A stretch of 64,000 bases of DNA, taken from a virus (Duplodnaviria; Caudoviricetes). This document shows positions 1 through 64,000 of the stretch, in pieces. Below the pieces are notes generated by a model that was given only the letters and a program-made list of their open reading frames with translations, searched no databases and was not told where the DNA came from. The stretch spans positions 1,233 to 65,232 of the IMG/VR virus record IMGVR_UViG_3300030202_001434, one strand, 5' to 3'. How positions within the stretch are numbered: the stretch's first letter is position 1; every line of letters starts with the position of its first letter. A program made the translations under genes and the position numbers.

Positions 1-96
1 GAGTTTTTAACTGACGGCGAAATGCTAGATATAGTATTAGATCAATTAAAAAATCTAACCGCGATAAAACATCGTTTAAACGCACCGAAATCATGA
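1..96 (+). CDS. hypothetical early protein, 5'-truncated
   Basis: Frame 1 open from window edge (EFLTDGEMLDIVLDQLKNLTAIKHRLNAPKS*); TGA overlaps the next ATG. Confidence 0.5.
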   Translation, partial: EFLTDGEMLDIVLDQLKNLTAIKHRLNAPKS

Positions 97-278
97 ATTA
101 TTGGCAAGAAGATGCGTGGTGTACGTTACAAACAGAAACAGATGAAGTGTTAGACGTTAATCTTTGGACTGACGACAACACAGGTAAACAATACATAACC
201 TTTTATCCTACATTGAGCAACGATGTATCCAAAGCAAATAAAGTCGTGGCTCATTATAGAGTAATTAAAGAAGAATAA
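93..278 (+). CDS. hypothetical early protein
   Basis: ORF track; coupled to neighbours. Confidence 0.65.
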   Translation: MNYWQEDAWCTLQTETDEVLDVNLWTDDNTGKQYITFYPTLSNDVSKANKVVAHYRVIKEE

Positions 279-279
279 T

Positions 280-489
280 ATGTATGAGATAGAAATTAAC
301 GACACAATTAAAACAACTTTAATGTTTGTTTACACAGAGACAGATGACCCAGAACACGAAGATTATGTTTTTTGTTTTGAAGAAGTCAGAGATATGATTA
401 AACAACACAATAATTATTTTGACACTAATTATAAAACAATTCAGGAGTTTAATAATAACGAGCCACATAGAAAAATTGTATTAATATGA
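280..489 (+). CDS. hypothetical early protein
   Basis: ORF track; tightly packed. Confidence 0.65.
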   Translation: MYEIEINDTIKTTLMFVYTETDDPEHEDYVFCFEEVRDMIKQHNNYFDTNYKTIQEFNNNEPHRKIVLI

Positions 490-728
490 ATGTAAAAGGA
501 ACTTATGTCATCATTGACGATATGGGGTGTTATGAAATTGAAGTAGACTATGAGTACTACCACAAAGCCCCCACACATTATGACCCGTTCGAGGACAGGT
601 TAGATATTAAAGAAGTACGTTTAAACGGAGTGGATATGACTAAATTTTATTGGGACTATCTTAACGAAGATATGTTCGATGAAGTTTATCAGTATGCTTA
701 TGATAATAGATATGTAAAATATGAGTAG
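486..728 (+). CDS. hypothetical acidic early protein
   Basis: ORF track; ATGA overlap with previous gene. Confidence 0.7.
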   Translation: MNVKGTYVIIDDMGCYEIEVDYEYYHKAPTHYDPFEDRLDIKEVRLNGVDMTKFYWDYLNEDMFDEVYQYAYDNRYVKYE

Positions 729-993
729 AAAAAAAGAAGTTAAAACAGAGTACAGATACTCTGACTACAGAGGTAGTGAAATTATCTGGTCAACAGAAGA
801 CATTGAGGCGATCGCTGAAGAATTAGGGATTACTTATTTAGACTTTGATGACTATGATAAAATTCTGCACGATACATTTAAAAACTATGGTGTAGACATT
901 ATGGACTCCTTGCGTGATTGGTTTGTAGCACAGACATGGAATCATGCAAAGGCTTTACAAGTAGAATATAATAAAAAAAATAAAGATGAATAG
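721..993 (+). CDS. hypothetical early protein
   Basis: ORF track; overlapping start/stop. Confidence 0.7.
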   Translation: MSRKKEVKTEYRYSDYRGSEIIWSTEDIEAIAEELGITYLDFDDYDKILHDTFKNYGVDIMDSLRDWFVAQTWNHAKALQVEYNKKNKDE

Positions 994-1132
994 AGATATA
1001 AGAAAAATTATAGTAATGTTAGATAATGTCTATGAAGAAATATTAGATACCTGTACGGAATCTGATGAAAGAGAGGAAGTGCTGAGTAAAATAGACGATG
1101 TTCAATATTTAATAGAAGACTTAGATGAGTAA
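986..1132 (+). CDS. small acidic hypothetical protein (48 aa, not in ORF track)
   Basis: Hand translation MNRDIRKIIVMLDNVYEEILDTCTESDEREEVLSKIDDVQYLIEDLDE*; overlaps both neighbours. Confidence 0.55.
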   Translation: MNRDIRKIIVMLDNVYEEILDTCTESDEREEVLSKIDDVQYLIEDLDE

Positions 1133-1289
1133 AAAATTTAGAAAACCTAGTAAGTTAGACAGAGTGTTTAAACGACAGGGACGTAACAGAACTCAAGATG
1201 TTCTGGGGGCAATCTTTGAAGCCTATACACAATCACAATTAAATCAAATCGATAAAAATTATGAAAAAGAAAAGACAATACCGCAGTAA
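1125..1289 (+). CDS. small hypothetical protein (54 aa, not in ORF track)
   Basis: Hand translation MSKKFRKPSKLDRVFKRQGRNRTQDVLGAIFEAY...IPQ*. Confidence 0.5.
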   Translation: MSKKFRKPSKLDRVFKRQGRNRTQDVLGAIFEAYTQSQLNQIDKNYEKEKTIPQ

Positions 1290-1404
1290 TCAAGGTAGAA
1301 GTCCTGAAAAAGAGAAAGAAATTTTCAAGACTTTGAACGTTACAATTAAAGTAATGCTGATCGTCAGCATTATATTATCATTAACTTTTTTAATATCAGG
1401 ATAA
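1261..1404 (+). CDS. small membrane protein (47 aa, not in ORF track)
   Basis: MKKKRQYRSNQGRSPEKEKEIFKTLNVTIKVMLIVSIILSLTFLISG*; C-terminal hydrophobic helix; TAATG coupling to next ORF. Confidence 0.6.
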   Translation: MKKKRQYRSNQGRSPEKEKEIFKTLNVTIKVMLIVSIILSLTFLISG

Positions 1405-1610
1405 TGTATTTCAATAAATCAAAAGTAGAATTAGTAGGATTAATTTTAGAAAAAGATGATGAACTTATTGATCTAAGAAAACAATTAAAATTTTATAAAA
1501 AGAAATATCAAGAGTGTAATGAGTGGGGAAGCGGGGAAGAATATATGTCAGGCTCTGTTCCTTTAAAAAAACTTTTACCTGTGCTAGGAATTAATAAAAA
1601 ATTAAAGTAA
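1404..1610 (+). CDS. hypothetical coiled-coil protein
   Basis: ORF track. Confidence 0.6.
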   Translation: MYFNKSKVELVGLILEKDDELIDLRKQLKFYKKKYQECNEWGSGEEYMSGSVPLKKLLPVLGINKKLK

Positions 1611-1703
1611 ATTTACATTCTTATGAAAAATAATGATCCTGAATTAGAAATCGAATATGGAACAGAATTCCTGTTTATATAGTTAGTTGTTTGTTTTAAA
1701 GAA

Positions 1704-1742
1704 GCCGAACCCCCTTGTGAAAGCATGGGGGATTTGGTGGTA
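1704..1742 (+). other. GC-rich GAAA-tetraloop hairpin ending in TTTGGTGGTA (copy 1)
   Basis: CCGAA-CCCCC-TTGT-GAAA-GCAT-GGGGG-A-TTTGG-TGGTA; same architecture at 63370-63409. Confidence 0.6.
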
Positions 1743-1760
1743 GAAATCAAATCTAATTAA

Positions 1761-2060
1761 ATGAAAAGAGAAATTTTTGACTATTACGCTTCGGCTATTG
1801 CAAAGCAATTCAACATAACCTTAAAAGAATTGTTTACTCAAACAAAATTAAGTCATATTGTAGATGCCAGACAATTACTTTACCTTCTTTGTATCCAAAG
1901 AAATTTTAAAAAAAGTTACATTAAAACTTTCCTAGCTGAAAACGGATATGTAGTTTCACATTCTACTATAAAGTACGGAGTAGAACAGGCTGAAAAGTTA
2001 ATTGAATCAGACCCTGACTTTGCTACTATGATCAAAAAAATACAAGAGAATGATAATTGA
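1761..2060 (+). CDS. DnaA domain IV-like helix-turn-helix DNA-binding protein
   Basis: IVDARQLLYLLC...SHSTIKYGVEQ resembles the DnaA C-terminal (ARQ...DHSTV) pattern. Confidence 0.6.
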   Translation: MKREIFDYYASAIAKQFNITLKELFTQTKLSHIVDARQLLYLLCIQRNFKKSYIKTFLAENGYVVSHSTIKYGVEQAEKLIESDPDFATMIKKIQENDN

Positions 2061-2463
2061 AGACTTAGAATATATTTTTCATCAAGCCCTTCAAGATAAT
2101 AAAGCTATCGAGACTAAAACAAATAAAGTACATTCTGTTATAGCTAACGGAATTAAAATACAAAAGTTTTCTGATCGTATAGAAATATTAAACATGGGTA
2201 AAGGTGGGGATTATTTTAAAGAATGTTCTGCTGAAGAGTATGATTTTTTTTATGAAGACGGATGGCTGATAGGTTGTTATAGAGTTAAACTAAATAACTG
2301 CCTTCATAAACTTAAAATTATTGAAGAGAAAATTAAAACTGAAGTCAACACAAGAAAGAATGACAAACATATTCAAAACTTAAAGAGTAGAAGAGAATCA
2401 ATTCTTAAAAAGTATACAATCAATAAAAATAAATTAAATCAAATCAAATCAAAATATGAGTAA
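2050..2463 (+). CDS. hypothetical protein
   Basis: ORF track. Confidence 0.7.
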   Translation: MIIEDLEYIFHQALQDNKAIETKTNKVHSVIANGIKIQKFSDRIEILNMGKGGDYFKECSAEEYDFFYEDGWLIGCYRVKLNNCLHKLKIIEEKIKTEVNTRKNDKHIQNLKSRRESILKKYTINKNKLNQIKSKYE

Positions 2464-3049
2464 ATCTAAATCAGTTTTCGAGACATTGAATAGCATCAAT
2501 GTTAGCGATAAGATAGAGAAGAAAGGGAATCTATCTTACTTGTCTTGGGCTTGGGCTTGGGCGGAACTAAAAAAACACTACCCTACATCTACCTATACAA
2601 TCTATGAAAACAATGATGGTTTAAATTATCATCATGATGGAAGGACTGCATGGGTTAAAACAGGAGTTACAATAGACGAAATGGAAAACATTGAGTATCT
2701 CCCTGTAATGAATAACAGAAATAAATCAATTCCTGTGGGACAAATAACATCCTTTGATGTTAATTCTTCAATACAAAGAAGTCTTACCAAAGCTATTGCA
2801 CGACATGGACTTGGCTTATATGTTTATGCGGGTGAAGATCTTCCGCAAGACACTGAACCTGAAAAAACTATAAAACCTAAAAACACAATAACTGAAATTA
2901 CATTAAACGTTAATGATGATAATTGGGAAAAGGTTATGAGGTTTGTAGCTCACAATAAAACAAAAGGGTTGAAGTATATAGTTGATAAACTAAAAACTAA
3001 GTACGACATTAAAGAGGAAATAAAGCAAGAAATAGCGAAACATGTATAG
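2456..3049 (+). CDS. Sak/Rad52-like ssDNA annealing protein (DUF1071-like)
   Basis: LSYLSWAWAW and NSSIQRSLTKAIARHGLGLYVYAGEDLP motifs. Confidence 0.85.
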   Translation: MSKSKSVFETLNSINVSDKIEKKGNLSYLSWAWAWAELKKHYPTSTYTIYENNDGLNYHHDGRTAWVKTGVTIDEMENIEYLPVMNNRNKSIPVGQITSFDVNSSIQRSLTKAIARHGLGLYVYAGEDLPQDTEPEKTIKPKNTITEITLNVNDDNWEKVMRFVAHNKTKGLKYIVDKLKTKYDIKEEIKQEIAKHV

Positions 3050-3788
3050 TTTAAACGCTCCCCTTGATGAAGTTGTAGAGCATCTACAGGATGACTCTAA
3101 ATACTACGGCGAATATGGTAAACAATTTTTATCTAATTCAGATATTAGTAAGTTATTGTACTCTCCTAATGAATTTGGCAAACCTACTCCGAAAACAAAA
3201 GAATTAGTGATGGGTTCGTATTTTCATACTGCAATGTTAGAACCTGATAAATTAAAAACATATGAAATTATAGAGGCTTCTAGTAGAAGTACTAAAATTT
3301 ATAAAGAAAGTGTTCCTGAAGGAGAGTTTTATTTATTACAAAAAGAAGCTGATCAGGTCATGACTTGGGTTGACAAAATGAAATCAAATTTACAAATGTT
3401 TGATTATATTTATGCTGAAGGCAATCAGTATGAACGACCCGCGGTTGATAAAATTATGGGAAATTTTTGGAAAGGTAAAGCTGATATACTTACAGACGAA
3501 TTTATTATTGACATTAAAACCACCACAAAAGTTCATGACTTTAAGTGGAAATGTAATACTTATAATTATGATAGTCAAGCGTACCTTTATCAAAGGTTGT
3601 TTAAACGCCAGATGATTTTTTTCGTAATTGATAAGGATACTCTTCAATTAAAAATCTGCGATTGTTCGCCAGAATTTATAGAAAGAGGTAAAGAAAAAGT
3701 AGAAAAAGCAACACATGAATTCAATTCTTTTTATGGCGAGAACGCGACAAAGAATCCTGAAAACTTTGTTATTCAGGAAACTCTCTAA
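3042..3788 (+). CDS. PD-(D/E)XK exonuclease (RecE/exonuclease VIII-like)
   Basis: LSNSDI, GSYFHTAMLEP, KGKADIL...IIDIKTT, YDSQAYLY motifs; adjacent to annealing protein. Confidence 0.8.
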   Translation: MYSLNAPLDEVVEHLQDDSKYYGEYGKQFLSNSDISKLLYSPNEFGKPTPKTKELVMGSYFHTAMLEPDKLKTYEIIEASSRSTKIYKESVPEGEFYLLQKEADQVMTWVDKMKSNLQMFDYIYAEGNQYERPAVDKIMGNFWKGKADILTDEFIIDIKTTTKVHDFKWKCNTYNYDSQAYLYQRLFKRQMIFFVIDKDTLQLKICDCSPEFIERGKEKVEKATHEFNSFYGENATKNPENFVIQETL

Positions 3789-3936
3789 GTTATTCTACAT
3801 AGAGAACACAACACGAAAAGGGGTGATGTGGGTAGATGTTCCAACTACCTGTAAGTCCCGAGAAGAGAAAGACATAATACTCTTCGATGCAATTAATAGA
3901 TTGGAACAAGAAATAAAAATTATCAATAATGAGTGA
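3733..3936 (+). CDS. hypothetical protein (start uncertain)
   Basis: Part of ORF-track 3715..3936; fills the gap and its stop overlaps the next start. Confidence 0.45.
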   Translation: MARTRQRILKTLLFRKLSKLFYIENTTRKGVMWVDVPTTCKSREEKDIILFDAINRLEQEIKIINNE

Positions 3937-4168
3937 ACAACAAAAAACGGAGCAACCAATATTCGTTGGAAATGGAGTATCCAAATTTGATGGCAACTTA
4001 ATAGAGATATCGGTTTGTTTAAACGATGTCGAGCCACACAAGTTTGAGTACAATGGTAAATGGTATACTAAATTAAAGGTTAACAAGAAAAAAGAAGTTG
4101 ATCAGTACGGAAAAACACATTCTGTTTCTATCAACACATGGAAGCCTGAACCAAAAGACGAATTTTAA
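3929..4168 (+). CDS. putative small ssDNA-binding protein
   Basis: KKEVDQYGKTHSVSINTWKP, acidic tail ending in F; recombination module context. Confidence 0.55.
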   Translation: MSEQQKTEQPIFVGNGVSKFDGNLIEISVCLNDVEPHKFEYNGKWYTKLKVNKKKEVDQYGKTHSVSINTWKPEPKDEF

Positions 4169-4184
4169 CAACTCCAATATTAAG

Positions 4185-4233
4185 AAGGGGAAAGAAAGTT
4201 TAAGATTGCACTTCCATCTTTCCCTTTTTTTTT
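4185..4233 (+). terminator. intrinsic terminator-like hairpin upstream of primase-helicase
   Basis: GGGAAAGA...TCTTTCCC followed by T9. Confidence 0.55.
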
Positions 4234-4247
4234 AATTTAAATCAAAC

Positions 4248-6656
4248 ATGCAAATAACTATATTTAAAGATATTAAAGAAACTTCTCAGCCTTTTTATAG
4301 AAATGTAGAAATAATAATTAAAAGAATTAGAGAAGGTTCATCAAAAGATCTTATTAAAAAAATTAGATCAGAAAGGAATAAAGACAATATAAATAGATTA
4401 AAACAAAAACTTCCCGCAATTTGTTTTAGTGGTACATTCAATAAAAGAAACGACAATTCATTAAAAGAACACAGCGGTTTAATTTGTTTAGATTTTGACG
4501 GATATCCATCTAACAAAGCAATGTTAATGGAAAAAGAAAAGCTTAGTAAAGACAAATATGTTTATTGTGTTTTTATATCACCAAGCGGAAAAGGTTTAAA
4601 AGCTTTAGTTAAAATTCCTGCTGACCCAGAAAATCATAAAAATTACTTCAATAGTTTAGAAGAGTATTTTAATTCAGAATATTTTGATAAAACCTCAAAA
4701 AATATATCAAGAGTTTGTTATGAATCTTACGATCCTTTAATACATGTCAATCATAATTCAAATACATGGGATCAAATTTATGAAGAACAATACACTGAGG
4801 TTGAAAAGAATGTAGATTTACCAACTATACCTATCACAGATGAAAATAAAATTGTAGATATACTTACTAAGTGGTGGCAAAAAAAATATCCAATGGTTGA
4901 GGGACAAAGAAACCATAATGTTTATGTTCTTGCGTCTGCATTCAATGACTTTGGTGTTTCAAAAACTTTAGCCGAGTATGTTTTAAATAGCTACGCTAGT
5001 CGAGATTTTAATAAAACAGAAATTAAAAGAACAATAACATCTGCTTATCAGCAAGTTCAGAACTTTGGTACAAAGTATTATGAAGATGAAGAAAAGGTTG
5101 ATAAAGTTAGAGCTAAATTAAAAAGAGGAGTTCCAAAAAAAGAAATCCGATCTGAATTAGAAGATTCGAAAATTGAGATCGGGGTTATTGATAATGTTAT
5201 TACTCGAATCGAAGAAGAACAATCGAACTCTAAGTTTTGGACACAATCTGACAAAGGTGTAATAAAAATTGTACACATTTATTTTAAAAATTTTTTAGAA
5301 GAACATGGGTTTTATAAGTTTAATCCACAAGGAAGCAAGAATTATGTATTTGTTAAGGTTACTAATAATTTAATTGATCATACATCTGAAAAAGAAATAA
5401 AAGATTTTATACTTAATTATTTAATTGATCTAGATGAATTTCAGGCATATAACTACTTTGCCGAAAACACACGGTATTTTAGAGAAGAGTTTCTAACCTT
5501 ACTATCTTCTATTGATGTTTATTTTATCGAGGATACAAAGACTACAGCGTATCTTTACTTTAATAATTCTGCTGTTAAAATTACATACGACTCTATTACA
5601 GCAATAGATTATTTAGATTTAGGTGGTTATGTTTGGAAAGATCATGTAATAGACAGACCCTACATAAAATGTGATTCTACTGATTGTGATTATAAAACAT
5701 TTATCAATAACATATGCGGTAATGAAGATAGTAGGATTAAATCTATGAAGTCTACAATAGGATATCTTTTACATGCATGGAAAAATTTATCTTACTGCCC
5801 TGCAACTATTTTAAACGATGAAGTAATTTCAGATAATCCTGAAGGTGGAACAGGTAAAGGATTGTTTATGAACGCTTTGTCACATATGAAGAAATTAGTT
5901 GTGATTGATGGTAAATCTTTTAATTTTGAAAAAAGTTTTGCTTATCAGCTTGTAAGCGCTGACACACAAATACTTTGTTTTGATGATGTTAGCAAGCATT
6001 TTAATTTTGAAAGGTTATTTTCTGTGGTGACAGAAGGATTAACTTTAGAAAAGAAAAATAAAGATGCAATTAAAATACCTTTCAGCAAATCTCCTAAAGT
6101 GTGTATAACAACAAATTATGCTATAAAAGGTAAAGGGAGTTCGTTTGAAAGAAGAAAATGGGAGCTAGAATTAGCTCAACATTATACGAAAGAGTTTACT
6201 CCCTTAAAAGAGTTTGGTAAATTAATGTTTGGCGAATGGAATGAAGATGAATGGTGTAGCTTTGATAACTTTATGATCGAATGTTTGCAAATTTATCTAG
6301 ATCATGGTTTGATCAGAAGTCAGTTTGTTAATTTAAAAATCAGAAGATTGTCTGCTGAAACATGTCATGAATTTATTGAGTGGTGTGGATTGGTTAAAGG
6401 TTTGCCCCCTAACGAAAAGTTAGTAGTAAATAAAAAAATATATAAGCAAGAGTTGTACATGGATTTTATAGAAGACAATCCAGACTTTGCGCCTAAAGCT
6501 AAAATGACAGTCTCTAGAATAAAATTTAATAAGTGGCTTATTGCTTATAATCAATTTAAATATGATTGTGATCCTGAAGAAGGTAGAGATACTTCAAGAT
6601 GGATAAGGTTCAGGCATAAACAAGAATTAGAAGTTAACGGAGAAATAGAATTTTAA
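4248..6656 (+). CDS. primase-helicase (BT4734/VirE-N primase-like domain, PriCT, SF3-type helicase)
   Basis: LPAICFSGTF, SGLICLDFD, FISPSGKGLK, EGQRNHNVY; Walker A EGGTGKGL; Walker B ILCFDDV; ITTN. Confidence 0.85.
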   Translation: MQITIFKDIKETSQPFYRNVEIIIKRIREGSSKDLIKKIRSERNKDNINRLKQKLPAICFSGTFNKRNDNSLKEHSGLICLDFDGYPSNKAMLMEKEKLSKDKYVYCVFISPSGKGLKALVKIPADPENHKNYFNSLEEYFNSEYFDKTSKNISRVCYESYDPLIHVNHNSNTWDQIYEEQYTEVEKNVDLPTIPITDENKIVDILTKWWQKKYPMVEGQRNHNVYVLASAFNDFGVSKTLAEYVLNSYASRDFNKTEIKRTITSAYQQVQNFGTKYYEDEEKVDKVRAKLKRGVPKKEIRSELEDSKIEIGVIDNVITRIEEEQSNSKFWTQSDKGVIKIVHIYFKNFLEEHGFYKFNPQGSKNYVFVKVTNNLIDHTSEKEIKDFILNYLIDLDEFQAYNYFAENTRYFREEFLTLLSSIDVYFIEDTKTTAYLYFNNSAVKITYDSITAIDYLDLGGYVWKDHVIDRPYIKCDSTDCDYKTFINNICGNEDSRIKSMKSTIGYLLHAWKNLSYCPATILNDEVISDNPEGGTGKGLFMNALSHMKKLVVIDGKSFNFEKSFAYQLVSADTQILCFDDVSKHFNFERLFSVVTEGLTLEKKNKDAIKIPFSKSPKVCITTNYAIKGKGSSFERRKWELELAQHYTKEFTPLKEFGKLMFGEWNEDEWCSFDNFMIECLQIYLDHGLIRSQFVNLKIRRLSAETCHEFIEWCGLVKGLPPNEKLVVNKKIYKQELYMDFIEDNPDFAPKAKMTVSRIKFNKWLIAYNQFKYDCDPEEGRDTSRWIRFRHKQELEVNGEIEF
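5135..5210 (+). promoter_or_regulatory. putative -1 programmed ribosomal frameshift signal
   Basis: A_AAA_AAA 5135-5141; stem CCGATCT 5147-5153/AGATCGG 5176-5182; loop GATTCGA 5163-5169 pairs with TCGAATC 5204-5210. Confidence 0.6.
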
Positions 6657-6657
6657 T

Positions 6658-7893
6658 ATGGAACTTAGAGATTATCAAAAAGAAATTGTTAGATTAAGTG
6701 TAAATGTTTTAAAAGAACACAAATTTGTTTATCTTGCTATGGAAGTTAGAACTGGCAAGACACTTACGAGTTTGAGTATAAGTAAGACTCTTGCTGTTTC
6801 TAACGTTTTATTTATTACCAAGAAAAAAGCTATATCTAGTATCCAAGATGACTATGATCTTTTAAATCCAGACTTTGATATTACTATTATTAATTACGAA
6901 TCTCTACATAAAATAGAGTGTTGCCCTTATGATGTTATTATTTGTGATGAGGCTCATGGTATGGGTGCATATCCGAAACCTAGTCGTAGAGCAAAGCTTG
7001 TAAAGTCTTTAATAAAATTAAACAAAGATCCTTATGTTATTTTATTATCTGGCACACCAACTCCTGAGTCTTATTCCCAAATGTATCATCAGGTTTTTGC
7101 TATTGAAAAGAATCCGTTTAAACAGTATAAAAACTTTTATAAGTTTGCTCATCAGTATGTTAATATTACTCAAAAAAAGATAGGGCCTACAAGTATTAAT
7201 GATTATAGTGATGGCAAAGAGTCTATCCTTTATGAAATGAAACCATATATGGTGAGCTTCACACAAAAGGAAGCGGGTTTCAAAACTGAAATTACTGAAG
7301 AAATACTGACAGTTGCCATGCATGAGTCTACTCACAACATGGTGAAGAAGTTAAAAAAAGAAAGAGTTCTACAAGGACAAATAGAAGTTGTGTTAGCTGA
7401 CACAGCTGTAAAGCTTATGTCTAAAATCCATCAGCTATATTCAGGAACTGTTAAGTTTGAAAGTGGTAGATCAGGTGTGACTGATTGGGCAAAGGCAAAA
7501 TTTATAGATGCATATTTTAGTGGTAAAAAAATTGCAATATTCTATAAGTTCAAAAAAGAATTAGAGGCAATAACAGATATATATAAAGATAAGGTCACTA
7601 CGGATCTAAAAGAATTTAAAGAAACAGACAAGTCAATAGCATTACAGATTGTTTCAGGTAGAGAAGGTATAAGTTTAAAAGAAGCTGAAGCTTTAGTGTA
7701 TTACAATATTGATTTTAGTGCTACAAGTTATTGGCAGTCAAGAGACAGGATGACTACTAAAGATAGAAAGTATAATAAAATATACTGGGTGTTTGCTGAG
7801 AATGGTATCGAACAACAGATATATAAAACTGTTATTAAGAAAAAAGATTATACTTTAAATCATTTTAAAAGAGATCTACTTACATTAAGATAA
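6658..7893 (+). CDS. SF2 (SNF2-like) helicase
   Basis: LRDYQ, MEVRTGKT, IICDEAH, LSGTP, SGREGISL, QSRDR. Confidence 0.85.
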   Translation: MELRDYQKEIVRLSVNVLKEHKFVYLAMEVRTGKTLTSLSISKTLAVSNVLFITKKKAISSIQDDYDLLNPDFDITIINYESLHKIECCPYDVIICDEAHGMGAYPKPSRRAKLVKSLIKLNKDPYVILLSGTPTPESYSQMYHQVFAIEKNPFKQYKNFYKFAHQYVNITQKKIGPTSINDYSDGKESILYEMKPYMVSFTQKEAGFKTEITEEILTVAMHESTHNMVKKLKKERVLQGQIEVVLADTAVKLMSKIHQLYSGTVKFESGRSGVTDWAKAKFIDAYFSGKKIAIFYKFKKELEAITDIYKDKVTTDLKEFKETDKSIALQIVSGREGISLKEAEALVYYNIDFSATSYWQSRDRMTTKDRKYNKIYWVFAENGIEQQIYKTVIKKKDYTLNHFKRDLLTLR

Positions 7894-8135
7894 TGACAGA
7901 ACAACAAATCCAAACCAAAAGAATTAAAGAGTTAGAAGCTGAAGGCTACTATGTTATAAAATTAATTAAGACTAATAAAAATGGGATCCCGGATCTTGTT
8001 GCGTTTCCAAAAAACTGTAATGTTTTGTTTTCTGAAATAAAAAAACCAACAGGTAAGGTATCAAAATTACAAGAATATAGATTAAAAGAGTTAGAAAGTT
8101 ATGGGTTCAGAACAGAAATATATAATGGAAAGTAA
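7893..8135 (+). CDS. VRR-NUC domain nuclease / resolvase
   Basis: MTEQQIQ, GIPDL, FSEIKKPTGKVSKLQEYR. Confidence 0.8.
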   Translation: MTEQQIQTKRIKELEAEGYYVIKLIKTNKNGIPDLVAFPKNCNVLFSEIKKPTGKVSKLQEYRLKELESYGFRTEIYNGK

Positions 8136-8385
8136 AAAACAAGAGCTTGAAGAGGCTATAGAGTATTTTAATAATTATAAAAAAAACCTTATACAGTTTT
8201 TAATACATAGCACCGCGTATCCAGGAAATAAAAAAACATGGGGTAGAGTGCGTTTAAACCCTAACGAAATATTAGGTATTCAAAAAGAGATAAGCAGGGT
8301 AGATTTGTTTATTTATGATCTTAAATTAATTAAAAATCCTAACATTTCTGTACTTAATTATTTAAATAATAAACATTTAAATTAA
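8125..8385 (+). CDS. hypothetical protein
   Basis: ORF-track 8101..8385; start moved to MESKK. Confidence 0.55.
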   Translation: MESKKQELEEAIEYFNNYKKNLIQFLIHSTAYPGNKKTWGRVRLNPNEILGIQKEISRVDLFIYDLKLIKNPNISVLNYLNNKHLN

Positions 8386-8404
8386 ATTTACTATCTTTAT
8401 AAGC

Positions 8405-8638
8405 ATGCAATACGATTATAAAGACATCGAAAAGATCAGTAATTATAAAACCTGGTCTCGTAGAAAAATAGTTGATGCACTACTTTCTATTGATTCAGAT
8501 ATGTATACTCAACTAGGTTTGGAATCCACTCCAAAAGAAATTAAACAAACTAAAATTAAATCTAAAAACATTTACAAAACCATAAGCAAGGTAAATCCCA
8601 GGTTAGGTAAATTGTTTTTACAAGCAATGGATAATTAA
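8405..8638 (+). CDS. hypothetical protein
   Basis: ORF track; TATCTTTA promoter-like variant at 8392-8399. Confidence 0.65.
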   Translation: MQYDYKDIEKISNYKTWSRRKIVDALLSIDSDMYTQLGLESTPKEIKQTKIKSKNIYKTISKVNPRLGKLFLQAMDN

Positions 8639-8648
8639 ATAAAAAACT

Positions 8649-8771
8649 ATGGCACAAGGTGTAATTGAAAACGAAATTTTTGAACATTATAGACTTGAAG
8701 AAAAAAAAGTTGTTGATGCGAAGAAACTTCTCAAAGAAAAAGGTTATATTACAATAAAAAAGAAAATATAG
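8649..8771 (+). CDS. small hypothetical protein (40 aa, not in ORF track)
   Basis: MAQGVIENEIFEHYRLEEKKVVDAKKLLKEKGYITIKKKI*; fills the gap in the operon. Confidence 0.55.
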   Translation: MAQGVIENEIFEHYRLEEKKVVDAKKLLKEKGYITIKKKI

Positions 8772-8774
8772 CCA

Positions 8775-8969
8775 ATGGCTCATAAGATTTCAGTTGATGA
8801 TGTAAATGCAATTAAGCACATTAATTATGTGACTAACAACTCTCACGACCTCGTAACTGAACTCTATGAAGACCTTATGGAGCGTGATCATAACCAAGCA
8901 AAGATCAAAGCCCAGAACATCTGTCAAATCATGACAGAGTTAATTCACTCTTTATCAGATGAAGTCTAG
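8775..8969 (+). CDS. hypothetical protein
   Basis: ORF track. Confidence 0.65.
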   Translation: MAHKISVDDVNAIKHINYVTNNSHDLVTELYEDLMERDHNQAKIKAQNICQIMTELIHSLSDEV

Positions 8970-10059
8970 GAAAGCTGAAGGCCCACGCCTTAGGTTGTCT
9001 ATGGAAGAAGTAGACATGATAAGGGAGTTAAGAGCTAATAAGATAGATAACCTTAACGACAATTCTGCTCTAACCGATCATTTAAAAGAAAGAGGTATAG
9101 ACAAGGATGATGTTATTAGTGTTAAACATTGGCAAAGCGCTAGCGGTGAGTATCGTTTTTCAATTGTAACTAAAGAGAATTTAGGTATAAAAGAGAAAGA
9201 TATATTTGATAAGGTAAATAAGTTTGTAGAAAATTATTCACCGACCTATACTCCAATAAAAAGAAAACGTCAGGTGGATCCACATCTGCTTGTAATTAAT
9301 CCTGCTGATATTCATATTGGTAAGTATGCTAAATCATTAGAGACTGGAGAAGAATATAATTCTGAAATAGCAGTCAAAAGAGTTATGGATGGGTTATATG
9401 GATTGGTAGAAAAGTCACAAGGATTTGAAATAGAAAGAGTATTGTTTTGTATTGGTAATGATGTATTACATATTGATAATGTTTATGCTACTACTACAAA
9501 AGGAACACACCAAGACACTGATGGTAAATGGTGGGAACATTATGAGCTTGCTTTAGCTTTGTATGTAGAGTGTATTGAAACGCTTCGTCAAATAGCTCCA
9601 GTAGATGTAGTTCATAGTATGAGTAACCACGATTATCAATCAGGGTTTCATTTAGCGCACACACTTCAAGCTTGGTTTAGAAAAGCTAAAGACGTTACAT
9701 TTGATGTTAGTGTGGCGCACAGAAAGTATTATCAGTACGGCACTTCTTTAATAGGTATCGAGCATGGTGATGGTGCTAAGATGGATAACCTTCCGTTGCT
9801 TATGGCGCAAGAACAACCTGCAATGTGGGCTAATACTAAGACTAGATATTGGTATCTACATCATTTGCATCATAAAGTAAAATATAAATGGAGAGACGCT
9901 AAGGACTTCATAGGAGTCACTGTAGAGTACATGAGGTCTCCTTCGGGTACTGATAGCTGGCACGCAAGAAAAGGCTATACAGGCGCTCCTAAGGCTTGTG
10001 AGGGCTTTATACACCATAAAGAACTAGGCCAGGTGGCTAGACTCACTCATTTCTTCTAA
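8959..10059 (+). CDS. calcineurin-like metallophosphoesterase
   Basis: DIHIGK, GNDVLHID, SNHD, HGD, HHLHH metal-binding motifs. Confidence 0.8.
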   Translation: MKSRKAEGPRLRLSMEEVDMIRELRANKIDNLNDNSALTDHLKERGIDKDDVISVKHWQSASGEYRFSIVTKENLGIKEKDIFDKVNKFVENYSPTYTPIKRKRQVDPHLLVINPADIHIGKYAKSLETGEEYNSEIAVKRVMDGLYGLVEKSQGFEIERVLFCIGNDVLHIDNVYATTTKGTHQDTDGKWWEHYELALALYVECIETLRQIAPVDVVHSMSNHDYQSGFHLAHTLQAWFRKAKDVTFDVSVAHRKYYQYGTSLIGIEHGDGAKMDNLPLLMAQEQPAMWANTKTRYWYLHHLHHKVKYKWRDAKDFIGVTVEYMRSPSGTDSWHARKGYTGAPKACEGFIHHKELGQVARLTHFF

Positions 10060-10296
10060 TCTCATCATTAGTTTTTTTGAATGCAACAAATCAGCACATT
10101 TCTCATACTCCTCTAAGTCTTCAAAGTATTCAATTAACTCATCAAACACCTCTTCATAATCATCTATAATATCTTTAGTAGGATCAAATATTAAAGTAAC
10201 TTTTATGTCACGATTTAATAATTGCTCGTACCCAACTTTGTTAGTTATTACATAATAACTTTGTAGCATAAAAGTATGTTCATCGAAATGTTTCAT
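10024..10296 (-). CDS. hypothetical protein with UVR-like C-terminal motif
   Basis: YFEDLEEYEKCADL; last gene of the - strand arm. Confidence 0.6.
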   Translation of the reverse strand: MKHFDEHTFMLQSYYVITNKVGYEQLLNRDIKVTLIFDPTKDIIDDYEEVFDELIEYFEDLEEYEKCADLLHSKKLMMRLEEMSESSHLA

Positions 10297-13200
10297 AAGC
10301 CTAGATCTTTTTCAGTTTGAGATTTTTTCTTTTTATCAGGTCTAAATTCACTCGGCATTTCTTTTAAAGGAATATATGCCGCTTGAACTATAGCATTAAT
10401 TTCTTTTTTACTAAAATTAATCTTTCTTCCCCTAAGTGTTCTTTCTATTTTTTCTGGATCTACCCCTAAAAGCAAAGCGGCTCTAATTTGTTCGTATGCA
10501 TACAAAAAACTTTCTCTTCTTTGCTTGTTTGTTTTTTCATACAACTTAATTAAATCAGCAACTCCCTCCTCTGTAATTTCGTTTTTTCTTATAAAATTTC
10601 TAACATCATTATAATATTCTTTTTCTGCACTCATTTGAGCTTCTCTTTCTGGCTGTAAATTAAAATACAATTGTCTTGAAACATCAACATCATAATCTCT
10701 TTTACCCAAGAGTTTTCCTATTTTAGATTCTGTAAGATTTCTTCCAGACAAGAAACCTTTTCCAAAAGCATCTTCAAGTTGCAACACTGCTCCTGGCAGT
10801 ATAGCTCTTCTTACAAAAGGAACTAAAAAGTCATCAGTAAAGTCACCAGCTTTTCCTTTAGATTTTTTATTTTCCAAAGCATCTACATAAGCTTGAACAA
10901 CAAAATCAGGACTAGCAAATGTTCTTACTTGCTCAACAGCTAACCCTTCTAGCGCATCTTTCCAATTTTTTGACTGTAACAAAACGCTAATATTAGCTTC
11001 TAACAATTGATGCGGATCAAATGTTGATGCGTCTGTAAATTTTAGTCTACCATCTTCAGCTTGAGTTATAATTAGTTTTTGATTTTTTTGCCAATCATAA
11101 ACAAAATTTCTAATCGCCAGTTCCTTAGCTGATAGTTGACCGAAAGTTTGCGCCTCCTCTTCTTCAGGCTCTTCACCTTTAAATCCTAAACCAAATAAAG
11201 GTAAGAATCCTCCTAACACTTTACCGCCTAGTGCAGTGGCAGTGGTATAAAACGCACCATCTCTAAAACCTATATACGACATTATATTAGTTATTTTTCT
11301 AATACCTTCTTTTCTTAATCGTTCTCCTTTTGCTTTATCTGATTTATCTTTAATAAGTTTATTACCTTCTACTATCATATTATAAGCGTTACCCACAGTA
11401 TTGTAAGCTGTTCTATAAGATTCCGCTTGAAAAGAAATAAAGTTACCAGCTAATGGAAATGTTTTAAAAAATCTAGCTAACCCTGGTATTCTTGAATAAT
11501 TTGGATATTGGTTTTTTACCATTTCTGCCGCTTTTTCTTGAACTTCTTTTAACTCATTTTCATTTAAATCCTTTACTTCTTTATTAAACAAAACTTTAGA
11601 TAAGCTTTTTGACTCTTGCTCATAACCCATAATTTTCCAAAAGTCATCTCCTATTCTATAGCTTTTTGCAGCTTTTTTATATAACTTCCCGCCAGTCTTA
11701 CTCCATAAAAAACTAACCAAATTTTTTCTATAACTAGGCTCTTGTGACAATCTTTCAAACATGTCTCGTTCGTTATCAGCCTCATTTAATAAATCTTGTA
11801 ATTCTCTTACATCTACATTCTGATCAATTATACCTAACTTATAATATTCTTCTAACGTTTTAGCTTGCTCTTCACTACTTTTATTATTCCATATAGCTTT
11901 TATACCCTTAGCGGCTTTTACATAACTACCAAAATTTAACTCTCCATTTACAATAGATATAGGAAGATGTCCGTTAGCAATTGCAAAGTTTACGTTTGAT
12001 AAAACGTTTATTAATTGAGTTGAAGGAGATAATATTGTTTTAGCAGCTCTTGGATATGCTACTAAAGCTTTCATATAAAAATCATAGATTCCTCTAGCTA
12101 TTTTAGATTTAGTATCTTTACCTTCAGGTCTTGGAATTAAAGCTGATTTTTTTGGAAACAATGAATTCGCAATATCCGGATAGGTATACAACCCGTCTAA
12201 AGGAGAATAATTTTCATTATCTTTTGATGATATTCTATCCAACCCTTTTCGGTTAGGATCATTTTTGCTAAATATATATTTACCAATTCCATTTTCATAA
12301 ACTGATTGTAAGAAATTAGCACTACTTAAAACTGAACCTACCTTAGTCATTGTTGTTAAGTAATTCGCTACGGGATCCGTAATCTCCCCATAAAGTTTTC
12401 TTATTGGTTCAGGAACTTCTTTTCTTTGTTTTAAAACTTTTAAATCCTTTCCACCACCTGTATATAAATTTAAAAAATCTGTAGCCGAGGTTGGCTCTGC
12501 TAACAGGTCGTCTATTCTAGATTCTACCATTCTATTTAAAGTGTCTTCAAATTTTTCATTAGTCTTTTTAGACTCAGCTTCTACTTCTTTTATAAATTCC
12601 TTATCTTTCTTTATAAAATCTCTAGCTTCTTCTAAAACTTCTTGATCTAAAGTTTCTTTAAATTTATCACCTTTAACCTTTCCTTCAAATAATCTGTAAG
12701 ACCTCGTCACATATTTACCTAATTGACTTTTTATTGTTTCTTTTGCACCTTCTTTAGCTAAATTAGGGGTTTCTAAAACTTGCTGAGACATAGTGTCAAT
12801 ATCTGTTCTCATTTTCGAAACTACTTTTGCAAGTTGTTCGCTTATGTTTTTTATTTCTCCCTTTTTATTTTTAAATACAATATCCTTAGCATCCATTTCA
12901 CCTCTAAGCACCTTACCTAAATCTTCGTTTAATTTTTCTAAAGCTGCTTGATCTAGTTTTTTAGATTTTTTTAATTTTTCAAATAATCTGTTAAATTCTG
13001 TTGCAGTTTTTTCCGCTCTGAATACTATAGCATTATATTGATCACTCTTAGTTTCTTTAGCTTTGAATATACTTTTAGGAATATTACCAGCAGCTTGAAA
13101 AGCTTTTTTAGTGTAACTGTTTATAAAATTTACTGCCTTTGCTATTTTAGGGTTTTTCTTTGAATCTATATTTACTTTTAATCCTTTAAATATTTTAGAT

Positions 13201-15875
13201 AAAATAGGTACAGTAATTTCTGCGTCTCCATCAAGAGAAGTATAACCTTCTTCTCTCTGTGCTTCTTTTACTTCTTGTTCACTTAACCTAGTATCTCTAT
13301 CTAACTTTTCGTTTTCTGTTAACTCTACTTCCTCTTCGGTCTTCGTTTCAGTCTCAGTTTCGGTTTTGGCTTTACTCTCTCCGGTAAGTTCGGAGTCGAG
13401 TACAGGCGACTCCACCTCTTTGCTACTGTCGGTAGATTTTTCATCATCCACCTTCTTTGGGCTTGGCTCTTGAATGGCATCTTTATCTGTTTTAAGTTTG
13501 TCTTGGGTTTCTTTTTTATCTCTATTTACTACTTCGTTTATTTGTTGATCAACATCTTCAATCTTTTTATCTACATCTTCTTTTAATGGGCCTTCTAAAC
13601 CTTCTCTTTGAGATATTAACTGTTGTCTTTGTTGCAATAAGTCAGAAGTCTCTAACATATTATTACTATTGGTAATTGTACCTTTAGTTCTTAGTTCAGC
13701 AGCTTGCATGTCATAAACTTCCTGATAAACATTTTGTCCCTCTTGTGCTGTTATCTCTCCATTTTTTACAAGCTGATCTATAGTGCCTTGAAGATCGTTT
13801 ATATTTGTACCAACGTACCTTAAAGCATCTAGTCTAGTATTTTTGTTTATTAAGGTTTTACTACCTAATGTACCTGTGGCTCCTAATGTTAGTATTACTG
13901 TTTCTAAAATCTCTGCTTTAGATACTTCAGCGCTTCTTACCTCTCTGCCAATATTATAATTTACAGCCGCGTTTACAGCTTTAGTTGAAAATAAAACAGG
14001 AAGCTCTTCAATTAAAGTTTCCCTACTCATTTCTATTCCCAAATCTTTTAACTTTCTTTTTAATTCATCTTTGCTATATTTAGCTCCGTCTTTCTTTACT
14101 ATGTTAATTACCTGCTGTTTAAACCCTGCTAAATTTGACAATACTTTTTGATTCCCGCCAGCTAATCCTGAAAACAATCCATCTAAAGATGCAATAGCAT
14201 TACCAGCCATAATAGCTTTATCCATAGCTTCTTTTTCTGTTAAACCAGCGGCCATTAAATCAGATCTCATACTTTCAACTTCAGCCGCCATAGAACTTCC
14301 GTAAGATGCCAATCCCATTCCTACACCAGGAGATACACCTAGGGTTTTACTTAACCCTTTACCTCCTCTAATTAAACCATATAAGTTTGCTAGAGTTGTG
14401 AAACCAGAGGATATAACTCCTCCTCCATCAAAAAATGTTTCTGTATTTGAAACCTTTTCTGAACGTTCTTGCACCTCTTTGATTAGCTCATCAGAAATTA
14501 TTCCATTCATATTAACATGAGACTTACGATCTAACACTGCGCCGTCAGTTGTAACTATATATTCTTTTCCGTTTACCGTTACTGCCTTACCGTCTATGAT
14601 ACCGCTTCTTTGTACGGGATCTACAAACTGTTCAAAACTTTCTTGTCCATCTAAAAACCTTTCTGTTAATCCAGCCAACAAACCTTTTTGATCAAACCCT
14701 ACAGCTGATAAAGCCTGATCAGCTCCTGAAGTAATAAAAGCTAAACTACCCATTGCAAAATCTGATAAAGCTACAGGTATGGTTTTTAAAACATTACCTA
14801 CCTCAGTCGTTACTTCTCCAACATTGTCTCCTGAATGCGCAGCATCATAAACATTTTTTCTACGCTCTAAATCTCTGTCTTGTGTATACTCTTTTAAAGT
14901 TGGAAATAAATTTGCTAATCCATTTAATTGTTGTAGCTCTTCTATGTACTTAGACTCTAGTTGTCCTTTTATGTTTTGAAGTTGTAATTTATCTACTGGA
15001 TCTGTAGCTAGTTCTAATTTGGTATTAACTAAATTAATATCATCATTTAATTTACCTAACACAGATGCTTTATAACTTGCAATCTTTTCAAAATCTCTTT
15101 GTTCTTTATTAAACGCTTCAGTTTTATCTGTGGTTAAAAGGTTTTTTACCCACTTAAAAGTTTTACTTTCTTCTCTAGTAGTCTCTTCTTCCCACGCTTT
15201 GTAATCATTAGGATCTATTTTTACTCTATCTAGTAACGTTTCCGTTACATCAGTTTCATATCCTTCTGTAGCTTCTCTTTGTTCTTTTGGTTTTAAAATA
15301 GCGGAATCAAAATCTATTTGAGTTTTGTCATTACCTTTATCTACTAAGTAAGTAGCGTAATATCCATCTACAAACTCTTCTTCTGAGCCAAGAAAATCAC
15401 CCCCTTGTCCAGTAGAAGGGTTTCCAAATCGAGCTTGTCTATATAAAGCATCGATGTTTACGTTTTGAGAAATTAAGAATTGTTTTTTTTCGTCAGTAGT
15501 TTTTCCTTCTTCTTCTTCTGTTACAACTACATTTTCAGTTTCAGTTTCTAAAACCTCAGGTATTTCCTCAGGTATTTCCTCTTCTGTTACTTCTGAACCA
15601 ACCAAGGAACCATCTTGTTCTTCCTCGTTCGTACCGAATACCAAATCCTTTTCCAGAACAGATAAGTCGGATTCGTCTTTTTTTTTTAACCCTACATTAG
15701 AGCTCCAAGTATCAATATCACTATCTGTGAAATTATTTTCAAGCAGATATCCATGAACATTTTTTTGTATATCTTCACTGCCCGCAAAATTTGACTTCCA
15801 AGTTTCAAAGTCACTTGTAGTCATTCCATCCTGGGTAAGTTGATTCCAAATGTTTTGTAATATTTCTTCGTTCAT
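10293..15875 (-). CDS. giant internal virion / DNA ejection protein
   Basis: 1860 aa, predicted helical, last of three large genes after the tail genes, as in podoviruses. Confidence 0.65.
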   Translation of the reverse strand: MNEEILQNIWNQLTQDGMTTSDFETWKSNFAGSEDIQKNVHGYLLENNFTDSDIDTWSSNVGLKKKDESDLSVLEKDLVFGTNEEEQDGSLVGSEVTEEEIPEEIPEVLETETENVVVTEEEEGKTTDEKKQFLISQNVNIDALYRQARFGNPSTGQGGDFLGSEEEFVDGYYATYLVDKGNDKTQIDFDSAILKPKEQREATEGYETDVTETLLDRVKIDPNDYKAWEEETTREESKTFKWVKNLLTTDKTEAFNKEQRDFEKIASYKASVLGKLNDDINLVNTKLELATDPVDKLQLQNIKGQLESKYIEELQQLNGLANLFPTLKEYTQDRDLERRKNVYDAAHSGDNVGEVTTEVGNVLKTIPVALSDFAMGSLAFITSGADQALSAVGFDQKGLLAGLTERFLDGQESFEQFVDPVQRSGIIDGKAVTVNGKEYIVTTDGAVLDRKSHVNMNGIISDELIKEVQERSEKVSNTETFFDGGGVISSGFTTLANLYGLIRGGKGLSKTLGVSPGVGMGLASYGSSMAAEVESMRSDLMAAGLTEKEAMDKAIMAGNAIASLDGLFSGLAGGNQKVLSNLAGFKQQVINIVKKDGAKYSKDELKRKLKDLGIEMSRETLIEELPVLFSTKAVNAAVNYNIGREVRSAEVSKAEILETVILTLGATGTLGSKTLINKNTRLDALRYVGTNINDLQGTIDQLVKNGEITAQEGQNVYQEVYDMQAAELRTKGTITNSNNMLETSDLLQQRQQLISQREGLEGPLKEDVDKKIEDVDQQINEVVNRDKKETQDKLKTDKDAIQEPSPKKVDDEKSTDSSKEVESPVLDSELTGESKAKTETETETKTEEEVELTENEKLDRDTRLSEQEVKEAQREEGYTSLDGDAEITVPILSKIFKGLKVNIDSKKNPKIAKAVNFINSYTKKAFQAAGNIPKSIFKAKETKSDQYNAIVFRAEKTATEFNRLFEKLKKSKKLDQAALEKLNEDLGKVLRGEMDAKDIVFKNKKGEIKNISEQLAKVVSKMRTDIDTMSQQVLETPNLAKEGAKETIKSQLGKYVTRSYRLFEGKVKGDKFKETLDQEVLEEARDFIKKDKEFIKEVEAESKKTNEKFEDTLNRMVESRIDDLLAEPTSATDFLNLYTGGGKDLKVLKQRKEVPEPIRKLYGEITDPVANYLTTMTKVGSVLSSANFLQSVYENGIGKYIFSKNDPNRKGLDRISSKDNENYSPLDGLYTYPDIANSLFPKKSALIPRPEGKDTKSKIARGIYDFYMKALVAYPRAAKTILSPSTQLINVLSNVNFAIANGHLPISIVNGELNFGSYVKAAKGIKAIWNNKSSEEQAKTLEEYYKLGIIDQNVDVRELQDLLNEADNERDMFERLSQEPSYRKNLVSFLWSKTGGKLYKKAAKSYRIGDDFWKIMGYEQESKSLSKVLFNKEVKDLNENELKEVQEKAAEMVKNQYPNYSRIPGLARFFKTFPLAGNFISFQAESYRTAYNTVGNAYNMIVEGNKLIKDKSDKAKGERLRKEGIRKITNIMSYIGFRDGAFYTTATALGGKVLGGFLPLFGLGFKGEEPEEEEAQTFGQLSAKELAIRNFVYDWQKNQKLIITQAEDGRLKFTDASTFDPHQLLEANISVLLQSKNWKDALEGLAVEQVRTFASPDFVVQAYVDALENKKSKGKAGDFTDDFLVPFVRRAILPGAVLQLEDAFGKGFLSGRNLTESKIGKLLGKRDYDVDVSRQLYFNLQPEREAQMSAEKEYYNDVRNFIRKNEITEEGVADLIKLYEKTNKQRRESFLYAYEQIRAALLLGVDPEKIERTLRGRKINFSKKEINAIVQAAYIPLKEMPSEFRPDKKKKSQTEKDLGL
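13325..13480 (-). CDS. nested (+1 frame) small basic protein inside the ejection protein gene
   Basis: MPFKSQAQRRWMMKNLPTVAKRWSRLYSTPNLPERVKPKPKLRLKRRPKRK*; A-rich upstream context; host-frame codon usage disturbed over this span. Confidence 0.6.
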   Translation of the reverse strand: MPFKSQAQRRWMMKNLPTVAKRWSRLYSTPNLPERVKPKPKLRLKRRPKRK

Positions 15876-15885
15876 TATTTATTTT

Positions 15886-17793
15886 TTATCCCATACTTCC
15901 TGAGCCAGCACTCGGGTTGTTAGCATTGTTAATTTTAGCTTCAATTACATTCATTAATCTTGCTCCATCATTTCCTATTCCCTCTTTTGAAATTCCTAAA
16001 TCAATCGGTTTTGATTGATATATAACTTCTAACTTACCGTCTGGTCTAACATTAAATTCAAACGCTTTTCCTCTTAACCTAGGTTTAAACGCAGCGTTTA
16101 CCATGTTAGTAATTTGAGACCACTTGTATTGATCAAGTTTTTTATCAGCTTCACTTTCTTTTTCAGCATTTTGTTCTTCTTTAGCTTTTGTTAATTCTTG
16201 CAATGCAACTATACCTCCTTCATCATCTTTAAAGTCTTCTTTTAGTATATTACTTATGGCTTGTGATGCAGGATAACTACTTTTACCTAAAGGTACTTCA
16301 ATATTTCCTGATTCTTTTAATACACTAGCTTTTCTTTCATAGTTTTCTATACCTCTAAATTCATTGAATTTGTTTCCTTTCTTTTTAAATGCCTCTTTAA
16401 ATTCTGTTAAATCTTGAGCATCAATACCAGATTTTATTACCATCTCCATAACAATCTCTTCACCTGATTTTACGTTTCCTTTTTCATCTTTAATCCTGAT
16501 TTTTCCATCAACCATTTCTTTTCTTTGAGGATCGTAGTATTGTACAATTATACTGTCTGCATTTTGGTAATCAGCCTTTTCAACATTCTCACCCTTTGAA
16601 TCTACCATTTGTATAGATTGAATATTGTCGTAAGTGCTATCTGTATCAATAGTATTTAAAGCATCCTGACTTCTTTCAGGATCAAATATTTTATTGAAAG
16701 CATCAACTCTTCCTGACTTAGAAGCTAGATCTTTTTTTATTCTATCAGTCCTGTCTTGATTATTAAAGCCTTGAGTTTCATCTTCTTTTCTTGTAAGTTG
16801 ACTATCTATTAAATCACCTACTATTTTCTTAGCTTCATCCTGTTGTTCTTTAGTAAGTTCTGGTACAGGTTTATCTCCAGACATGTCTATTTTTATAAAG
16901 TTTTCTTTAGTTACAGTTGGATCTTTTTCTTGCGCTTCTTCAAGAGTTCTACCTAAAACATAACCTTGTTGAGTCAATATCTGAGTCATGTGATAATCAT
17001 TACTTGTCAGTTTGTCAATACTTGCTTGTTTCCATTTAGGATAACTAGGCGCAGTGGTAAAATCTTCAATAGTTTCAACAACACCATTGGCTTTTCTGTT
17101 AGCTATAATGTGTTGACCTATAAACTCTACTTCTTTATTAACTAACTCTGCGGTATCTCTTTTCTTTTCATCAAAATTCATTCTTGAATTTATACTTGCA
17201 GGATTACCAAAAGCACCAGGGTTTTTTAAAGCATCTGGCATTATAGTATAATTACCATTTTTATCTTTTCCCATACTAACAACTTGTATTTGGCCGTTAG
17301 CTGGGTTAGTCATTATAGTTTTATCTTTTAAATTTCCAAACGAAGCAATGTCTGCGGCTGTAAAAGCGTCTAGTTCAGACTGAGTACCTGCTTCTAATGC
17401 ATCCATTTTGGCTGTATTCCATTTGTCCCAGTTCTTTACTATATTACCAAACTCTGAATAACCATTTTTTTGTGACTGTAAAAACAAAGAATAATCTTTT
17501 GGTTTTCTTAAACCTCTTTTTACTAAAGCAGCTTCTCTTAATAAATATTGTTTTGAATTATCACTACCCTCCAAAACAATTCTATTTAAAGACCTGTCAT
17601 TTACATCAGGTAGTTTATTTAATTGATCCATCTGATCTTGAGTCGCTTTATCTATAGCGTCTCTCTCAGCTACTTTTAAATCTCTTAAATTTTTTAATTG
17701 AGTACTAATAGTGTTTGCTACCGTACCCCAATTAATTTGTGGATCACTATCTAAACCTTGATATACTGAATATTTATTTCCTTTTTCTGCCAT
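15886..17793 (-). CDS. putative internal virion / ejection protein
   Basis: 635 aa; position between pilot-like protein and giant protein. Confidence 0.55.
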   Translation of the reverse strand: MAEKGNKYSVYQGLDSDPQINWGTVANTISTQLKNLRDLKVAERDAIDKATQDQMDQLNKLPDVNDRSLNRIVLEGSDNSKQYLLREAALVKRGLRKPKDYSLFLQSQKNGYSEFGNIVKNWDKWNTAKMDALEAGTQSELDAFTAADIASFGNLKDKTIMTNPANGQIQVVSMGKDKNGNYTIMPDALKNPGAFGNPASINSRMNFDEKKRDTAELVNKEVEFIGQHIIANRKANGVVETIEDFTTAPSYPKWKQASIDKLTSNDYHMTQILTQQGYVLGRTLEEAQEKDPTVTKENFIKIDMSGDKPVPELTKEQQDEAKKIVGDLIDSQLTRKEDETQGFNNQDRTDRIKKDLASKSGRVDAFNKIFDPERSQDALNTIDTDSTYDNIQSIQMVDSKGENVEKADYQNADSIIVQYYDPQRKEMVDGKIRIKDEKGNVKSGEEIVMEMVIKSGIDAQDLTEFKEAFKKKGNKFNEFRGIENYERKASVLKESGNIEVPLGKSSYPASQAISNILKEDFKDDEGGIVALQELTKAKEEQNAEKESEADKKLDQYKWSQITNMVNAAFKPRLRGKAFEFNVRPDGKLEVIYQSKPIDLGISKEGIGNDGARLMNVIEAKINNANNPSAGSGSMG

Positions 17794-17802
17794 AACGTTT
17801 TT

Positions 17803-18657
17803 TTACTGTCCTAAATATACTGGTGCTGATATTCCTACGCCTGATGAAACAGGAGCAAGTCCAGCTGGCTGGATAGCATTGACAGTAGGAGTTACTATTC
17901 TATTAATAAAGTCAAAATCAAATTGTTCGTTTTTTATTTGTTCCATTATAACTTGTAGTTCTGAACCACTCATACTTTCTAAATTAGGTATTTGTGATAA
18001 CCTATCAATAATAGCACTATCATCTAATCCTTGTAAATTTAATTTTGATTTGTCAGCTGCGGTAATTGAACCTAACAATTTGCCAGCTCTTCTATCCGCT
18101 TTGCTTTTACTGAATGCTGGAACTAAATCAGATGCCGCTCCTGCTACCGCACCAAGACCCTCTACTGCTTGTTGCATACCTTGGCTTTCTAAACGTCTTT
18201 GATCTCTAGCTCTAGCTGACTGATCAGCTGCTGCACCTACATTTATATCTATTAATTGCTGATTAACATTTTGCTTTGCATCAGCTTTCATTTTATTGTT
18301 TTGATATAAAGCTTCACCCATAGCAATACGAGTTTTTTCACCTTGATCAGCAGCCAAAGCGCCAACCCTACCTACACCAGAAGCGACTGCTCTCGCATCT
18401 CCTTCTTGTAGAGCTTGAAGACTTTGTTGTTGTTGTTGTAATTGTTCTTCAAATTGTTTGTTAAAAGCATCTAAAGGAACATTTAGTCCTTCATAAAAGT
18501 TTCTTTCAGCTTTTCTTTCAGCCTCTTTCATTAAGAGCTTTGATTCTCTTTCAGCTTTTGCAGCTGCTCTTCTTGCTTTAGCTGCGTTACCTATACCAAT
18601 ACCCACAGATCCTAGACCTATGGCTGCTGATGTTATTCCTAATGCTAATCCTGACAT
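17803..18657 (-). CDS. putative pilot / ejection protein
   Basis: Gly/Ala-rich hydrophobic N-terminus followed by Ala/Gln-rich helices. Confidence 0.55.
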   Translation of the reverse strand: MSGLALGITSAAIGLGSVGIGIGNAAKARRAAAKAERESKLLMKEAERKAERNFYEGLNVPLDAFNKQFEEQLQQQQQSLQALQEGDARAVASGVGRVGALAADQGEKTRIAMGEALYQNNKMKADAKQNVNQQLIDINVGAAADQSARARDQRRLESQGMQQAVEGLGAVAGAASDLVPAFSKSKADRRAGKLLGSITAADKSKLNLQGLDDSAIIDRLSQIPNLESMSGSELQVIMEQIKNEQFDFDFINRIVTPTVNAIQPAGLAPVSSGVGISAPVYLGQ

Positions 18658-19190
18658 AATAATTTTTTTTTATTAATTACCAATTGAGGTAAATCTTTAT
18701 AATTTAAAGTGTACACATCTTTTTGTGCTTCCTTTATTTCGGTTTTATCAGTGCGATAAACACACACCCATTTACAATCTTCATGCATGTACGCTACTCT
18801 TTGCGTTCCTATCTCTGTCATCACTTTCATAGGAGCTTTTATTCTTTTTACTTCTCCTGCATCTGTTAAGATTGACATCTCGCCTTCTAAAAAAAAAGAA
18901 GGATGGTTTTGCTTATGTATAAAACTCACTACCAAAGAACCTTTAGGCATAAATATTTCTCTAGTATATAAACCATCTTTTAAATCATGCTTTACTGGAA
19001 ACACTTCATCCATAGCGTCTGTACTATGTTCTACTGCTCCATCCACTTGACTTAATTGGTTTCTAAAAGTTTCAATATTTTCCCACAACAAACCTCTGTT
19101 CATATGAACATAATTTAACAAAAGTTCTGGAGAATCTTTTTTTGTAAAAAATTTTCTCACTACTTTTTTTAAACTATTAATTAAGTTCAT
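18645..19190 (-). CDS. cupin-fold protein
   Basis: GLYTREIFMPKGSLVVSFIHKQNHPSFFLEGEMSIL. Confidence 0.6.
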   Translation of the reverse strand: MNLINSLKKVVRKFFTKKDSPELLLNYVHMNRGLLWENIETFRNQLSQVDGAVEHSTDAMDEVFPVKHDLKDGLYTREIFMPKGSLVVSFIHKQNHPSFFLEGEMSILTDAGEVKRIKAPMKVMTEIGTQRVAYMHEDCKWVCVYRTDKTEIKEAQKDVYTLNYKDLPQLVINKKKLLCQD

Positions 19191-19197
19191 TAGTTAA

Positions 19198-19205
19198 CAA
19201 AGATA
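19198..19205 (-). promoter_or_regulatory. Bacteroidota -7 promoter element TATCTTTG
   Basis: TAnnTTTG 7 nt upstream of ATG 19190. Confidence 0.65.
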
Positions 19206-19212
19206 ACAAATT

Positions 19213-19968
19213 CTAAGGATAACTTTTCATGATGTCGCTACCTACTGAGAATAGTTCTACCGGTGTTGTTTTATCATTAGTAAGTGTAAACTCCATGTAA
19301 TAACCTAACACACCATGTGATTCAGCAACACTGTTTTTATACGATAAAATAAAGTCACCTTGTACAGGGATATACGCCCCTTGTGCGGATGCGTCTACAG
19401 TAATCGTAGTAGCCGTCATTGCTGTAACATACCCTACCAACTCTGGCGTGGTCTTTGCATAGATGGCATCTCCTATACTTAGTATACTTCCAAACGGTTC
19501 TGTAAATGTTATAACTGTTGCGTTTGCAGGGCCAGCAACTGTTGTAGCTGAGCCTAATCCATTTGCTGATCTAAGCTTCCAGTTTACTGTATCTGACTTA
19601 CTTCTAATAAATGTAAACCACTCTCCTTCTTTTTGCTCAAAGTAAGTATCCAGCATAGATCCAGAATTAAGATCTGTTTTAATATTAGTAGCCGTCCAAC
19701 TTGAGTCACTTTCTAATGACATCGTTTTAAATAATTTTATATCTAAAGTAGGCTTAGGATTAAACACTCCTGTAATAGAAGACGTTCCTTGAATACCATA
19801 ATAGTTGTTTCTAATAGGGTTTGTATTGTGTCTGTATAAATTACCGCCTTTAAAAGAATAAAAATAACTATTCATCCCAATCATATAGTCAGGATAGTAA
19901 GTATAGAAAGATGGCCAACCTTGGCTGTCATTGTTATACGATAATGTCTGTAATGTTTCTATAGCCAT
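19213..19968 (-). CDS. tail nozzle/stabilization protein, C-terminal part as a separate gene
   Basis: TLSYNNDSQGWPSFYTYYPDYM...KLFKTMSLE...GVLGYYMEFTLTN...VELFSVGS resembles the C-terminal region of this family. Confidence 0.6.
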   Translation of the reverse strand: MAIETLQTLSYNNDSQGWPSFYTYYPDYMIGMNSYFYSFKGGNLYRHNTNPIRNNYYGIQGTSSITGVFNPKPTLDIKLFKTMSLESDSSWTATNIKTDLNSGSMLDTYFEQKEGEWFTFIRSKSDTVNWKLRSANGLGSATTVAGPANATVITFTEPFGSILSIGDAIYAKTTPELVGYVTAMTATTITVDASAQGAYIPVQGDFILSYKNSVAESHGVLGYYMEFTLTNDKTTPVELFSVGSDIMKSYP

Positions 19969-19978
19969 AATTTTTATT

Positions 19979-20929
19979 TTAACAATCCACTACTGATTGT
20001 ACCACACCGCTTGCGTTTACATTATACTTCTGATCGCCACCAACACCACCACTTGTTCTATACCATCCACTAGACAATGTTGTCGTCCCTGAACTATTAG
20101 TGTAACAAGTATCACCAGTTACTGGGTTAGATCCAGATACACCATCATGATAATAGGTAGTATTAACAGTTTCAAAACACGCATTCGGTGATGTTGTTGA
20201 TGTTTGTGATGAACTGTATGAATTATAAGTTGAAGGACAACTTGTAACAGCTGACACTGTACCAGTATTACTTGATATCTGCATATAAGTTCCATTACCA
20301 GTTGTAGATATTTTATAAAATCCATTAGCTAAAAGAGTTGGAGAAGTACCTTCACCTCCAGTTGCCATGCAGGAGTTATCATAACACACATCGTTTACTG
20401 CAGGCAATGAACCTGAACCATCATGATAGTATGTAGCTGATAATGTACCCACTGAACATGCTAACGTAGAAGTAGTTTGAGTTGTGCTACTACTAAACGC
20501 TGTTCCTGTAACAAACGTTCCTACGCTTGCTACTACACCAGAACCACCAGTAATTGAAATATATTGAGTCGCTGATATTTTATAAAATCCATTTCCTAAA
20601 AACGTCTGCCCTGCATCTGAATAACATACATCTGTAGCCACTGGTGTGCTACCAGAACCATTATGAAAATAAGTTTGATTTACTACGCCGTTGTAACAAG
20701 CTGACGGAGCATTGTTATATGCGCTAGAACCACTAAAGGTTGTACATTCACATGTAAACGTAGAGCTTAACACAGGGTTATTAGGCGCACCTGTCTGCTG
20801 TCTAAATGTATTAGAAGATGTTTTATACCAGCCATTTGAAGCCGCCGTTGTTAGTGCCGCATCTGTGTATATGGCTGTAGCGGTTGCAAAGGACGAGGTA
20901 TCTAAATAATAGGTTCCTTGCGTTGGCAT
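19979..20929 (-). CDS. Cys-rich modular virion protein (modules B-A-A-A)
   Basis: Three TY(Y/F)H(N/D)G..P...D.CY repeats after a TYYLD..FATATAIYTD module. Confidence 0.7.
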   Translation of the reverse strand: MPTQGTYYLDTSSFATATAIYTDAALTTAASNGWYKTSSNTFRQQTGAPNNPVLSSTFTCECTTFSGSSAYNNAPSACYNGVVNQTYFHNGSGSTPVATDVCYSDAGQTFLGNGFYKISATQYISITGGSGVVASVGTFVTGTAFSSSTTQTTSTLACSVGTLSATYYHDGSGSLPAVNDVCYDNSCMATGGEGTSPTLLANGFYKISTTGNGTYMQISSNTGTVSAVTSCPSTYNSYSSSQTSTTSPNACFETVNTTYYHDGVSGSNPVTGDTCYTNSSGTTTLSSGWYRTSGGVGGDQKYNVNASGVVQSVVDC

Positions 20930-20945
20930 TTATTTTATTTTATTT

Positions 20946-21944
20946 TTATGCACAATTCGTAACATCTGCAACAACTCCATTTCCTCCTGCTATCGATACT
21001 ACTTTTCTAGTTCCTCCATCATCTATACTAATGTGCCCATTTTGGATCGTTGACGTACCACCTACGTTTGTAAATATTGTATCTCCTGCTGCTGGATAAG
21101 TTCCAGATCCATTATGCCAGTAGTTATTAGTTCCTATAGTTGCTGTACAAACACTATTAAATGTTCCGTTTGGAGTACCTGAGAAATTAGTAAATGTAGC
21201 ACATCCTGTACAACATACATCATCTGCGCTTGTTCCTTTACATAAGCTGATCGCTGTTGCACAAGCCGCACATGTGCTAGTGTTAGCATCTAACGTACCA
21301 TTACCACCTGTTACTTCTTTATAAACTGAAGATGAGCTTGTAATTAATGCATAGAATCCATTACTTGCAGCTGTAGATCCAGATGCATCTGTATATAATT
21401 TAGTTGCCGCTGCAAATGTTGGTTGGTTCATGTAATAAGTTGTAGTTGAACCAGTACAACAAGCTACTGCGCTTGTACTACCAAACTGTAATCCTATTGC
21501 TGGGTAACAAGTAGCACACGCTGTTGCAGCACTAAAGTCTGAACCATCTGTTGCGTTTCCTGTTTTCTCTCTACTTTCACTGCTGTAAGAATAAAATTGA
21601 TTCGCAGCAAAGCTACTTAATAAAGGATTGGTGTATACATTGTTCGCTTGATCAAAAGCTGCGTTATCTAAATAGAATGTAGCTGTCGTTCCTGAACAAC
21701 ATGCAGCAAAAGCTGATGCACCATACCCTAAAGTAAACGCAGTTCCACAAGTTCCACATTGGGCTGAAGTTCCTAAAGCTCCACTACCACCCGAAACTTC
21801 TCTATAAACATTGTTATTATCTTTATACCATCCGTTAGGAGCAGTGTTAGACAGAGCTGCATCTGTATATAATGTAGTTGCTGATCCAGCTTGGCCTGAA
21901 GCCCAAACAGTTCCGTTCAAATAATAAGTATCTAATGTAGGCAT
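20946..21944 (-). CDS. Cys-rich modular virion protein (modules B-B-B-A)
   Basis: Internal repeats with CxxC and ACC linkers. Confidence 0.7.
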   Translation of the reverse strand: MPTLDTYYLNGTVWASGQAGSATTLYTDAALSNTAPNGWYKDNNNVYREVSGGSGALGTSAQCGTCGTAFTLGYGASAFAACCSGTTATFYLDNAAFDQANNVYTNPLLSSFAANQFYSYSSESREKTGNATDGSDFSAATACATCYPAIGLQFGSTSAVACCTGSTTTYYMNQPTFAAATKLYTDASGSTAASNGFYALITSSSSVYKEVTGGNGTLDANTSTCAACATAISLCKGTSADDVCCTGCATFTNFSGTPNGTFNSVCTATIGTNNYWHNGSGTYPAAGDTIFTNVGGTSTIQNGHISIDDGGTRKVVSIAGGNGVVADVTNCA

Positions 21945-21992
21945 GTGATTCTATTTAGTTCAGTAAATTTACAAAAAAAATTTATTATATCA

Positions 21993-22493
21993 TCAAGGAG
22001 TTCCACAAGGTTCTACGCTTGCCACAAACCCAGTATTGTTAGTTATTCTATATCTGGTACTTGTGCCTGACGCATTAGTGTGATACCATCCGTTTTGTAA
22101 TGGAGTGGTTCCTGCTTGATCTTGATATACTAACTCACCCATCGCTGGTATTGTGCCTGAACCGTTATGATAAAATGTTTGATCAAATGTTGTATTACCA
22201 CAAACACTTCCAAAAGTCCCCATAATAGTAGATGTAAAACTTGTGTAAGTAGTCCCACAACCCACACAACATACTTCACTTGCTGAAGTTACATCATAAC
22301 ATAATGAGATTGCATCGCCGCATGACGGACAATTAGCTGCTGCTTGAAGAAAACCATTTACTTGTCTTCTAGATATTGAACCTAAAGAATAATACCCATC
22401 CGCAGCTTTAGTTGTTAAAGCTTGGTCGGTAAACAAAGCTATTGCAGTTGCAAAACTGAATCCATCAAAATAATATGTTGCTCTTGTTGCCAT
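21993..22493 (-). CDS. Cys-rich modular virion protein (modules B-A)
   Basis: Same two modules as its neighbours. Confidence 0.7.
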   Translation of the reverse strand: MATRATYYFDGFSFATAIALFTDQALTTKAADGYYSLGSISRRQVNGFLQAAANCPSCGDAISLCYDVTSASEVCCVGCGTTYTSFTSTIMGTFGSVCGNTTFDQTFYHNGSGTIPAMGELVYQDQAGTTPLQNGWYHTNASGTSTRYRITNNTGFVASVEPCGTP

Positions 22494-22500
22494 AATTTAT

Positions 22501-25500
22501 TTAACAATATTGTAATCCATTTCCGTCTATTTCTCCGTTTTGTGTTGCAAACCATACTGTTGGTGAACCGGTAGCGTAAACTAATACGATCGAAGAAACT
22601 AATGTTCCTTGATTGTCACTATAGATTTTAGTGCCTGCACCATCACCTGGGCCTGTAGGTGTTGTTGTATAATATACTTCATCTAATGCTCCAGAATATA
22701 TACATGCTGAAGAAGGATTAGGTTGTTGTTTGCAGTTAAACGGATAGTACGTTACTGGTGTACATGTTACCACTGCTGAAACCTGACCTGTTCCTTGGTT
22801 TAAATTTAAGTATTGTGTAGAAGATATTCTATAATATCCATCAGGTAATATAGTTACACCTTGATCTGAATAACAGAAGTCTCCTGCTTGAGGAGCTGCA
22901 TTAGCTCCTGTATGATAGTATGTTTGATTTATCGTTCGTGTACAAATTGTAGACACTTGTTGATCCACTACACTTGAACTAAAGTATTTTATTGCACAAC
23001 TTCCAGTGCTTATAACAATACCATTACTATCTACTCTTATCCACTGATTACTTGAGCCTATTTGATAATATCCAGCTGTTAATTTTGTAGCTGTAGGCCC
23101 GTCACAGATAGAAGAAGAATAAACTGTATCTCCAATTCCTGGCAACGCATCGAATCCATCATGATAATATGTTTGAGTAGCAGCTTGGATACAAGCAATA
23201 CTTATAGAATCTTGACCTGTGCTCGAAGAATAAGGTGTACAATAATCTCCACAACCACAACATGCATCTGATTCAGTAGTTGCATCATAACAGAATGAAG
23301 CCGAGTTAGTTGTTCTATAATCATATATTAAATATAAATACTGATTAGCTGTTGGCAATGTAATGTTAGATACAGTTGCTTGATAAACTCCCGAAGATGG
23401 ACTGTTAACATCAGCATTAGGTATAGTAGCTGAAGCTGTAAGTAACGCCGTAATTTCACTTGCAGTATTATTATATAATGTATTAGAAGATAACCATGCA
23501 AAATTATCTTTGTTTACTATCCAATTGTAATCATCAAAATTAATTTTACTAGATCTCAATGTAACATTTGCACCATTGTAAGGGAATACACCAGTAGATC
23601 TAATTCCTTGTTGAACCACATATTGCGATGCAATTTGAGAGTCAGAACCAAACGTCATCATATTAGATGAAACAGGGCTAGTAACAACAGCATCGTTCCA
23701 TTTAAATTCATTATGAATAAATTTACCAGCATCATCTGCTGAGTTTAAACCTATTTGAATTATAGTTAAACCTTGCTCTATAGGACAATCAACAGTTAAA
23801 TCATAACTCACCGTTGGGTTTGGAGTAATAGTAACTATAGCAGTTGTTGGAGAGTTTTTAGTTTTATCAAAATTTAGAGTACCACTTGTTGTAGCATCAG
23901 TTACCGAAGCAACCGAGCTGCCATCCCAAGAAACCCCTACACTCATTGTACCGCTATTTATAGTATAATTAATTACCACATTACCTATCACATTACCTAA
24001 CTCAATAGTATACTGATGTTGTGTTGTAGAATTAACTAATGACTTTTGTGTACCACATGGTATAATAACAGGTGGTAAAGGAACACTTGTGCTGTTTGTA
24101 CTTAAAACATACTCATCCATGTATGGATCATAGCCACCTAATTTCTGCGTGTTTAACTGTACATTAAATTGATCTCTAAAGTAAGACCTCATTCCTGTGT
24201 CAGATATTACTTCTAACGCATCATTATTTTGAGAAGTACCTTTTAGTTTTAATACCGCCGTTCTTTTAGTGTCTGTAAAATACATATCGTATCCATGCGA
24301 AACAAAACTTTCTGGATTATAACTAATACCATATTCTTCTATTCTAGCTATTTGAGTTCCTAAAACTTGTGGAACAGAAGCAATAACTCCTCCTCCTGTA
24401 GAATCACTAATTAAATTTTTACCTGTTAAAACATAACTAATTTTATCTTCTTGTAAAACAAGTATATCAGTTTCTCTAGAATGTAATTTCATTATAGGCC
24501 CAAAACTTGTTTCTAAGTCTTTAAAATTTACTAAACCTAAATTAAATTCATTAAGATTATTTAAATTAGAATTGCTACTATATATACCACTGTAAGTTAA
24601 TTCAGCAAATCTATCTGCCTCTTTAAAATCTTGTGTTGATACAGCTAACACCCTTTCACCTAAGTTTAACGCTTGACCATCTAATGCATCTAATATCTTA
24701 TAACTTTCTACACCGTTTCCAAATGTGTAACAATTAAAAAATGGTAGCGTTACAATAGCATCTTGAGTTGCTGTTTGGTTTTGATCACCATTTCCGTTTC
24801 CTCCCATGTGATATCCACCTAAAATATCATAAGACTCCGATGAGTCATAAAACAAATTAGGATCAGCATCAGCAGGTTCAGTTTCCCAAACAATTAAATT
24901 GTTAGCTCTAGTAACAATTATCTCTGCTTCTATAAACCATGTCCCTGCACTACACGCAATTACACCACTTCTACAAGCAAGGTATAATGGTGAAGCTGCG
25001 TCTCCTGGAGTTGCTTGCCAAAATTGAAATCTTGGTGTCCAAGGATCTGGGCACTGAATACCACTCGGGCTAGTTGCAATTGTACTTTCAAAAACAGGTG
25101 TTTGAAACCTTCCATTACCATCGTCAATTACATCTCCAACTGCGGGATCTATAAAGTCTCCTACAAACCACGCATGTAAATCTGCATAATCATTAGAAGC
25201 TACATAATCTTGCTCCCACTCATATTCTATACCATCACATCCGCTATCAAACCTTCCAATTCTCCATTTTATTTGTACACTAGATTGAGCAGGGATAGTA
25301 TAATTTGTTGTTACATTATTACTGTCAGTTGTAAAAGCAGGGTATTGTAAGTAAGGAGCGCAGTATGACCTGTCTGAACCTCTTTCTTTTATCTCTCCCT
25401 CATCTATAACAGCATCTTCAGATAAATTTATACTAAAGTTTTGCCCTCTTATCTGCATGTATAATCCAGCTAATTGATTTGACTGAGCTGGAGCTTCGCC

Positions 25501-27645
25501 TTCTACCTCTAAAAAGTTAGACGATTCAGCGCTTACATCTAAAACTTGGCAAGTTACCTCTCTATTTAATGGGCCGTTTGCATCTCTTTTTACTACAAGT
25601 ATATCTCCCTTTTTTACTTTGTTTTGGTTATCACCTTCTAGTTTAAAATATATAACTCTGGTGCTTGTGCTTTGATAATAAAAATTAGAATATATTGTTT
25701 CATAACCTCCTTCACTTGGTTTTAAAACAAACTTATATTTAGTTGCCCATGCAGGAGGATAGTTTTCTATATTAACTTTTATTTTATTTTGATCTACAGA
25801 TGCTGAAGGAGGAACAAATGTTGTGTTAAATTCAGAAACTAAAACTGTAGAAGCTCTACCGTTATCATCCATATAAACAATACCTGTTTCATAATCTCTA
25901 TTACTATGTAAAGAAGAAGTGTCTTGGCTTGAAGTAAATGTTCCTTGTCCTCTTGAAAAATTAAAATATTCATACACATTAGTATTTCCTGAAGTATATT
26001 TCATTGCTAATACTTGTAAAGAAAATACATTAGAACCTACCGTAGAACCTATTCTAAACCCTTGTTGTGTTTGCGCATCTATACTACTATTTGTTTTAGT
26101 AAAAGAACAATTAGTTGGTACGATTGTTACTGTATTAAATAAATCGGTTAGAGATGTTCCCGAAGCTGATGACGCTAAAGGCTGAAAGTTTGAGTTCAAA
26201 ACTGTACCTATACGTTCAGCAAACTCAACTGAATTAACCATTTCGTAAACAGAAGTATAGTTTTTATTTATTGGAAATATAACCCTAAGTTCAAATGGAA
26301 TATTGTTAAAAGCCGCATCATAACAAGCGTCTGATGTGTCGCCATTTAATTGAGAATGTTCAATAAATAAAGTAAAAGATAAAGTTGTACCTTTTTTTAG
26401 TTTATTAGCTTGTTCTGTTAAATCAAAATTAATTTTTGAATTTTGAACTGTAGTGCTAGTGTTTGGATTTATAGTATATACATCACCGGTTGATACTGTA
26501 GGCTCAGCTAATTCTTCAAATAAAATATCATTAGTAAATAAAGAAGTAGTAAAGTTGATTGGTATATCTTGACCAGCTGCATTGACTATATCATAACCAT
26601 CTGTATAGTTACCATATATAAGTCTATTACCTTGTATTGTTTGCGCTTTAGCAACCTTAGGTACGTTGTCATATAGTCTTAATAACTCATCACTACCTAA
26701 TACTGTATAAATTTTACTATTAGTAAAAGTATATGTTTGTTTAGTGTTATTAGCCCATCCATAATCTGACTTCTTAAATCTTTCAATAACATAAATAGAA
26801 TTTGTATTACTTGGTTTAAATAATAAATCTACTTCAATTACTTTATCAGAACCTGTTTCAAATTCAACCTCAGCTGAATTATAAATGTTCTTCATTGAAC
26901 CGTTATTAAAATTATTTACATCAAACTGAAATGGCCCTGGTTGAAAAGCTGCAACAGAAAATAATGACGTTGCACTATATTCATTGTTTACATACCTATA
27001 CCTATAAGCAAAAGTAATAAACCTAGTATCCATATAATTCTCTTCACCAGGTATATCTATTAAGTTTACTTTTGGAGCTGGCAATGTGTCTAAAGAATCA
27101 AAACCAGGTGGTTTTAAAATAACACTAATATCACTTTCTTTTATAATGTCTGTAACCCCAGAAGGATCAGAATAATTTTGTGTTACGTTTATTTTTCTTG
27201 GAGGATTTTTATCGTCTGTAAAAAACAAAAGATCTTCTATTTTGTTTACACCTGTTATTAAAAACTTTGGATCAAAATTTAAAACAGTTGTACTAACAAC
27301 ATGATAAGTTATAGCTTCTGTTTGTATGTTAAAAGAAACGATTAAATCTAACTTACCGCCTATTACAGGGTTATTAGAATCATGCACAAACCAATATATA
27401 GTTTCTTTAGAACCATCTTCATACGCACCAATACATATAGCTGAATTAGAAAGATTCTGTCCTCCGTAAGCTAATGTAGTTAATTGTGAGTTTCCTTTAG
27501 AGTTTTCTACCGCACCTATTTCTGTAGTTTCAGTTGCTCCTAATCTAACATTGATTGCGTTTATATATTGGCCTTTTGGAACAAGACGTTCATCAACGCT
27601 CTTATTCATTTTACCTGCAATAAAATTTGTATTTACTATTGGCAT
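22501..27645 (-). CDS. tail nozzle/stabilization protein, N-terminal part, with C-terminal Cys-rich modules
   Basis: NFIAGKMNKSVDERLVPKGQYINAINVR, LFFTDDKNPPRKIN, GNGVES, YGISYNPESF, GGYDPYMDEYVLS. Confidence 0.75.
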   Translation of the reverse strand: MPIVNTNFIAGKMNKSVDERLVPKGQYINAINVRLGATETTEIGAVENSKGNSQLTTLAYGGQNLSNSAICIGAYEDGSKETIYWFVHDSNNPVIGGKLDLIVSFNIQTEAITYHVVSTTVLNFDPKFLITGVNKIEDLLFFTDDKNPPRKINVTQNYSDPSGVTDIIKESDISVILKPPGFDSLDTLPAPKVNLIDIPGEENYMDTRFITFAYRYRYVNNEYSATSLFSVAAFQPGPFQFDVNNFNNGSMKNIYNSAEVEFETGSDKVIEVDLLFKPSNTNSIYVIERFKKSDYGWANNTKQTYTFTNSKIYTVLGSDELLRLYDNVPKVAKAQTIQGNRLIYGNYTDGYDIVNAAGQDIPINFTTSLFTNDILFEELAEPTVSTGDVYTINPNTSTTVQNSKINFDLTEQANKLKKGTTLSFTLFIEHSQLNGDTSDACYDAAFNNIPFELRVIFPINKNYTSVYEMVNSVEFAERIGTVLNSNFQPLASSASGTSLTDLFNTVTIVPTNCSFTKTNSSIDAQTQQGFRIGSTVGSNVFSLQVLAMKYTSGNTNVYEYFNFSRGQGTFTSSQDTSSLHSNRDYETGIVYMDDNGRASTVLVSEFNTTFVPPSASVDQNKIKVNIENYPPAWATKYKFVLKPSEGGYETIYSNFYYQSTSTRVIYFKLEGDNQNKVKKGDILVVKRDANGPLNREVTCQVLDVSAESSNFLEVEGEAPAQSNQLAGLYMQIRGQNFSINLSEDAVIDEGEIKERGSDRSYCAPYLQYPAFTTDSNNVTTNYTIPAQSSVQIKWRIGRFDSGCDGIEYEWEQDYVASNDYADLHAWFVGDFIDPAVGDVIDDGNGRFQTPVFESTIATSPSGIQCPDPWTPRFQFWQATPGDAASPLYLACRSGVIACSAGTWFIEAEIIVTRANNLIVWETEPADADPNLFYDSSESYDILGGYHMGGNGNGDQNQTATQDAIVTLPFFNCYTFGNGVESYKILDALDGQALNLGERVLAVSTQDFKEADRFAELTYSGIYSSNSNLNNLNEFNLGLVNFKDLETSFGPIMKLHSRETDILVLQEDKISYVLTGKNLISDSTGGGVIASVPQVLGTQIARIEEYGISYNPESFVSHGYDMYFTDTKRTAVLKLKGTSQNNDALEVISDTGMRSYFRDQFNVQLNTQKLGGYDPYMDEYVLSTNSTSVPLPPVIIPCGTQKSLVNSTTQHQYTIELGNVIGNVVINYTINSGTMSVGVSWDGSSVASVTDATTSGTLNFDKTKNSPTTAIVTITPNPTVSYDLTVDCPIEQGLTIIQIGLNSADDAGKFIHNEFKWNDAVVTSPVSSNMMTFGSDSQIASQYVVQQGIRSTGVFPYNGANVTLRSSKINFDDYNWIVNKDNFAWLSSNTLYNNTASEITALLTASATIPNADVNSPSSGVYQATVSNITLPTANQYLYLIYDYRTTNSASFCYDATTESDACCGCGDYCTPYSSSTGQDSISIACIQAATQTYYHDGFDALPGIGDTVYSSSICDGPTATKLTAGYYQIGSSNQWIRVDSNGIVISTGSCAIKYFSSSVVDQQVSTICTRTINQTYYHTGANAAPQAGDFCYSDQGVTILPDGYYRISSTQYLNLNQGTGQVSAVVTCTPVTYYPFNCKQQPNPSSACIYSGALDEVYYTTTPTGPGDGAGTKIYSDNQGTLVSSIVLVYATGSPTVWFATQNGEIDGNGLQYC

Positions 27646-27646
27646 T

Positions 27647-28567
27647 TTATTTTAACCATTTATCCTGGCCTCTTAAGTTCATTAAAAGACGACCAGGGTG
27701 AATATTACTTAATCTAATTTTTGCATTTCTTAACAAAGATGACTTGTCTTTTCTTGCTCTGTTTACAATATATTCTTGTACACCTAATCTACCATTTAAA
27801 ATAGAATACCTTATATATGCGTATAAATATTCTTCAAATAATTTATTAACACTTATGTTTGCGTCATCACCATTCTCCATTCCATCCGATACATATTCTA
27901 ATACCACTGAAGCTCCAGAACCTATTGAGCTAAAATTAATTACACCTCTTTGCTTGTCGATACTAAATGTAGGATTAGTATTAGCTGTTTCAGTATTTAA
28001 TCCAAAACGAGATCCTATACCAAAATCAAAATACCAGCATCCGTCTACATTCCACCCTTCTTGTCCATTGTAAGGGCTTCTATCGTTTAAATAAATAGTT
28101 TTAGCACCGCTTGCAAATGAATTACTTAACTGTGAAAACTGTGGCTTTAAAACATTACCATCTTGATCGTATAATATTTTAGCATTATTGTCTTGTAAAT
28201 AAGTGTTAGCCCATCCTGTTTGTATGTTTTCAGTTAAAGGGTATAGTACACCATTTAAGTATTGTGATATCCTTACCCAGTTTACATAATCTGACGGCAA
28301 TATAAATCTTAAATTGTCATCTAAATCTAATTGTAATATTTTAATTTCTTTCATCGCATCGTAATTCAATTCTTGAATACCTCTTTTTGCATGAAATAAA
28401 ACTTGAAATCTATTTAAATTATTAAGCAGCTCGTGATTACCTTGATACATTAACATAAAGTTATTTACGATATCATTCAAAGAAACGTATTGGTATGAAC
28501 CCCAATTCTTATCTTGAGGTATCTGACCTGAGTTTGCGTAATATGCATAATCATTTATATAAGCCAT
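27647..28567 (-). CDS. tail tubular/ring (head-tail connector) protein
   Basis: ILPSDYVNWVRIS, VVLEYVSDG, LRNAKIRLS; position after capsid genes. Confidence 0.65.
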   Translation of the reverse strand: MAYINDYAYYANSGQIPQDKNWGSYQYVSLNDIVNNFMLMYQGNHELLNNLNRFQVLFHAKRGIQELNYDAMKEIKILQLDLDDNLRFILPSDYVNWVRISQYLNGVLYPLTENIQTGWANTYLQDNNAKILYDQDGNVLKPQFSQLSNSFASGAKTIYLNDRSPYNGQEGWNVDGCWYFDFGIGSRFGLNTETANTNPTFSIDKQRGVINFSSIGSGASVVLEYVSDGMENGDDANISVNKLFEEYLYAYIRYSILNGRLGVQEYIVNRARKDKSSLLRNAKIRLSNIHPGRLLMNLRGQDKWLK

Positions 28568-28570
28568 ATC

Positions 28571-29566
28571 TTACGTTTGTATTTGGTTATTTTCTACTTC
28601 TTCTTGTTTTCCAAACTGATACAAATCACCTTCTCTAATTTCTATACCTATGTATTGACAAATCTTTGCTACAATACCAGGTTCGTCAGACAAGGGTAAT
28701 TCAAAGTCTTGGTAATCTGCTTGATTTATATCAAACAAAGGTTCTCCCGAAGCAAGTGTTTGATACGTCCATTTTGGTGGTAATGGATAACGAACATATT
28801 CTGCTGTTACACTACCGTTAGTTGTTATAGTTATAGGATACACTGTTATTGTATTTCCTAATTGTCCTGTATTAGAATCACCTATTACAGATGAGGTTGC
28901 TCCTCCCAGCACATACGCAGGAAATCCTGTAGATGGTGCTGTTAATGGTGAGTTGTTTAAATAAAATATCTTATTCTGATTAACTCTTTCTACTTCTACA
29001 ATACCACTTGTAGAAAATATTCCATAAGTATTACCAATAGTTGCAGCTACACCAAATGGTGAGTAAGATAATGTTAATTGAGTTTGACTATCAACACTTA
29101 CTACAAAACCACTGAAGCCTGAGTAACTTGATGTAGAAGATGTGTTAACTACTTGTTGACCAACTTTAACACCGCTTGTTACGAACGTAGCGTTCGCATC
29201 AGTTAAAGTGTTTAAACCAGCTGCTGTGCTAGTTCCAGATGTAATTTGTGTTGGATAATAGTTTACTTTATTTATTAAATAATAATCACTTGGTAATTTA
29301 AATAAATTATTACCTTGTTGAGCTAAACTTCTTGTAACAGAAAAACTATCCATTACTTCTACTAAACCTTTTACTATATCAGCATATCCAGTTCCAGATA
29401 GTCTTTGGTTTTCTTTATTAGTCCAAGCATTATATTGATAAAAATAATCTTCAAACAAATCCATTTGAGCTTGTTGAGCGTACAAATTAAAATCTTGCGG
29501 AGATATATATCCGTAATTATTTTTATTAGCTATAGCTAGGACAGTATTTCTAACAGAGTTAATCAT
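28571..29566 (-). CDS. tail tubular/ring protein
   Basis: NKNNYGYISPQDFNLYA, LPSDYY, YVRYPLPPKW, DFELP. Confidence 0.65.
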   Translation of the reverse strand: MINSVRNTVLAIANKNNYGYISPQDFNLYAQQAQMDLFEDYFYQYNAWTNKENQRLSGTGYADIVKGLVEVMDSFSVTRSLAQQGNNLFKLPSDYYLINKVNYYPTQITSGTSTAAGLNTLTDANATFVTSGVKVGQQVVNTSSTSSYSGFSGFVVSVDSQTQLTLSYSPFGVAATIGNTYGIFSTSGIVEVERVNQNKIFYLNNSPLTAPSTGFPAYVLGGATSSVIGDSNTGQLGNTITVYPITITTNGSVTAEYVRYPLPPKWTYQTLASGEPLFDINQADYQDFELPLSDEPGIVAKICQYIGIEIREGDLYQFGKQEEVENNQIQT

Positions 29567-29581
29567 GTCGAATTCTTTTTA

Positions 29582-29589
29582 CAAATATA
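29582..29589 (-). promoter_or_regulatory. Bacteroidota -7 promoter element TATATTTG
   Basis: Upstream of ATG 29566, immediately after a terminator. Confidence 0.65.
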
Positions 29590-29592
29590 GGC

Positions 29593-29629
29593 AAAAAAAA
29601 AGAGGCTTAAATTTTTAAGCCCCCTCTTT
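29593..29629 (-). terminator. intrinsic terminator
   Basis: AAAAGAGG-CTTAAA/TTTAAG-CC-CCTCTTTT hairpin with U9 on the - strand. Confidence 0.7.
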
Positions 29630-29647
29630 AACTAACAATTATAACTA

Positions 29648-30031
29648 TCAAGCGAATGATTCAACGATAGCTGTAATTTTAACTGGTACAGAAGATCCGT
29701 CACCGTTTGGATATCCAGATCCATTAGGCTTGTAAACAGGATGTTGCCAAGATAATTGTAATGCGTGCTCAATAGAGTCTTGAATAAAGTCTCTAAACAC
29801 AGTAGTGTCAGCACCAATAGCACCATGAGTAATAGTGATCTTGTGTTGGTAAGTTACATTAGCAACTGAGTCTCCAGTTGTAATTGTAGAAGTAGCGCTA
29901 AAATCACTGTATCCGATTACAGTTGAAGTTGTGCTAGCTTGTACTACACTAGAAATCCCTTTTACAGGAACCAGTCTATAACCCTGATCTTTGTCAGTGT
30001 CAGTTACATAAAGGCTTAAAAATTTTTCCAT
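29648..30031 (-). CDS. hypothetical, probably virion-associated protein
   Basis: ORF-track 29648..30064; start moved to ATG (MEKFLS) downstream of the promoter element. Confidence 0.65.
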   Translation of the reverse strand: MEKFLSLYVTDTDKDQGYRLVPVKGISSVVQASTTSTVIGYSDFSATSTITTGDSVANVTYQHKITITHGAIGADTTVFRDFIQDSIEHALQLSWQHPVYKPNGSGYPNGDGSSVPVKITAIVESFA

Positions 30032-30061
30032 AAGTAAAAATGTTAATGGGTTAATAAAGTA

Positions 30062-30069
30062 CAAAGATA
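30062..30069 (-). promoter_or_regulatory. Bacteroidota -7 promoter element TATCTTTG
   Basis: Intergenic TAnnTTTG. Confidence 0.6.
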
Positions 30070-30075
30070 CTCTTA

Positions 30076-30831
30076 TTATTTATCTTTTTTTAAGCGCTTC
30101 TTTAAATACTTATATGCATCTAAACCATCGTTACTTTGTAAGAATGCTCCAATCGCATCATATGGATCTTCGTTAAAAGGAACTGTCATCATTTTCTTTT
30201 TGTTTCCTGGCAAGTTGTAATATACATCTCTTCTGTTGTTTCTAAAAGATAACCAGTTGTTATCAATAAACAAATGAACTTCGTTTTGTAATTCTAACAA
30301 CGGATCGTTTACAACATCAATTAATTCTCCAGGATTATTTTTAGCAAATATTAATATATCTCTTTTTAATTCTGGTATGGTCATATTATCTACGGAAGCT
30401 CCCATAAGAACTCTACATACAGATAATAATTTTTCTGTTGATAGGTTTTTAGCTAAAACCTGAGCATCTATTGTTAATTCTACTGTAGCTAATTCTTCTG
30501 CTGCATCTTTTGCGTTGTCAACTTCTTCAAACACCATTCCGTTGCCTGGATGGTAATGTAAGAATTGTTGTAAAACTTGGTTTTCTCTTTGAACAACTAA
30601 CATACCGTCTTCAAATACAATAGGTTCTAAAATAGCATTACCATCTTGCTCATCTTCAAATGGGCTTTTTTGGTTTCGTGCATATCTTAGAGGTCTATTT
30701 ACACCTTGCTCTTCGTCAAAGTATAATAAAGGAGATCTGTTTGAGTGTCTTGAGGATAACATATAAGCTAAAGGTCTTTCAGTTCTTTTTAGTCTATATG
30801 CTTTTGTTTTGAGGGTTGTAGTATTTTTCAT
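30076..30831 (-). CDS. hypothetical protein downstream of major capsid protein
   Basis: 251-aa ORF (RPLRYARNQKSPFEDEQ). Confidence 0.7.
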   Translation of the reverse strand: MKNTTTLKTKAYRLKRTERPLAYMLSSRHSNRSPLLYFDEEQGVNRPLRYARNQKSPFEDEQDGNAILEPIVFEDGMLVVQRENQVLQQFLHYHPGNGMVFEEVDNAKDAAEELATVELTIDAQVLAKNLSTEKLLSVCRVLMGASVDNMTIPELKRDILIFAKNNPGELIDVVNDPLLELQNEVHLFIDNNWLSFRNNRRDVYYNLPGNKKKMMTVPFNEDPYDAIGAFLQSNDGLDAYKYLKKRLKKDK

Positions 30832-30868
30832 TATAATATAATTTAATTTGATTTAATAAAAATAAATC

Positions 30869-30892
30869 TTACCCCCGCAAGTGCGAGGGTAA
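30869..30892 (-). terminator. hairpin after major capsid gene (terminator or stabiliser)
   Basis: TTACCC-C-CGC-AAGT-GCG-A-GGGTAA. Confidence 0.5.
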
Positions 30893-30907
30893 AACTTATA
30901 TAACAAT

Positions 30908-32356
30908 TTAGTCTTGGAATAAGAAGAAGTTGTTTGCACCTAAAGTACATACAGCTCTTTCAGATAGGAAGTTTACTTCCATTGCATCCAAGTCAGAAGT
31001 TCTTGCTCCACCAGCTGAACCAGTGATCCAAGTTTTGTATCTTCTGTCTTCAGTTTCTGAAGCTCTATATCTAACATGTAAGAAAGGTCTCTTAGCGTTC
31101 TTACCTAAGATTTGATCGTATACAGTAGTTGAACCAGCTGGTACTAATAAACCGTTGATTGCTCCACCAACAACGTCACCTCTCATTGTAGGATCGTTAA
31201 GGTATTTCCAGTCAGACTTATAGAAGTCATAACCTCTTCTAAATCCTGTAAATCCAAGATTTAAAGCCATGTCTTTGTCATTGTCAAAAAGACCATATGA
31301 TGTACCTCCAGCTCCGTAAGAGTTTTGAGATGCTAACATATCATCAATATCAAAAGAGAATTCTCTGTTTACGAAAATTACATTTTCTTCAATTGATCCT
31401 TGTTTATCTAGTCTTTGAATAATGCTATCAAACTGAGCAAGTGTTTGTGGGTTTCCACCACCCCAAACATTTCCTCTGTTTCCTACTACATAGAATACTC
31501 CATCAGAACCGTTAAGGTTTGCTAAAGATGCACCAGCACCAGATCCTTGTAAAAAGTCTCCAGCACCAGATCCAGCGTCAGCAGGAACTGCTTCTAGCAT
31601 TGCTGTTTCTAAGTAGTCTTCGAATCTTAATCTAGTGTCATGCTCAGACTTTAAATACCATAGGTATCCGCTTACGCCATCTTCACCTGAAACTTCGATC
31701 CAACCGATTTGAGCCATATCAGAACCAGAAACAGAATATTTGTCTTTGATAATAATTGGCTTGTTGTCGAAAATTAAGTCATCAGATTCATTAGAACCAA
31801 CCATTCCGTTTGTTCCTTTATTGAATTCTGATCCATATATAAATATATCACATGCTACACCTGCTGCTACAGCTTGTCCTCCAGCTTCATAGTAAGCTAT
31901 AGTTACTTGTTGAGCTCCACCTGCTGTAGACGCTAAAGTAACAATACCTTTGTTAGATAAGTTAGAACCAGGAGTTTTGTCACTGATCATAACTGTTTGT
32001 CCAACTCTTAAAGCTGATGTGTTTTGCGATCCTAATGCAGGGTTAAAGTTAGAATTTGGAATAGTCCAAACTCCAGTTGCCGCTGCTGCCGCACCTGCTG
32101 AAGTACATCCTGTGTACTTAACATGTAATCTTCCTTGCTCTGCCCATTTAATAAGGTCAGAGTTAGAAGGCATTTCTGCACCTACCATTCTAAGGAAAGA
32201 TGCGATTGATCTGTTACCATATCTTTCGAATTCTTTTTCATAAGTATCAGGTAGATACTGATTTAAGAAATCGAAATTATTGATGTAGTTTGTACTTACA
32301 GGCACTTGTTGTGCGCTTGGTTGTAAGTCAAAACCAGGGGTTAAATTTACTGCCAT
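30908..32356 (-). CDS. major capsid protein
   Basis: 482 aa after portal and scaffold; biased codon usage; QYLPDTYEKEFERYGNR, IKWAEQGRLH, FLSERAVCTLGANNF. Confidence 0.8.
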   Translation of the reverse strand: MAVNLTPGFDLQPSAQQVPVSTNYINNFDFLNQYLPDTYEKEFERYGNRSIASFLRMVGAEMPSNSDLIKWAEQGRLHVKYTGCTSAGAAAAATGVWTIPNSNFNPALGSQNTSALRVGQTVMISDKTPGSNLSNKGIVTLASTAGGAQQVTIAYYEAGGQAVAAGVACDIFIYGSEFNKGTNGMVGSNESDDLIFDNKPIIIKDKYSVSGSDMAQIGWIEVSGEDGVSGYLWYLKSEHDTRLRFEDYLETAMLEAVPADAGSGAGDFLQGSGAGASLANLNGSDGVFYVVGNRGNVWGGGNPQTLAQFDSIIQRLDKQGSIEENVIFVNREFSFDIDDMLASQNSYGAGGTSYGLFDNDKDMALNLGFTGFRRGYDFYKSDWKYLNDPTMRGDVVGGAINGLLVPAGSTTVYDQILGKNAKRPFLHVRYRASETEDRRYKTWITGSAGGARTSDLDAMEVNFLSERAVCTLGANNFFLFQD

Positions 32357-32375
32357 TTTTTTTCAATTTTTTTGT

Positions 32376-33518
32376 TTAACTTTTTTTAATACTTCTAATT
32401 CTGAGTCCTCTTCCACTATCAACTTTTCCTACGGGCCTTATTTTCATACCGTTTTTTGTAACGGCTTGAGGAGCCTGTCTCATTTCCATATTAATGTTTT
32501 TAGATTTTCTAGTAACATTATCTACAGCGCTTGAAACACCTTGTTCATAAAAAAACTGAGCAAATTTCTCTGGGTTCATTGCAACAGACAAAGCTTTGTG
32601 ATATCCCTGTGCGTCTGCAATTAAACCTTTATCATCCATGTACTTATTAATAAAATTACCAATGTCTTTTTGTACATTTTTAATTTCTTCAGCAGTACCT
32701 GGCTTGTAAGTAAAATTATTTTCACCAACTTTGAAATCAAAACCTTTGAATTCATTGTTAAAAACCTCATTGGTTTTATTTAAGAAATAATCATACCTCT
32801 TGTCGTTTTGCTCTTTGATAGATTTAGATTCATCAAGATAACTTTGATAAGCATTTAAATTTTCTTTTTGATCAGCAGACAACCCATCCCCACTTGACTC
32901 AAGAGGAACTTTATATTTATCTTTTTGTTCATTCAAAAACTTTTTAGCTTTCGCAAGTTCTCGTTTTTTTGCTAGTTTGATTTTCTTAATATCCTTAGGA
33001 TCATCAACTTCTTCATCAAAATCAAATTTATCTTCAATAATATCTTGAATATCTATTGCGTCTAAACCTTCTTCTGTTGCAGAATAATAACTAGCGAGTA
33101 CAGAGTTGTCGTCCATAGAATCATAATCTCTTTGTAAATTATAGAAATCTTTAATTCCACGCCCGGTTTCCTTTTTGTACTCTAAATACTTAGATACGTC
33201 TTCCGGCAACGGTTCGTTTGCCTCTTTTTCCGCAAACAGTTCATCCACCGATTTTATATCCTTGTTATATCTATCTTTAATATAAGAAAGAACGTTGTCA
33301 TCATTTAACTCTAATGACGGAGTTTTATCTTCAACAGCTGGTTCACTTTTTTCAAGCTCAACAGCTGGAGTTTCTTCTTTTACCTCAACCTTTTCCGGTG
33401 CATCTTCTTTTGCTGGTTGATCTTCAAACTTTTCTTCATGCTTTTTTAGAAGTTGCTCTTCTATTTCAGCTGTGGATTTTTCTTCGACTAATCCTAAGTC
33501 TTTTACTTTTATTTCCAT
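32376..33518 (-). CDS. putative capsid scaffolding protein
   Basis: Acidic helical protein between portal and capsid genes. Confidence 0.65.
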   Translation of the reverse strand: MEIKVKDLGLVEEKSTAEIEEQLLKKHEEKFEDQPAKEDAPEKVEVKEETPAVELEKSEPAVEDKTPSLELNDDNVLSYIKDRYNKDIKSVDELFAEKEANEPLPEDVSKYLEYKKETGRGIKDFYNLQRDYDSMDDNSVLASYYSATEEGLDAIDIQDIIEDKFDFDEEVDDPKDIKKIKLAKKRELAKAKKFLNEQKDKYKVPLESSGDGLSADQKENLNAYQSYLDESKSIKEQNDKRYDYFLNKTNEVFNNEFKGFDFKVGENNFTYKPGTAEEIKNVQKDIGNFINKYMDDKGLIADAQGYHKALSVAMNPEKFAQFFYEQGVSSAVDNVTRKSKNINMEMRQAPQAVTKNGMKIRPVGKVDSGRGLRIRSIKKS

Positions 33519-33533
33519 TTAATTAAATTTTTA

Positions 33534-33541
33534 CAAAGTTA
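33534..33541 (-). promoter_or_regulatory. Bacteroidota -7 promoter element TAACTTTG
   Basis: Intergenic, upstream of the scaffold/capsid genes. Confidence 0.65.
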
Positions 33542-33567
33542 AACAATATTTAGATTAATTTTTTAGC

Positions 33568-36003
33568 TTATCTTGGCTCAAACTCTGCTAGATCAAAACC
33601 ATCTAGACTGTCTTCGTTTGATTCGAAATTAATAGGAGGTAAGTTGTTTTTCCTCTGTTCTATTAATTTAGACTGCTCAGTAGACTGTTGGCTAATTCTT
33701 CTGTCTTTCGCTTTTTCTCTTTGATCTTCTCTTTCTTGTAAGCCTGCTTGCTCCACACCTTTCAGCTGCATTTGGAATTCAAACTCCGTTTGCATAAGTT
33801 GTCGTTTAAGTTCAGCTTCATTTTTAAGTTTTTCAATTTCAAAAGCCACATCAGCTTGTCTATACTGAATCTTAGCCTGAGACTCCATTTGTATTTTTTG
33901 CATCTCACCTTGAGCCTTAGCTTGTTGTGCTTGCATTTGCATTTGAGCTTGCATTTGCTGCTCTTGTTGTCTTTGCTGTTGTTCAGCTTCTTGTTTCTTC
34001 TTACGTTTTAATTTAAGAAGTTGATTTGCCATTTTAAGATTATTAAGCTCTCTGATATCAATAGCATCTTCTAAACTTATATCTTTTTGAGATAACGCCA
34101 TTTGAATGTTTTGTTCAAGCATTGCCTTCTCTTCTTCGTCTGGAGCCATCTCTATAAAAATACCAAAGTCATACATATATAAATCTTTGATGTCTTCTAA
34201 TATTTTTAAATTATACTTACCTATCTGCATAGCGAATTCATCTTTAAAATCAGCATATTGTAAAATATCAGCAGTTCTAATTGATAAACATTCTGCAATA
34301 GTTCTAGTTATATATAAACTTCCTTGAAGAATATGTCTCGTAGCTGTGTTTGAATTTAATGCAGCTAATTTCTGTACACCAACTAATGAATTAGGATCTG
34401 GAGTTGAACCATCTCTAGCTTCGTTGAGTCCAGTCACTGCTCTAATCATATCTAAGTAATGATTGTAATTAGCAATAAGCATTTGCATTTTACTAGCTCC
34501 ACTATTTGAGGTTAGTTGCTGTATTGGAACTCTAGCGTTGTTAAACTCTCCATCCTGTGTGTAACTTCTCCCTACAACGCTACCTGTTTGAAAATATAAT
34601 CGTAATGCGTCTTCTGGATTGTAAGCATTTCCAGTTCCTAGATCCACTTCATTTAATCCGTCAGCATCTATAAACACACCGTCTGGAACAACTCTTGATA
34701 CTACTTGCTGAATTTTTAAATGAGTCATTTGTATTAAATCAGCAAAAGGAATCATTCTTCTTACTAGAGATTCTAAACCACCTTTGTACATTCTTGGAGC
34801 AGCTGCTACATAATTAGGCATAGCAAACTGATTAGAAGATTTAGGTCTAACCATATTTTCAGACAACTCCCATTTTAATAAAATGTTAGTTCCCATAACC
34901 ATCACACCATCATACCATACATCAATCTTTTTTTCCACTCTTTCAAAATTTCCTTCTTCCATCATTTCAGCTGGTGGATTAAACTGATCATCTTTCTCTA
35001 CAGTTTTATATGTGCCGTCAGCTAGTCTTTTTCTTTTATAAACAAAGGAGTGTGTTGTTTTGTAGTTAAAATATAATAATGTTGCAGTGTCTCTGTAAAA
35101 CATACTGTTTTCGTAAAACTGCGATGTGTTAAAATAATTATACCATGATTGACTGTATTTTGCTATTTGATTTAAATCCTCATTTGTTAATGAAGGATCT
35201 ATTTTTACAAGCTCAGTCATAGGTACAGTTTTAATCTCGCCCCAATAAAAACAATCTTTAAAATATGGATCTTCAGTATAGCTATATACTACATTAGCAG
35301 GATCTACATAATCTAGTTTTACTCCTGCTCCTTTCAAAAACTCATGTTTAGTTATACCAATACCTATAGTAGCTAAATCATAATCTACTCTGCTTCTAAT
35401 ATCATTATAATGATTTTCAGCCATCAAAGTATTGATAGCTTCTTCTTCTGCAATTTCGATAGCAGGCTTATATTTCATATTCATGAACAATTCCATTTCT
35501 TCATCGCTTTCAGGAAGCTCATCTTCATTTGTTTGAAATACATTAATACCAAAGTCAGTTTCTATTTGTTGAAATAAAGGTTTTGCTAAAACTTCACCCT
35601 CGATCATTTCTTGAAACTCATTTCGTTTTTCAGCCGATAATGCATCTTCTGCATAGGCTTTAACTTTAAAAAGTCTGTCAGACATTCCGTTTACCACAAT
35701 GTCTACAAACTTTGGTATTATTGGTACTGGTGACCAGTCAAGATTAAGATAACTTAAATCGCCATCTATTGCTAATTCATTTTTGTATTTTGCTACCGAT
35801 TGCTCTCCTCTTGCATACAAACGTAGCTTCATGAACTCATTCCATTGATTATAAAATCTACAGGAACCATTGTCTCTTCTGAACCATTCGTATTGTATTG
35901 CTTGACCTATCTGCAAACCATACTCCATGGTATCTTTAGTGGAGTCAGAAACAAATTGATCTGGAAATGCAGCAGCCTGTATATCTATTGTTACTTCTTT
36001 CAT
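33568..36003 (-). CDS. portal protein
   Basis: 811 aa following terminase; PVPIIPKFVDIVVNG, TGLNEARDG; Gln-rich coiled-coil C-terminus. Confidence 0.8.
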   Translation of the reverse strand: MKEVTIDIQAAAFPDQFVSDSTKDTMEYGLQIGQAIQYEWFRRDNGSCRFYNQWNEFMKLRLYARGEQSVAKYKNELAIDGDLSYLNLDWSPVPIIPKFVDIVVNGMSDRLFKVKAYAEDALSAEKRNEFQEMIEGEVLAKPLFQQIETDFGINVFQTNEDELPESDEEMELFMNMKYKPAIEIAEEEAINTLMAENHYNDIRSRVDYDLATIGIGITKHEFLKGAGVKLDYVDPANVVYSYTEDPYFKDCFYWGEIKTVPMTELVKIDPSLTNEDLNQIAKYSQSWYNYFNTSQFYENSMFYRDTATLLYFNYKTTHSFVYKRKRLADGTYKTVEKDDQFNPPAEMMEEGNFERVEKKIDVWYDGVMVMGTNILLKWELSENMVRPKSSNQFAMPNYVAAAPRMYKGGLESLVRRMIPFADLIQMTHLKIQQVVSRVVPDGVFIDADGLNEVDLGTGNAYNPEDALRLYFQTGSVVGRSYTQDGEFNNARVPIQQLTSNSGASKMQMLIANYNHYLDMIRAVTGLNEARDGSTPDPNSLVGVQKLAALNSNTATRHILQGSLYITRTIAECLSIRTADILQYADFKDEFAMQIGKYNLKILEDIKDLYMYDFGIFIEMAPDEEEKAMLEQNIQMALSQKDISLEDAIDIRELNNLKMANQLLKLKRKKKQEAEQQQRQQEQQMQAQMQMQAQQAKAQGEMQKIQMESQAKIQYRQADVAFEIEKLKNEAELKRQLMQTEFEFQMQLKGVEQAGLQEREDQREKAKDRRISQQSTEQSKLIEQRKNNLPPINFESNEDSLDGFDLAEFEPR

Positions 36004-38249
36004 TTATTAAGTAATTGACTTACTGAGTTCTTATTATTATATCTTGCAAAGTTAATGCTTATTTTTGATTGTTTTCTGACGGGAGTGTATAGGTGTTTTT
36101 GATTTGCCATAATTGCTAACCCAGAGCTAATCGCAGCATCAAACTTTGTTCTGTTTGATATATCAAATTTTGCCCAATCTTCTAGTGTTCTTTGAAAATA
36201 CATACTACCTATATCGTCTTTTTCTCTATAACTACCATCAAAATCTAATCCCACATATTTTTCAATATACGACTCAATAGCTGAGGCGTGTGATTGTTTA
36301 ACATCTTCAGAGGTGTTAGGAATACCCCCTAACTCTCTTTCGGTCTTAGATAACTTATTATAAGTTTTATCTGGTCTATTTAAACAAAAGCCTCGGTATC
36401 CTCTATTTTTAAAATGATACAATAAACGAGGTTTATTATTTTCACATAATATTGGCATGCCATAAAAAACACAAGCCATTAAAACTTCTTCAAAAAATAT
36501 CTCCGCAGTTTGTGGTCTCGCTATATATTCTAAAAAAAACTCGTTACTGGGTGCGTCATCCATGTTGAATTTTGTCATCCCATGTAAAGCTCCATTAGAT
36601 CCTTTCCCCACAACTACTCCTGAAATATCATACGAGTCACAACCAAATGAACCGATGTGTTCGTTTCCAGGATACATTCTTCCGTTCTTTACAACTACGT
36701 TATTTTGCAAAGAAGCTTTAGGGATGTAAGTTACGAAAAATCTTCCTCTTTTATTTGGGCTCCAAATAACCTTAGAATCCTTTATACCATTTTGCCAATG
36801 GAAAGAACCTTGAGTTACATAGTGCGCTAAATTTACTGAATCATTATAATCTATTTGTTGATATATTTTAGTTAAATTAAATAACGATTGTTTGCTTTCA
36901 TCTCTAAACGCATGTGACTCAGTTCTAGGAAACTGTCTGTAAAATTCATTTAATGCGTCTGGATCCGAAGCTAATGACTCTACTTCATTTTCCCAATAGT
37001 CCACCGCTCCTTGTGTAATTGGCTCGTTGTCAATACCTTTGATAGGTGTTGTTGGATTTTTAAATACAGGCATCCCATACTTGTCAATAAAACCCTCCAT
37101 ATTCCATTCCATAGGAATAAACAAATTATATAAACCACTTTTTGTTTGTCCGTTAGAGTTTCTGTTTCTACAATCAGACGACTCATATAAATCTTTAAAA
37201 TTTCTACCACCTTTATCTAATGCGTTTGATGTAGATCCCATCATACATTTACCTATGATTTTACTACCTAGTCTTAAACATGTCTTTGTAACACGCCAGT
37301 TGTTTAAAATGTTTTCTGGCCGCTCCCATTTACCACTTTCATCATGTAGTAATAATTGAAGCTTTTCACCATCATAACTGTTGTCTGAAGTATTTTTCCA
37401 GTCAATAGTTGTGTCTAAACCTTCTAACTCTTCTTCGCTCACTGTGTACATATTCTTCTTAGTAATTTTAGAAGCAGGTACACGATATGCTAATTCAGTT
37501 TTAGGTTTATCCATACCATCTTGTATGGGTTTAAAAAAGAAAGGATAGTTGTTTGAAATAGGCACTATCTTATCTGTAAACATTTTTTTTGCATCCGCAC
37601 CAGTCTTAGATAATATACCAATTCTAGAATCTTTAGTTATTGTAGCAGTGTTAACACCTTCGCACGAGCTCATAAATGAAAAACCTGAACGTCTTATTTT
37701 TAAATAACACATTCCAAAACTTCTTTTATCAGCTTTACACGCTTCCCAATAAATATAAAATAAACGATTCGCTTCTCTAAAGTCAGGATGGCCAACATCA
37801 ATCTTAGTCCATTGTAAATACATATAATGTGTTCCGGTTATATAAGTAGGAACACCTTTGTTCATAAACCAGAAACCTTCATCTCTTCTATCAAACTCTT
37901 GCTCGATATAATCTACCCATTTGTTTTTAAACTGAGACGGAGCTTCATGCCACTGAAATATTGACTGTATTCTTTTTAATTCTTTACTAATCTCTTGAGC
38001 TTCCCAATACTGATCTTCTTTCTTTTTTGATCTTGAATAAATTTTAGTAGGTGGTTTAGGTAATGCAATATGTAGGCCATTTATATCAATCACTTGATCT
38101 ATTTGTCCAGATTTTGATATTACAACAAAATTATATTTTTCGTTGTAACCATACTGCCATGTGCGCGCTTTATTCTTAGTAGATAAAACATTTTTAGGAA
38201 CTACCTTGGTTAATGTAGTATATAAGTTATTTAGATCTTGATTCTGCAA
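36000..38249 (-). CDS. terL: terminase large subunit
   Basis: LKIRRSGFS (Walker A-like), LLLHDESGKW (Walker B), MMGST, FGCDSYD nuclease motif. Confidence 0.85.
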   Translation of the reverse strand: MQNQDLNNLYTTLTKVVPKNVLSTKNKARTWQYGYNEKYNFVVISKSGQIDQVIDINGLHIALPKPPTKIYSRSKKKEDQYWEAQEISKELKRIQSIFQWHEAPSQFKNKWVDYIEQEFDRRDEGFWFMNKGVPTYITGTHYMYLQWTKIDVGHPDFREANRLFYIYWEACKADKRSFGMCYLKIRRSGFSFMSSCEGVNTATITKDSRIGILSKTGADAKKMFTDKIVPISNNYPFFFKPIQDGMDKPKTELAYRVPASKITKKNMYTVSEEELEGLDTTIDWKNTSDNSYDGEKLQLLLHDESGKWERPENILNNWRVTKTCLRLGSKIIGKCMMGSTSNALDKGGRNFKDLYESSDCRNRNSNGQTKSGLYNLFIPMEWNMEGFIDKYGMPVFKNPTTPIKGIDNEPITQGAVDYWENEVESLASDPDALNEFYRQFPRTESHAFRDESKQSLFNLTKIYQQIDYNDSVNLAHYVTQGSFHWQNGIKDSKVIWSPNKRGRFFVTYIPKASLQNNVVVKNGRMYPGNEHIGSFGCDSYDISGVVVGKGSNGALHGMTKFNMDDAPSNEFFLEYIARPQTAEIFFEEVLMACVFYGMPILCENNKPRLLYHFKNRGYRGFCLNRPDKTYNKLSKTERELGGIPNTSEDVKQSHASAIESYIEKYVGLDFDGSYREKDDIGSMYFQRTLEDWAKFDISNRTKFDAAISSGLAIMANQKHLYTPVRKQSKISINFARYNNKNSVSQLLNK

Positions 38250-38505
38250 ATCCTTTAGGTGTATTATTTTTATTTACATCTATACCCTCTAGTAATTGCT
38301 TTTCGTCCTCTATACGTTTTAAGATTTCAAAAGCATCAAAGATGGCTAGTTTTTTTGTTGCTGCTGCGTTTTTTAATCTATCAGCTGCTAGTTCATCATC
38401 TTTATCATATTTGATAATATCTTCTTTCGCTACTTTGATTAGTTGTAAAACTGCTTTTTCACCAGCCTTTATGATTTGTTCTTTGATTTCTTTTGTCTTC
38501 ATCAC
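38227..38505 (-). CDS. hypothetical protein, candidate terminase small subunit
   Basis: Small helical protein overlapping terL start. Confidence 0.45.
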   Translation of the reverse strand: MMKTKEIKEQIIKAGEKAVLQLIKVAKEDIIKYDKDDELAADRLKNAAATKKLAIFDAFEILKRIEDEKQLLEGIDVNKNNTPKGFAESRSK

Positions 38506-39065
38506 ATAATCATTGTTATGTTGTTTGTAAACATTCTGTAAAGTTTTTCATTCTCTACATAAAATTCATATTCTGATTCTGGAGTAAAAGAAACTTCATC
38601 ACCAACTTTAACTCCTAATTTTTTTAACTCTTCATTGTTATATTTAACAATACCCATTAACGGTTCTTCAGTCCCTGTCTTTCCTAAATAAGAATCTTTA
38701 GGTGGAATAGGTTTTATAAAACAATACTTAGAGTGGCTTTTCCATTCTTCGTTATTATAATACAAAAAAAATTGATCAAAGTCAATAAAGAATAAATCGT
38801 CTTTAAAAAAACTTTTACCGCTTTTTTCTCTACCATACATATCGTTATAATATTTAAATACATTATGATGTACTAACAATATGTCACCAATTTTTATTTC
38901 ACCTTTGTAGTCAATAGGAAGAGACACCACTTGCCCATATCTGTTTGATGCTTTATGATCTTCTTTTGAAACACTCATTAGAAAATCTATATCACCAATC
39001 TTTTTTACATTATCATACCTTTTACCAGTAAGAGGTCGGACAATAAAAGAAAATGGAGACTGCAT
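38502..39065 (-). CDS. GroES-like protein, apparently two tandem domains
   Basis: FIVRP...GQVVSLP...IKIGDILLVHH and CFIKPI...GIVKY...GVKVGDEVSF. Confidence 0.55.
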   Translation of the reverse strand: MQSPFSFIVRPLTGKRYDNVKKIGDIDFLMSVSKEDHKASNRYGQVVSLPIDYKGEIKIGDILLVHHNVFKYYNDMYGREKSGKSFFKDDLFFIDFDQFFLYYNNEEWKSHSKYCFIKPIPPKDSYLGKTGTEEPLMGIVKYNNEELKKLGVKVGDEVSFTPESEYEFYVENEKLYRMFTNNITMIM

Positions 39066-39289
39066 TAAAAGTTTATATTATACTCTAAAGAGATTGGCAT
39101 TGTTGTTTTAAACTCTTTCCATATAAGAACCTCTTGATTTTTTTCAATCCATATCTTATAAGATTCTGAAGAAGCATCGTGTTGAATTAAATGAATTATA
39201 TATGATCCCCCTAGTACATCTTGCCCTACTATATAGTGCATAGCACCAGACTTATAGTCTGCTCCTATTGAAATCTTTCTAATATCCAT
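39065..39289 (-). CDS. hypothetical protein
   Basis: MDIRKISIGADYKSGAMHYIVGQ; TAATG coupling. Confidence 0.7.
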   Translation of the reverse strand: MDIRKISIGADYKSGAMHYIVGQDVLGGSYIIHLIQHDASSESYKIWIEKNQEVLIWKEFKTTMPISLEYNINF

Positions 39290-39293
39290 TTAA

Positions 39294-39812
39294 TTAAAAT
39301 GTAGTATCTAACTTTAATTTTCTATAAGTAATATTTATATATAAAGTTCCGTCACCTTGTGTTGGATTTGCTAATCCTCCTAAAACTATACCTTCATTTA
39401 CAGGTATAAATTCAGCAGGTGAAGGATCGCTTTTATATACTTTTTTAGTTGCAGAGTTTAATAAAGCTAATGGTAAAGGCTCCTGAATAGTGCCTTGAGT
39501 TATATTAATAGTGTTAACAAAATCATAAGTAACCCCTCCAGGACTCATATAACTTACAATTTCACTAACATCATAAACATATTCAGAACCAGGCGCAGGC
39601 AGTAATGTAAACTGCTGTGTTCCTATAACTCTTAAATAAGATGAAGGAACGGCTACTGTAACTGAAGTAACATTTAAACCATATAAAGTTTGTAGGTTTT
39701 CTAACGTACAGGTTTTAGTGTTTAAATTGTTTTCTGCATCAGTTAACACAAAGTAATCCGACAGTGAAGGAATGATACTTGAGTACGCTGTTGTATTACT
39801 TATTCTAGCCAT
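39294..39812 (-). CDS. putative virion protein
   Basis: MARIS N-terminus shared with 53418..54131; beta-rich. Confidence 0.6.
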   Translation of the reverse strand: MARISNTTAYSSIIPSLSDYFVLTDAENNLNTKTCTLENLQTLYGLNVTSVTVAVPSSYLRVIGTQQFTLLPAPGSEYVYDVSEIVSYMSPGGVTYDFVNTINITQGTIQEPLPLALLNSATKKVYKSDPSPAEFIPVNEGIVLGGLANPTQGDGTLYINITYRKLKLDTTF

Positions 39813-39816
39813 AGTT

Positions 39817-40080
39817 TTATTTAGATATAGGTTCTGCTTCTACTTCTTGCGGCTTTTTAGTAACAATACCTGTTGCTAAATCAATAACAGCATCTTGTCC
39901 ATATTTCTCCGCTAATTTTTTTTCTTCAACCGCAAATGCACTTTTTAAGTTATTTAATGCTTCTTTTGCAAGATCTTGTCTTAGTACATTATCAGCAATC
40001 TCTAACTTAGTTTTAGTAAAGTCTTGGTTAAGTTCTTGAATTTTTTTTAATTCGTCTTCAGTTAATTTAATTTCACTCAT
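39817..40080 (-). CDS. small coiled-coil protein (candidate fibre chaperone)
   Basis: Coiled coil then KYG...IDLATG. Confidence 0.6.
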   Translation of the reverse strand: MSEIKLTEDELKKIQELNQDFTKTKLEIADNVLRQDLAKEALNNLKSAFAVEEKKLAEKYGQDAVIDLATGIVTKKPQEVEAEPISK

Positions 40081-40130
40081 TTTAATTTATTTTTAATGTT
40101 AATTTTATTTATGTAAATATAGTAAATATA

Positions 40131-40496
40131 TTATTCTTCTTCAACCGGTGGTGGTGGGGCTGGATTATCCCATGTAAAGTATAAGTCTTCATCCACTGGA
40201 TGTTTTTGCAAGTCTATTTGTTTTGATAAACTTACCTCCATATCATTCACAGGTAGCCCATCTTTAAGCCAGCTAATTACTACATTCTCAAACGCTTCGT
40301 CATCAGCGTAAGGAATAAAAGGTGTTGAAGGATCGTACTGTAAAGAATAAGTTCCTATTTGACTAGCGGTATACTGCGGATCTTGGTCGTCTTGAGCGGT
40401 ATACGTCCAATGTACTGTGTAGATTACGTTTTGATTCCCATCTTCTTCGATACGGGCGTTCATTTGATTTATTGTCCATTTATAAAAATTTGCCAT
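40131..40496 (-). CDS. tail fibre-associated small protein, paralog of 47747..48121
   Basis: VIYTVHWTY, FIPY..., VISW; Pro-rich tail. Confidence 0.65.
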   Translation of the reverse strand: MANFYKWTINQMNARIEEDGNQNVIYTVHWTYTAQDDQDPQYTASQIGTYSLQYDPSTPFIPYADDEAFENVVISWLKDGLPVNDMEVSLSKQIDLQKHPVDEDLYFTWDNPAPPPPVEEE

Positions 40497-40511
40497 AATT
40501 TAATATTTTTA

Positions 40512-40519
40512 CAAAGTTA
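40512..40519 (-). promoter_or_regulatory. Bacteroidota -7 promoter element TAACTTTG
   Basis: Intergenic TAnnTTTG. Confidence 0.6.
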
Positions 40520-40530
40520 ATAAAATAAAT

Positions 40531-43500
40531 CTATTGTTTTTGGGATTTAAGATTTTCTACTTCTGCTTTTAGTTCTTGTATTGACTTAACTAATAAAGGA
40601 ACTATTTTAGAATAATCCACAGATTGCATTTCTTCTGCATCTTTTTCTCCTATAACTGCTTGTGGTAAAACTTCTTCAAGTTCGTGAGCCATAACACCAT
40701 AACTTCTACTTTCATCTGTTTTCCATTTAAAGTCATATACAGGTATTTTAGAAACCATATCTAAACCTGCAAAATCTTTTAAATCTTCTTTTAATCTATA
40801 ATCAGAAGATGTATTGTAGGCAGTTGCAGTTGTAGTAGATATTATACTACCAACTACTGTTCCTGTATGAAAAAATTGTATCATAGTGTGTGTACCACTA
40901 TGCCCACCTAATTTTAAAGTTGCCTCACTACCAGAGCCAAAAACAGCACTTACAACTGATGATGATACTGTTGTTGAATTTGTGCCAATACAAACTTGAC
41001 CTGCAGATTGTATTCTCATTGCCTCTGAGCCTCTTAAAGCAAATTGTAAAGTAGAGCCACCTGTATTTCCTATTCTCTGAGCAATAATTTTCGCAGTATC
41101 TGTGTAAACATTAATATCTCTAAAAACAATAGCACCACCTTTTCCAACATTGTGATTGTTTTCTCCACAATCTAATCTTAGTAATTCATTAACTGTGTTG
41201 TCTCCTGCTTGTTTGTAAATATGGAGTTTAGCATTAATATCTCCTGGTCCATCATCAGTTCCAATTCCTACACCAGTTCTATTTATCTTCATGAGAGTAT
41301 TTAAACTCACATCACTACCAACAGTTGTTTGTGAATTTGAACTATCCATCTTGAATGAAAATGATGTGCCTCCAATTTCCAAAGCACTATGTCCACCACT
41401 AAAATTTCCATAAGTAGATGTGTAACCACTGCTACCTGCTTTACCTTGCGCACCATAACCCATTATAAAGTTTCCACTAGAATAATGTGAACTAATAACT
41501 CCTAAATGATGTGGAGAAGCATAGTTTTGCTTAAGAACCGCTCCCCCATTTGTTGAAGAAGGACCGGCAGCTATAGCACCATTATGCACATGTAATTTTT
41601 CAGAAGGTGATGTTGTTCCGATTCCCACCCTTTGGTTTGTATTATCAATTCTAACAACTTCTCCATTTGAACCAGATCCAATTTTAACACTTCTTGAACT
41701 AGCCCCCTCTAAATTTAATACTCCAGCGGTATTTTTTAATCTACCAACGACTGTATCACCAGTAGCTCCACCAACCATGAATGAATGAGAATTATTAATA
41801 GCAACGCTACCATTAGCTACAGATAATTTTTCTGATGGTGATGTTGTTCCGATTCCTACGTTTCCGTCAGAACCTAATATTGTCATTCTTGTATTATCAC
41901 CTACTCTAAATGACATTCTATCTGGGCTATGCCCATAAAATATTTGACCTACATTAGCATCATCATTATCGCTAAAATTAATAAAACATTCCCCAGTGTT
42001 AGATGCTGACAATATTGTCATACCTGTCGAAGCACTTGACCTTAATGTTAATTGAGAACCAGCCGCAGGCGATGAAGTTCCTATTCCTACGTTTGAAGCT
42101 GGAAATACTACATTGTTGCCAAGTGGATTTATTCTTAATTCTTGCGATTCAAATGATTGAATCCATTTATAACCACCAGTTTGATAATCTCCAAAACCTA
42201 AACCGCCGCCAGTAGGTGAATTGTCTCCATTTGCACTTATAATTCCATTTACTTCTAATCTAACACCAGCATTAGGCGAAGCTGTTCCAATTCCTACGTT
42301 TCCTGAATTATTAATGGTTAATTTTGCATCACTTTTTGAAACGTTATTTCCATTAACTTCATTATTGACAGCTAGGTGTAAACTTCCTCTACCCTGTGTA
42401 GTTGTTCTTTCAAAGAAAATACCTGATTTAACATAAGTATTATTGCTAAGCATACTAAATCCGATACTAGCTGAATCTCCATTAGTATCATTTTCATTCG
42501 CTATTAGTAAATTATTTGAATCTCCTGATGCATCACCAGTTACAGTTAGTTTTCTACCAGGATTTGTCGTTCCAATTCCTACGTTGCCATTACCTTGTAA
42601 AGTCATAATAGTAGGAGCTTCAGATGAACCTGCCCACGCATATCCATTATTTGTTTCTCCCCTTACTTTAAACTTTAATTTTGTTAAAAAATTTGTATTA
42701 GATGTTCCTTCTGCTCCAATCCAAGCGTGCCTACCGTGACTTGAACCATTAGCAGTACCTACTAATTCTAAAGCAGCAGCTCCTGTTGTTGTGCCAGAAG
42801 TACTTGCATATGAACTTATCCTAGAATATGCAAGTCTGTCTGTTACATTACCTGAAAAATTAGTTAATTGTTCATCTCCAGATACTACTTGAAGTTTAGC
42901 GGAAGCATTAGTTAACCCAATTCCTAAGTTTGAATTATAAAATGTAGCCATTTGACCTGCGGTATCAAAAAACGCTATAGATTCCGCAGCACCACTTGTT
43001 CCTCCTTTTATTTGTAATCTATCTGTTCCTGCTCCAAAACCTATCATGTCAATAACAGCACTTCCAGTATTTCTTTTACCTTGTAAAAATTTACCATTAG
43101 TTCCTATTAAAACATCCGCTACATTAAAAGTATAGCTACTTGCATAGAAATCTAAAGATGCATAACCTAAATTACCAGATTGTCTATTAAAACTTTGAAT
43201 ATAATTAGGTGCAATTTCTATATTTTGATTATTATTAGTGCCATTTGCTACAACAAATTTATTTTGTGGCGAAATCGTTCCTATTCCTACATTACCTGAA
43301 CTAAGTAATGTCACTCTATCATTTGTTCCTAAATTACCCGAAGCAGCAATTTTAAATTTACTACTATCATCGTGGTCAATACCTATAACATAACTTTGAC
43401 CAGATACATTAAAAGTTAAAGAAGCATCTCCACTACTTCCATTTTGAATTAATACTTGAGGTGTATCATCAGTTGTACTTGTATAAATATGTAATTTTTT

Positions 43501-43992
43501 TTCAGGATCATTTGCATTACCTATCATTACATTTCCATTATCGTCCCAAAGTTGCACGATATTTCCAGCGTTATTTAATAATCTTAAATTATCACCACCG
43601 CTTCCCCAGTTTTGTAAAGTCCAAGTTTTAGCATCATTTTTAAGTTTCAATCCAACTTCTGAATTAGCTGAACTATCAGATACTCTTATATTAGTATTGC
43701 CATCATCGTCAGAAATATCTAAAATTTCGGTCGGATTATTATTGTTTATTCCAATATTACCGGTGTTTTGTACTCTTATTCTTTCAGTATCATTAGTTTT
43801 TATGCTTAATGGATGTAATGTACTTGTTCCAAAAGACATAGTAGTATTTGAATCGTGATAACTCCAATCGGATTTAACTGCACCACCACTTCTTTGTGCT
43901 TCAAATATTTTAACAGAATTTCCGGCAGTATATGTTCCTATACCTGTAATTGTACCTGTTATATTTTCACCACTTAATATTCTTATTGCCAT
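40531..43992 (-). CDS. tail fibre with GNVGIGT repeats and C-terminal S74 intramolecular chaperone
   Basis: Many GNVGIGTxxP repeats; TSSDYRLKEDL...GVMAHEL...VDYSKIVPLLVKSIQEL. Confidence 0.85.
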   Translation of the reverse strand: MAIRILSGENITGTITGIGTYTAGNSVKIFEAQRSGGAVKSDWSYHDSNTTMSFGTSTLHPLSIKTNDTERIRVQNTGNIGINNNNPTEILDISDDDGNTNIRVSDSSANSEVGLKLKNDAKTWTLQNWGSGGDNLRLLNNAGNIVQLWDDNGNVMIGNANDPEKKLHIYTSTTDDTPQVLIQNGSSGDASLTFNVSGQSYVIGIDHDDSSKFKIAASGNLGTNDRVTLLSSGNVGIGTISPQNKFVVANGTNNNQNIEIAPNYIQSFNRQSGNLGYASLDFYASSYTFNVADVLIGTNGKFLQGKRNTGSAVIDMIGFGAGTDRLQIKGGTSGAAESIAFFDTAGQMATFYNSNLGIGLTNASAKLQVVSGDEQLTNFSGNVTDRLAYSRISSYASTSGTTTGAAALELVGTANGSSHGRHAWIGAEGTSNTNFLTKLKFKVRGETNNGYAWAGSSEAPTIMTLQGNGNVGIGTTNPGRKLTVTGDASGDSNNLLIANENDTNGDSASIGFSMLSNNTYVKSGIFFERTTTQGRGSLHLAVNNEVNGNNVSKSDAKLTINNSGNVGIGTASPNAGVRLEVNGIISANGDNSPTGGGLGFGDYQTGGYKWIQSFESQELRINPLGNNVVFPASNVGIGTSSPAAGSQLTLRSSASTGMTILSASNTGECFINFSDNDDANVGQIFYGHSPDRMSFRVGDNTRMTILGSDGNVGIGTTSPSEKLSVANGSVAINNSHSFMVGGATGDTVVGRLKNTAGVLNLEGASSRSVKIGSGSNGEVVRIDNTNQRVGIGTTSPSEKLHVHNGAIAAGPSSTNGGAVLKQNYASPHHLGVISSHYSSGNFIMGYGAQGKAGSSGYTSTYGNFSGGHSALEIGGTSFSFKMDSSNSQTTVGSDVSLNTLMKINRTGVGIGTDDGPGDINAKLHIYKQAGDNTVNELLRLDCGENNHNVGKGGAIVFRDINVYTDTAKIIAQRIGNTGGSTLQFALRGSEAMRIQSAGQVCIGTNSTTVSSSVVSAVFGSGSEATLKLGGHSGTHTMIQFFHTGTVVGSIISTTTATAYNTSSDYRLKEDLKDFAGLDMVSKIPVYDFKWKTDESRSYGVMAHELEEVLPQAVIGEKDAEEMQSVDYSKIVPLLVKSIQELKAEVENLKSQKQ

Positions 43993-44002
43993 AATTATTT
44001 AT

Positions 44003-44482
44003 TTAACAGTATTGAGGATATCCCGAATCAACAACTCCTTGGTTAGTAGATATTAAAATATATAATCTATTACCCACTCCTGTTGCTGCGTTTATATTAT
44101 AATACCCTGCCGCTAATACATTAGTTCCAGCGCTATCACTATAACAAGTGTCACCTGCTGTAGGTGTTGAACCAGAACCGTTGTGATAATATGTTTGTGT
44201 ACAACACGGATTAAACCCGCTAAAACTACACGCTTGATTAAAAACACCCATTGTTGACGAACTATATGACGTTAAAGATACAAAACTTCGTCCGTAAAAT
44301 TCAGAGAACGCATGTGGTGCACTCTGATTTACTGGCGGGCTAGCTGTTGCGTATATCTTAACCAATGATCCCGCCTGAGGTGTGGATGCTCCGGCTAATT
44401 TAGTATTAGCTGTGTTACCTGCCCTAGACGCTTCTACATTTATCATGTTTGCCGATATGGTTCCTGAACTTGGTAATGCCAT
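44003..44482 (-). CDS. fibre-associated protein with Cys-rich module A
   Basis: MALPSSGTIS N-terminus; TQTYYHNGSGSTPTAGDTCYSDSAG. Confidence 0.7.
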   Translation of the reverse strand: MALPSSGTISANMINVEASRAGNTANTKLAGASTPQAGSLVKIYATASPPVNQSAPHAFSEFYGRSFVSLTSYSSSTMGVFNQACSFSGFNPCCTQTYYHNGSGSTPTAGDTCYSDSAGTNVLAAGYYNINAATGVGNRLYILISTNQGVVDSGYPQYC

Positions 44483-44486
44483 TATT

Positions 44487-44966
44487 TTATTTTTTTATCA
44501 TACATATCGCTATATACCTATCATTTACTGTTGAGTTTTTATAACCATGTTTAAAATCCCAATTATTTAAATACATAATTCCCTCCGAAATAGTGGTCGG
44601 CGCTTGTTTTAATTTTACATCTTGAACATCGTAAAACTCTGTAGATGTTCCACTGTCTATTAAATTTATAATAATAACACCTAATATATCTTCATTATCA
44701 AAATGAGGTATTAATTCAAAGTTAGGTAAGTTTTTTTGTATTTCAACATAAAGCACATACGGTTGAGATATTTTTTGATCTATTACTTTTTTATCGAAAC
44801 ATGCTTTTATTTCTTTTATAGCATCTTTATTAGTACAATAAAATCTACCTGTATCTTTTTCTTCGTAACTCAAATTTTCATAATCTAAAGCAGGCAATGG
44901 GTTTATTGAAGCTTCCCATAAATCTAAACCGTCTATATACTGTGTATTACTTATAACTAAACTCAT
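44487..44966 (-). CDS. putative 2OG-Fe(II) oxygenase-fold protein
   Basis: PHFD (HxD)...TEFY...KHGY...RY spacing typical of 2OG-Fe(II) dioxygenases. Confidence 0.5.
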   Translation of the reverse strand: MSLVISNTQYIDGLDLWEASINPLPALDYENLSYEEKDTGRFYCTNKDAIKEIKACFDKKVIDQKISQPYVLYVEIQKNLPNFELIPHFDNEDILGVIIINLIDSGTSTEFYDVQDVKLKQAPTTISEGIMYLNNWDFKHGYKNSTVNDRYIAICMIKK

Positions 44967-44967
44967 A

Positions 44968-47697
44968 TTATTTGTTTTCTAATTCTTTTACTCTTGCTTC
45001 TAGCTCTTGAATTGATTTTATCAATACAGGTACTAATTTACTATAATCTACAGCTTGTAATTTTTCTTCATCTTTATCTCCTACAACCGCTTGCGGAATT
45101 ACTTCTTGTAATTCATGAGCAACAACACCATACATTCTATTATCGCTTTCTTTCCATTTAAAATCATAGACTTGTATTTGTTCTAACAAACTCATACCAT
45201 CAAAAGATTTTAAATCTTCTTTTGACCTATAGTCAGATGTATTGGCATAAAATATATCACTACCATTTGTTGTTATATAACCAACTTGAGTTGTACTGTA
45301 ATAAAAATCAAAAAACGAAGGAGAGGTATTGTCTACTCTATATCTTGCACAACCAGACGCTCCATCTGTACCTGTATAATAATTATAGATATTATAAGAG
45401 CTAGTACCGTTTACTATGTTAAGCCAACCAGTGGTTGTTCCCAAACCAGTACTAGTGTTAGTTTGTTGTATGGTAATCCTACCTTGATTAGTAATTCTCA
45501 AAGGTCTTCTACTATTACTAATATCATTTAGATATATTGCACCAATCTCTCTTCCTGTTACTGGAATACCATCAGTAGATTTAACATTAAATGCATAAGC
45601 TCCTGAATATAATCCACTACCGTTATCCATGTAACCTATTGTAAACCGAGCATTGTTATGTAACCAATAACTAGGTGTAGCATTCGCATTAAAAAGACCA
45701 TCGGCTGTATAAGCTGTATTAATACCCGATTCTATATATACTCTTGTAGCGCCACCTGCTTTTAATTCCATAAAATCACCAAAGTGAGTGTACTGAACTT
45801 GTCCTCTGTTCTTAGCATCCGAATCACCAAAGTACAATGAGGATGTTGCACTATTAATATTAGACACTATTGCTATTTTTGGATTAGCTGTACCGCCAAT
45901 TTCTAAATTGTAACTAGGCGAACTTGTTCCTATTCCTACGTTTCCTCCATTTACAATATAAACACGCCCTGATCCAGAATTAGTTCCTAAAACTAAAGAA
46001 CCTGTACTCGCTGATGATATACCTAAATCAGCATCTGCTAAGCCGTTTATTGCCCAATCACCTGTTCCTATATAACCTCTTGTTGTTGTATTTTCTACAA
46101 ATCTTATAGCTGGATGATCACCAACTCTTTTTATTTGTATAACACCATTTACTTCAAGTTTTTCCCCAGGAGATGTAGCCCCAATTCCTATATTACCGCT
46201 GTCTGCAATCCATAATCTATAAGCAGTTCCATCATATATTCCTAAATTACCAGTGTCTATACTTATAAATTGATACTCATTACCATTTGTTGCTGTAGAA
46301 TTTAATATAAGTTTACCTTCATTTGCATTACTTCTTATTGTTCCTGTTACATCTAATTTATGACTAGGCGAAGTAGTTCCAATTCCTACTCTTAAGTTGG
46401 GATCTAGAGTCATAAGCACTTGTTCGCTACCTCCAGTTGGATTCCCAGCGCCTCTATAAAAATAAAATTTGTTATCAGCATCTGTTGCTCTAGAACTTAA
46501 CGCCCAATAAACACCTTGCCAACTTGTTTCATTTGCAGCAGCAGTATGACCAAATAATATATCAGCAGGATAACTGTTACTAGTAGAATCTAATCTAATA
46601 TCAGCCCTTCCAGAAAGCGCCCAATTTCTACCTGCTCTAACACCGAACACATCTAGTGGCGCAGTCGGGCTAGTAGTTTGAATACCTACATAACCACCTG
46701 TTGTTATTTGAAGTTTAGTTTGTGCAGCGTAAGAAGATTGAGAACCGTCAGCCGCATATCCAATATTAAAACCACTTTGGTTATAACCACTACCAACAAA
46801 CCATTCTCTATCAGTACTGCCACCGCTTGTAGTAACGTTATCTTTTATTTTTATTCCAACACCACGCCCATCGTAACCATGCAGGTTTATTCTAGATGTC
46901 ATAGCTGGGGAGCCACCATTGTCAGGCGCAGTTACATTAAGAATTGTGTCAAAAGAACCATTGCCTTCAAAAGTTGCATTGCCAATACTATCGATTATAA
47001 ATGTTCGTTCTGTTGTTCCGGCACTATCGTCATACCATTTGAACTCTAAACTATCATTGCTTGTGCCTCTAATTATATAAATATCGTTTGGATCTGAGAA
47101 GCTATTACTATCAGTAAAACCTAATGTTGGTGAGGTGTTGTTAATGTAAATATCAGCACCAGTTGTACCACCAGTTACAGTAATACCTCCACTAAAATTT
47201 CCACTACCTATATTTACTAAATTCCTACTAGAATCCATCACATAAGTGCCATTTAACTGATATGCTGAAGCGTTTACTAATGAAAAATGTCCTGTGCCTG
47301 ATGATCCGGTTATATTTCCTGTAACTGTTAAATTTCCGCCTGCAACAACATTCCCTGTAAAATCTGCTGTGGTTCCTGTTATAGCGCCAGTTGAGCCATC
47401 AATTATTTGTGTAAATGAATTAACAACTCCGTATGCTAAACCAGCTGCTAAAATATATTGACCACTTTGTAAAGTACCAGCTAATGTGCTAGATCCAGAA
47501 ACTCTAAGATAAGTAGCTCCAGAAACTCCAGTAATCATTTCGTGATCACCAAACCCCATTATACGAGCAGTGGTGTTAGAACCATTACCCACATATAGTA
47601 TACCTGATGATACTCTTAAATTTCCACCGGATGTTATAGCGCCAGTTGTGCTTAGTGTGCTGTCTATAGTCTGGTTGCTTAATGTTCTAATTGCCAT
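44968..47697 (-). CDS. tail fibre with C-terminal S74 chaperone
   Basis: VGIGTTSP repeats; TSDYRSKEDL...VDYSKLVPVLIKSIQEL. Confidence 0.85.
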   Translation of the reverse strand: MAIRTLSNQTIDSTLSTTGAITSGGNLRVSSGILYVGNGSNTTARIMGFGDHEMITGVSGATYLRVSGSSTLAGTLQSGQYILAAGLAYGVVNSFTQIIDGSTGAITGTTADFTGNVVAGGNLTVTGNITGSSGTGHFSLVNASAYQLNGTYVMDSSRNLVNIGSGNFSGGITVTGGTTGADIYINNTSPTLGFTDSNSFSDPNDIYIIRGTSNDSLEFKWYDDSAGTTERTFIIDSIGNATFEGNGSFDTILNVTAPDNGGSPAMTSRINLHGYDGRGVGIKIKDNVTTSGGSTDREWFVGSGYNQSGFNIGYAADGSQSSYAAQTKLQITTGGYVGIQTTSPTAPLDVFGVRAGRNWALSGRADIRLDSTSNSYPADILFGHTAAANETSWQGVYWALSSRATDADNKFYFYRGAGNPTGGSEQVLMTLDPNLRVGIGTTSPSHKLDVTGTIRSNANEGKLILNSTATNGNEYQFISIDTGNLGIYDGTAYRLWIADSGNIGIGATSPGEKLEVNGVIQIKRVGDHPAIRFVENTTTRGYIGTGDWAINGLADADLGISSASTGSLVLGTNSGSGRVYIVNGGNVGIGTSSPSYNLEIGGTANPKIAIVSNINSATSSLYFGDSDAKNRGQVQYTHFGDFMELKAGGATRVYIESGINTAYTADGLFNANATPSYWLHNNARFTIGYMDNGSGLYSGAYAFNVKSTDGIPVTGREIGAIYLNDISNSRRPLRITNQGRITIQQTNTSTGLGTTTGWLNIVNGTSSYNIYNYYTGTDGASGCARYRVDNTSPSFFDFYYSTTQVGYITTNGSDIFYANTSDYRSKEDLKSFDGMSLLEQIQVYDFKWKESDNRMYGVVAHELQEVIPQAVVGDKDEEKLQAVDYSKLVPVLIKSIQELEARVKELENK

Positions 47698-47714
47698 AAA
47701 GAGTAGAATTTACA

Positions 47715-47722
47715 CAAAGATA
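47715..47722 (-). promoter_or_regulatory. Bacteroidota -7 promoter element TATCTTTG
   Basis: Intergenic TAnnTTTG. Confidence 0.6.
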
Positions 47723-47746
47723 ATCAATTTAGATTACCTATTATTA

Positions 47747-48121
47747 TTACTCTTCAGTAGGTGGTGGTGTTGGTGGGACGGGTTCTGGTGGTGGTGGAGC
47801 CCAAGGCATTTGTGCTTCTTCATTTTTTGGTGTTATTTGATTGTTTATTTCTTTAGCAACAACCACTTGTGGGTGATCCCAACTAGGATATGTAGCTACA
47901 ACCCATTGTATAACCTCGTCTTCTGTTAAGTCTTGTAAAGGAACAAAACTTGAAGGATCAGGTGCGCCCACAGGAATTGATCCTTTAAACGTTCCTGAAT
48001 ATCCTGAATCTGAATCAGTGCCAATGTAATCAAATTTAACTACAGTGACTACATCAGTTAAACTATCTAATGACGGAGCCATTAGCATACTTGTTATTTT
48101 ATAAGAGTAAGTTACATTCAT
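47747..48121 (-). CDS. tail fibre-associated small protein
   Basis: DVVTVVKFDYIG, FVPLQDLTEDEVIQWV; poly-Pro tail. Confidence 0.65.
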   Translation of the reverse strand: MNVTYSYKITSMLMAPSLDSLTDVVTVVKFDYIGTDSDSGYSGTFKGSIPVGAPDPSSFVPLQDLTEDEVIQWVVATYPSWDHPQVVVAKEINNQITPKNEEAQMPWAPPPPEPVPPTPPPTEE

Positions 48122-48126
48122 AGTTG

Positions 48127-48134
48127 CAAAGGTA
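48127..48134 (-). promoter_or_regulatory. Bacteroidota -7 promoter element TACCTTTG (near-leaderless)
   Basis: TACCTTTG-CAACT-ATG. Confidence 0.65.
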
Positions 48135-51100
48135 TTAAATTTTTTCTAGCCTTTCTATTCTTGATTTTAAATCGTCTATGATAAATTGTTGTTCTTTAAC
48201 CGACTCAATAAGCAAAGCAGTGAGTTTCTGATAATCAACAGCTTTATAACCGTTTGATCTAGTTTGTACAATCTCTGGTAGTATTTCTTCTACCTCTTGA
48301 GCCACTACACCTATATCTTTTTTACCTGTTTCTTTGTGTGATATTTCATTCCACTCAAAAGTATAGCCACCTATTTTACTTAACTTATCTAAAGCGTTTG
48401 TAATTGGAGTAACATTGTTTTTAAACCTAATGTCTGAACTAGCGTAAGCTACAACATCACCTGCTACATTTACTGATGTTCCTGTAGTGCTTGGATCTAA
48501 ATAAAATGCAGTATTATTGTAGTCATAAAATATAGGAGCACGCAAACTTGTTGTACTTTGCAAGTAAACCCCTATTGTTTGATCGACTTCATTTGTTACA
48601 TAATTATAAGGCCCTCTAAATGTACCACCTTCTAATCTAGAGTATTTTGGAGGCCCCCAAAACGGCCTAATATCTACAGTGTTATAATAAGTAGCACCAT
48701 TACCATGGTTACCAATCCAATAATTTGCCCACCCTGAATATCCGGCAAAAGATCCAGAAGTTTGATAAAACGTACCAGAATCAGAACCATACCCATGCTC
48801 AAATAACTGAGTGGCTTTTCCATTCATTGTTCCTGATCCGCTCTGAACAGTTAAACTACCCGCTAACGTTAATGTATTGAAATTAGATGTTGATGCAAAA
48901 TCACCATAATAAGCCGTATCGTTTGAATCGTAGAATATAGGTGCTCTTAAACTTGAACCAGCTTGTAAACTATTATTTACAAATACATTTTGTGCTCCTA
49001 AACCATCACTACCATTATTAACTGACATCACTTGAGTTGCCATGGTGTAATCGTCATAAAATCGCATACCATTATACGATTGGTTTGCGCCAAACTTTAT
49101 ACCCGTGTGCATAGCAATACGAAGATCTGGATAAGGAAATGTCCATGCTCCGCTTTCTTGGTATATAGCATAAGCAGCGTTTCCGCTGGTATTTCCTAAA
49201 CTGTTGGTAGGAAAACTTATTTTCCCTTTTAAAGCAATGTCAACCACATTACTTGTAGCGTTAGGATTTACATAATAGTTTGTATCGTTTGAGTCGTAGA
49301 ATATAGGGGCTCTCATGTCCCCTGTTGCCTCAGCAGTGCCCTGCGTCATAGTTCCACTGCTTGTTGTTTCTAATTTTAAATTACCATCATAATAAAGTTT
49401 CGCAGTACCGTTTCTAATACACTCAATATACCACTCATCGTCTGTGTCATTAAACAAGCCCATTGTAGCTCCATCAGCCGAAGACATCAAGGTGTTATGA
49501 GTACCGCCAGAACCACCAAACGTAATACCATTCCAACTATTCCTGCTTCCAGTTATTTTCCATGAACCATATGTAGAATCGTTATTAGGATAAAAATGAG
49601 CTCCGTTTGTTCCGGTGTATAAACCATGTACTCCTTCTAAGTATACCCACGAGTTTATACTTGCATAATTAGAGCCTCCGTTTTGTAATCTCCATCCATT
49701 ATTTAAGGTTAAACTACCTATGCCTGTAATATTATTATTACTCATTGCAATAGAACCTGTCATAGTACCACCTGATAATGGTAAATATCCAGTTCCTATT
49801 ACGTCTTGAGCTAAAGGAAAATTATTTGTTAAAGTATTGTTAATTGTTTTACCGCTTAAAGAATCAAACGTTATATCCCACCCTTCTTTGTACTCGTTTA
49901 TATTTGTAGCATAGCCTCCAAAGAAATCTCTTACTATCACTTGAGTATAACTCCAACTGTCAGTTGACTCTCCTATCCACATACAATGAGTAGAACCGTT
50001 ATCACCAAACCTAACTGTATAATTTTGATTAGAGTTTTTTGCATAAACTTGAGCAAAAACATTTATCCATGTATTACTACCTATCCCTTGATATATGTAT
50101 CCTCCTGCTTTTATTGAGAACGATCTGTTTGTACTATACTGATAAACATCTACAGTAAAAAACACCATGTCGTTTTTTTGAGAACCTCCAGTTGGAAATC
50201 TAATTTCTATAGCTCCGGTTTGCTGACTAGATGCTGTAAAAAAATCAGCTCCTTTGGGCTTTACAATATACCCACCAATTGAAGATGGTTGTTGATACAT
50301 TGCGCCATCGACTTCAAGATTTTTAAGTATATTAATGTCATCACTACCAACACCAACGTTCATTATAAGGCTTGCGCCTGATATATCTGGAGACTGATTA
50401 TAAAATCTTGTACCACCATAAGCTTTATCTGCACCTATTTTAATACCAGTGTGCCACGCTAAAGTTAATTTAGAATAATTACCGCTTGAATTCCAATTTT
50501 CTAGTTTTGGATATATAATGTAATAAGGATTACTATCATTTCTTTGCCCCCAAGTTATTCCTGTTGAACCGCCTTGGTCAGATGTAGAAGGATCTGCGGT
50601 TGGGCTTGATGTTCTTAAATTTAAAGATGTGGGCGTTCCGGTTGTTTGACCAGCTGAAAATAATAAACCGCCACTTTGATTTGCATATGAATTTGAGTTT
50701 AAAGTATTAGTTATTGTTAAGCTAGCTGTACCTCCATCAAGCTGTTTTACAGTTATTGTGTTTGCTCCAGTAGCCTGTATACCTGTTAAGTTTCCATAAC
50801 TAGAATTATAAGATCCAAAAAACCCGTTTGCACCTTCGTAAGCTAAATAAGCCCCATCTACTAAAACAGAACCTTGTCCGTTTTTAGAAACAACTACAAA
50901 TTCTGATCCCCCCGTCATTGCTAAACCAGTCTCACGAGTATAACCGTTACTGCCTAAATCTCCATACCATGAACCTGTCGAAAGGCCCATTCCAAATATA
51001 TTATATCCTTGTACACTTAATCCGCCCGTTATAACATAATTTCCTGTGTAAGTTCCAGACATTGATAATGTACCGGTAGTAGTAATAGTACCACCAGTCA

Positions 51101-51902
51101 ATCCGTTCCCAGTAGCTACCGAGGTTACTGTCCCTCCAGATCCGGTATGTGCATCTACATAAGCTTTGTTTGCAGCGTCAGTGCTTGCACTAACAGTGTC
51201 CACACCTTGTATTCTACCTGTGCCACCTAAAACTATATCACCACCAGTAACTGTTAAGTCAGCATCAATTGTTAAGTCATCAGCAATTCTTACAGGAGCA
51301 TTTGAGCCATCATTCATAATAGCTCCTCTAAATACAGCTGTATTTTGTACATACATTGACACTCCAGAGCTAGCTGCATAAAAATAATTTGAATTTACTA
51401 CAACCTCACCTGTGTTTTGTACTCTAAAAGCTGAAGAACCGTCACTACCTCTAATTACAGAAAGAGCATTACCCCCAGTACCAGAAGTACCACTAATAGC
51501 AAAGTCGCCTGAATAACTTCCAGACATTGTTAATGTTCCGGTTGAAGTAATTGTTCCGCCAGTTAATCCATTCCCTGTAGCAACTGATGTTACCCCGCTT
51601 ACAGTTGAAGCAGGAGCATAGTAGCCGTCTGTTACATTTGTTCTAAATTGTGCGGGAGTTACATACCTTAGGTATTCATCGTTACTTGCGGTAATTCTTG
51701 TGATTGATCCTGTATGGTTACCAGACGTTGAGTTTATCCACCCAAAATCTACATATCCATTACCTTGTGTTCTTACTATTTTATTAGCCTGATTATTTCT
51801 ACCGGTAGCTATAGGTAAACTGTTAAATGTAGCGGCTTGTACATTTCCAGAAACGGTTAAGTTTCCGTCTATAGTTTGTCCACTAAGAAATCTAATCGCC
51901 AT
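48135..51902 (-). CDS. tail fibre with RAPIFYD repeats and C-terminal S74 chaperone
   Basis: 3x RAPIFYDxNxT; 2x VTSVATGNGLTGGTIT; SSDIRFKNNV...GVVAQEVEEILPEIV. Confidence 0.85.
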   Translation of the reverse strand: MAIRFLSGQTIDGNLTVSGNVQAATFNSLPIATGRNNQANKIVRTQGNGYVDFGWINSTSGNHTGSITRITASNDEYLRYVTPAQFRTNVTDGYYAPASTVSGVTSVATGNGLTGGTITSTGTLTMSGSYSGDFAISGTSGTGGNALSVIRGSDGSSAFRVQNTGEVVVNSNYFYAASSGVSMYVQNTAVFRGAIMNDGSNAPVRIADDLTIDADLTVTGGDIVLGGTGRIQGVDTVSASTDAANKAYVDAHTGSGGTVTSVATGNGLTGGTITTTGTLSMSGTYTGNYVITGGLSVQGYNIFGMGLSTGSWYGDLGSNGYTRETGLAMTGGSEFVVVSKNGQGSVLVDGAYLAYEGANGFFGSYNSSYGNLTGIQATGANTITVKQLDGGTASLTITNTLNSNSYANQSGGLLFSAGQTTGTPTSLNLRTSSPTADPSTSDQGGSTGITWGQRNDSNPYYIIYPKLENWNSSGNYSKLTLAWHTGIKIGADKAYGGTRFYNQSPDISGASLIMNVGVGSDDINILKNLEVDGAMYQQPSSIGGYIVKPKGADFFTASSQQTGAIEIRFPTGGSQKNDMVFFTVDVYQYSTNRSFSIKAGGYIYQGIGSNTWINVFAQVYAKNSNQNYTVRFGDNGSTHCMWIGESTDSWSYTQVIVRDFFGGYATNINEYKEGWDITFDSLSGKTINNTLTNNFPLAQDVIGTGYLPLSGGTMTGSIAMSNNNITGIGSLTLNNGWRLQNGGSNYASINSWVYLEGVHGLYTGTNGAHFYPNNDSTYGSWKITGSRNSWNGITFGGSGGTHNTLMSSADGATMGLFNDTDDEWYIECIRNGTAKLYYDGNLKLETTSSGTMTQGTAEATGDMRAPIFYDSNDTNYYVNPNATSNVVDIALKGKISFPTNSLGNTSGNAAYAIYQESGAWTFPYPDLRIAMHTGIKFGANQSYNGMRFYDDYTMATQVMSVNNGSDGLGAQNVFVNNSLQAGSSLRAPIFYDSNDTAYYGDFASTSNFNTLTLAGSLTVQSGSGTMNGKATQLFEHGYGSDSGTFYQTSGSFAGYSGWANYWIGNHGNGATYYNTVDIRPFWGPPKYSRLEGGTFRGPYNYVTNEVDQTIGVYLQSTTSLRAPIFYDYNNTAFYLDPSTTGTSVNVAGDVVAYASSDIRFKNNVTPITNALDKLSKIGGYTFEWNEISHKETGKKDIGVVAQEVEEILPEIVQTRSNGYKAVDYQKLTALLIESVKEQQFIIDDLKSRIERLEKI

Positions 51903-51919
51903 GTAAGTAAATTAAAAAA

Positions 51920-53404
51920 TTAACTTACAGTTATCAAGACTCTAGCGGCATTAGAAGCAAGGGCTGTTGTTGTAGATAATGTTACTACCGTTGTACTTGT
52001 TCTCACTACGTCACAAATAACTGTATCATAAGTTGTATTGTCGTAAACCTGTACAATTACATCTCTTGTACCTAATCCATGAGTTACAGCATAAGAAGTG
52101 GCTGAACCATCTCCAATGTTTGCTGCAAAATTTAAATTAGTTCCAACACATGATTGAACTGTAGTACAGAAATCTGTTACTTGAGAAGCTGTAATTGCAA
52201 TATCTTGATCTGCAATACCTGTTATTATTCCTTTTCCATCAGCAGTTACACTTAATGATTTTGCAGCTCCTCCATAAGAACCTGCAACACCAGTTTGTGC
52301 GTCTAGAGATATAGCACCACTAGAATTTACTGTTATTCCTCCTGTTGTAGGAACACTAACAATACCTGTAGTTGTTGCTGTTGCTAAACCTATATTATTC
52401 TGAACCGTAATCCAGTCAGTTAAAGCACCTGTACCTGATGCGGTTGCTGTTTGACAAATTAAAGAATCTCCAACTTCAACACTTTCACCATAAAAAGTAC
52501 CTGAAACTGTAACAACATAGGTATCACCGACAGCACACGCAATCTGTGTACCCCTGCTGTCTAAGAAGTCAGTTGTTCCATCTACCTTACCAGTGTTACC
52601 ATCAAAACCTCCCTTAAATTCTAATAATCCTGTTACAGCCGCATCTACATATGCTTTAGTAGCAGCATCTTGCGCAGCAGTTGGATTAGTTACGTTTATA
52701 AGTTTGTTTGAGTTAATATCAAAGTCTGCGTTTGGTGCACCTAAAAGATTAACAGCAATCTCATTACCTGCTTTTCTTTTTTGATCAGTTCCGTCTAATA
52801 CAATAAACTCATCTGTTGCAACCCAAGATTGAGTCATGTCAGGTAAGTCTTGTAATTGAAGATTATATGTTACAGTATCTGTTGCGCTAATTACCGCATC
52901 CAATCCCGTGTTGTGTGCAAATGTAATTGTATTTCCGTTTGCAACTGTTTCAGTGTTCGTTCCGTCAGATATATCAAAACCTGTTATTGGCTCTGTGCTT
53001 GCAGTTACCGCAGTTATTTGTCCTTTCTTGTTGTATGAAATACTTGCTGGATATGCAACGCTTCCCGCTGCTGCACCAGGTGCATTATCATCCATTGTAA
53101 TAGTAAGTGTTCTAGTAGCTCCTGCTGTTGTAGAAACAAATCCAGTTTCACCAGCTATTGTTGCCGATTGACCATCTCCAATTGTTTGATCAGATCCTGA
53201 ATCTCCTTTTAAAATCCAGGTTACCATTCCTGAACTTACTGTTTGCCAACCTCCTGAAGTGTGATATTTTAATACGTCATTCGTAGTATCAAAAAACATT
53301 TGACCTACTCCCGATACAGAAGGATCACTAGCTTGATTATCTACCTTAAAGGTTTTAAGCTGGTTATTGTTAAGTGCTATACTTGATAAATACGATATTG
53401 CCAT
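51920..53404 (-). CDS. tail fibre / adaptor protein
   Basis: NPTAAQDAATKAYVD fibre motif; C-terminal VTHGLGTRDVIVQVYD domain. Confidence 0.7.
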   Translation of the reverse strand: MAISYLSSIALNNNQLKTFKVDNQASDPSVSGVGQMFFDTTNDVLKYHTSGGWQTVSSGMVTWILKGDSGSDQTIGDGQSATIAGETGFVSTTAGATRTLTITMDDNAPGAAAGSVAYPASISYNKKGQITAVTASTEPITGFDISDGTNTETVANGNTITFAHNTGLDAVISATDTVTYNLQLQDLPDMTQSWVATDEFIVLDGTDQKRKAGNEIAVNLLGAPNADFDINSNKLINVTNPTAAQDAATKAYVDAAVTGLLEFKGGFDGNTGKVDGTTDFLDSRGTQIACAVGDTYVVTVSGTFYGESVEVGDSLICQTATASGTGALTDWITVQNNIGLATATTTGIVSVPTTGGITVNSSGAISLDAQTGVAGSYGGAAKSLSVTADGKGIITGIADQDIAITASQVTDFCTTVQSCVGTNLNFAANIGDGSATSYAVTHGLGTRDVIVQVYDNTTYDTVICDVVRTSTTVVTLSTTTALASNAARVLITVS

Positions 53405-53417
53405 AATTTTTTATTTA

Positions 53418-54131
53418 TTAATTAAATGACGCTTTCCCGGTAAAAGGTAGCGAAAATGTTAATGTAGCTGTGTTTAAATTATTAAACACTACCTGTGTTT
53501 CTACTTCTGCATTATTTTGATCAAATATTGTAACTGACGGATATTTGTTTAAATTATGACTAACAGTATAAACGTTTGTACTTCCATCCAATGTGTACAA
53601 AAAATTTGCATCATTTGCTCCTGCGTACGTTAGCAAAGATATGAAATAATCTTTGCTTGCAATTAAGCCATTGTTACCGCCCTTATAAGTTAATGTAATG
53701 TCATAAAACCCAGGGTTGGTAGCGTTAGGAGTTGAACCAACCCAAGCAAATACCGCCCATCTTGAAACGTCATCACATTGTGTAATTAACACTTCTGATC
53801 CCCCTAATGGATTAGAATAAAAAGAAGATATATTTACACCTAGATTAGTTAATTCAAATTGACTTAAAGTAAATCCTGTAATTGTATTATATGCAACAGT
53901 AGATGCTCCTGTAGCCCCATCAGCTCCGTAAAAAGATCCATCTGTATATGGAATAGTGTTAACATACTTAAATCTTAATGCTTGTTGCTGAGTTGCAACC
54001 CTATTCATGTATTCCGCTACAGAATCAATTGTAAAGTTTTTAGTAGCATAATTACTATCGGCATCTGAACCAATCCAATAATCTGATCCAACTAAATGTG
54101 TGTCTAAAGGATATGTACTTATTCTTGCCAT
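53418..54131 (-). CDS. tail fibre anchoring protein (putative)
   Basis: MARISTY N-terminus; C-terminal VSHNLNKYPSVTIFD domain. Confidence 0.6.
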   Translation of the reverse strand: MARISTYPLDTHLVGSDYWIGSDADSNYATKNFTIDSVAEYMNRVATQQQALRFKYVNTIPYTDGSFYGADGATGASTVAYNTITGFTLSQFELTNLGVNISSFYSNPLGGSEVLITQCDDVSRWAVFAWVGSTPNATNPGFYDITLTYKGGNNGLIASKDYFISLLTYAGANDANFLYTLDGSTNVYTVSHNLNKYPSVTIFDQNNAEVETQVVFNNLNTATLTFSLPFTGKASFN

Positions 54132-54150
54132 AATTATAGTTTATTGATTA

Positions 54151-54158
54151 CAAAGATA
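54151..54158 (-). promoter_or_regulatory. Bacteroidota -7 promoter element TATCTTTG
   Basis: Intergenic TAnnTTTG. Confidence 0.6.
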
Positions 54159-54169
54159 AACAAAAGAAA

Positions 54170-54568
54170 TTATTGTTTTTTTACTTTTTCAATCGACCTT
54201 CCTCCGAAATAAGCTCCAATTACGGTAATTAAAGTGAGCTGCAAAAGATCCGTCCATTTTTCTTCAACATCAAAAGCAATAAACCCGCTGTCAATAAAAA
54301 CCATTACAACAGTAGATACTACTAAAAAAATTAAAACCAAAGGGCGCACTGATTTAGTCAGCCAGTTTCCATGTTGTAAATCTGCCTTCCATCTTTCTGT
54401 TACATTTTTTTGCATGTCAGCTTCAGCCTCAATAAACACTTTGTCCATCTCTTGTTTTAACTGAGCTCTTTCTTCTTTTGAAAAAGTATGTTTATCTATA
54501 ATACCTGATATTTTGCCAGCAATGTCTGCGCCAGCTCCTCCGAATAATTTTGCTAATATTTTTCCCAT
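54170..54568 (-). CDS. holin (3TM-holin-like)
   Basis: RWKAD..WLTKSVRPL, two TM helices, AYFGGRSIEK. Confidence 0.75.
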   Translation of the reverse strand: MGKILAKLFGGAGADIAGKISGIIDKHTFSKEERAQLKQEMDKVFIEAEADMQKNVTERWKADLQHGNWLTKSVRPLVLIFLVVSTVVMVFIDSGFIAFDVEEKWTDLLQLTLITVIGAYFGGRSIEKVKKQ

Positions 54569-54571
54569 AAC

Positions 54572-54931
54572 TTATTGTTTCATTTTAATTTTTTCACTAT
54601 TTACATCTAACCTTGAGATGTCTTTAGATTCGTAATTAGATTTTGAACCAGTATTGTTATTAGAGTTGTTCGAATCATTATTTGGTTTATATATTTTACC
54701 GCCTGAATATACATTGGTGTTGTATCTCCAACCGTTGTAATAATAAGAATCATACCTATTACCATAGTAAGGATAAATGTTTTGATAAATTGTTGGTCGT
54801 ATTTTATCTATAGGTATGAGTAAAGTATCTCCTTCTGTAGTTACTGCAAGTACATGTTTTATTTTAGGTTTAGGTGTATAGCTTCCACAACCTATTGTTA
54901 AAAGAATAATAATACATATTAGTTTTTTCAT
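54572..54931 (-). CDS. lipoprotein in the lysis cassette (spanin candidate)
   Basis: MKKLICIIILLTIGC lipobox-like signal. Confidence 0.55.
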   Translation of the reverse strand: MKKLICIIILLTIGCGSYTPKPKIKHVLAVTTEGDTLLIPIDKIRPTIYQNIYPYYGNRYDSYYYNGWRYNTNVYSGGKIYKPNNDSNNSNNNTGSKSNYESKDISRLDVNSEKIKMKQ

Positions 54932-55392
54932 TTATTTGTAATATCTATATACACAGTCTTACCTTTATCTCTAACAGCTTTTAATACTCTGTTTCTGTTT
55001 TTTTCTTTATCTACATAACTTACATGAACCCAGTCTGGGTTTTCTTCATTTCCAAATTCATAGATGAGCTGATCAAAATCTAAGTTATCTCTTATATAAT
55101 CAAACATCTCTTTGTTTGTTTTATGTCCGTAGATATCATCCAGATCCATTGCGTTTCCCTGGCAATGCTGTGAGCGGCCGCTGCCCCCAATCGCTTTATT
55201 GAGAGCTTCTGATCTATACATGCTGTTGATTTTTATAGGGCCACCGACATATTCTCTTAGTGGTTCAAAAATCTTTTCAGCAAGTTGTTTCATGTTAGCT
55301 AATGCATTTCCGTTAGGGGTATTAGCCAATCCAAGTCTTAAAGCAGTTATTGATTTTGTTGCTTCCTTTTCAGATATATGTTTACTAATCAT
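54928..55392 (-). CDS. endolysin, peptidase M15A family
   Basis: INSMYRS..LNKAIGGSGRSQHCQGNAMDL...WVHVSY. Confidence 0.85.
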   Translation of the reverse strand: MISKHISEKEATKSITALRLGLANTPNGNALANMKQLAEKIFEPLREYVGGPIKINSMYRSEALNKAIGGSGRSQHCQGNAMDLDDIYGHKTNKEMFDYIRDNLDFDQLIYEFGNEENPDWVHVSYVDKEKNRNRVLKAVRDKGKTVYIDITNK

Positions 55393-55399
55393 AAGTAGT

Positions 55400-55537
55400 T
55401 TATTTTAATTTCTTCCACTTATGAATCGTATATCCAATGGACAATACTAGCAATATAATTTTTAAGGTTATTTCTATTTGTGTAAGCGACAATGCAAATG
55501 CCGTAGTATTAATTGTGTATAGTTTCCAGTCTTCCAT
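55400..55537 (-). CDS. small membrane protein (45 aa; holin/antiholin-like; not in ORF track)
   Basis: MEDWKLYTINTTAFALSLTQIEITLKIILLVLSIGYTIHKWKKLK*. Confidence 0.6.
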   Translation of the reverse strand: MEDWKLYTINTTAFALSLTQIEITLKIILLVLSIGYTIHKWKKLK

Positions 55538-55618
55538 TATTAACGATTTCATAAGTTACTTCTAAGTTTAATAGCGCTGAATTTGTCTGAACATATTCAG
55601 GGCACGGTACTGTTTTGT

Positions 55619-56152
55619 CTACCATATTGCCAAGCAGTTATTTCTAACAGCTGCATCGGTTCCAGTAGAAAAAATCTGCAAACATTGTACAGGTAAATAT
55701 TCTCCTACTTTAAAGTTTGAAAACGTCACATCGTTTCCAGACACTGTTTTTACTTTAATATCTACATACGACTTTGCTAAGTCCATTGTTCCTTCGCTGC
55801 TTCCAACATATATCAAACATCCTTCAGATGAATTAATTCTTTGCGATCCATGTGGGCCGCCTAAGAATATAATATAATCTTCTCCTGAAGCAAATATATT
55901 AACGCTTACAGATAGTGTTGTGCTACTATCGACAGCAGTTACAAACGCTGATGTTTTATCAGTTGTGTTATAAACAATATCATTTACCTGAACATTACTA
56001 AAATCAGCACCTGCGTCAACAAGTTTATCAGCCGTAGTAGCTGATGCTGATCCTGATAGTTGTGGTAAATCTGGTGAAGGAATAGGAAGCGTATCGCTTG
56101 CTATTGGGTTTAATACTAGACCGGTATTAACGGTAATTTTAGGGTACGCCAT
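55619..56152 (-). CDS. putative virion protein
   Basis: Beta-rich; shares a segment type with 28571..29566. Confidence 0.6.
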   Translation of the reverse strand: MAYPKITVNTGLVLNPIASDTLPIPSPDLPQLSGSASATTADKLVDAGADFSNVQVNDIVYNTTDKTSAFVTAVDSSTTLSVSVNIFASGEDYIIFLGGPHGSQRINSSEGCLIYVGSSEGTMDLAKSYVDIKVKTVSGNDVTFSNFKVGEYLPVQCLQIFSTGTDAAVRNNCLAIW

Positions 56153-56191
56153 GTTATTAATTTAGAGGGTTAAAAATTCTCTTTACTTTTA

Positions 56192-56353
56192 CTACTTTTT
56201 GTCGTACGGGAAAACTCTGTTTAAAGTGTCTCTTCTTTGTTGACACCCACAAGGTTTTCCAGTAACCTCAGAGACTTTTTCAACCACAGCTTTTATTCCA
56301 GTTGCTTTTGTGATTTTTTCAATAGTGTCTCCAAGACCTTTAGATTTGCTCAT
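56192..56353 (-). CDS. small GLGD/CGC-motif protein (53 aa, not in ORF track)
   Basis: MSKSKGLGDTIEKITKATGIKAVVEKVSEVTGKPCGCQQRRDTLNRVFPYDKK*. Confidence 0.7.
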   Translation of the reverse strand: MSKSKGLGDTIEKITKATGIKAVVEKVSEVTGKPCGCQQRRDTLNRVFPYDKK

Positions 56354-56372
56354 TGTTTTTGATTTATTTGAT

Positions 56373-56459
56373 TTAATATGAATTTAAGTGTGATCCATCA
56401 CAGTTTCCGTTAGGATCTCCTGTGTTACCACATTGACAAGGTTTAATGTTATTCTTCAT
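56373..56459 (-). CDS. 28-aa CDGSH-type (2Fe-2S) micro-protein (not in ORF track)
   Basis: MKNNIKPCQCGNTGDPNGNCDGSHLNSY*. Confidence 0.6.
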   Translation of the reverse strand: MKNNIKPCQCGNTGDPNGNCDGSHLNSY

Positions 56460-56607
56460 CTTTTTCTTCTTTTATTTCTTCAAGACTAGCCAGATACTTA
56501 GCTCTTTCAGCTATTCTTTCTTCTATTTCACTTTGTCTAGACCTATACACTACATCTTGTACTGTATCAGGTTTTTTTATTACTTTCCTAGTTTTCTTTT
56601 TAGGCAT
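56449..56607 (-). CDS. small charged protein
   Basis: ORF-track 56449..56679; start moved to MPKKKTRK to avoid overlap with the upstream ORF. Confidence 0.55.
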   Translation of the reverse strand: MPKKKTRKVIKKPDTVQDVVYRSRQSEIEERIAERAKYLASLEEIKEEKDEE

Positions 56608-56617
56608 TTGAGTTGAT

Positions 56618-56776
56618 TTATTTTTTTGCTTTTCCTTTAACTTTTCTAAGTTTAGGATTTTTTCTTTTTGCTTTGGCACTAGCTTTTCTACTAGCTGATG
56701 CTAATATTGCAGATGCAGCTTTTTTACTGTATCCACCTTTTTTTGCGATCTTTGCCGCTACTTTTTTAAAACTCAT
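56618..56776 (-). CDS. Lys/Ala-rich basic micro-protein (52 aa, not in ORF track)
   Basis: MSFKKVAAKIAKKGGYSKKAASAILASASRKASAKAKRKNPKLRKVKGKAKK*; ATGA overlap. Confidence 0.7.
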   Translation of the reverse strand: MSFKKVAAKIAKKGGYSKKAASAILASASRKASAKAKRKNPKLRKVKGKAKK

Positions 56777-56970
56777 TTTAGATGGTCGTGTTTTTTCCAG
56801 CTTGAAGAGTGTCTGTATGACATTCCTGAGTCTCCCCCATAAGCGTGTCCAAACTTTTTCTTTGACATAGCTTTAGATTCGTCTCTACGATCTTTAAAAG
56901 ATTGAGACTTCTTTCCGTGCTTTGCACCTAAAGATTCATCTAGTCTTGAGTTATATCCTTGTTTTTTCAT
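56773..56970 (-). CDS. small basic protein
   Basis: MKKQGYNSRLDESLG...RRDESKAM. Confidence 0.7.
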   Translation of the reverse strand: MKKQGYNSRLDESLGAKHGKKSQSFKDRRDESKAMSKKKFGHAYGGDSGMSYRHSSSWKKHDHLK

Positions 56971-56988
56971 AATAGTAATTATTTATAA

Positions 56989-56996
56989 CAAATATA
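56989..56996 (-). promoter_or_regulatory. Bacteroidota -7 promoter element TATATTTG
   Basis: Intergenic TAnnTTTG. Confidence 0.55.
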
Positions 56997-57011
56997 ATAA
57001 TATTTTTTTAT

Positions 57012-57266
57012 CTATCTTCTAGACTTAGCCCCTACACATTTCCAGCGTTTTCTGGATAAATTATTAGGACTATTTGGATTGTTTCTTTTCTTTCTAGATA
57101 AACGTCTTTTTATACCTAAACTCCTTGCACAATAACTGTCTCCTTTTGAAGTGCCAGGTCTTACTCTAGGGCCTCCGCCTTTAGCTTTACCAGCTTGTCC
57201 ATAACTTACTTTTTTTCCTGAGGCTGTTATTTTTACTTTAGCCTTTCCTTTTCTAGGTGTTGCCAT
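57012..57266 (-). CDS. small basic protein
   Basis: KKVSYGQAG...GDSYCARSLG...SRKRWKC. Confidence 0.7.
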   Translation of the reverse strand: MATPRKGKAKVKITASGKKVSYGQAGKAKGGGPRVRPGTSKGDSYCARSLGIKRRLSRKKRNNPNSPNNLSRKRWKCVGAKSRR

Positions 57267-57276
57267 TTATTACTTT

Positions 57277-57519
57277 TTATGAGTTTCTTACTTTTGCTGC
57301 TGATGTATTAGAAACAAATTGTTTTCCTTTTGAACCAGCTCTTTTCTTTTTTCTAGCGGTTGCCGCTAATTGTCTTTTAGATAAGCTACGAGCTTTTGCC
57401 AATGGCAAACATCTGTCTGGATTCTTTTTGTTTTTACTTGTTCCGCAAGCACCTTTAATCTTACCGTCTGTACCAACACGAACCCATTTTTGTTTTCTCC
57501 ACTTAGCTAATTCACCCAT
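57277..57519 (-). CDS. small basic protein
   Basis: LAKWRKQKWVRVG...RCLPLAKA...GKQFVSNT. Confidence 0.7.
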   Translation of the reverse strand: MGELAKWRKQKWVRVGTDGKIKGACGTSKNKKNPDRCLPLAKARSLSKRQLAATARKKKRAGSKGKQFVSNTSAAKVRNS

Positions 57520-57681
57520 TTAACGCATTTTTTTTATATCTTTTTTAGATATAATTTTTTCTTCTTCAACTGGTGGAGGTGCAGGTGTTGTTTTAGTTGT
57601 TTTCTTTACAACCTTTTTCTTTTTCTTTTTAAAAAGATAAACTACTACTCCGCCAATAACTATTAATACTATAATTTCCAT
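57520..57681 (-). CDS. membrane-anchored basic micro-protein (53 aa, not in ORF track)
   Basis: MEIIVLIVIGGVVVYLFKRKRKKVVKKTTKTTPAPPPVEEEKIISKKDIKKMR*. Confidence 0.55.
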   Translation of the reverse strand: MEIIVLIVIGGVVVYLFKKKKKKVVKKTTKTTPAPPPVEEEKIISKKDIKKMR

Positions 57682-57682
57682 A

Positions 57683-57838
57683 TTACTTTTTCTTTTTCTT
57701 TTTCATTTTTGCACCAGCGATTCTGTCAGCTTTTGTTATTCCAGGATTTTTGTCTATACCTGCTTTAACGCTTAGCATACCAAATTTATCAATGTCTTTG
57801 TTTTTAAAACCAATTTTGTTATAATCTTTCTTTTTCAT
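57683..57838 (-). CDS. basic micro-protein (51 aa, not in ORF track)
   Basis: MKKKDYNKIGFKNKDIDKFGMLSVKAGIDKNPGITKADRIAGAKMKKKKKK*. Confidence 0.65.
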   Translation of the reverse strand: MKKKDYNKIGFKNKDIDKFGMLSVKAGIDKNPGITKADRIAGAKMKKKKKK

Positions 57839-57840
57839 AA

Positions 57841-57990
57841 TTATTTTTTTCCGTAGTTAGGATCTTTACAATATTTACTTGCCGCCATATTAGCGTAAGC
57901 AGATGGGTATTTATCAAATGTTCTTTTTGCCCAGGCTATTCCTGCTGAACATATTTTGTTTCCCTTTTTTTTAGTTCTTCCTTTTGCCAT
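57841..57990 (-). CDS. basic micro-protein (49 aa, not in ORF track)
   Basis: MAKGRTKKKGNKICSAGIAWAKRTFDKYPSAYANMAASKYCKDPNYGKK*. Confidence 0.7.
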   Translation of the reverse strand: MAKGRTKKKGNKICSAGIAWAKRTFDKYPSAYANMAASKYCKDPNYGKK

Positions 57991-57995
57991 ATTAA

Positions 57996-58343
57996 TTAAT
58001 TTGAAGTTGCTCTTCGGCGACTTGATTCTAACATTATTACATTTATTCTGTTCTGTATTTCTTCTAAAGGTACTTCAATTTTAAAACTTAGTCCAGCTTT
58101 CCATTGTCCTCTAGGTTTGCCGTTTTTATCTAATAATAAGATAATAGGAACCGATGTAATTTGAGCTCGTAATGAAGGAGCTTGATCTTCTAAAAGTGCA
58201 TATTTAATTTTACAATTTTTAATTCCTCTTAGATTGTAATTATTATTTTGATTCCATTTTGCATTAACATGCATCAAGGTTAAATCTTGTGCGCTGATAA
58301 AAAATACAGATAACAGAAAAAAAATTGATATTATTTTTTTCAT
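57996..58343 (-). CDS. secreted thioredoxin-like protein lacking CXXC
   Basis: Signal peptide ending SA-Q; NAKWNQNN in place of WCxxC; ITSVPIILLLDKNG. Confidence 0.5.
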   Translation of the reverse strand: MKKIISIFFLLSVFFISAQDLTLMHVNAKWNQNNNYNLRGIKNCKIKYALLEDQAPSLRAQITSVPIILLLDKNGKPRGQWKAGLSFKIEVPLEEIQNRINVIMLESSRRRATSN

Positions 58344-58648
58344 CTTTTAAATACTTTATTTTCTAAATCTCTTATTGCGTCTTTGTTTTCTTCAATATCA
58401 TCTTTCAACTCTTTTGTAGCATTGTCAATTTGAATAACATTATTTCTAATTAATTCGTCTTTAAGCTGAAATTCCATCTTCTGAACAAATTCATCTCCGC
58501 TAAAATTATCAATCTTGTTATGCAAGTCTTGCATATCTTCTTGTAGGGAGAACCACATACCGGCTAATGATATAGTTCCAGCTACAATCATTCCGATAGT
58601 TTTTAAATCTAGTTGTACGTTTGTGTCTTCTGATATTTTAGTTGCCAT
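58340..58648 (-). CDS. membrane-anchored coiled-coil protein
   Basis: ORF-track 58340..58714; start moved to MATKISED; one TM helix then coiled coil. Confidence 0.6.
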   Translation of the reverse strand: MATKISEDTNVQLDLKTIGMIVAGTISLAGMWFSLQEDMQDLHNKIDNFSGDEFVQKMEFQLKDELIRNNVIQIDNATKELKDDIEENKDAIRDLENKVFKR

Positions 58649-58652
58649 GTTT

Positions 58653-58781
58653 TTATCTTTTACGTCCTTGTCCTCTATACTTCGCTTTATATCCGCTTTG
58701 ACCTTTAGATGCATTCTTAGAGTGTACTCCAGGTCTTTTTTTAGAATGTGAAATATACTTTGAGGTAATTATTTTAGCCAT
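58653..58781 (-). CDS. basic micro-protein (42 aa, not in ORF track)
   Basis: MAKIITSKYISHSKKRPGVHSKNASKGQSGYKAKYRGQGRKR*. Confidence 0.7.
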   Translation of the reverse strand: MAKIITSKYISHSKKRPGVHSKNASKGQSGYKAKYRGQGRKR

Positions 58782-58888
58782 TAATATTTTTTTGACTTAA
58801 CTTTTTTACCTGTTTTTTTAGCATAGCTTTTAGCTGCTGCTTTTCCTTTTTTAGTGTAACTAAATTTTTTGTTTCCTACTTTAGGCAT
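58781..58888 (-). CDS. basic micro-protein (35 aa, not in ORF track)
   Basis: MPKVGNKKFSYTKKGKAAAKSYAKKTGKKVKSKKY*; TAATG coupling. Confidence 0.7.
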   Translation of the reverse strand: MPKVGNKKFSYTKKGKAAAKSYAKKTGKKVKSKKY

Positions 58889-58904
58889 AATTTATTATTT
58901 TTAA

Positions 58905-58912
58905 CAAATATA
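58905..58912 (-). promoter_or_regulatory. Bacteroidota -7 promoter element TATATTTG
   Basis: Heads the basic micro-protein cluster. Confidence 0.55.
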
Positions 58913-58925
58913 CAAATTTCTTAAA

Positions 58926-59408
58926 ATGAAATCTAAAGGTGTTTACCAGAGAAAACCTACTACTAGAATCAAGCCAACTCACGATTATTTAAAATATTGG
59001 AGAGTGATAAGATATTGGGTTAAGGCTAAATATGGGCTATCAACTCCAGATCTTGAAATGTTGTTGTTTCTTTACAGCGAACAAATGTTTAACAAAACAC
59101 AATTTACTAAATATGAAGAGTTGATGAGCTGGGATGTTAAACGTTTTGGTAGATTATTGAAAGATGATTGGATACATGTCTGGCGTAAAAGAAAAGGAAA
59201 TGAAACAACGCTATATGAGTTAACATACAAAGCTAAACGTATAGTGACTATGATTTATAAAAAATTAAATGGTGAGGAGATTGCAGAAACTGCACACGCT
59301 AATCCGTTATTCCGCCATGATGCTTCTTACATGGATAAGGTGTACCGTCAAAGTATTGTCGATATGAACGATTTTATAAAACAACAACGACATCTCTCTC
59401 AAGAATAA
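58926..59408 (+). CDS. winged-helix (MarR-like) DNA-binding protein, putative
   Basis: YGLSTPDLEMLLFLY...LLKDDWIHVWRKR...LYELTYKAKR. Confidence 0.6.
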   Translation: MKSKGVYQRKPTTRIKPTHDYLKYWRVIRYWVKAKYGLSTPDLEMLLFLYSEQMFNKTQFTKYEELMSWDVKRFGRLLKDDWIHVWRKRKGNETTLYELTYKAKRIVTMIYKKLNGEEIAETAHANPLFRHDASYMDKVYRQSIVDMNDFIKQQRHLSQE

Positions 59409-59631
59409 TAGTATAGGGAATATCGTGAATTAACATACTATGCCCAGCGTTTTTGTCGTAGTAAATTAAATCACCTTCACTAATTACAGTAACATCGCTA
59501 CCAGTTTTTACTACTTCACCTTTACGATATCTAAATTCATCTACGTCTGACGCTGATAATAACAGACCTGACTCAGTCTTATGTTCTTCTTCTATTTTGT
59601 TTATGATAATATATTTTCCGATTGGCTTCAT
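59374..59631 (-). CDS. groES: co-chaperonin GroES
   Basis: MKPIGKYIII...TESGLLL...GEVVKTGSDV..ISEGDLIYY...ERDVVVVL. Confidence 0.85.
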   Translation of the reverse strand: MKPIGKYIIINKIEEEHKTESGLLLSASDVDEFRYRKGEVVKTGSDVTVISEGDLIYYDKNAGHSMLIHDIPYTIILERDVVVVL

Positions 59632-59822
59632 TAGTATTGTTGTAGTTTAGGTACTCGATTATACGTTATGTTTGGCTTTTGACGTTGTTCTAAATTCCAT
59701 TTAGTTATGAAATGTCCTTCCAAATCAATTATTGTGTAGCCTTGTGAGGCTAATATCTTAATAGCTTTTATTTGTTCCTGGACTTTGTCCGGAATATTGT
59801 TGGAATCAAACAGCTCTGGCAT
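59631..59822 (-). CDS. hypothetical protein
   Basis: Coupled between groEL and groES. Confidence 0.55.
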   Translation of the reverse strand: MPELFDSNNIPDKVQEQIKAIKILASQGYTIIDLEGHFITKWNLEQRQKPNITYNRVPKLQQY

Positions 59823-61401
59823 GTGTTACTATAGCATTAGTGGATAATATAGTAGTTGCAACAGATACTGCATTTTTCAGCGCATTCTTTGTAACTTTCA
59901 GTGGATCTATTACGCCCATCTTGTACATATCGCCTATCACCTCGTTCTTTACATCGTATCCTACGTTAGTATCGTTTAAGTTTATAAGCTTTATTATTTG
60001 TTCTGGATCTTTACCAGAGTTTATTATAATTTGTTTAAGTGGAACCTGGATTGCATCTAGTAATATCTCCAATGCTACTTCTTGGTTGGCTGTTTTAGTC
60101 TCTTTGTTGAATTTATCAGTAGCCATAAATAGAGCTAGTCCCCCTCCGCTGACTATGCCTTCTTGTAAGGCACTGCGCACAGCGCATACCGAGTCATCGA
60201 CTCGGTCAAATTTTTCTTTTTGTTCAACATCACTGTTAGCACCAACGTAAATACACCCAATTGCACCAGCTAAACTTGCAATACGTTCGTTGATGAAGTC
60301 TTTGTCTGCTTTGAATGCTGTATTCTCTTGCTGTTCCTTCAGTTCATTGATACGATCCTTAGTAGCTTGGTTGATCTCAGTCTCATTTTTAATTAATACA
60401 CTAGAATTCTTACCGACTATGATCTTATCTACATGGCCTAAATCTTCTAATCCTATCAAACTGATGTCATCACCTGTCTTTTCAGAAAAATACTTAGCGT
60501 TTACTGCAAATGCTATGTCCTGCATCAGCTCATGACTCTTGTATCCGAACTGTGGTGGTGTAATATTACACAGCTTCAAGTTATTTCTCACAACATTTGC
60601 TGCAAGTGTGTTGATTACATTGGTTGCACAAGGTGCAATGATCAATAGTTTCTTGTTTTGCTGGATAATTGGTTTAAGTACATTCTCAATTTGCAAGATA
60701 TTGTTAATCTCTTGATCACATACTAGCACCATAACGTCTTCAAGTATACACTCGTCCTTACGTTGGTTGTTTAAAAATAGATTTGATGTGTATCCACGAT
60801 CAACTTTGATCCCGTTAGTCACCTCAGCATAGGTTTCGTGGTTCATACTCTTCTCAACTGTAACAATTCCGTTAACCCCAACCTTGTTGTACGCTTCAGC
60901 TATAATGGATCCGATCTCTTTGTCGTTGTTTGCTGAGATTGTAGCAACGTCAAGTAGCCTGGACTTAGTAATCTTCTTAGATCCCTTTTCTAAAATGGCA
61001 GCTAACTGCTCACTGTACTTGTTAATGTGTTTAATAACCTCAGTGACGTTATGCTCTTTCTTTAAATGCTTCTGACCTGCATTAACAATAGCTTCTGTTA
61101 GCACAATAGCTGTAGTTGTACCATCACCCGCAGACTGAGCGGTACGGCTTGCCGCATCTTTCATCATTTGGATAGCTAAGTTTTCAATAGGATCGTCTAA
61201 GAAAACTGAATTAGCTACAGTCACTCCATCTTTAGTTACTGTAATGCCGGCGAGATGATCAGGAGACTCAATCAATACTGTACGGCCTCTAGGGCCTAAG
61301 GTGCTTTTAACTGCTTTTGAAATTTTAGTTATTCCGGAAATAAGTTTTGAGCGACCTTCGTTATCAAACGTTAAGTCTTTTGGGATATATGATTGTTTCA
61401 T
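59806..61401 (-). CDS. groEL: chaperonin GroEL
   Basis: TLGPRGR, TKDGVTVA, AGDGTTTA, GIVSGGG, GVIDPLKV. Confidence 0.95.
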   Translation of the reverse strand: MKQSYIPKDLTFDNEGRSKLISGITKISKAVKSTLGPRGRTVLIESPDHLAGITVTKDGVTVANSVFLDDPIENLAIQMMKDAASRTAQSAGDGTTTAIVLTEAIVNAGQKHLKKEHNVTEVIKHINKYSEQLAAILEKGSKKITKSRLLDVATISANNDKEIGSIIAEAYNKVGVNGIVTVEKSMNHETYAEVTNGIKVDRGYTSNLFLNNQRKDECILEDVMVLVCDQEINNILQIENVLKPIIQQNKKLLIIAPCATNVINTLAANVVRNNLKLCNITPPQFGYKSHELMQDIAFAVNAKYFSEKTGDDISLIGLEDLGHVDKIIVGKNSSVLIKNETEINQATKDRINELKEQQENTAFKADKDFINERIASLAGAIGCIYVGANSDVEQKEKFDRVDDSVCAVRSALQEGIVSGGGLALFMATDKFNKETKTANQEVALEILLDAIQVPLKQIIINSGKDPEQIIKLINLNDTNVGYDVKNEVIGDMYKMGVIDPLKVTKNALKNAVSVATTILSTNAIVTHARAV

Positions 61402-61422
61402 TAAATTGAATTTGATTTAAAA

Positions 61423-61430
61423 CAAATATA
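61423..61430 (-). promoter_or_regulatory. Bacteroidota -7 promoter element TATATTTG
   Basis: Upstream of groEL. Confidence 0.6.
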
Positions 61431-61464
61431 GTAATTATTTGCATAAATATATAGCATAAGTTTT

Positions 61465-61752
61465 TACGTCGCATTGTCGTATTGCTAAGTGCATATTGGA
61501 ATATATATTTTTTTTTATTTTTTTTATTTTTTACTATAGTATAATAGTACTTTAAATCGACGAAAACGACGTTTTAATATATTATAGTAGTTATTTAATT
61601 GATTATCAATACTTTAACTTACGTCGACTTTTACGTCGACTTTTTTTTAATACGACAACTCTCGACGTTTTAGTAGTCAATTTAGGGTTGCCTAAAAAAA
61701 TATACTATGCATGCATAATAAATTGTAAAATATTGTATTTTAAAATCGTCGT
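61465..61752. repeat. AT-rich non-coding region with CGAC/GTCG repeats and tandem TTACGTCGACTT (candidate origin)
   Basis: TTACGTCGACTT at 61619-61630 and 61631-61642; about 9 CGAC/GTCG sites. Confidence 0.5.
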
Positions 61753-61782
61753 AAAAAAAAGAGCTCAATTAAGAGCCCTTTT
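61753..61782 (-). terminator. intrinsic terminator
   Basis: GGGCTC-TTAATT-GAGCTC followed by T8 on the - strand. Confidence 0.7.
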
Positions 61783-61817
61783 CCAATCAACAATCAAAAT
61801 AGAACGAATCTATGCGG

Positions 61818-62018
61818 TTAGTATTTTAGTTGCTTTAGTATACCCTTGCGACCTTCTGCAATTTGTATACCTTCAGCTATCCTATTTATTTTTCTGTCAT
61901 TGTCTACAGCTCTTTTCATAGAAGCTGCTCTTTGAATTCCAGTCATTCCATCAGGACGATCATTGATTAGTCTACCATCCTTGATGTATAGACCGTCTAC
62001 GAAATTATCTTTTGCCAT
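61818..62018 (-). CDS. hypothetical protein, first gene of the - strand arm
   Basis: ORF track; TATATTTA promoter-like variant upstream and terminator downstream. Confidence 0.7.
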   Translation of the reverse strand: MAKDNFVDGLYIKDGRLINDRPDGMTGIQRAASMKRAVDNDRKINRIAEGIQIAEGRKGILKQLKY

Positions 62019-62140
62019 AGCTTTTTTATTTACTGTAAATATAGTGAAAATATTTTTGAGATATCAGATACATAGAGGTTGAGGGTTATATATACTTCTG
62101 AGCAACACACCCCCCAAAATAAAAACGGATTTTTTTTCGA

Positions 62141-62298
62141 CCCCGTTTAAACATCTTCATTTTTTTGTCTGATTTTTTTAGCTTTTTGGTTTAGGGTACC
62201 CGCGCACCCATGCGCACCCCCTACCGCGCCCCGTTTAAACGTTCCCCTTACCCCGTTTTACGCGCCTGTACACCTTCCCCCGTTTACCTTCCCCCGTT
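62141..62298. repeat. C-rich region with CCCCGTT repeats between the divergent arms
   Basis: CCCCGTT at 62141, 62229, 62251, 62278, 62292; GCGCACCC twice. Confidence 0.6.
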
Positions 62299-62513
62299 CT
62301 TTACACGCTCAGAGGTAAAGAGTAAAGCCACCCCGACCCGATCAGATCACAAACAAAACACCCCCAAAGAATTACAGATAAACAACAGGTTAACAGAGAA
62401 TTAAACATATTGTTAAGCCTGTAACAAGTACCAAACAAAAAAATTTTCCTCTGTTGGAGTGCGTTTAAACATAAATTAATTAAGAATTTGTTTTGAATTT
62501 GTCATTAATTAAT

Positions 62514-62521
62514 TACATTTG
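62514..62521 (+). promoter_or_regulatory. early promoter, -7 element TACATTTG
   Basis: TAnnTTTG with TTTG boxes upstream, ahead of the first + strand gene. Confidence 0.65.
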
Positions 62522-62544
62522 TATAAATATTTAAAAAAATAACT

Positions 62545-62751
62545 ATGAAAAAATTTACTATTATTTACTTAACATTTACGACATTTTTTATAGTGTTGGC
62601 GGTGTTCAAAATGATTTTAAGCATTGCGACAGAAATAGAGACTTTATCGCATGCGCTTTTATTCGCGCTTTTCTTCGCATTTATCTTGCTTAGTACGTTT
62701 GTACTTTGTAAGCTAGTTTTTAACCTAATTAACGAAACTTTTAACAAATAA
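62545..62751 (+). CDS. small two-TM membrane protein
   Basis: Two hydrophobic helices; first gene of the early arm. Confidence 0.6.
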   Translation: MKKFTIIYLTFTTFFIVLAVFKMILSIATEIETLSHALLFALFFAFILLSTFVLCKLVFNLINETFNK

Positions 62752-62753
62752 TT

Positions 62754-63353
62754 ATGACAAACACACAAACAAACCGCGAAACATGGCTACACCTTGCAAA
62801 AGTGGAGCTACAAAAAGACATTTTCACCCCTGCAAAATTAACCATTCCTTCAGATGTTCAAATTTCTGTTGGATTTATGCACGGCGGAAGAGGTAAACAA
62901 AAAAGCGTTTTAGGGCAAAATTTCGCCCGTTTCACTAGTGAAGGAAACGTTAACAATATTATCATCAACCCCTCTTTACACGGACGCGCTAACACGCTGG
63001 ATGTTTTAGAAACTTTGGCTCATGAATTAATTCACGCCATTGACGACAACAAGAGCGGACACGGGAAAGAATTCCGACGCATGGCGCTTTCAATCGGTTT
63101 TATGTCACCCATGAGGACGACCCCCGCAAGTGAAGAGTTGAAACAAAACCTAAATAAGATCATTGAGAAAATTGGTGAGTTTCCACACGATAAAATGGAC
63201 GTATCGAATATTAAAAAACAGGGGACAAGAAATAAAAAAGTTTCTTGCCTGTGTTGTGATTTTAGTTTCAGAACGTCGCAAAAGAATATTGACAAAATGG
63301 TTGTATTAGACTGCCCCGCCTGTGAAACTGAAGACGCGCTGACAATAGTATAA
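62754..63353 (+). CDS. SprT-like zinc metalloprotease domain protein
   Basis: LAHELIHA, GHGKEFRRMA, C-terminal CxxC...CxxC zinc ribbon. Confidence 0.75.
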   Translation: MTNTQTNRETWLHLAKVELQKDIFTPAKLTIPSDVQISVGFMHGGRGKQKSVLGQNFARFTSEGNVNNIIINPSLHGRANTLDVLETLAHELIHAIDDNKSGHGKEFRRMALSIGFMSPMRTTPASEELKQNLNKIIEKIGEFPHDKMDVSNIKKQGTRNKKVSCLCCDFSFRTSQKNIDKMVVLDCPACETEDALTIV

Positions 63354-63369
63354 AGCGCGTTTAAACGCC

Positions 63370-63409
63370 CCGACACCCCGCCTAGAAATAGCGCGGGGCT
63401 TTGGTGGTA
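63370..63409 (+). other. GAAA-tetraloop hairpin ending in TTTGGTGGTA (copy 2)
   Basis: CCGA-CA-CCCCGC-CTA-GAAA-TAG-C-GCGGGG-C-TTTGG-TGGTA. Confidence 0.6.
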
Positions 63410-63446
63410 AAGGGTAATAATGCCCGTAAAATTTAAATTTATAAAC

Positions 63447-63890
63447 ATGAAAACAATTTTAAACAAACAGCAAAGGGTTGATTTCCTTGAACAAAACTGG
63501 AAATTCAAAACTTTATTTTTCAAGTGGACTACATCCAAAGCGCGTGAAACTTACGGCTACAATATTTGTAGCTTAAAAGATTCTCGAAACAATAAACTTG
63601 CTTCGACCTGTGGCGGTGGTTATGATATGAAAGGCACCTGTTTAGGGGACTTTATAAACACTTATTTTTATGATGAGATCAGAAAATTAAATTCCGCGGA
63701 CTTTTACGGCTTGACGCATTACGGCAAAAACTACAGGCGTTTGAGACGCGCTTCTAAATATGGCAAAAGTTATGTTGATGGGGGTTGCGGGTTCTCTTCT
63801 ATGGAAAAGATTTTAAACAAAATCGGTTTCAAAATATCTTTTATAAAAGAGTCTACAAACGAAATCATTTACACATTAAGCGCAAACTAA
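63447..63890 (+). CDS. hypothetical early protein
   Basis: ORF-track 63420..63890; start moved to MKTILNK; CGGGYDMKGT motif. Confidence 0.65.
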   Translation: MKTILNKQQRVDFLEQNWKFKTLFFKWTTSKARETYGYNICSLKDSRNNKLASTCGGGYDMKGTCLGDFINTYFYDEIRKLNSADFYGLTHYGKNYRRLRRASKYGKSYVDGGCGFSSMEKILNKIGFKISFIKESTNEIIYTLSAN

Positions 63891-63902
63891 ATAAATAAAA
63901 CC

Positions 63903-64000
63903 ATGAGCAACAAAGCGAAATTTTTTCACAACATAGAGAAGGCAAAAAGACAACGTTTAAACGATGTTAAAAAGACAAATCATTTAGAGCTGTCAAAATT
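63903..64000 (+). CDS. hypothetical protein, 3'-truncated
   Basis: MSNKAKFFHNIEKAKRQRLNDVKKTNHLELSK runs off the window. Confidence 0.5.
   Translation, partial: MSNKAKFFHNIEKAKRQRLNDVKKTNHLELSK

Follow-up and report, generated by a model that had tools for sequence, protein, structure and literature searches.

The early arm and its array of word sites

The DNA analysed here (the window) is a 64-kb stretch comprising bases 1233-65232 of the 65,232-base virus record of a marine phage (G000); 99 bases are repeated at the two ends of the record. The early-gene arm of this phage carries about 15 copies of the eight-letter palindrome GTTTAAAC. An exact scan located 17 copies in the window, every one at the position given in a preliminary description of the sequence, and none of 100 dinucleotide-preserving shuffles of the window reached this number (mean 3.07, sd 1.92, max 11). 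The 1,232 bases preceding the window contain the word at record positions 54, 333, and 628; because the copy at record position 54 and that at window position 63955 are one and the same, the circular record without the overlap (65,133 bp) carries 19 unique copies. Fifteen of these lie in one contiguous 13.8-kb plus-strand early/replication arm (window 61402-64000, continued through the 1,232 bases not included in the window to window 1-10059) and four in the 51-kb late arm. The early-arm sites within the window, and the two genes at the head of the arm, are as follows (window coordinates).

62145..62152, site 1, CGTTTAAACA, intergenic, in the control region from which the GroEL arm and the early arm diverge
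62233..62240, site 2, CGTTTAAACG, within a C-rich block with five CCCGTT repeats
62463..62470, site 3, GCGTTTAAACA, intergenic, 74 nt ahead of the ATG of the ORF at 62545, which precedes the SprT-like gene
62545..62751, plus strand, ORF of 68 aa directly upstream of the SprT-like gene
62754..63353, plus strand, SprT/Spartan-like zinc metalloprotease with a C-terminal zinc ribbon, 199 aa; first sizeable early-arm gene and candidate reader of the word
63359..63366, site 4, GCGTTTAAACGC, 6 nt past the stop codon of the SprT-like gene
63955..63962, site 5, CGTTTAAACG, in the 99-bp terminal overlap (the copy at record position 54)
74..81, CGTTTAAACG, 11 nt ahead of the ATG at 93, within the preceding ORF, in the R-L-N frame
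619..626, CGTTTAAACG, in ORF 486-728, read as V-R-L-N-G; common to L009 and L107, not to G001 or G002
1166..1173, GTTTAAACG, in the small ORF 1125-1289
3049..3056, GTTTAAACGC, where the Sak-like annealing-protein gene meets the exonuclease gene
3599..3606, GTTTAAACGC, in the exonuclease gene, where the family-wide F-N/G-K-P is replaced by F-K-R-Q
4017..4024, GTTTAAACG, in ORF 3929-4168; arose by a change from C-L-S to C-L-N
7116..7123, CGTTTAAACA, in the SNF2-type helicase gene, read as P-F-K-Q
8252..8259, CGTTTAAACC, the last site of the array, in ORF 8101-8385; common to L007

The ORF called at 62210-62404, over site 2, is doubtful. Site 4 is kept in L107 within a 59-bp island of 91.5% identity, and the helicase-gene site at 7116 is present in L007 (97% identical protein) and absent at that position in the other 11 aligned relatives.

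Enrichment of the word is limited to one arm, as the preliminary description had maintained. Markov models of order 1 to 4 predict 0.73-1.29 copies in the early arm against 15 observed, and 2.29-2.89 in the late arm against 4 observed; the word is ∼12- to 20-fold enriched in the early arm and at chance in the late arm (binomial test for 15 of 19 copies in 21% of the length, p = 1.2e-7). Site density is 2.4 per kb across the first 4 kb of the arm and zero in its last 1.8 kb. An unbiased k-mer screen of the arm returned CGTTTAAAC as the clear top 9-mer (21 strand-counts versus 0.45 expected), and every one of the 13 early-arm copies in the window can be extended to CGTTTAAAC on one strand or both, against one of the four late-arm copies (16083), in agreement with the first count. 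The flanking C/G yields 10 plus-strand and 11 minus-strand 9-mers, the full form of the word being (G)CGTTTAAACG(C), and in this genome the palindrome seldom reaches past 10-12 bp. Words with one mismatch show no enrichment (0.94 per kb in the early arm versus 0.76 per kb in the late arm). The peak of density beside a presumed genome end, from which a signal on first-entering DNA had been proposed, is an effect of the contig cut: the end of the window is the 99-bp contig overlap, and the cluster runs on across the junction.

The word is under selection as DNA and not via the encoded proteins, a claim of the preliminary description that is borne out by a codon null, by the use of two reading frames, and by sites made through amino-acid replacement at otherwise conserved positions. 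Twelve of the 15 early-arm sites lie in ORFs and three are intergenic. In 2,000 within-gene synonymous-codon shuffles the coding copies averaged 1.63 (sd 1.05, max 6) versus the 12 observed, and no shuffle reached 12. The coding copies are read as xGT-TTA-AAC (7 sites) or as xxG-TTT-AAA-C (5 sites), the two frames originally noted; CGT accounts for 19 of the 164 Arg codons in the early arm. Of the 639 variant places in contigs of four runs (window 1-10100), none of the 40 listed falls in a word site.

The SprT-like gene at the head of the arm

The gene at 62754-63353, which the preliminary description did not name, is the gene that tracks the word. Profile, active-site residues, and fold all place its product in the SprT-like family. 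The protein matches the Pfam SprT-like profile (PF10263) over residues 60-118 with 34.7 bits (cut-off 25.6) and PHROG 6361 with an E value of 4e-33, and H90, E91, H94, and H103 (the HExxH motif and a third His, the third zinc ligand), as well as C165, are invariant among 15 diverse homologues, and the C-terminal ribbon bears Cys. The best PDB fold matches of an AF2 model (pLDDT 84.7) are 6MDW and 6MDX ('Mechanism of protease dependent DPC repair', E 3.7e-4 and 1.1e-3), with 162-178 aligned columns, 15-18% identity, and low TM-scores (0.35-0.39); the modelled fold matches the solved SprT domain of SPRTN, in its metalloprotease part and in its zinc-binding part. As modelled, the phage protein resembles the SPRTN/Wss1 metalloproteases in having a HExxH zincin core and a zinc-binding subdomain. 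SprT-like is the sole Pfam match at E up to 0.01, and neither NCBIfam nor PADLOC returned a match. The ribbon sequence is diverse among homologues (FSFRTSQKN, HGFNINKTR, AIWRMSRKW) whereas the word remains GTTTAAAC, and no residue-to-base code is apparent between ribbon and word, residue-level co-variation being inseparable from phylogeny.

The 68-aa ORF directly upstream, for which no family match was found, is probably co-transcribed with the SprT-like gene. About 25 nt upstream of its ATG stands a TAnnTTTG-type box, TACATTTG, a putative promoter element. Scans of 61400-64000 for sigma-70-type promoters (8 versus 9.8 expected) and for terminators (3 versus 2.0 expected) stayed at chance level, and no hit of either kind coincides with a word site.

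The family comprises 1,463 representative clusters at E up to 1e-10 among 1.84 billion proteins. It includes 153 cultured-phage records, with phages of Arthrobacter, Microbacterium, and Streptomyces among the carriers, and a Bordetella phage homologue is annotated as 'antirestriction protein'. The 'SprT-like protease' genes of actinobacteriophages belong to the same protein family as that of G000; they include gp46 of the Arthrobacter phage Lizalica, and their identity to the G000 protein is 35-40% over 97% of the length. A preprint treats the actinobacteriophage SprT-like protease as a possible regulator of the lysogeny region, with no cognate DNA word mentioned in the available part of its text (10.1101/2025.05.26.655371).

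The word tracks the SprT-like gene across unrelated phages

Among the early-arm proteins of G000, only the SprT-like protein is present in the word-rich G001 and G002 yet absent from the word-poor G005 and MW202828.1. Of 20 relatives at least 90% complete, the two with the SprT-like gene hold 46 (G001) and 42 (G002) copies of the word, and 17 without it hold 0-4. The exception is G022, a chimeric and ambiguous 105-kb record with 30 copies, 29 of them in its first 41 kb; because this portion begins inside an early arm, the position of the SprT-like gene is cut off. In G001, 33 of the 46 copies lie within the 22.4-kb locus L046 around its early arm, and the polarised enrichment first described for G000 thus recurs in relatives.

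The same association is seen in 45 phage loci picked solely by their SprT-like protein, which fall into 17 nucleotide-level groups (lineages) of 32-69% GC; only 5 of the loci share the primase backbone of G000. Thirty-one are enriched at p<1e-4, 20 of them for GTTTAAAC and 11 for a one-letter variant, GTGTAAAC (63-69% GC); 10 of the remaining 14 are enriched at p<0.01. The word GTTTAAAC is used unchanged in phages of 32% to 53% GC. Loci selected by their primase are enriched in 8 of 80 cases, of which two, L046 and L049, come from G001 and G002, the records that bear the gene. The remaining six belong to records that are 52-69% complete and gave no match to the SprT-like gene; these may be truncated ahead of the gene, as contig starts suggest for L051 and G022. 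Among the SprT-selected loci the exceptions are L106, whose gene is intact and whose 20.6 kb contain just 2 copies (p = 0.29; one within the SprT-like gene and one overlapping its stop codon), L116 (1 copy in 4.5 kb), and L111 (p = 0.03). Within 4 kb on either side of the gene, no partner family is common to more than 11 of 46 loci. Of the papers listed by literature searches, none contained GTTTAAAC or linked it with a phage SprT-like gene.

The word changes once, to GTGTAAAC in the high-GC clade. This variant is not palindromic, and its orientation is 48:16 in high-GC loci and 17:7 in Lizalica (∼3:1). A simple model of a symmetric dimer cannot account for this, and the process at GTGTAAAC may depend on orientation. 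Lizalica carries 24 copies, one of them 44 bp upstream of gp46 and several just upstream of gene starts, behind a TAGACT box. Unlike the array of G000, the actinobacteriophage sites are spread genome-wide and not over one arm.

Pooled site density climbs about fivefold at the SprT-like gene, from 0.1-0.3 per kb at -10 to -1 kb to 1.0-1.45 per kb at -1 to +4 kb, and stays elevated for several kb downstream, dropping to ∼0.5 per kb at +9 kb. The gene has flanking sites of its own: one lies at most 100 bp past the stop codon, or overlaps it, in 34 of 44 loci and 14 of 17 lineages (in several lineages the TAA within the word is the stop codon of the gene itself), and one lies at most 400 bp upstream in 26 of 42 loci. 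Arrays accrue independently in each lineage, by point changes. None of four comparable coding sites of G000 is common to G001 or G002, and 5 of the 15 sites are common to L107, the closest gene-bearing relative. In G001 and G002, non-coding DNA makes up 21-22% of the arm yet holds 13 of 32 and 15 of 30 sites, respectively; some of these intergenic copies lie in longer palindromes followed by a repeated AT-rich leader, longer hairpins being found at only about 3 of the 13-15 non-coding sites. The SprT alleles of G000 and L107 are 47% identical and the flanking DNA 84-92% identical. Homology between the two resumes at the site right past the SprT stop codon. The end of another block coincides with the site at record position 54, and the block on the GroEL side breaks off 10 bp ahead of site 1; of the 18 block ends in all, 3 are no more than 10 bp away from a word site. 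In other metagenomes, cassettes are replaced at window 282-485 and 988-997, and neither replacement adjoins a word site.

The two HTH proteins that had been put forward as readers do not track the word. Homologues of the protein at 1761 (DnaA domain-IV-like) occur in 69 of 82 loci, most of them without the word, and homologues of the protein at 58926 (SarA/MarR-like) in G005 and MW202828.1, both without a word array. The first early gene of MW202828.1 (202 aa), considered as a distant SprT-like protein, gave an hhalign probability of 0.3%, and it has no relatives in the viral collection. A scan for the 16-bp palindrome of MW202828.1 returned 11 stretches, just one of them with 4 copies; its reader is not traceable because the stretches are too few.

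Candidate readers of the word

A sequence-specific DNA-binding protein, as originally supposed, would best explain the array. Because the word co-occurs with the SprT-like gene at the head of the arm, the copies are probably docking sites of that gene's product, and we favour, with moderate confidence, a docking array on double-stranded phage DNA for the phage's own SprT-like metalloprotease. The protein would be made early, since its gene is the first sizeable one of the plus-strand arm and adjoins the divergent control region. Its C-terminal zinc ribbon, possibly together with the protease body, would read the 8-10-bp word, as the co-occurrence suggests, and binding would concentrate, and by analogy with Spartan might activate, a DNA-dependent protease along the early/replication arm. 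We speculate that the protease might then clear phage DNA of bound proteins, by removing or cutting them; host silencers, stalled polymerases, and complexes serving defence or restriction are possible targets. It might also damp early transcription, its own included, via the sites flanking its gene.

Human SPRTN binds single-stranded DNA through its zinc-binding subdomain, with no preference for sequence, and sequence-specific reading of a duplex would therefore be new for the fold. Eukaryotic SPRTN and Wss1 are recruited by DNA structure and by ubiquitin or PCNA signals, and are not known to be recruited by a sequence word; no cognate-site array is known for these proteases, and no cognate word for ArdC, the anti-restriction protein of plasmid R388. 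The protease activity of SPRTN/Wss1 depends on DNA, according to the available sections of the relevant papers (PMC5128726, PMC5127644, PMC7534798). Among characterised DNA-binding proteins with a protease domain of this kind, ArdC is the nearest; it shields incoming DNA from type I restriction in the newly entered cell and is described, in the available text, as doing so without need of protease activity (PMC7213743). Unlike ArdC, the SprT-like protein has no ssDNA-binding ArdC-N domain (Pfam, E up to 0.01).

The association of gene and word fits a functional partnership as well as direct reading. The reader might be a host protein or an unrecognised phage protein to which the protease is linked functionally, for example by bait-and-cut, SPRTN-type proteases being described as cutting DNA-bound proteins (available sections of PMC5128726, PMC5127644, PMC7534798); the variable ribbon beside a constant word, and the retention of the gene almost without an array in L106, would suit such an arrangement. 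We nevertheless consider it unlikely, as no second family accompanies the SprT-like gene in more than 11 of 46 loci, the two HTH candidates of this genome do not track the word, and the same word at 32-53% GC, with its one-letter variant at 63-69%, serves phages of very different hosts. This diversity of hosts, which include Arthrobacter, Microbacterium, and Streptomyces, makes a shared host reader in particular unlikely. The SprT-like protein could instead act mainly as a repressor of the early arm, with proteolysis secondary, at operators akin to the stoperators of Cluster A mycobacteriophages (L5 gp71, Bxb1 gp69; PMC6550527). Both arrays comprise dozens of dispersed sites that are short and exact, are linked to a single protein of the phage, and are placed at promoters and elsewhere, with a consensus that shifts between lineages, insofar as the available sections of that paper describe them; the present array spans one transcription arm starting at its control region, sites flank the gene of the would-be regulator, and the non-coding sites of G001 and G002 and the Lizalica sites ahead of gene starts are also what operators would give. 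However, stoperators are described as 20-30 asymmetric sites that are oriented with transcription ('predominantly exhibit one orientation'), block elongation, and are bound by the HTH immunity repressor of temperate phages (available sections of PMC6550527). The word of G000 is an 8-10-bp palindrome with 9-mers on both strands (10 plus versus 11 minus), lies mostly in ORFs (12 of 15 sites) of one arm, and is common to unrelated phage families, and even GTGTAAAC is oriented just ∼3:1. Presence and absence of word and gene co-vary strongly, the word itself changing once. No integrase of either family was found in this genome, which leaves no lysogenic immunity for a repressor to maintain; the protein linked to the word is a metalloprotease whose catalytic residues are intact and invariant family-wide, needlessly so for a pure repressor, and 17 of 20 near-complete relatives manage without an array. 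On this evidence a repressor role seems distinctly improbable.

T4-type phages contain promoter-stem-loop cassettes, in which a repeat between small early ORFs marks mosaic junctions. A comparable use of the word, as a short crossover or boundary sequence for the exchange of early-gene cassettes, the SprT-like gene included, is very unlikely overall. It would account for the resumption of homology with L107 at the site past a SprT allele only 47% identical, for the proximity of 3 of the 18 block ends to sites (10 bp or less; record position 54 and the GroEL side of site 1 among them), for the sites flanking the gene in most lineages, and for the G001 and G002 copies in longer palindromes with an AT-rich leader; but most copies lie inside conserved genes (exonuclease, helicase) without a cassette boundary, the strain-level swaps at 282-485 and 988-997 do not adjoin sites, 8-10 bp is short for homologous exchange, and functional sites would equally yield short conserved islands around them. 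That the word is a by-product without site function has almost no probability; it would then stem from base composition, from the usage of codons or dipeptides, or from the footprint of methylation or restriction-modification (GTTTAAAC is the PmeI site). An AT-rich arm (31.7% GC) and a word able to encode two common dipeptides, L-N and F-K, speak for such an origin, but this explanation is already contradicted by the codon-preserving shuffles (1.63 versus 12; 0 of 2,000), by the Markov expectations (at most 1.3 versus 15), by one-mismatch words that are not enriched and a late arm at chance, and by close relatives of the same composition with 0-4 copies. Restriction pressure, moreover, predicts avoidance, and the early arm shows enrichment instead.

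A real link between word and gene would give a concrete role to a small phage protein of very wide distribution, that of a protease placed on DNA by reading a word, and the array would clearly illustrate how selection can write a DNA word into coding sequence. Gene and word array together would form a simple genomic marker predicting early arms in uncultured phages, and for this window a named candidate gene replaces the idea of first-entering DNA. The link is directly testable in the cultured Arthrobacter, Microbacterium, and Streptomyces phages that bear the gene. A broader proposal, which we regard as possible though well short of probable, is that phages of several bacterial phyla possess a two-part 'address and protease' system, in which a Spartan-like protease, activated by DNA, would read a fixed 8-10-bp word on the duplex, patrol only phage DNA, and strip it of host proteins such as silencers, stalled machines, and complexes of restriction or defence. 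The phage would write the word into its own early arm even at amino-acid cost, and the gene would bring along two or three sites of its own, the array then growing by point mutation. If this is true, the Spartan-like enzyme would be the first DNA-dependent protease to be addressed by sequence, and the system would represent a new class of device by which phages counter defence or clear their genomes.

Distribution of the palindromic word

An exact scan of the window found 17 copies of the eight-letter palindrome GTTTAAAC, at coordinates identical to those in the preliminary description, versus 3.07 ± 1.92 (maximum 11) in dinucleotide shuffles of the window. The 1,232 bases of the record outside the window contribute two further copies (record positions 333 and 628), while that at record position 54 duplicates window position 63955, giving 19 unique copies in the genome. 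The record comprises 65,232 bases (the window being record bases 1233-65232) with a 99-base repeat at its two ends, and related records are also circular or end-repeated. Because the record ends repeat 99 bases, the window end is a contig junction and no known physical end, and the genome end previously presumed to lie beside the array can no longer be placed there. Gene order (ORFs and strands) defines two arms:

61402, across the junction, to 10059; plus strand; 13.8 kb; the early arm, with small ORFs, a DnaA-domain-IV-like protein, Sak annealing protein, exonuclease, primase/helicase, SNF2 helicase and a second exonuclease
51 kb; minus strand; GroEL/GroES, with large ORFs matching genes annotated in the related phage MW202828.1 as portal, terminase and structural

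The plus-strand arm holds 15 copies (0.73-1.29 expected) and the minus-strand arm 4 (2.29-2.89 expected), bearing out the polarised enrichment in the early arm noted earlier (15/19 copies, binomial p = 1.2e-7). In an unbiased screen of the arm, CGTTTAAAC ranked first among 9-mers (21 strand-counts vs 0.45 expected) and GCGTTTAAAC reached 9 vs 0.09 expected; words with one mismatch to GTTTAAAC showed no enrichment. GroEL (531 aa) and GroES (85 aa), both kept in relatives, lie at 59374-61401 (minus strand) and adjoin the divergent control region.

Selection acts on the DNA. A codon-aware null fails to explain the counts, with 12 coding copies vs 1.63 ± 1.05 (maximum 6 in 2,000) under a codon-preserving shuffle, some of the ORFs scored as coding being doubtful (e.g. 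62210-62404, within a C-rich block). The coding copies use two frames, as had been reported (7 xGT-TTA-AAC and 5 xxG-TTT-AAA-C). Homologous positions in relatives reveal that sites arose through amino-acid changes together with codon choice: the exonuclease site reads F-K-R-Q in the phage under study and F-N/G/E/K-K/R-P in 11 relatives, the site in ORF 3929 reads C-L-N vs C-L-S in 8 relatives, and the helicase site P-F-K-Q (CCG TTT AAA CAG) is common only to this phage and the 97%-identical L007. The early arm is headed by a C-rich non-coding block (62142-62300) in which CCCGTT is repeated five times over 150 bp; two of these repeats are full sites and three read CCCCGTTTTAC, CCCCCGTTTACC and CCCCCGTTCTTTAC. 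The repeats look like half-site iterons, and the block is possibly a nucleation point or origin.

Association with an SprT-like gene

The primase identified 545 relatives in the viral collection, from which 80 loci were kept; the word is enriched in 8 of these (9-33 copies per locus) and is not enriched in L008 and L009, the closest relatives with upstream cover (primase identity 86%). Whole-proteome comparison of the complete word-rich genomes G001 (46 copies) and G002 (42) with word-poor G005 (2) and MW202828.1 (0) identified a sole early-arm protein that follows the word:

62754-63353; plus strand; SprT/Spartan-like zinc-ribbon metalloprotease, 199 aa

Of the 20 relatives with a completeness of 90% or more, 2 (G001 and G002) carry the gene, and 17 that lack it contain 0-4 copies of the word. 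G022, a 105-kb record with a completeness rating of 100%, contains 30 copies, and no SprT-like gene was found in it; 29 of the 30 fall in the opening 41 kb, a part that begins within an early arm, and the word-free second part contains primase locus L044. This record looks like two related genomes joined.

The HTH proteins at 1761 and 58926, which the preliminary description had proposed as readers of the word, were ruled out because their presence does not follow the word across relatives. The latter (58926-59408, plus strand within the minus-strand arm) is a SarA/MarR-like gene of 160 aa, found in the same place in G001, G002, G005 and MW202828.1 and annotated there as a repressor, and may have a late or global regulatory role that has nothing to do with the word.

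The SprT-like protein has a conserved HExxH motif, third His and Cys-bearing C-terminal ribbon, and the best match of its AF2 model (pLDDT 84.7) is the solved SPRTN SprT domain (entries 6MDW/6MDX). The family comprises 1,463 representative clusters at E up to 1e-10. Fetching loci by this protein alone gave 45 (34-50% identity) in 17 nucleotide-level groups, with the primase backbone common to only 5 loci. GTTTAAAC is enriched at p<1e-4 in 20 of the 45 and the one-letter variant GTGTAAAC in 11 more (all 63-69% GC), and 10 of the remaining 14 reach p<0.01; enrichment is weak or absent in L106, L116, L111 and L128. The gene is also carried by cultured phages, with 70 records for Arthrobacter, 45 for Microbacterium, 11 for Streptomyces, 9 for Bordetella and 8 for Pseudomonas among them. 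In Arthrobacter phage Lizalica (67% GC) the variant word occurs 24 times (17 in one orientation), and one copy precedes the SprT-like gene gp46 by 44 bp; Lizalica's form GTGTAAACG is the counterpart of CGTTTAAACG. The actinophage homologue has been described in a preprint as an SprT-like protease whose small C-terminal domain binds DNA, and no mention of a DNA word was found there (10.1101/2025.05.26.655371). A literature search found no published account linking the gene to the word.

Anatomy and growth of the array

Aligned on the position and direction of the SprT-like gene, the pooled loci had a site density of 0.1-0.3 per kb upstream, 1.0-1.45 per kb from -1 kb to +4 kb, and down to ∼0.5 per kb at +9 kb. 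Density jumps at the gene and fades downstream, which places the gene at the front of the array, as is also seen in the window. In 34/44 loci (14/17 groups) the first 100 bp 3' of the stop codon include a site; in several lineages the TAA within the word doubles as the stop codon itself, and in the phage under study the post-stop site (63359) is 6 nt beyond it. L106, with an intact gene, has two sites only, one intragenic and one on the stop codon. L107 (primase 82% identical) has 5 of the 15 sites in common with the phage under study, and the SprT alleles of the two are 47% identical within flanking DNA of 84-92% identity. None of 4 comparable coding sites is common to this phage and G001/G002. 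Together, these observations suggest that a few private sites travel with the gene, that one allele can stand in for another, and that arrays are built up separately in each lineage through point changes. Contigs from other marine metagenomes have the small early ORF 280-489 swapped (window 282-485) for 256 other letters, and a 364-letter insertion at window 988-997, which represent strain-level cassette exchange among early genes.

Possible roles of the word

On balance, we favor a role in which the word copies would be docking sites for the SprT-like protease. Gene and word co-occur, the sites are polarised, and the gene is flanked by its own sites; binding, activation and targets of the protease are what we infer. 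The catalytic site is invariant, which speaks for the importance of proteolysis, and Spartan-type DNA-dependent proteases are among the closest functional precedents. The word could instead be read by another protein, which we consider rather unlikely; within 4 kb either side of the SprT-like gene no partner family was found, the next best occurring in 11/46 loci. A stoperator-like repressor role seems a little less likely still. Three of 18 homology-block ends lie within 10 bp of a site, as would suit a word that marks recombination boundaries, a role we regard as very improbable. That the enrichment is a compositional by-product is scarcely credible: it is contradicted by the 17 near-complete relatives that lack the gene and hold just 0-4 copies, by the codon-preserving shuffle (1.63 vs 12 coding copies), and by the early arm, where 15 copies stand against 0.73-1.29 expected and one-mismatch words are not enriched.

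In the early arms of G001 and G002 (L046 and L049 among the primase-selected loci), a repeated AT-rich leader, TTGTTTAAC-TAAAATTTATACTAT-ATG, comes after several of the intergenic sites, and some sites lie within longer palindromes of variable sequence. Site and leader resemble a unit repeated between genes, which probably serves as a promoter or translation-start region. MW202828.1 (L006, 43745-55170) lacks GTTTAAAC; in its early arm a palindrome of 16 bp, GTGTCGTTAACGACAC, occurs 14 times without mismatch, mostly ∼20 nt upstream of early-gene start codons, and has a core (CGTT-AACG) similar to the word studied here. The 202-aa product of the first early gene of MW202828.1 is no SprT-like protein, and no relatives of it were found. 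Different enriched words occur near the primase or SprT-like gene in L082, L031/L037/L038/L041, L060 and L099, namely GTCAGTTA/AGTTACAA (11-16 copies), CCTCCAGG (6-8), CATGATCC (7) and GGTTATGA/GTCATAAC (15). Word arrays may be recurrent in early arms, with the words themselves interchangeable.

Follow-up and report, generated by a model that had tools for sequence, protein, structure and literature searches.

Programmed -1 ribosomal frameshifting that shortens a replication protein is best exemplified by E. coli dnaX, the source of tau and gamma (PMC5009743, in the passages available). There, a slippery heptamer of the A_AAA_AAR type is followed a few nucleotides downstream by a stem-loop, and the shifted frame reaches a stop within a few codons. 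Because the shifted ribosome stops so soon, frameshifting there yields the shorter of the two proteins, without the C-terminal domains. The locus described here, in the primase-helicase gene of a complete, uncultured marine phage of 65 kb, resembles dnaX in all of these respects, and the predicted product would be shorter for the same reason. It differs in that dnaX has A_AAA_AAG and an upstream Shine-Dalgarno-like stimulator, whereas here A_AAA_AAA dominates and an upstream GGAG is unconstrained. The gene family and the host group are also different, and a pseudoknot is possible in some clades.

Other described systems share part of this design. IS3-family transposases and the coronavirus ORF1a/1b junction combine a heptamer, a short spacer, a long stem 1, and a stem 2 formed between the loop and downstream sequence, as does the candidate pseudoknot considered here (11 pairs in stem 1, 7 in stem 2, and a connecting loop of 21 nt). 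However, their shift extends translation into a long -1 open reading frame, whereas here it would truncate the protein, and stem 2 has support only in some clades. Gene 4 of phage T7 likewise yields two products from one replication gene, with primase and helicase joined or not, but it does so through an internal start, the short form being a helicase without the zinc finger; here, it is the primase part that is predicted to be made, by frameshifting. The order of AEP primase, helical domain, and P-loop helicase recurs in ASFV C962R PrimPol, poxvirus D5/E5, and the NrS-1 polymerase. Foldseek matched our protein to these (E 2e-4 to 5e-2) and to RepB', although the matches are weak (TM 0.1 to 0.2, from a model with a pLDDT of 63) and are used for general architecture only.

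We found no report of frameshifting in a phage primase-helicase in the main-text passages covered on frameshifting and on this protein family. This agrees with a prior reading of the DNA letters (the sequence-only reading), which knew of no such description for the family. In the parts accessible, PMC5009743 does not mention primase, PMC3711429 mentions neither primase nor helicase, and PMC5862659 does not mention frameshift; PMC7581432 does so once, irrelevantly. Recoding in ASFV PrimPol, D5/E5, or NrS-1 is likewise not mentioned in the titles of the matched PDB entries or in the partial literature passages retrieved with other search terms.

Elements of the candidate cassette

Based on its Pfam matches, the 802-aa open reading frame is laid out as a BT4734-like AEP primase, a PriCT-1-like helical domain, and a DUF5906 P-loop helicase region (Table 1). 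The primase and helicase assignments of the sequence-only reading were borne out by BT4734-like_N (PF08800; E 3.3e-22, 79.5 bits versus a cutoff of 22.4, residues 51 to 163) and DUF5906 (PF19263; 30.8 bits versus a cutoff of 27.6, residues 532 to 627), and the primase residues D82 and D84 do not vary among 46 sequences. Its PriCT call proved borderline: PriCT_1 (PF08708) scores 20.4 bits, just below the cutoff of 21.1, and residues 213 to 272 are therefore named PriCT-like only. An AlphaFold model, of low confidence (mean pLDDT 62.9; residues 517 to 660 below 50), places the slippery site at a turn that joins two of the three helices in a linker rather than at a clean domain end. The hairpin element falls in this interdomain linker, which is sequence tolerant. 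The primase/helicase of Flavobacterium phage elemo has only residues 1 to about 285 in common with this protein, then diverges, and has no KK site, so it is uninformative for the cassette.

Table 1. Features of the primase-helicase locus (positions in the window, i.e., the whole 64,000-nt stretch of phage DNA analyzed)
Feature	Position	Strand	Basis
Primase-helicase ORF, 802 aa	4248..6656	+	ORF list, translation, Pfam, full-length match to phrog_28855
Slippery heptamer A_AAA_AAA	5135..5141	+	Sequence; zero-frame AAA at 5136 and AAA at 5139 are K297 and K298
Spacer, 4-5 nt, heptamer to first paired base	5142..5146	+	MFE structures
Stem-loop	5147..5182	+	Fold of -13.2 kcal/mol (ViennaRNA)
Stem 1	5147-5153 with 5176-5182; 5155-5158 with 5171-5174	+	Complementarity and ViennaRNA fold
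-1 frame TGA stop, end of predicted 302-aa product	5153..5155	+	Sequence
Pseudoknot stem 2 (candidate), 5' arm, in hairpin loop	5163..5169	+	Complementary to 5204-5210
Pseudoknot stem 2 (candidate), 3' arm	5204..5210	+	Complementary to 5163-5169

In the zero frame, the seven A's are divided as A_AAA_AAA, as claimed beforehand, because two codons of the gene start at its second and fifth bases; it is thus an X_XXY_YYZ heptamer. In-frame slippery heptamers by themselves are meaningless here, since a crude set of 57 ORFs in the window contains 201 of them in which Y is A or T. Among these 201, the present site comes first by downstream folding energy (-13.4 kcal/mol) and first again relative to synonymous-codon resampling (z -5.85). 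The -1 frame reads AAA AAA AGA AAT CCG ATC TGA, so that the predicted short product has 298 + 4 aa, a mass of about 35 kDa, and the C terminus ...KKRNPI, as had been proposed. Among the 57 of 81 first-set sequences with A_AAA_AAR, the -1 tail is 2 to 11 codons long, except for two of 30 codons; over all 81, the range is 0 to 19 codons, apart from the same two.

The arms of stem 1 are CCGATCT and AGATCGG, extended by AATT and AATT beyond a G5154/G5175 mismatch and closed by an apical loop (5159-5170). ViennaRNA returned the same hairpin that the sequence-only reading had drawn, and its distance from the heptamer and its stability give the geometry of a canonical -1 cassette. A 48-nt hairpin segment is modestly unusual relative to dinucleotide shuffles (z -2.24; 6 of 200 shuffles as good), and longer stretches are unremarkable (z -0.39 for 74 nt and -0.47 for 81 nt). 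Rfam gave no match for 4900-5500 at E <= 1. An upstream Shine-Dalgarno-like stimulator of the dnaX kind was not found: the GGAG at 5127-5130 lies only 4 nt upstream of the heptamer, and its codons are without synonymous constraint (synonymous O/E 1.23 and 0.98). The probable host group, the Flavobacteriia, is thought to use Shine-Dalgarno pairing little.

Selection on the heptamer and hairpin among relatives

The slippery site is under selective pressure at the nucleotide level. The heptamer A_AAA_AAA or A_AAA_AAG is kept in 121/187 relatives. Synonymous O/E at its two Lys codons is 0.28 and 0.40, these codons being AAA in 74/80 and 68/74 sequences compared with 67% AAA gene-wide. Of all 5-codon windows in the gene body, the one at 5130 has the second-lowest synonymous O/E (0.54). 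The KK dipeptide is also conserved as protein. The codon that precedes AAA AAA varies (TCA, CCA, ACA, GCA) and ends in A in 68 of the 70 hairpin-bearing relatives scored at this position. An antisense ORF, 5078..5278(-), 66 aa, was considered and rejected, as it is open in only 23/123 relatives; there is therefore no overlapping gene to explain the constraint.

Folding of the 42-nt window that follows the heptamer depends on whether the heptamer is present. Relative to the gene's own windows, the mean z is -2.90 with the heptamer (n = 36) and +0.06 without (n = 18); the corresponding values are -2.93 and -0.07 against synonymous-codon resampling, and -2.31 (n = 82) and -0.41 (n = 41) against composition-preserving shuffles. 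In many deep clades, a hairpin directly after the heptamer is under nucleotide-level selection, and its stem has undergone compensatory changes. The stem occupies the same position but differs in sequence between clades, and in deep clades synonymous sites are largely randomized. Core pairs 5150/5179, 5151/5178, and 5152/5177 take several Watson-Crick types across relatives (up to four), and in one clade three consecutive pairs have changed on both sides in a compensatory manner, with amino acid replacements as well. The exact stem 1 of the sequence-only reading is not universal: only 65.8% of the pairs named there are formed over all 40 distinct sequences tested, and those with two-sided change equal the shuffle mean (10 versus 9.9). 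Clades use different stems. The spacer measures 3 to 7 nt in 54 of 68 hairpin-bearing relatives and 0 to 1 nt in the other 14, the latter below the 5 to 9 nt usual between a heptamer and its structure.

Coupling between heptamer and hairpin was assessed in 187 relatives of <95% nucleotide identity, with a hairpin defined as a fold of dG <= -9 kcal/mol starting 0 to 7 nt downstream. It is present in 101/121 relatives with A_AAA_AAR compared with 5/66 without the heptamer. By heptamer type, the counts are 90/108 for A_AAA_AAA, 11/13 for A_AAA_AAG, and 1/1 for A_AAA_AAC; for variants outside the X_XXY_YYZ pattern, they are 2/18 for T_AAA_AAA, 0/2 for C_AAA_AAA, and 1/15 where both Lys codons are kept but the first is AAG (A_AAG_AAA type). 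On these counts, the variants that carry a hairpin follow the X_XXY_YYZ rule. A preference for A_AAA_AAA would be expected in hosts that have a CUU isoacceptor of tRNA-Lys. Among 18 phylogenetically independent pairs, about 9.8 changed in the same direction, 0.2 in the opposite direction, and 8.0 showed no difference (sign test, median p 0.004; 0.039 with the z criterion). An earlier test on 54 sequences, with 6 to 8 pairs and p about 0.6, was underpowered, and the set was therefore enlarged to 187 from further scans of viral contigs. Synonymous O/E, resampling, covarying pairs, and coupled loss together indicate that heptamer and structure are kept beyond coding needs. The alignment of homologs that had been suggested as a check thus returned low synonymous diversity at the heptamer, compensatory changes downstream, and joint gain and loss, and the concern that homologs might lack the heptamer or the pairing was not realized.

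The evidence for stem 2 is confined to part of the family. Its arms, GATTCGA and TCGAATC, are fully complementary, as the sequence-only reading had pointed out, and the loop-to-downstream duplex is strong (-9.4 kcal/mol, z -4.0 versus resampled downstream codons). The nearest clades have compensatory versions of it, and another clade has one displaced by 2 nt; elsewhere it is absent. Family-wide conservation of the pseudoknot did not hold up, since the 3' arm is paired in 58% of cells over 40 distinct sequences, and loop-downstream pairing in the 68 hairpin-bearing relatives has z <= -2 in 20 and z >= 0 in 20. The hairpin of this phage, like that of the clades closest to it, is probably part of a larger H-type pseudoknot.

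Proposed frameshifting and competing explanations

We consider it likely, with a probability of about 0.6, that this phage primase-helicase gene contains a dnaX-type cassette for programmed -1 ribosomal frameshifting, as first suggested from the letters. The elements are present, selected, and coupled; the ribosomal shift itself, the share of ribosomes that would take it, and whatever the short protein may do are inferred. Most ribosomes would read through to give the 802-aa AEP primase-PriCT-helicase. A fraction would slip back one base on the heptamer, where the hairpin beginning 4 to 5 nt downstream, probably extended to the pseudoknot in this phage and its nearest clades, would pause the ribosome. 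Shifted ribosomes would stop four codons on, producing a 302-aa primase-plus-PriCT protein without the helicase, and the signal may in this way set the ratio of free primase to primase-helicase.

It is possible, though unlikely, that the hairpin and A run form a selected nucleic acid element with some other job, to which the in-frame A7 would belong without acting as a shift site. Candidate jobs are mRNA stability or processing, a pause in translation of the linker, and replication by way of a single-stranded DNA hairpin; the origin of phage lambda, for example, is located inside gene O. Selection is evident for the structure and not for its use, the linker position would suit such an element, and the strand assignment of the hairpin is mixed. 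In this phage, both strands of the site fold better than shuffles (minus strand, -10.5 kcal/mol, z -2.56), and in 24/31 relatives from a GC-richer clade the fold of the complementary strand is equally good or better. However, another job does not predict the frame-specific pattern, in which an A is required before AAA AAA and A_AAA_AAG is tolerated but T_AAA_AAA and A_AAG_AAA are not. Stem columns, moreover, hold 113 G.U pairs and 39 A.C pairs, an excess of about 3 to 1 for the sense strand, and no Rfam family matches.

We regard it as improbable that the gene harbors an intrinsic terminator of minus-strand transcription, even though the minus strand does present a hairpin followed by AUUUC and seven U's, and a terminator would also account for the A-run constraint. 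The minus-strand fold of this phage and the greater stability of that strand in the GC-richer clade fit this explanation, but in that clade the segment from stem to U run (the 5-nt spacer and the last stem base) is not U-rich. In 42 of 43 AT-rich relatives, it is the mRNA strand that folds better, the minus-strand hairpin being much weaker (-8.0 versus -12.4 kcal/mol). Relatives with T_AAA_AAA largely lack the hairpin, although a terminator should tolerate U6. The site also lies about 5 kb past the convergence point of two transcription blocks, and a consensus terminator scan did not call the hairpin, which its loop limit of 3 to 8 nt would exclude anyway.

Slippage of RNA polymerase on A7, as opposed to ribosome slippage, is very improbable as the source of a shifted product. 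Runs of A are known slippage sites, and in the available text of PMC5009743 transcriptional slippage in bacteria involves 9 or more A's; 10% frameshifting is reported for an A7 cassette in the accessible part of PMC3711429. Seven A's are short for this mechanism, the downstream RNA hairpin would have no role in it, and most of the six-A relatives (A_AAA_AAG) keep their hairpin. DNA contigs from three runs, each from a different study, show neither a change nor an indel across 5135-5210, an observation that concerns DNA only, as the sole RNA contig spans 5222-5398, 3' of the slippery site. Chance, in which Lys-Lys in an AT-rich genome becomes AAA AAA and the hairpin comes by descent or follows from the protein sequence, could draw on the abundance of in-frame heptamers, the conserved KK, the nonindependence of relatives, and the 54-sequence phylogenetic test, but is hardly credible in view of the synonymous resampling, the differing compensated stems in deep clades, and the significant independent-pairs test in the 187-relative set.

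Distribution and implications

On balance, we lean toward a dnaX-like -1 frameshift in the AEP primase-helicase gene of a large group of uncultured marine podophages, whose hosts are probably Flavobacteriia; it would release free primase-PriCT beside the helicase-linked enzyme. Clades would each have rebuilt the hairpin or pseudoknot, and the cassette would have been lost many times. The state of the heptamer changes 22 times on the tree, and 66 of the 187 relatives are without it, so the device is dispensable.

If the frameshift reading is correct, the AEP primase-helicase class of replicases would have its first described recoding signal, and a phage replication enzyme would join the short list of genes with truncating frameshifts, of which dnaX is the classic case. 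It would suggest that these phages need free primase besides helicase-tethered primase, and the relatives would offer a natural series of differing stimulatory structures on one slippery site. Truncating frameshift sites are invisible to screens for ORF fusions; covariation of heptamer and structure across metagenomic relatives offers a practical means of finding them. Annotation of a second, 302-aa product would be warranted only after experimental proof. Entries for an N-terminal fragment of the NrS-1 polymerase of 300 residues exist in the PDB, according to their titles.

Primase-helicase gene and candidate frameshift site

A conserved -1 frameshift cassette, which would yield a truncated primase-PriCT protein, is consistent with the sequence evidence, and we assign this reading a probability of about 0.6. 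The proposed primase-helicase cassette would work like that of Escherichia coli dnaX (tau/gamma), but in a different gene family, and the literature searched (supplements aside) contained no report of a frameshift cassette in this one. The window covers bases 1233-65232 of the virus record, which is 65,232 bases long, carries direct terminal repeats, and is rated complete. No tRNA genes were found in the window, in which plus-strand ORFs extend to ~10.06 kb and are followed by a long minus-strand block (10.3 to ~54 kb) containing ORFs of 1860 and 1714 aa. The host is probably a member of the Flavobacteriia, given that the top cultured-phage matches, all of them partial, are to phages of Flavobacterium, Cellulophaga, Polaribacter, Nonlabens, and Maribacter.

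Features of the primase-helicase gene and of the candidate site
Feature	Location	Strand	Basis
Primase-helicase ORF, 802 aa	4248..6656	+	ORF list and translation
BT4734-like_N (archaeo-eukaryotic primase family)	residues 51-163		Pfam, E 3.3e-22
PriCT_1 (borderline)	residues 213-272		Pfam, 20.4 bits vs cutoff 21.1
DUF5906	residues 532-627		Pfam, 30.8 bits vs cutoff 27.6
Heptamer A7, A_AAA_AAA register	5135-5141	+	sequence reading
TGA after KKRNPI in -1 frame (predicted 302-aa product)	5153-5155	+	sequence reading
Stem 1	5147-5153/5176-5182	+	sequence reading
Stem 1 extension	5155-5158/5171-5174	+	sequence reading
Loop and downstream complement (proposed stem 2)	5163-5169/5204-5210	+	sequence reading

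The protein is matched over its full length by phrog_28855, and the BT4734-like family is counted among the AEP primases (PMC5862659). In an AlphaFold model (pLDDT 62.9), K297 and K298 lie at a turn between helices 281-293 and 297-305, which are part of a linker of three helices that follows the PriCT-like domain. The 619-aa primase/helicase of Flavobacterium phage elemo (2986-4845 of locus L081, its GenBank record) has only the first ~285 residues in common with the window protein and then a different C-terminal half, which suggests that the primase-PriCT part behaves as an exchangeable module ending just before the proposed shift site.

The heptamer, the short -1 reading frame with its stop, the stem, and the loop complement described in the sequence-only reading are all present in the sequence as claimed. 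The hairpin has a predicted dG of -13.2 kcal/mol (ViennaRNA). Against dinucleotide shuffles, the 48-nt hairpin gave z -2.24 (6 of 200 shuffles were as good) and the 74-81-nt stretch a z of about -0.4; taken alone, this single-sequence evidence is weak. Among the 201 in-frame X_XXY_YYZ heptamers in the window's 57 crude ORFs, the site comes top in downstream energy and also in synonymous-resampling z (-5.85). Rfam gave no match at the site. Near-identical DNA is present in marine, seawater, and sponge metagenome runs from several studies, and the contigs of three metagenome runs contain no change or indel in 5135-5210.

Conservation and coupling of heptamer and hairpin

Scans of viral_contigs plus one GenBank record provided 466 loci with one long ORF each, representing 228 distinct sequences, 187 of them below 95% nucleotide identity; the earlier analyses were run on smaller sets of 81, 54 (below 92% identity), and 123 sequences. 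Only these identity filters removed rows, and L081, with its different C-terminal half, was left out. The long ORF of two relatives, L032 and L051, is shortened near the C terminus to 724 and 730 aa, which the remaining 78 members of the first set do not show; sequencing errors or real truncations could be the cause. Only 23 of 123 relatives keep open the antisense ORF that overlaps the site (5078-5278, minus strand, 66 aa), so it is probably not a gene.

The slippery heptamer is constrained, judging from codon usage among these relatives. A_AAA_AAA or A_AAA_AAG occurs in 57 of the 81 sequences of the first set; in those 57 the -1 tail is 2-11 codons long except for two tails of 30 codons (over all 81 it is 0-19 codons long, the same two excepted). 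The two lysine codons are AAA in 74/80 and 68/74 sequences, the top values among 51 conserved lysine columns, compared with 67% of lysine codons gene-wide. Synonymous diversity between pairs of sequences amounts to 0.28, 0.40, and 0.49 of expectation at the codons AAA, AAA, and GAA, and the 5-codon window at 5130 has the second-lowest synonymous diversity in the gene body. Among hairpin-bearing relatives the residue before the lysines differs (Ser, Pro, Thr, Ala), yet the last base of its codon is A in 68 of 70; across the gene, 42% of four-fold Ser, Pro, Ala, and Thr codons have A in third position.

Hairpin and heptamer occur together. In the 187-sequence set, a dG of -9 kcal/mol or lower is found in 101 of 121 sequences with A_AAA_AAR and in 5 of 66 without. 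By variant, the hairpin accompanies A_AAA_AAA in 90/108, A_AAA_AAG in 11/13, A_AAA_AAC in 1/1, T_AAA_AAA in 2/18, and C_AAA_AAA in 0/2, and is present in 1/15 where KK is kept with AAG as the first lysine codon, a pattern that would be expected if both tRNAs must re-pair in the -1 frame. The two T_AAA_AAA exceptions of the 123-sequence set, L045 and L138, adopt other folds. On the tree of the 187 sequences there are 22 changes of heptamer state; for 18 independent pairs taken along supported branches, the hairpin changed the same way in ~9.8 and the opposite way in 0.2, the other 8.0 showing no difference (median sign-test p 0.004). Under the criterion z <= -2 the split was 6.0 to 0.3 (p 0.039), and the test on smaller sets gave p 0.02 in one and about 0.6 in another.

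The hairpin itself is under nucleotide-level selection. For the 42-nt segment beginning 5 nt past the heptamer, sequences with and without the heptamer gave z -2.90 (n=36) and +0.06 (n=18) against the gene's own windows, -2.93 (n=36) and -0.07 (n=18) against the same peptide with resampled synonymous codons, and -2.31 (n=82) and -0.41 (n=41) against composition-preserving shuffles. Synonymous diversity within the stem is not reduced, because clades use different stems. In one clade, three adjacent pairs have changed on both sides in a compensatory way, altering the protein as well (Ser to His; Glu-Ile to Asp-Asp), another takes its hairpin from an adjacent segment and has a spacer of 1 nt, and in a GC-richer clade the Arg codon CGC pairs with a downstream GCG. 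In the common register (68 sequences), pair 5150/5179 is A-T in 29, C-G in 19, G-C in 5, and T-A in 4. The exact structure first drawn for this phage fares less clearly in a formal count over 40 distinct sequences: pairing (65.8% of cells vs 59.4% in shuffles and 25-51% with slid partners) and covariation (0.239 vs 0.158) exceed the shuffles, but pairs changed on both sides are just as numerous as in the average shuffle.

Strand of the element and the proposed second stem

On the minus strand the element reads as a hairpin followed by U's and resembles a terminator. The window's own minus strand is also structured, and in the GC-richer clade the minus strand is the better folder in 24 of 31 relatives; in that clade, however, the segment between U-run and stem is not U-rich. 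Among AT-rich relatives the plus strand is more stable in 42 of 43 (-12.4 vs -8.0 kcal/mol, with a small background bias), the stem columns hold 113 G.U against 39 A.C, and the hairpin is lost in U6 variants, which speaks against a terminator; overall, the evidence on strand is mixed.

The sequence-only reading had also proposed a pseudoknot, which is plausible for this phage but not a family-wide feature, since the signal is confined to a few clades, that of the window included. In 68 hairpin-bearing relatives, the loop-to-downstream duplex energy compared with resampled downstream codons gave a mean z of -1.19; z was -2 or lower in 20 relatives and 0 or higher in another 20. A second clade uses a different 8-nt complement offset by two positions, and a third a 6-nt complement elsewhere. 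In the nearest relatives within the window's clade, pairs are kept through D/E with I/L changes and synonymous Ser/Arg changes. With loop lengths of 4, 1, and 21 nt, such a pseudoknot would in our judgement be sterically acceptable.

Two other sites in the window may be recorded. A consensus scan marked a near-perfect palindromic hairpin at 1351-1373, terminator-like on both strands. A second in-frame A7, at 729-735, lies right at the beginning of ORF 721..993(+) and has a stable hairpin within about 40 nt downstream (42-nt dG -12.1 kcal/mol, synonymous-resampling z -3.8); it is third of the 201 heptamers by energy.

What the first reader, a model, noticed from the sequence alone, without database searches (positions are those of the whole stretch)
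13325..13480. Hidden 51-aa basic gene nested inside the giant ejection protein gene
Seen: the +1 frame on the same strand reads MPFKSQAQRRWMMKNLPTVAKRWSRLYSTPNLPERVKPKPKLRLKRRPKRK*, with an A-rich upstream region. Over this span the host frame is a low-complexity acidic linker (DAIQEPSPKKVDDEK...) with GC-richer atypical codons. From memory, unverified: MPFKSxAQRRW...AKRW...LPERV resembles a small phage protein family usually encoded as a free-standing gene. Inference: an overprinted gene producing a basic, possibly DNA-binding or core protein together with the ejection machinery.
Basis: partly seen in the sequence, partly recalled or inferred. Interest (0 to 1): 0.75.

Follow-up and report, generated by a model that had tools for sequence, protein, structure and literature searches.

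The report
Hidden small gene inside giant gene
A 51-codon gene for a small, very basic protein is written one base out of step inside a giant phage virion-protein gene; related phages keep it intact, and it belongs to a widespread uncharacterised family, so it is a real gene that ordinary annotation misses.

Summary
The ORF is there as described: 13325..13480, minus strand, 51 aa, +1 frame of the 1860-aa ORF 10293..15875. Its length alone is not unusual. The evidence is comparative.

- **Conservation:** all 11 related phage loci that hold a whole giant gene, found through the giant protein, carry one copy. Six are nested at +1 and five start 2-5 nt after the giant gene's stop.
- **Selection:** substitutions follow the small gene's codons. 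pN/pS is 0.24-0.37 in the nested frame and 1.3-1.5 in the host frame, matching free-standing copies.
- **Host frame:** it is a hypervariable, predicted-disordered linker. It stays open because the small gene avoids T-ending codons, which also explains the GC peak.
- **Family:** at least 263 viral and 137 genome-contig relatives, matched only by the function-unknown phrog_1375. It has an invariant N-terminal MP.xS module, two short helices and a Lys/Arg tail.
- **Fusions:** the same module heads at least 111 longer proteins. These carry MuF, InPase, ADP-ribosyltransferase, SNF2, HU, SAM-lyase-like (below cut-off) and SET domains, the "polyvalent protein" repertoire.

Verdict: a real embedded gene, most likely translated from its own AUG. 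The small gene is the older partner, so this is not de novo overprinting. A role as a virion-delivered nucleic-acid-binding protein is inferred, not shown.

The parts
13325..13480 (-). Embedded small gene (51 codons plus TAG). It has an N-terminal module, MPFKSxAQRRWM..P..AKRW, with predicted helices at residues 6-15 and 17-26. An LPERV motif and a Lys/Arg/Pro tail follow.
   Evidence: ORF. Intact with ATG and stop at +1 offset in L001-L004. Family alignments A1 and A2. Nested-frame pN/pS 0.24-0.37. AF2 model with pLDDT 84.
10293..15875 (-). Host gene: a giant (1860 aa) virion structural protein, the last gene of the late minus-strand operon.
   Evidence: ORF list. phrog_22602 'virion structural protein', E 2.5e-29, over aa 1046-1502. 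Distant relatives annotated as virion structural proteins in Cellulophaga phages.
13461..15875 (-). N module of the giant protein (aa 1-805). It ends in a long helix just before the embedded gene.
   Evidence: 49-52% identical to the N parts of giant ORFs in L023 and L032 and in L096-L107. Helix at fragment residues 124-161.
13284..13481 (-). Host-frame linker (about aa 799-864), which overlies the small gene. It is acidic, rich in Ser and Thr, hypervariable, and predicted to be coil.
   Evidence: Indel-rich, non-homologous linkers in relatives. AF2 fragment residues 162-225 are coil with pLDDT<50 (shallow alignment). Host-frame pN/pS 1.3-1.5.
10293..13283 (-). C module of the giant protein (about aa 865-1860).
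   Evidence: Matches phrog_22602. 23-28% identical to giant structural proteins of Cellulophaga phages phi13:2, phi18:3 and phi19:3 and of Pelagibacter phage HTVC027P.
13481..13505 (-). A-rich, Shine-Dalgarno-less leader of the embedded gene's AUG.
   Evidence: PWM built from 42 gene starts of the window. The site scores 2.64, the 60th percentile of true starts (leave-one-out) and rank 10 of 102 internal ATGs of the giant gene. Only 4 of 42 genes have an SD-like 4-mer. No TAnnTTTG promoter-like motif occurs inside the giant gene.

Best explanation
The 51-codon ORF is a genuine protein-coding gene embedded in the +1 frame of the giant virion-protein gene.

**Shown.**
- The small gene is a member of a widespread, older family of small basic phage proteins.
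- In this phage lineage the family member is always tied to the giant gene. It either starts 2-5 nt after the giant gene's stop or lies inside the hypervariable linker between the giant protein's N and C modules.
- Where it is nested, selection acts on the small protein's sequence.
- The giant protein reads the same DNA only as a disordered acidic spacer. That frame is kept free of stops by avoiding T-ending codons in the small gene.

**Inferred.**
- The small protein is made from the giant gene's late mRNA by independent initiation at its own AUG. This would be SD-less with an A-rich leader, like the phage's other genes.
- Its conserved N-terminal two-helix module is the same module that heads many phage 'polyvalent' effector proteins. 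This suggests a role in virion incorporation or delivery.
- Its Lys/Arg/Pro tail binds nucleic acid.
- The product would therefore be a small DNA-associated internal virion protein made and delivered together with the giant protein.

My odds are about 0.85-0.9 that it is a real, selected, separately translated gene. They are about 0.35 for the virion-delivered nucleic-acid-binding role.
For: **1. Unbiased conservation.**
- Loci were found through the giant protein, not through the small ORF.
- In 4 of 4 loci that align across the region (L001-L004; host identity 84, 57, 89 and 42%) there is an intact 51-codon ORF. Each has ATG and stop at +1 offset, and peptide identity is 73-92%.
- A second survey used the N-module profile (A3) and gave 16 loci. 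All 11 with a whole giant ORF carry exactly one copy: 6 nested at +1 and 5 starting 2-5 nt after the stop.
- Of the 5 loci cut at the contig end, 1 has a nested copy and 4 show none.

**2. Selection.**
- In the 5-sequence host-selected set, variable sites fall 21/16/38 on nested codon positions 1/2/3. The host's third position is the least variable.
- pN/pS over 51 codons is 0.24 in the nested frame and 1.50 in the host frame. Amino-acid identity is 78% against 51%, with nested higher in 10 of 10 pairs.
- Across 34 unique nested copies, codons 9-26 (outside the search pattern) give 0.37 against 1.29 (561 pairs; nested more conserved in 490, less in 24).
- Free and terminal copies give 0.37 and 1.10 for the same two frames.

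**3. The host frame is actively kept open.**
- That frame has at least 1 stop in 31 of 34 unique free or terminal copies.
- Third-position T is 4% in 42 nested copies and 20% in 34 free or terminal copies. It is 36% in the giant gene's own frame.

**4. Family.**
- 129 small proteins at E<=10 among 154 candidates.
- 60 representatives at E<=0.001 in 1.84 billion.
- 137 relatives among 383 pattern hits in genome contigs.
- M1, P2 and S5 are invariant in 80 sequences.

**5. The module is N-terminal.**
- 111 of the 120 listed longer relatives (of 318) start M1-P2.
- 55 of the 60 representatives match from residue 1.
- This supports the nested ATG as a true start.

**6. Start context.** It resembles the phage's real starts.

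**7. Function leads.**
- AF2 gives two helices plus an extended basic tail at pLDDT 84.
- The module is fused to InPase (2 proteins), MuF, an ADP-ribosyltransferase domain, SNF2, HU, a SAM-lyase/DUF3293-like stretch (just below the curated cut-off), SET and DUF5661.
- InPase, MuF, ART, ParB, helicases and peptidases in multidomain 'polyvalent proteins' are predicted to be packaged and injected (PMC5512222, passages read).
- Free copies lie directly after a portal gene (L048) or after giant virion genes.
Against: - **No direct expression evidence.** No RNA run holds the stretch, and there is no ribosome profiling or proteomics.
- **Biased sample.** The large set of 80 viral loci was chosen by similarity to the small protein through a pattern that includes its ATG. 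ATG presence in that set is therefore by construction. Only the two host-selected sets are unbiased, and six of the 16 loci in the second set are the same contigs as earlier loci.
- **Start context.** It is start-like but not unique: 9 other internal ATGs of the giant gene score higher.
- **Length.** ORF length is within the chance range for this window.
- **Function.**
  - No Pfam or NCBIfam match exists, and the window's own peptide matched no PHROG. Only the function-unknown phrog_1375 matches other family members.
  - No informative structural neighbour was found.
  - Only 10 of the 120 listed longer relatives carry a Pfam domain, so the 'polyvalent' link rests on a minority.
  - The module is not named in the passages of PMC5512222 that I read. 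Its supplementary domain lists could not be seen.
- **Distant relatives.** Five more distant phages that share only the C module lack the family altogether (0 of 5 records).
Confidence: 0.82

Rival explanations
1. Programmed frameshift product rather than a separate protein. In one version, ribosomes on the giant ORF slip +1 into the nested frame. This gives an N-module protein that ends in the basic peptide. In the other version, ribosomes that start at the nested AUG slip -1 back into the host frame. This gives a 'module + C-module' protein like the module-headed polyvalent proteins.
For: - The geometry allows both routes, because the nested frame is host +1 and the host frame is nested -1.
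- A module at the N terminus of proteins of about 1000 aa is a common architecture, for example P0228 and P0240.
- Phages use frameshifting often (established knowledge).
Against: - The nested frame is closed by a stop only 1-15 codons upstream of the ATG in the window and L001-L004. In L002 and L004 it is 1 codon, and the sequence there is not conserved.
- M1-P2 is invariant and N-terminal in free-standing and fused relatives.
- In related phages the same gene stands after the giant gene's stop. The frame offsets there differ (gaps of -1 to 10 nt; my own arithmetic on the ORF coordinates printed).
- Canonical in-frame X_XXY_YYZ heptamers occur in only 5 of 42 nested copies, and not in the window. 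They occur in 11 of 34 free or terminal copies.
Confidence: 0.05
2. Chance ORF or passenger. The open +1 frame would be a by-product of the composition of the host's low-complexity linker, with no protein made.
For: - ORFs of this length occur by chance in +1 frames of this AT-rich genome. About five others reach 51-68 aa.
- The window's peptide itself matches no Pfam, PHROG or NCBIfam model.
Against: - Ten of the first 10 residues, and LPERVKPKPK, are shared with free-standing proteins.
- A whole-library search gives E 5.4e-14.
- The codon-position pattern and pN/pS follow the nested frame, not the host frame.
- The linker around it is hypervariable, while the 51 codons have no indels in the window and L001-L004.
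Confidence: 0.02
3. Silent relic. A once free-standing small gene was swallowed when two genes fused. It would no longer be expressed and would persist only because the giant protein needs some spacer.
For: - The host frame needs only an open, disordered spacer.
- Nothing shows directly that the nested gene is translated.
Against: - A silent relic would drift. Instead, nested copies show the same constraint as free copies (0.37 against 0.37).
- Nested copies keep ATG, stop and full length in diverged hosts. One host is only 42% identical while the peptide is 75% identical.
- Every complete giant-gene locus has exactly one copy, nested or terminal, and none has zero (11 of 11).
- L097 (nested) and L103 (terminal) have 78% identical giant proteins. 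This implies that one functional copy is retained when the position changes.
Confidence: 0.04
4. Assembly or sequencing artefact. The giant ORF would really be two genes (N and C) with the small gene between them, joined by indel errors.
For: The window is from an uncultured-virus assembly.
Against: - The same continuous host frame across the small gene is seen in 38 giant-host copies from independent viral contigs.
- It is also seen in 6 MAG contigs and in GenBank record MW202828.1.
- Codon usage of nested copies is specifically adapted to keep the host frame open.
Confidence: 0.01
5. De novo overprinting. The small ORF would have arisen inside an existing giant gene.
For: Overprinting is the usual origin of embedded viral genes (PMC8227390 and PMC3494269; search listings and abstract openings only).
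Against: - The family has hundreds of free-standing and fused homologues. These include a cellular subfamily on Mb-size bacterial contigs.
- The host frame is the unconstrained partner.
Confidence: 0.03

Closest known systems
Two-component spanin genes Rz/Rz1 of phage lambda and relatives (Kongari et al. 2018, PMC6139136; abstract read)
   Same: - A small gene lies on the same strand inside a larger gene.
- The same gene pair occurs in several architectures in related phages. Spanins are embedded, overlapped or separated. Here the pair is embedded or immediately downstream.
- That Rz1 sits in the +1 frame of Rz is recalled, not taken from a call.
   Different: - This is not a lysis gene. The 51-aa protein has no Cys, so it has no lipobox, and it has no signal sequence (sequence).
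- The host is a 1860-aa virion protein, not a membrane protein.
- The overlap sits in a disordered linker of the host.
- The embedded gene has free-standing homologues far outside the lineage.
Classical embedded genes of small phages (phiX174 E in D, B in A, K; MS2 L) and viral overprinting (PMC8227390, PMC3494269; listings only)
   Same: - One DNA stretch encodes two proteins in different frames.
- Gene finders miss the inner gene.
   Different: Those inner genes are thought to be de novo and lineage-restricted. Here the inner gene is the old, widely distributed partner, and the outer frame is the 'new', unconstrained reading.
Polyvalent proteins of phages and conjugative elements (Iyer et al. 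2017, PMC5512222; passages read)
   Same: The N-terminal ~40-aa module of the small protein heads longer proteins with InPase, MuF, ADP-ribosyltransferase (with a ParB-like stretch that I read by eye, not a tool hit) and SNF2 helicase domains. Those domains are described in that paper as parts of virion-packaged, injected multidomain proteins.
   Different: - The window's protein is only the module plus a basic tail, with no enzymatic domain.
- The module itself was not found named in the passages I read.
- The paper's supplementary domain catalogue could not be seen.
phrog_1375 (PHROGs v4, unknown function)
   Same: Thirty of 80 family members match it (best E 1.5e-6). Seven of 10 longer relatives match it over their first ~30 residues.
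   Different: The window's own peptide does not reach E<=10 against any PHROG. The PHROG carries no function.
DUF3008 (Pfam PF11450)
   Same: It is a small protein family with a similar N-terminal 'MP.KS.AQ'-like start (recalled). It was the nearest Pfam-bearing cluster in the protein atlas, at 0.85 with 37% of members.
   Different: - None of 80 members matches PF11450 at E<=1.
- The model does not find the cellular subfamily genes in 5 genomes that carry them.

Membership tests
Unnamed 'MPFKS' small basic phage protein family (alignment A2; partly phrog_1375) | The N terminus begins M-P-[FY]-[KR]-S-x-A-Q. M1, P2 and S5 are invariant. | tested here: met
   The window peptide begins MPFKSQAQ. 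Invariant columns come from 80 sequences.
Unnamed 'MPFKS' small basic phage protein family (alignment A2; partly phrog_1375) | Conserved core: P17, A20, W23, then L32-P33 (the LP.R[VL] motif). | tested here: met
   All are present in the window peptide. These columns are nearly invariant, at >=90%.
Unnamed 'MPFKS' small basic phage protein family (alignment A2; partly phrog_1375) | Lys/Arg-rich C-terminal tail and a total length of about 40-65 aa. | tested here: met
   The tail reads KPKPKLRLKRRPKRK and the protein is 51 aa. Compare the peptides.
Unnamed 'MPFKS' small basic phage protein family (alignment A2; partly phrog_1375) | Significant sequence similarity to members in a whole-database search. 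| tested here: met
   phmmer against 1.84 billion representatives gave 60 hits at E<=0.001, the best at 5.4e-14.
phrog_1375 | HMM match of the protein itself. | tested here: not met
   The window peptide matched 0 PHROGs at E<=10. Thirty of 80 relatives do match. It is therefore related through the family but is not itself recognised.
DUF3008 (PF11450) | HMM match at or near the curated cut-off. | tested here: not met
   None of 80 members matched at E<=1. No hit fell on the family genes in 5 genomes. There is only an atlas lead at 0.85.
Embedded o-spanin (Rz1-like) | Lipoprotein signal with a lipobox Cys, embedded in an i-spanin gene of the lysis cassette. | tested here: not met
   The 51-aa sequence has no Cys. 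The host is a virion structural protein.
De novo overprinted viral gene | The inner ORF is restricted to the lineage that carries the overlap, with no free-standing homologues. | tested here: not met
   There are free, terminal and fused homologues in viral and bacterial contigs.
Functional same-strand overlapping (dual-coding) gene pair | Purifying selection on the inner frame, with the outer frame kept open against expectation. | tested here: met
   pN/pS is 0.24-0.37 in the nested frame. The host frame carries stops in 31 of 34 free or terminal copies but in none of the nested ones. T3 is depleted, at 4% against 20%.
Functional same-strand overlapping (dual-coding) gene pair | Both products are demonstrably translated. 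| not testable with these tools
   No RNA holder was listed. No ribosome profiling or proteomics data are available.
N-terminal module of phage polyvalent (virion-delivered) proteins | The module occurs at the N terminus of multidomain proteins with polyvalent-type domains. | tested here: met
   111 of 120 listed longer relatives start with it. Pfam confirms InPase, MuF, ART, SNF2, HU and SET on the proteins scanned; the SAM-lyase/DUF3293 match is just below its cut-off.
N-terminal module of phage polyvalent (virion-delivered) proteins | The protein is packaged in the virion and delivered to the host. | not testable with these tools
   This is inference from PMC5512222 and from gene position.

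The most novel reading that the evidence does not exclude
The ~40-residue MPFKS module would be a general N-terminal 'boarding pass' for phage proteins that travel inside the capsid and are delivered with the DNA. That would explain why it must sit at a free N terminus.

It would head polyvalent effectors carrying MuF, InPase, ADP-ribosyltransferase, SNF2, HU and SAM-lyase-like domains. In its minimal form it would carry only a protamine-like tail that rides on the genome.

In this marine phage lineage the minimal form would be obligatorily coupled to the giant ejection protein. Giant genes would tolerate it inside their disordered linkers, so the linkers of giant virion genes would act as a general hiding place for small late genes.
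Probability: 0.25. Interest if true: 0.85.

Novelty: new variant of a known kind. Interest (0 to 1): 0.66.

Why it matters
- **Missed annotation.** This is a real gene that standard annotation misses. In GenBank record MW202828.1 a family member lies unannotated inside an annotated 3859-aa CDS. The same arrangement recurs in dozens of uncultured marine phage contigs.
- **A different route to overlap.** An old small gene can sit in a disordered linker of a giant protein. The big gene merely reads through it, and codon choice in the small gene is shaped to keep the other frame open.
- **A clean test case.** The same gene exists nested and free in close relatives, so it is a good natural case for methods that detect dual coding.
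- **A conserved module worth testing.** The survey defines a widespread, uncharacterised N-terminal module shared by small basic proteins and by polyvalent, probably injected, phage effectors. If it is a virion-targeting or DNA-binding tag, it makes an open question directly testable: how such cargo is loaded and delivered.

Tried and rejected
**Family and structure searches that gave nothing useful**
- Pfam, PHROG and NCBIfam scans of the 51-aa peptide gave no hits.
- megablast of the giant gene and tblastn of the peptide against cultured phages found no match.
- tblastn with relative P0156 gave only weak hits. These included Streptomyces phage FlowerPower gp48 and Mycobacterium phage Barnyard gp9, both annotated hypothetical.
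- Fold search of the AF2 model found nothing in the PDB at E<=0.001. BFVD returned only uncharacterised family members.
- A profile search against PDB sequences gave only non-significant hits.
- The DUF3008 lead from the atlas was not confirmed.

**Complex prediction**
- Complex prediction with two copies of the small protein returned 'no answer'. I draw no conclusion from it.

**Expression data**
- The look-up of sequencing runs listed no RNA holder.

**Phylogeny**
- A tree of 78 peptides over 51 columns was largely unresolved. It cannot count nested-to-terminal transitions.

**Distant relatives and context**
- The small gene was not found near the giant genes of Cellulophaga phage phi13:2 or HTVC027P. 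It was also not found anywhere in those two records or in three IMG/VR relatives (0 of 5).
- Neighbours of the cellular subfamily are heterogeneous, so they gave no functional lead.
- No internal promoter motif (TAnnTTTG) occurs in the giant gene.

**Frameshift test**
- Canonical slippery heptamers are rare in nested copies.

**Literature** (nothing in print found on this family or arrangement)
- overlapping, embedded, virion protein.
- 'MPFKS' anywhere. It gave 7 papers, none relevant; one was checked.
- Pachyviridae, Cellulophaga phage.
- embedded, Rz1, overlapping genes.
- polyvalent proteins.
- Supplements were not available.

**Earlier scan notes**
- Lookups by sequence and by place found nothing.

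Full report
**1. The observation**

The window is a complete uncultured-virus record (65,232 bp with direct terminal repeats). On the minus strand, 13325..13480 is an ATG..TAG ORF of 51 codons. It encodes MPFKSQAQRRWMMKNLPTVAKRWSRLYSTPNLPERVKPKPKLRLKRRPKRK.

The ORF lies inside the 1860-aa ORF 10293..15875 of the same strand, offset by +1. The host frame over it reads DAIQEPSPKKVDDEK...TETETETKTEEEV. GC is 0.481 against 0.327 for the giant gene, the highest of 453 windows of that size in the gene.

Length is not evidence. About five other M-started +1-frame ORFs of 51-68 aa occur in the window's genes.

**2. It belongs to a real family**

The peptide itself hits no Pfam, PHROG or NCBIfam model. 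Database searches nevertheless find many small proteins with the same ends, MPFKSxAQRR...LPERVKPKPK, and a basic tail.
- 129 of 154 candidates scored at E<=10 (sequences).
- 60 representatives scored at E<=0.001 in a library of 1.84 billion, the best being a 51-aa protein at 5.4e-14.

In an 80-sequence alignment M1, P2 and S5 are invariant. F3, A7, Q8, P17, A20, W23, L32 and P33 are >=90% conserved. Thirty of the 80 match phrog_1375, which has no known function.

A scan of one genome per prokaryotic species confirmed 137 of 383.

**3. Conservation in relatives chosen through the host gene**

The giant protein retrieved 7 viral loci. The four that align across the region (L001-L004; host identity 84, 57, 89 and 42%) all carry an intact 51-codon ORF. 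Each has ATG and stop at +1 offset, inside stop-to-stop ORFs of 1911-2115 codons. Peptide identity is 73-92%. The three distant loci (25-27% identity, C module only) have none.

A second survey used a profile of the N module (A3) and gave 16 loci. Six are the same contigs as earlier loci and ten are new.
- All 11 loci with the whole giant ORF have exactly one family member.
- Six are nested at +1 and five start 2-5 nt after the giant stop.
- Of the 5 loci cut by the contig end, one has a nested copy and four show none.
- The nested copies in L096, L097 and L107 begin MPIQS. The pattern-based search could not have selected them.

Five more distant phage records lack the family altogether. They include the complete genomes of Cellulophaga phage phi13:2 and Pelagibacter phage HTVC027P (0 of 5).

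**4. Which frame is under selection**

In the host-selected set of 5 sequences, which aligns without gaps, variable sites fall 21/16/38 on nested codon positions 1/2/3. The host's third position is therefore the least variable.

Nei-Gojobori estimates are in the table below.

| Set | Codons | Nested-frame pN/pS | Host-frame pN/pS |
|---|---|---|---|
| Host-selected, 5 sequences | 1-51 | 0.24 | 1.50 |
| 34 unique nested copies in giant hosts (561 pairs) | 9-26, outside the search pattern | 0.37 | 1.29 |
| 34 unique free or terminal copies | 9-26 | 0.37 | 1.10 |

- In the host-selected set amino-acid identity is 78% against 51%, with nested higher in 10 of 10 pairs.
- In the 561 pairs the nested peptide is the more conserved in 490 and the less conserved in 24.

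Nested copies are thus as constrained as free ones. The host frame over them behaves like a non-coding frame.

The host frame is still not open by default. It carries at least 1 stop in 31 of 34 free or terminal copies. Nested copies avoid T at their third codon positions: 4% against 20% in free copies and 36% in the giant gene's own frame. T-ending codons before A- or G-starting codons would create TAA, TAG or TGA in the host frame.

**5. What the host frame is**

Alignments of giant proteins show a conserved N module ending ...LEGPLKE..D.KI.DVD.QI... and a C module. A spacer that differs in length and sequence in every lineage separates them.

An AF2 model of giant aa 640-1010 predicts a helix followed by coil with pLDDT<50 over aa 801-864. 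The alignment behind it was shallow and mean pLDDT was 49.

The overlap therefore falls where the big protein tolerates almost any sequence.

**6. Arrangements and history**

Among 85 copies (84 loci plus the window; a biased set, being the best 80 of 263 hits to the small protein, plus L001-L004):
- 44 are nested, all at +1 and none at +2. Of these, 38 sit in giant hosts and 6 near the 5' end of ORFs of about 340-420 aa.
- 20 start within -1 to 39 nt of the stop of an upstream ORF of >=300 aa. Thirteen of those ORFs are >=1400 aa.
- 21 are free.

Giant ORFs with a terminal copy share the N module with the window at 49-52% identity.

L097 (nested at aa 781 of 1955) and L103 (terminal) have giant proteins that are 78% identical end to end. 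Their small peptides are much more diverged. L103's linker has no trace of the gene, and L097 has nothing after its stop. The position of the single copy has therefore changed between close relatives, probably by recombination in or near the hypervariable linker.

The direction of change cannot be told. The peptide tree is unresolved.

Because free-standing, fused and cellular homologues exist, the small gene is the older partner. This is not de novo overprinting.

**7. Expression (inferred)**

The phage's genes lack Shine-Dalgarno sites (4 of 42) and have A-rich leaders. Several are preceded by TAnnTTTG-like motifs. I recall this pattern as typical of Bacteroidota; that comes from no call.

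The nested AUG's leader scores at the 60th percentile of true starts and ranks 10th of 102 internal ATGs. No promoter-like motif lies inside the giant gene. The likely template is therefore the giant gene's own late mRNA.

Frameshift alternatives are unlikely for four reasons.
- A stop closes the nested frame 1-15 codons before the ATG, with no conserved sequence there.
- Terminal copies sit at differing frame offsets; this is my own arithmetic on the coordinates.
- The module is N-terminal everywhere.
- Canonical slippery heptamers occur in only 5 of 42 nested copies, against 11 of 34 others.

**8. Function (inferred)**

AF2 with 80 sequences gives two short helices (residues 6-15 and 17-26) and an extended basic tail at pLDDT 84. 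It has no informative structural neighbours.

A profile search among longer proteins found 318 at E<=0.001. Of the 120 listed, 111 begin with the module at M1-P2.

Ten of the 120 carry Pfam domains, and a Pfam scan confirmed them:
- InPase (2 proteins)
- DUF5661
- Phage Mu F
- HU
- SNF2 helicase
- an ADP-ribosyltransferase exoenzyme domain
- SET
- SAM-lyase/DUF3293, SprT-like and DnaJ, each just below cut-off

InPase, MuF, ART, ParB, helicases and peptidases in multidomain 'polyvalent proteins' were proposed to be packaged in capsids and injected (PMC5512222, passages read). I did not find the module itself named there, and the supplements could not be seen.

Free copies lie directly after a portal gene and before scaffold and capsid genes (L048), or after giant virion genes.

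My best reading follows. The module mediates incorporation or delivery and needs a free N terminus. The tail binds nucleic acid. The small protein is an internal, DNA-associated virion component made with the giant protein. I give this about 0.35.

**9. Comparison and novelty**

The closest analogue in gene architecture is the Rz/Rz1 spanin pair, which also occurs embedded, overlapped or separated (PMC6139136, abstract). This protein has no Cys and no signal sequence, and its host is a virion protein, so it is not a spanin.

Five literature searches found nothing on the family or the arrangement. GenBank MW202828.1 carries an unannotated nested member inside an annotated 3859-aa CDS.

Earlier notes of this scan describe similar nested genes in linkers of giant phage genes in other genomes. 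These are unchecked leads, not independent support. They suggest the phenomenon is general.

I rate this a new variant of a known kind.

Noticed in passing
P0129 (128 aa): One representative carries the MPFKS module (residues 1-42) fused to a full translation initiation factor IF-3 C-terminal domain (PF00707, E 1.5e-40; TIGR00168, 6.6e-42). It could be a chimeric gene call, or it could hint at a link to the ribosome.
   Followed up: partly
L112, L128, L130, L134-L189 (genome contigs): A high-GC cellular subfamily reads MPFKSxAQRRKFAELLVxGxIS..TFEEWNRETG..LPERVKPK plus a long Lys/Arg/Ala/Thr tail. It occurs in MAGs labelled Gemmatimonadota, Acidobacteriota, Chloroflexi and Burkholderiales, some on Mb-size contigs. 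The neighbouring genes are heterogeneous (MBL hydrolase, ADH, DUF2255, DNA ligase).
   Followed up: partly
L074:3605-6282; P0218; L177:5001-5865: The module turns up three times next to ATP-dependent DNA ligase. In L074 a ligase-like ORF is followed 17 nt later by a 93-aa member. In P0218 the module sits in frame after a stretch I read by eye as ligase-like (KxDG motif; no family search was run on it). In L177 a cellular member is followed by a ligase domain.
   Followed up: no
L036, L039, L051, L058 (also L062, L081): There is a second kind of nesting. Members of 41-48 aa lie at +1 offset near the 5' end (42-58 codons in) of ORFs of about 340-420 aa of unknown function. They form a well-supported clade (98).
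   Followed up: no
window 36000-38249, 19979-20929, 3042-3788 (+1 frames): Other long M-started +1-frame ORFs (68, 68 and 67 aa) lie inside the terminase gene and two other genes. They were not examined and may be chance.
   Followed up: no
window, upstream of 18645-19190, 28571-29566, 32376-33518, 40131-40496, 44968-47697, 47747-48121, 53418-54131: TTTG-containing motifs (TAnnTTTG-like) lie 10-25 nt upstream of several starts. Shine-Dalgarno sites are almost absent (4 of 42 genes). I recall both as typical of Bacteroidota hosts.
   Followed up: partly
window 40531-43992, 44968-47697, 48135-51902: Three large tail-fibre-like genes share a C-terminal domain matching the same PHROGs (phrog_9942, 18345, 5668, 8215). 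This suggests paralogous receptor-binding proteins.
   Followed up: no
nested versus free copies (L001-L087): Canonical -1 slippery heptamers in the small gene's frame are rarer in nested copies (5 of 42) than in free or terminal copies (11 of 34). This may reflect avoidance of slipping into the host frame, or it may be a side-effect of codon choice.
   Followed up: no
L093 (GenBank MW202828.1, 'Podoviridae sp. ctfjg026'): The 3859-aa CDS annotated 'reticulocyte binding/rhoptry protein' is a giant phage virion gene. It holds an unannotated 43-aa family member at +1. The product name looks like a spurious transfer.
   Followed up: partly
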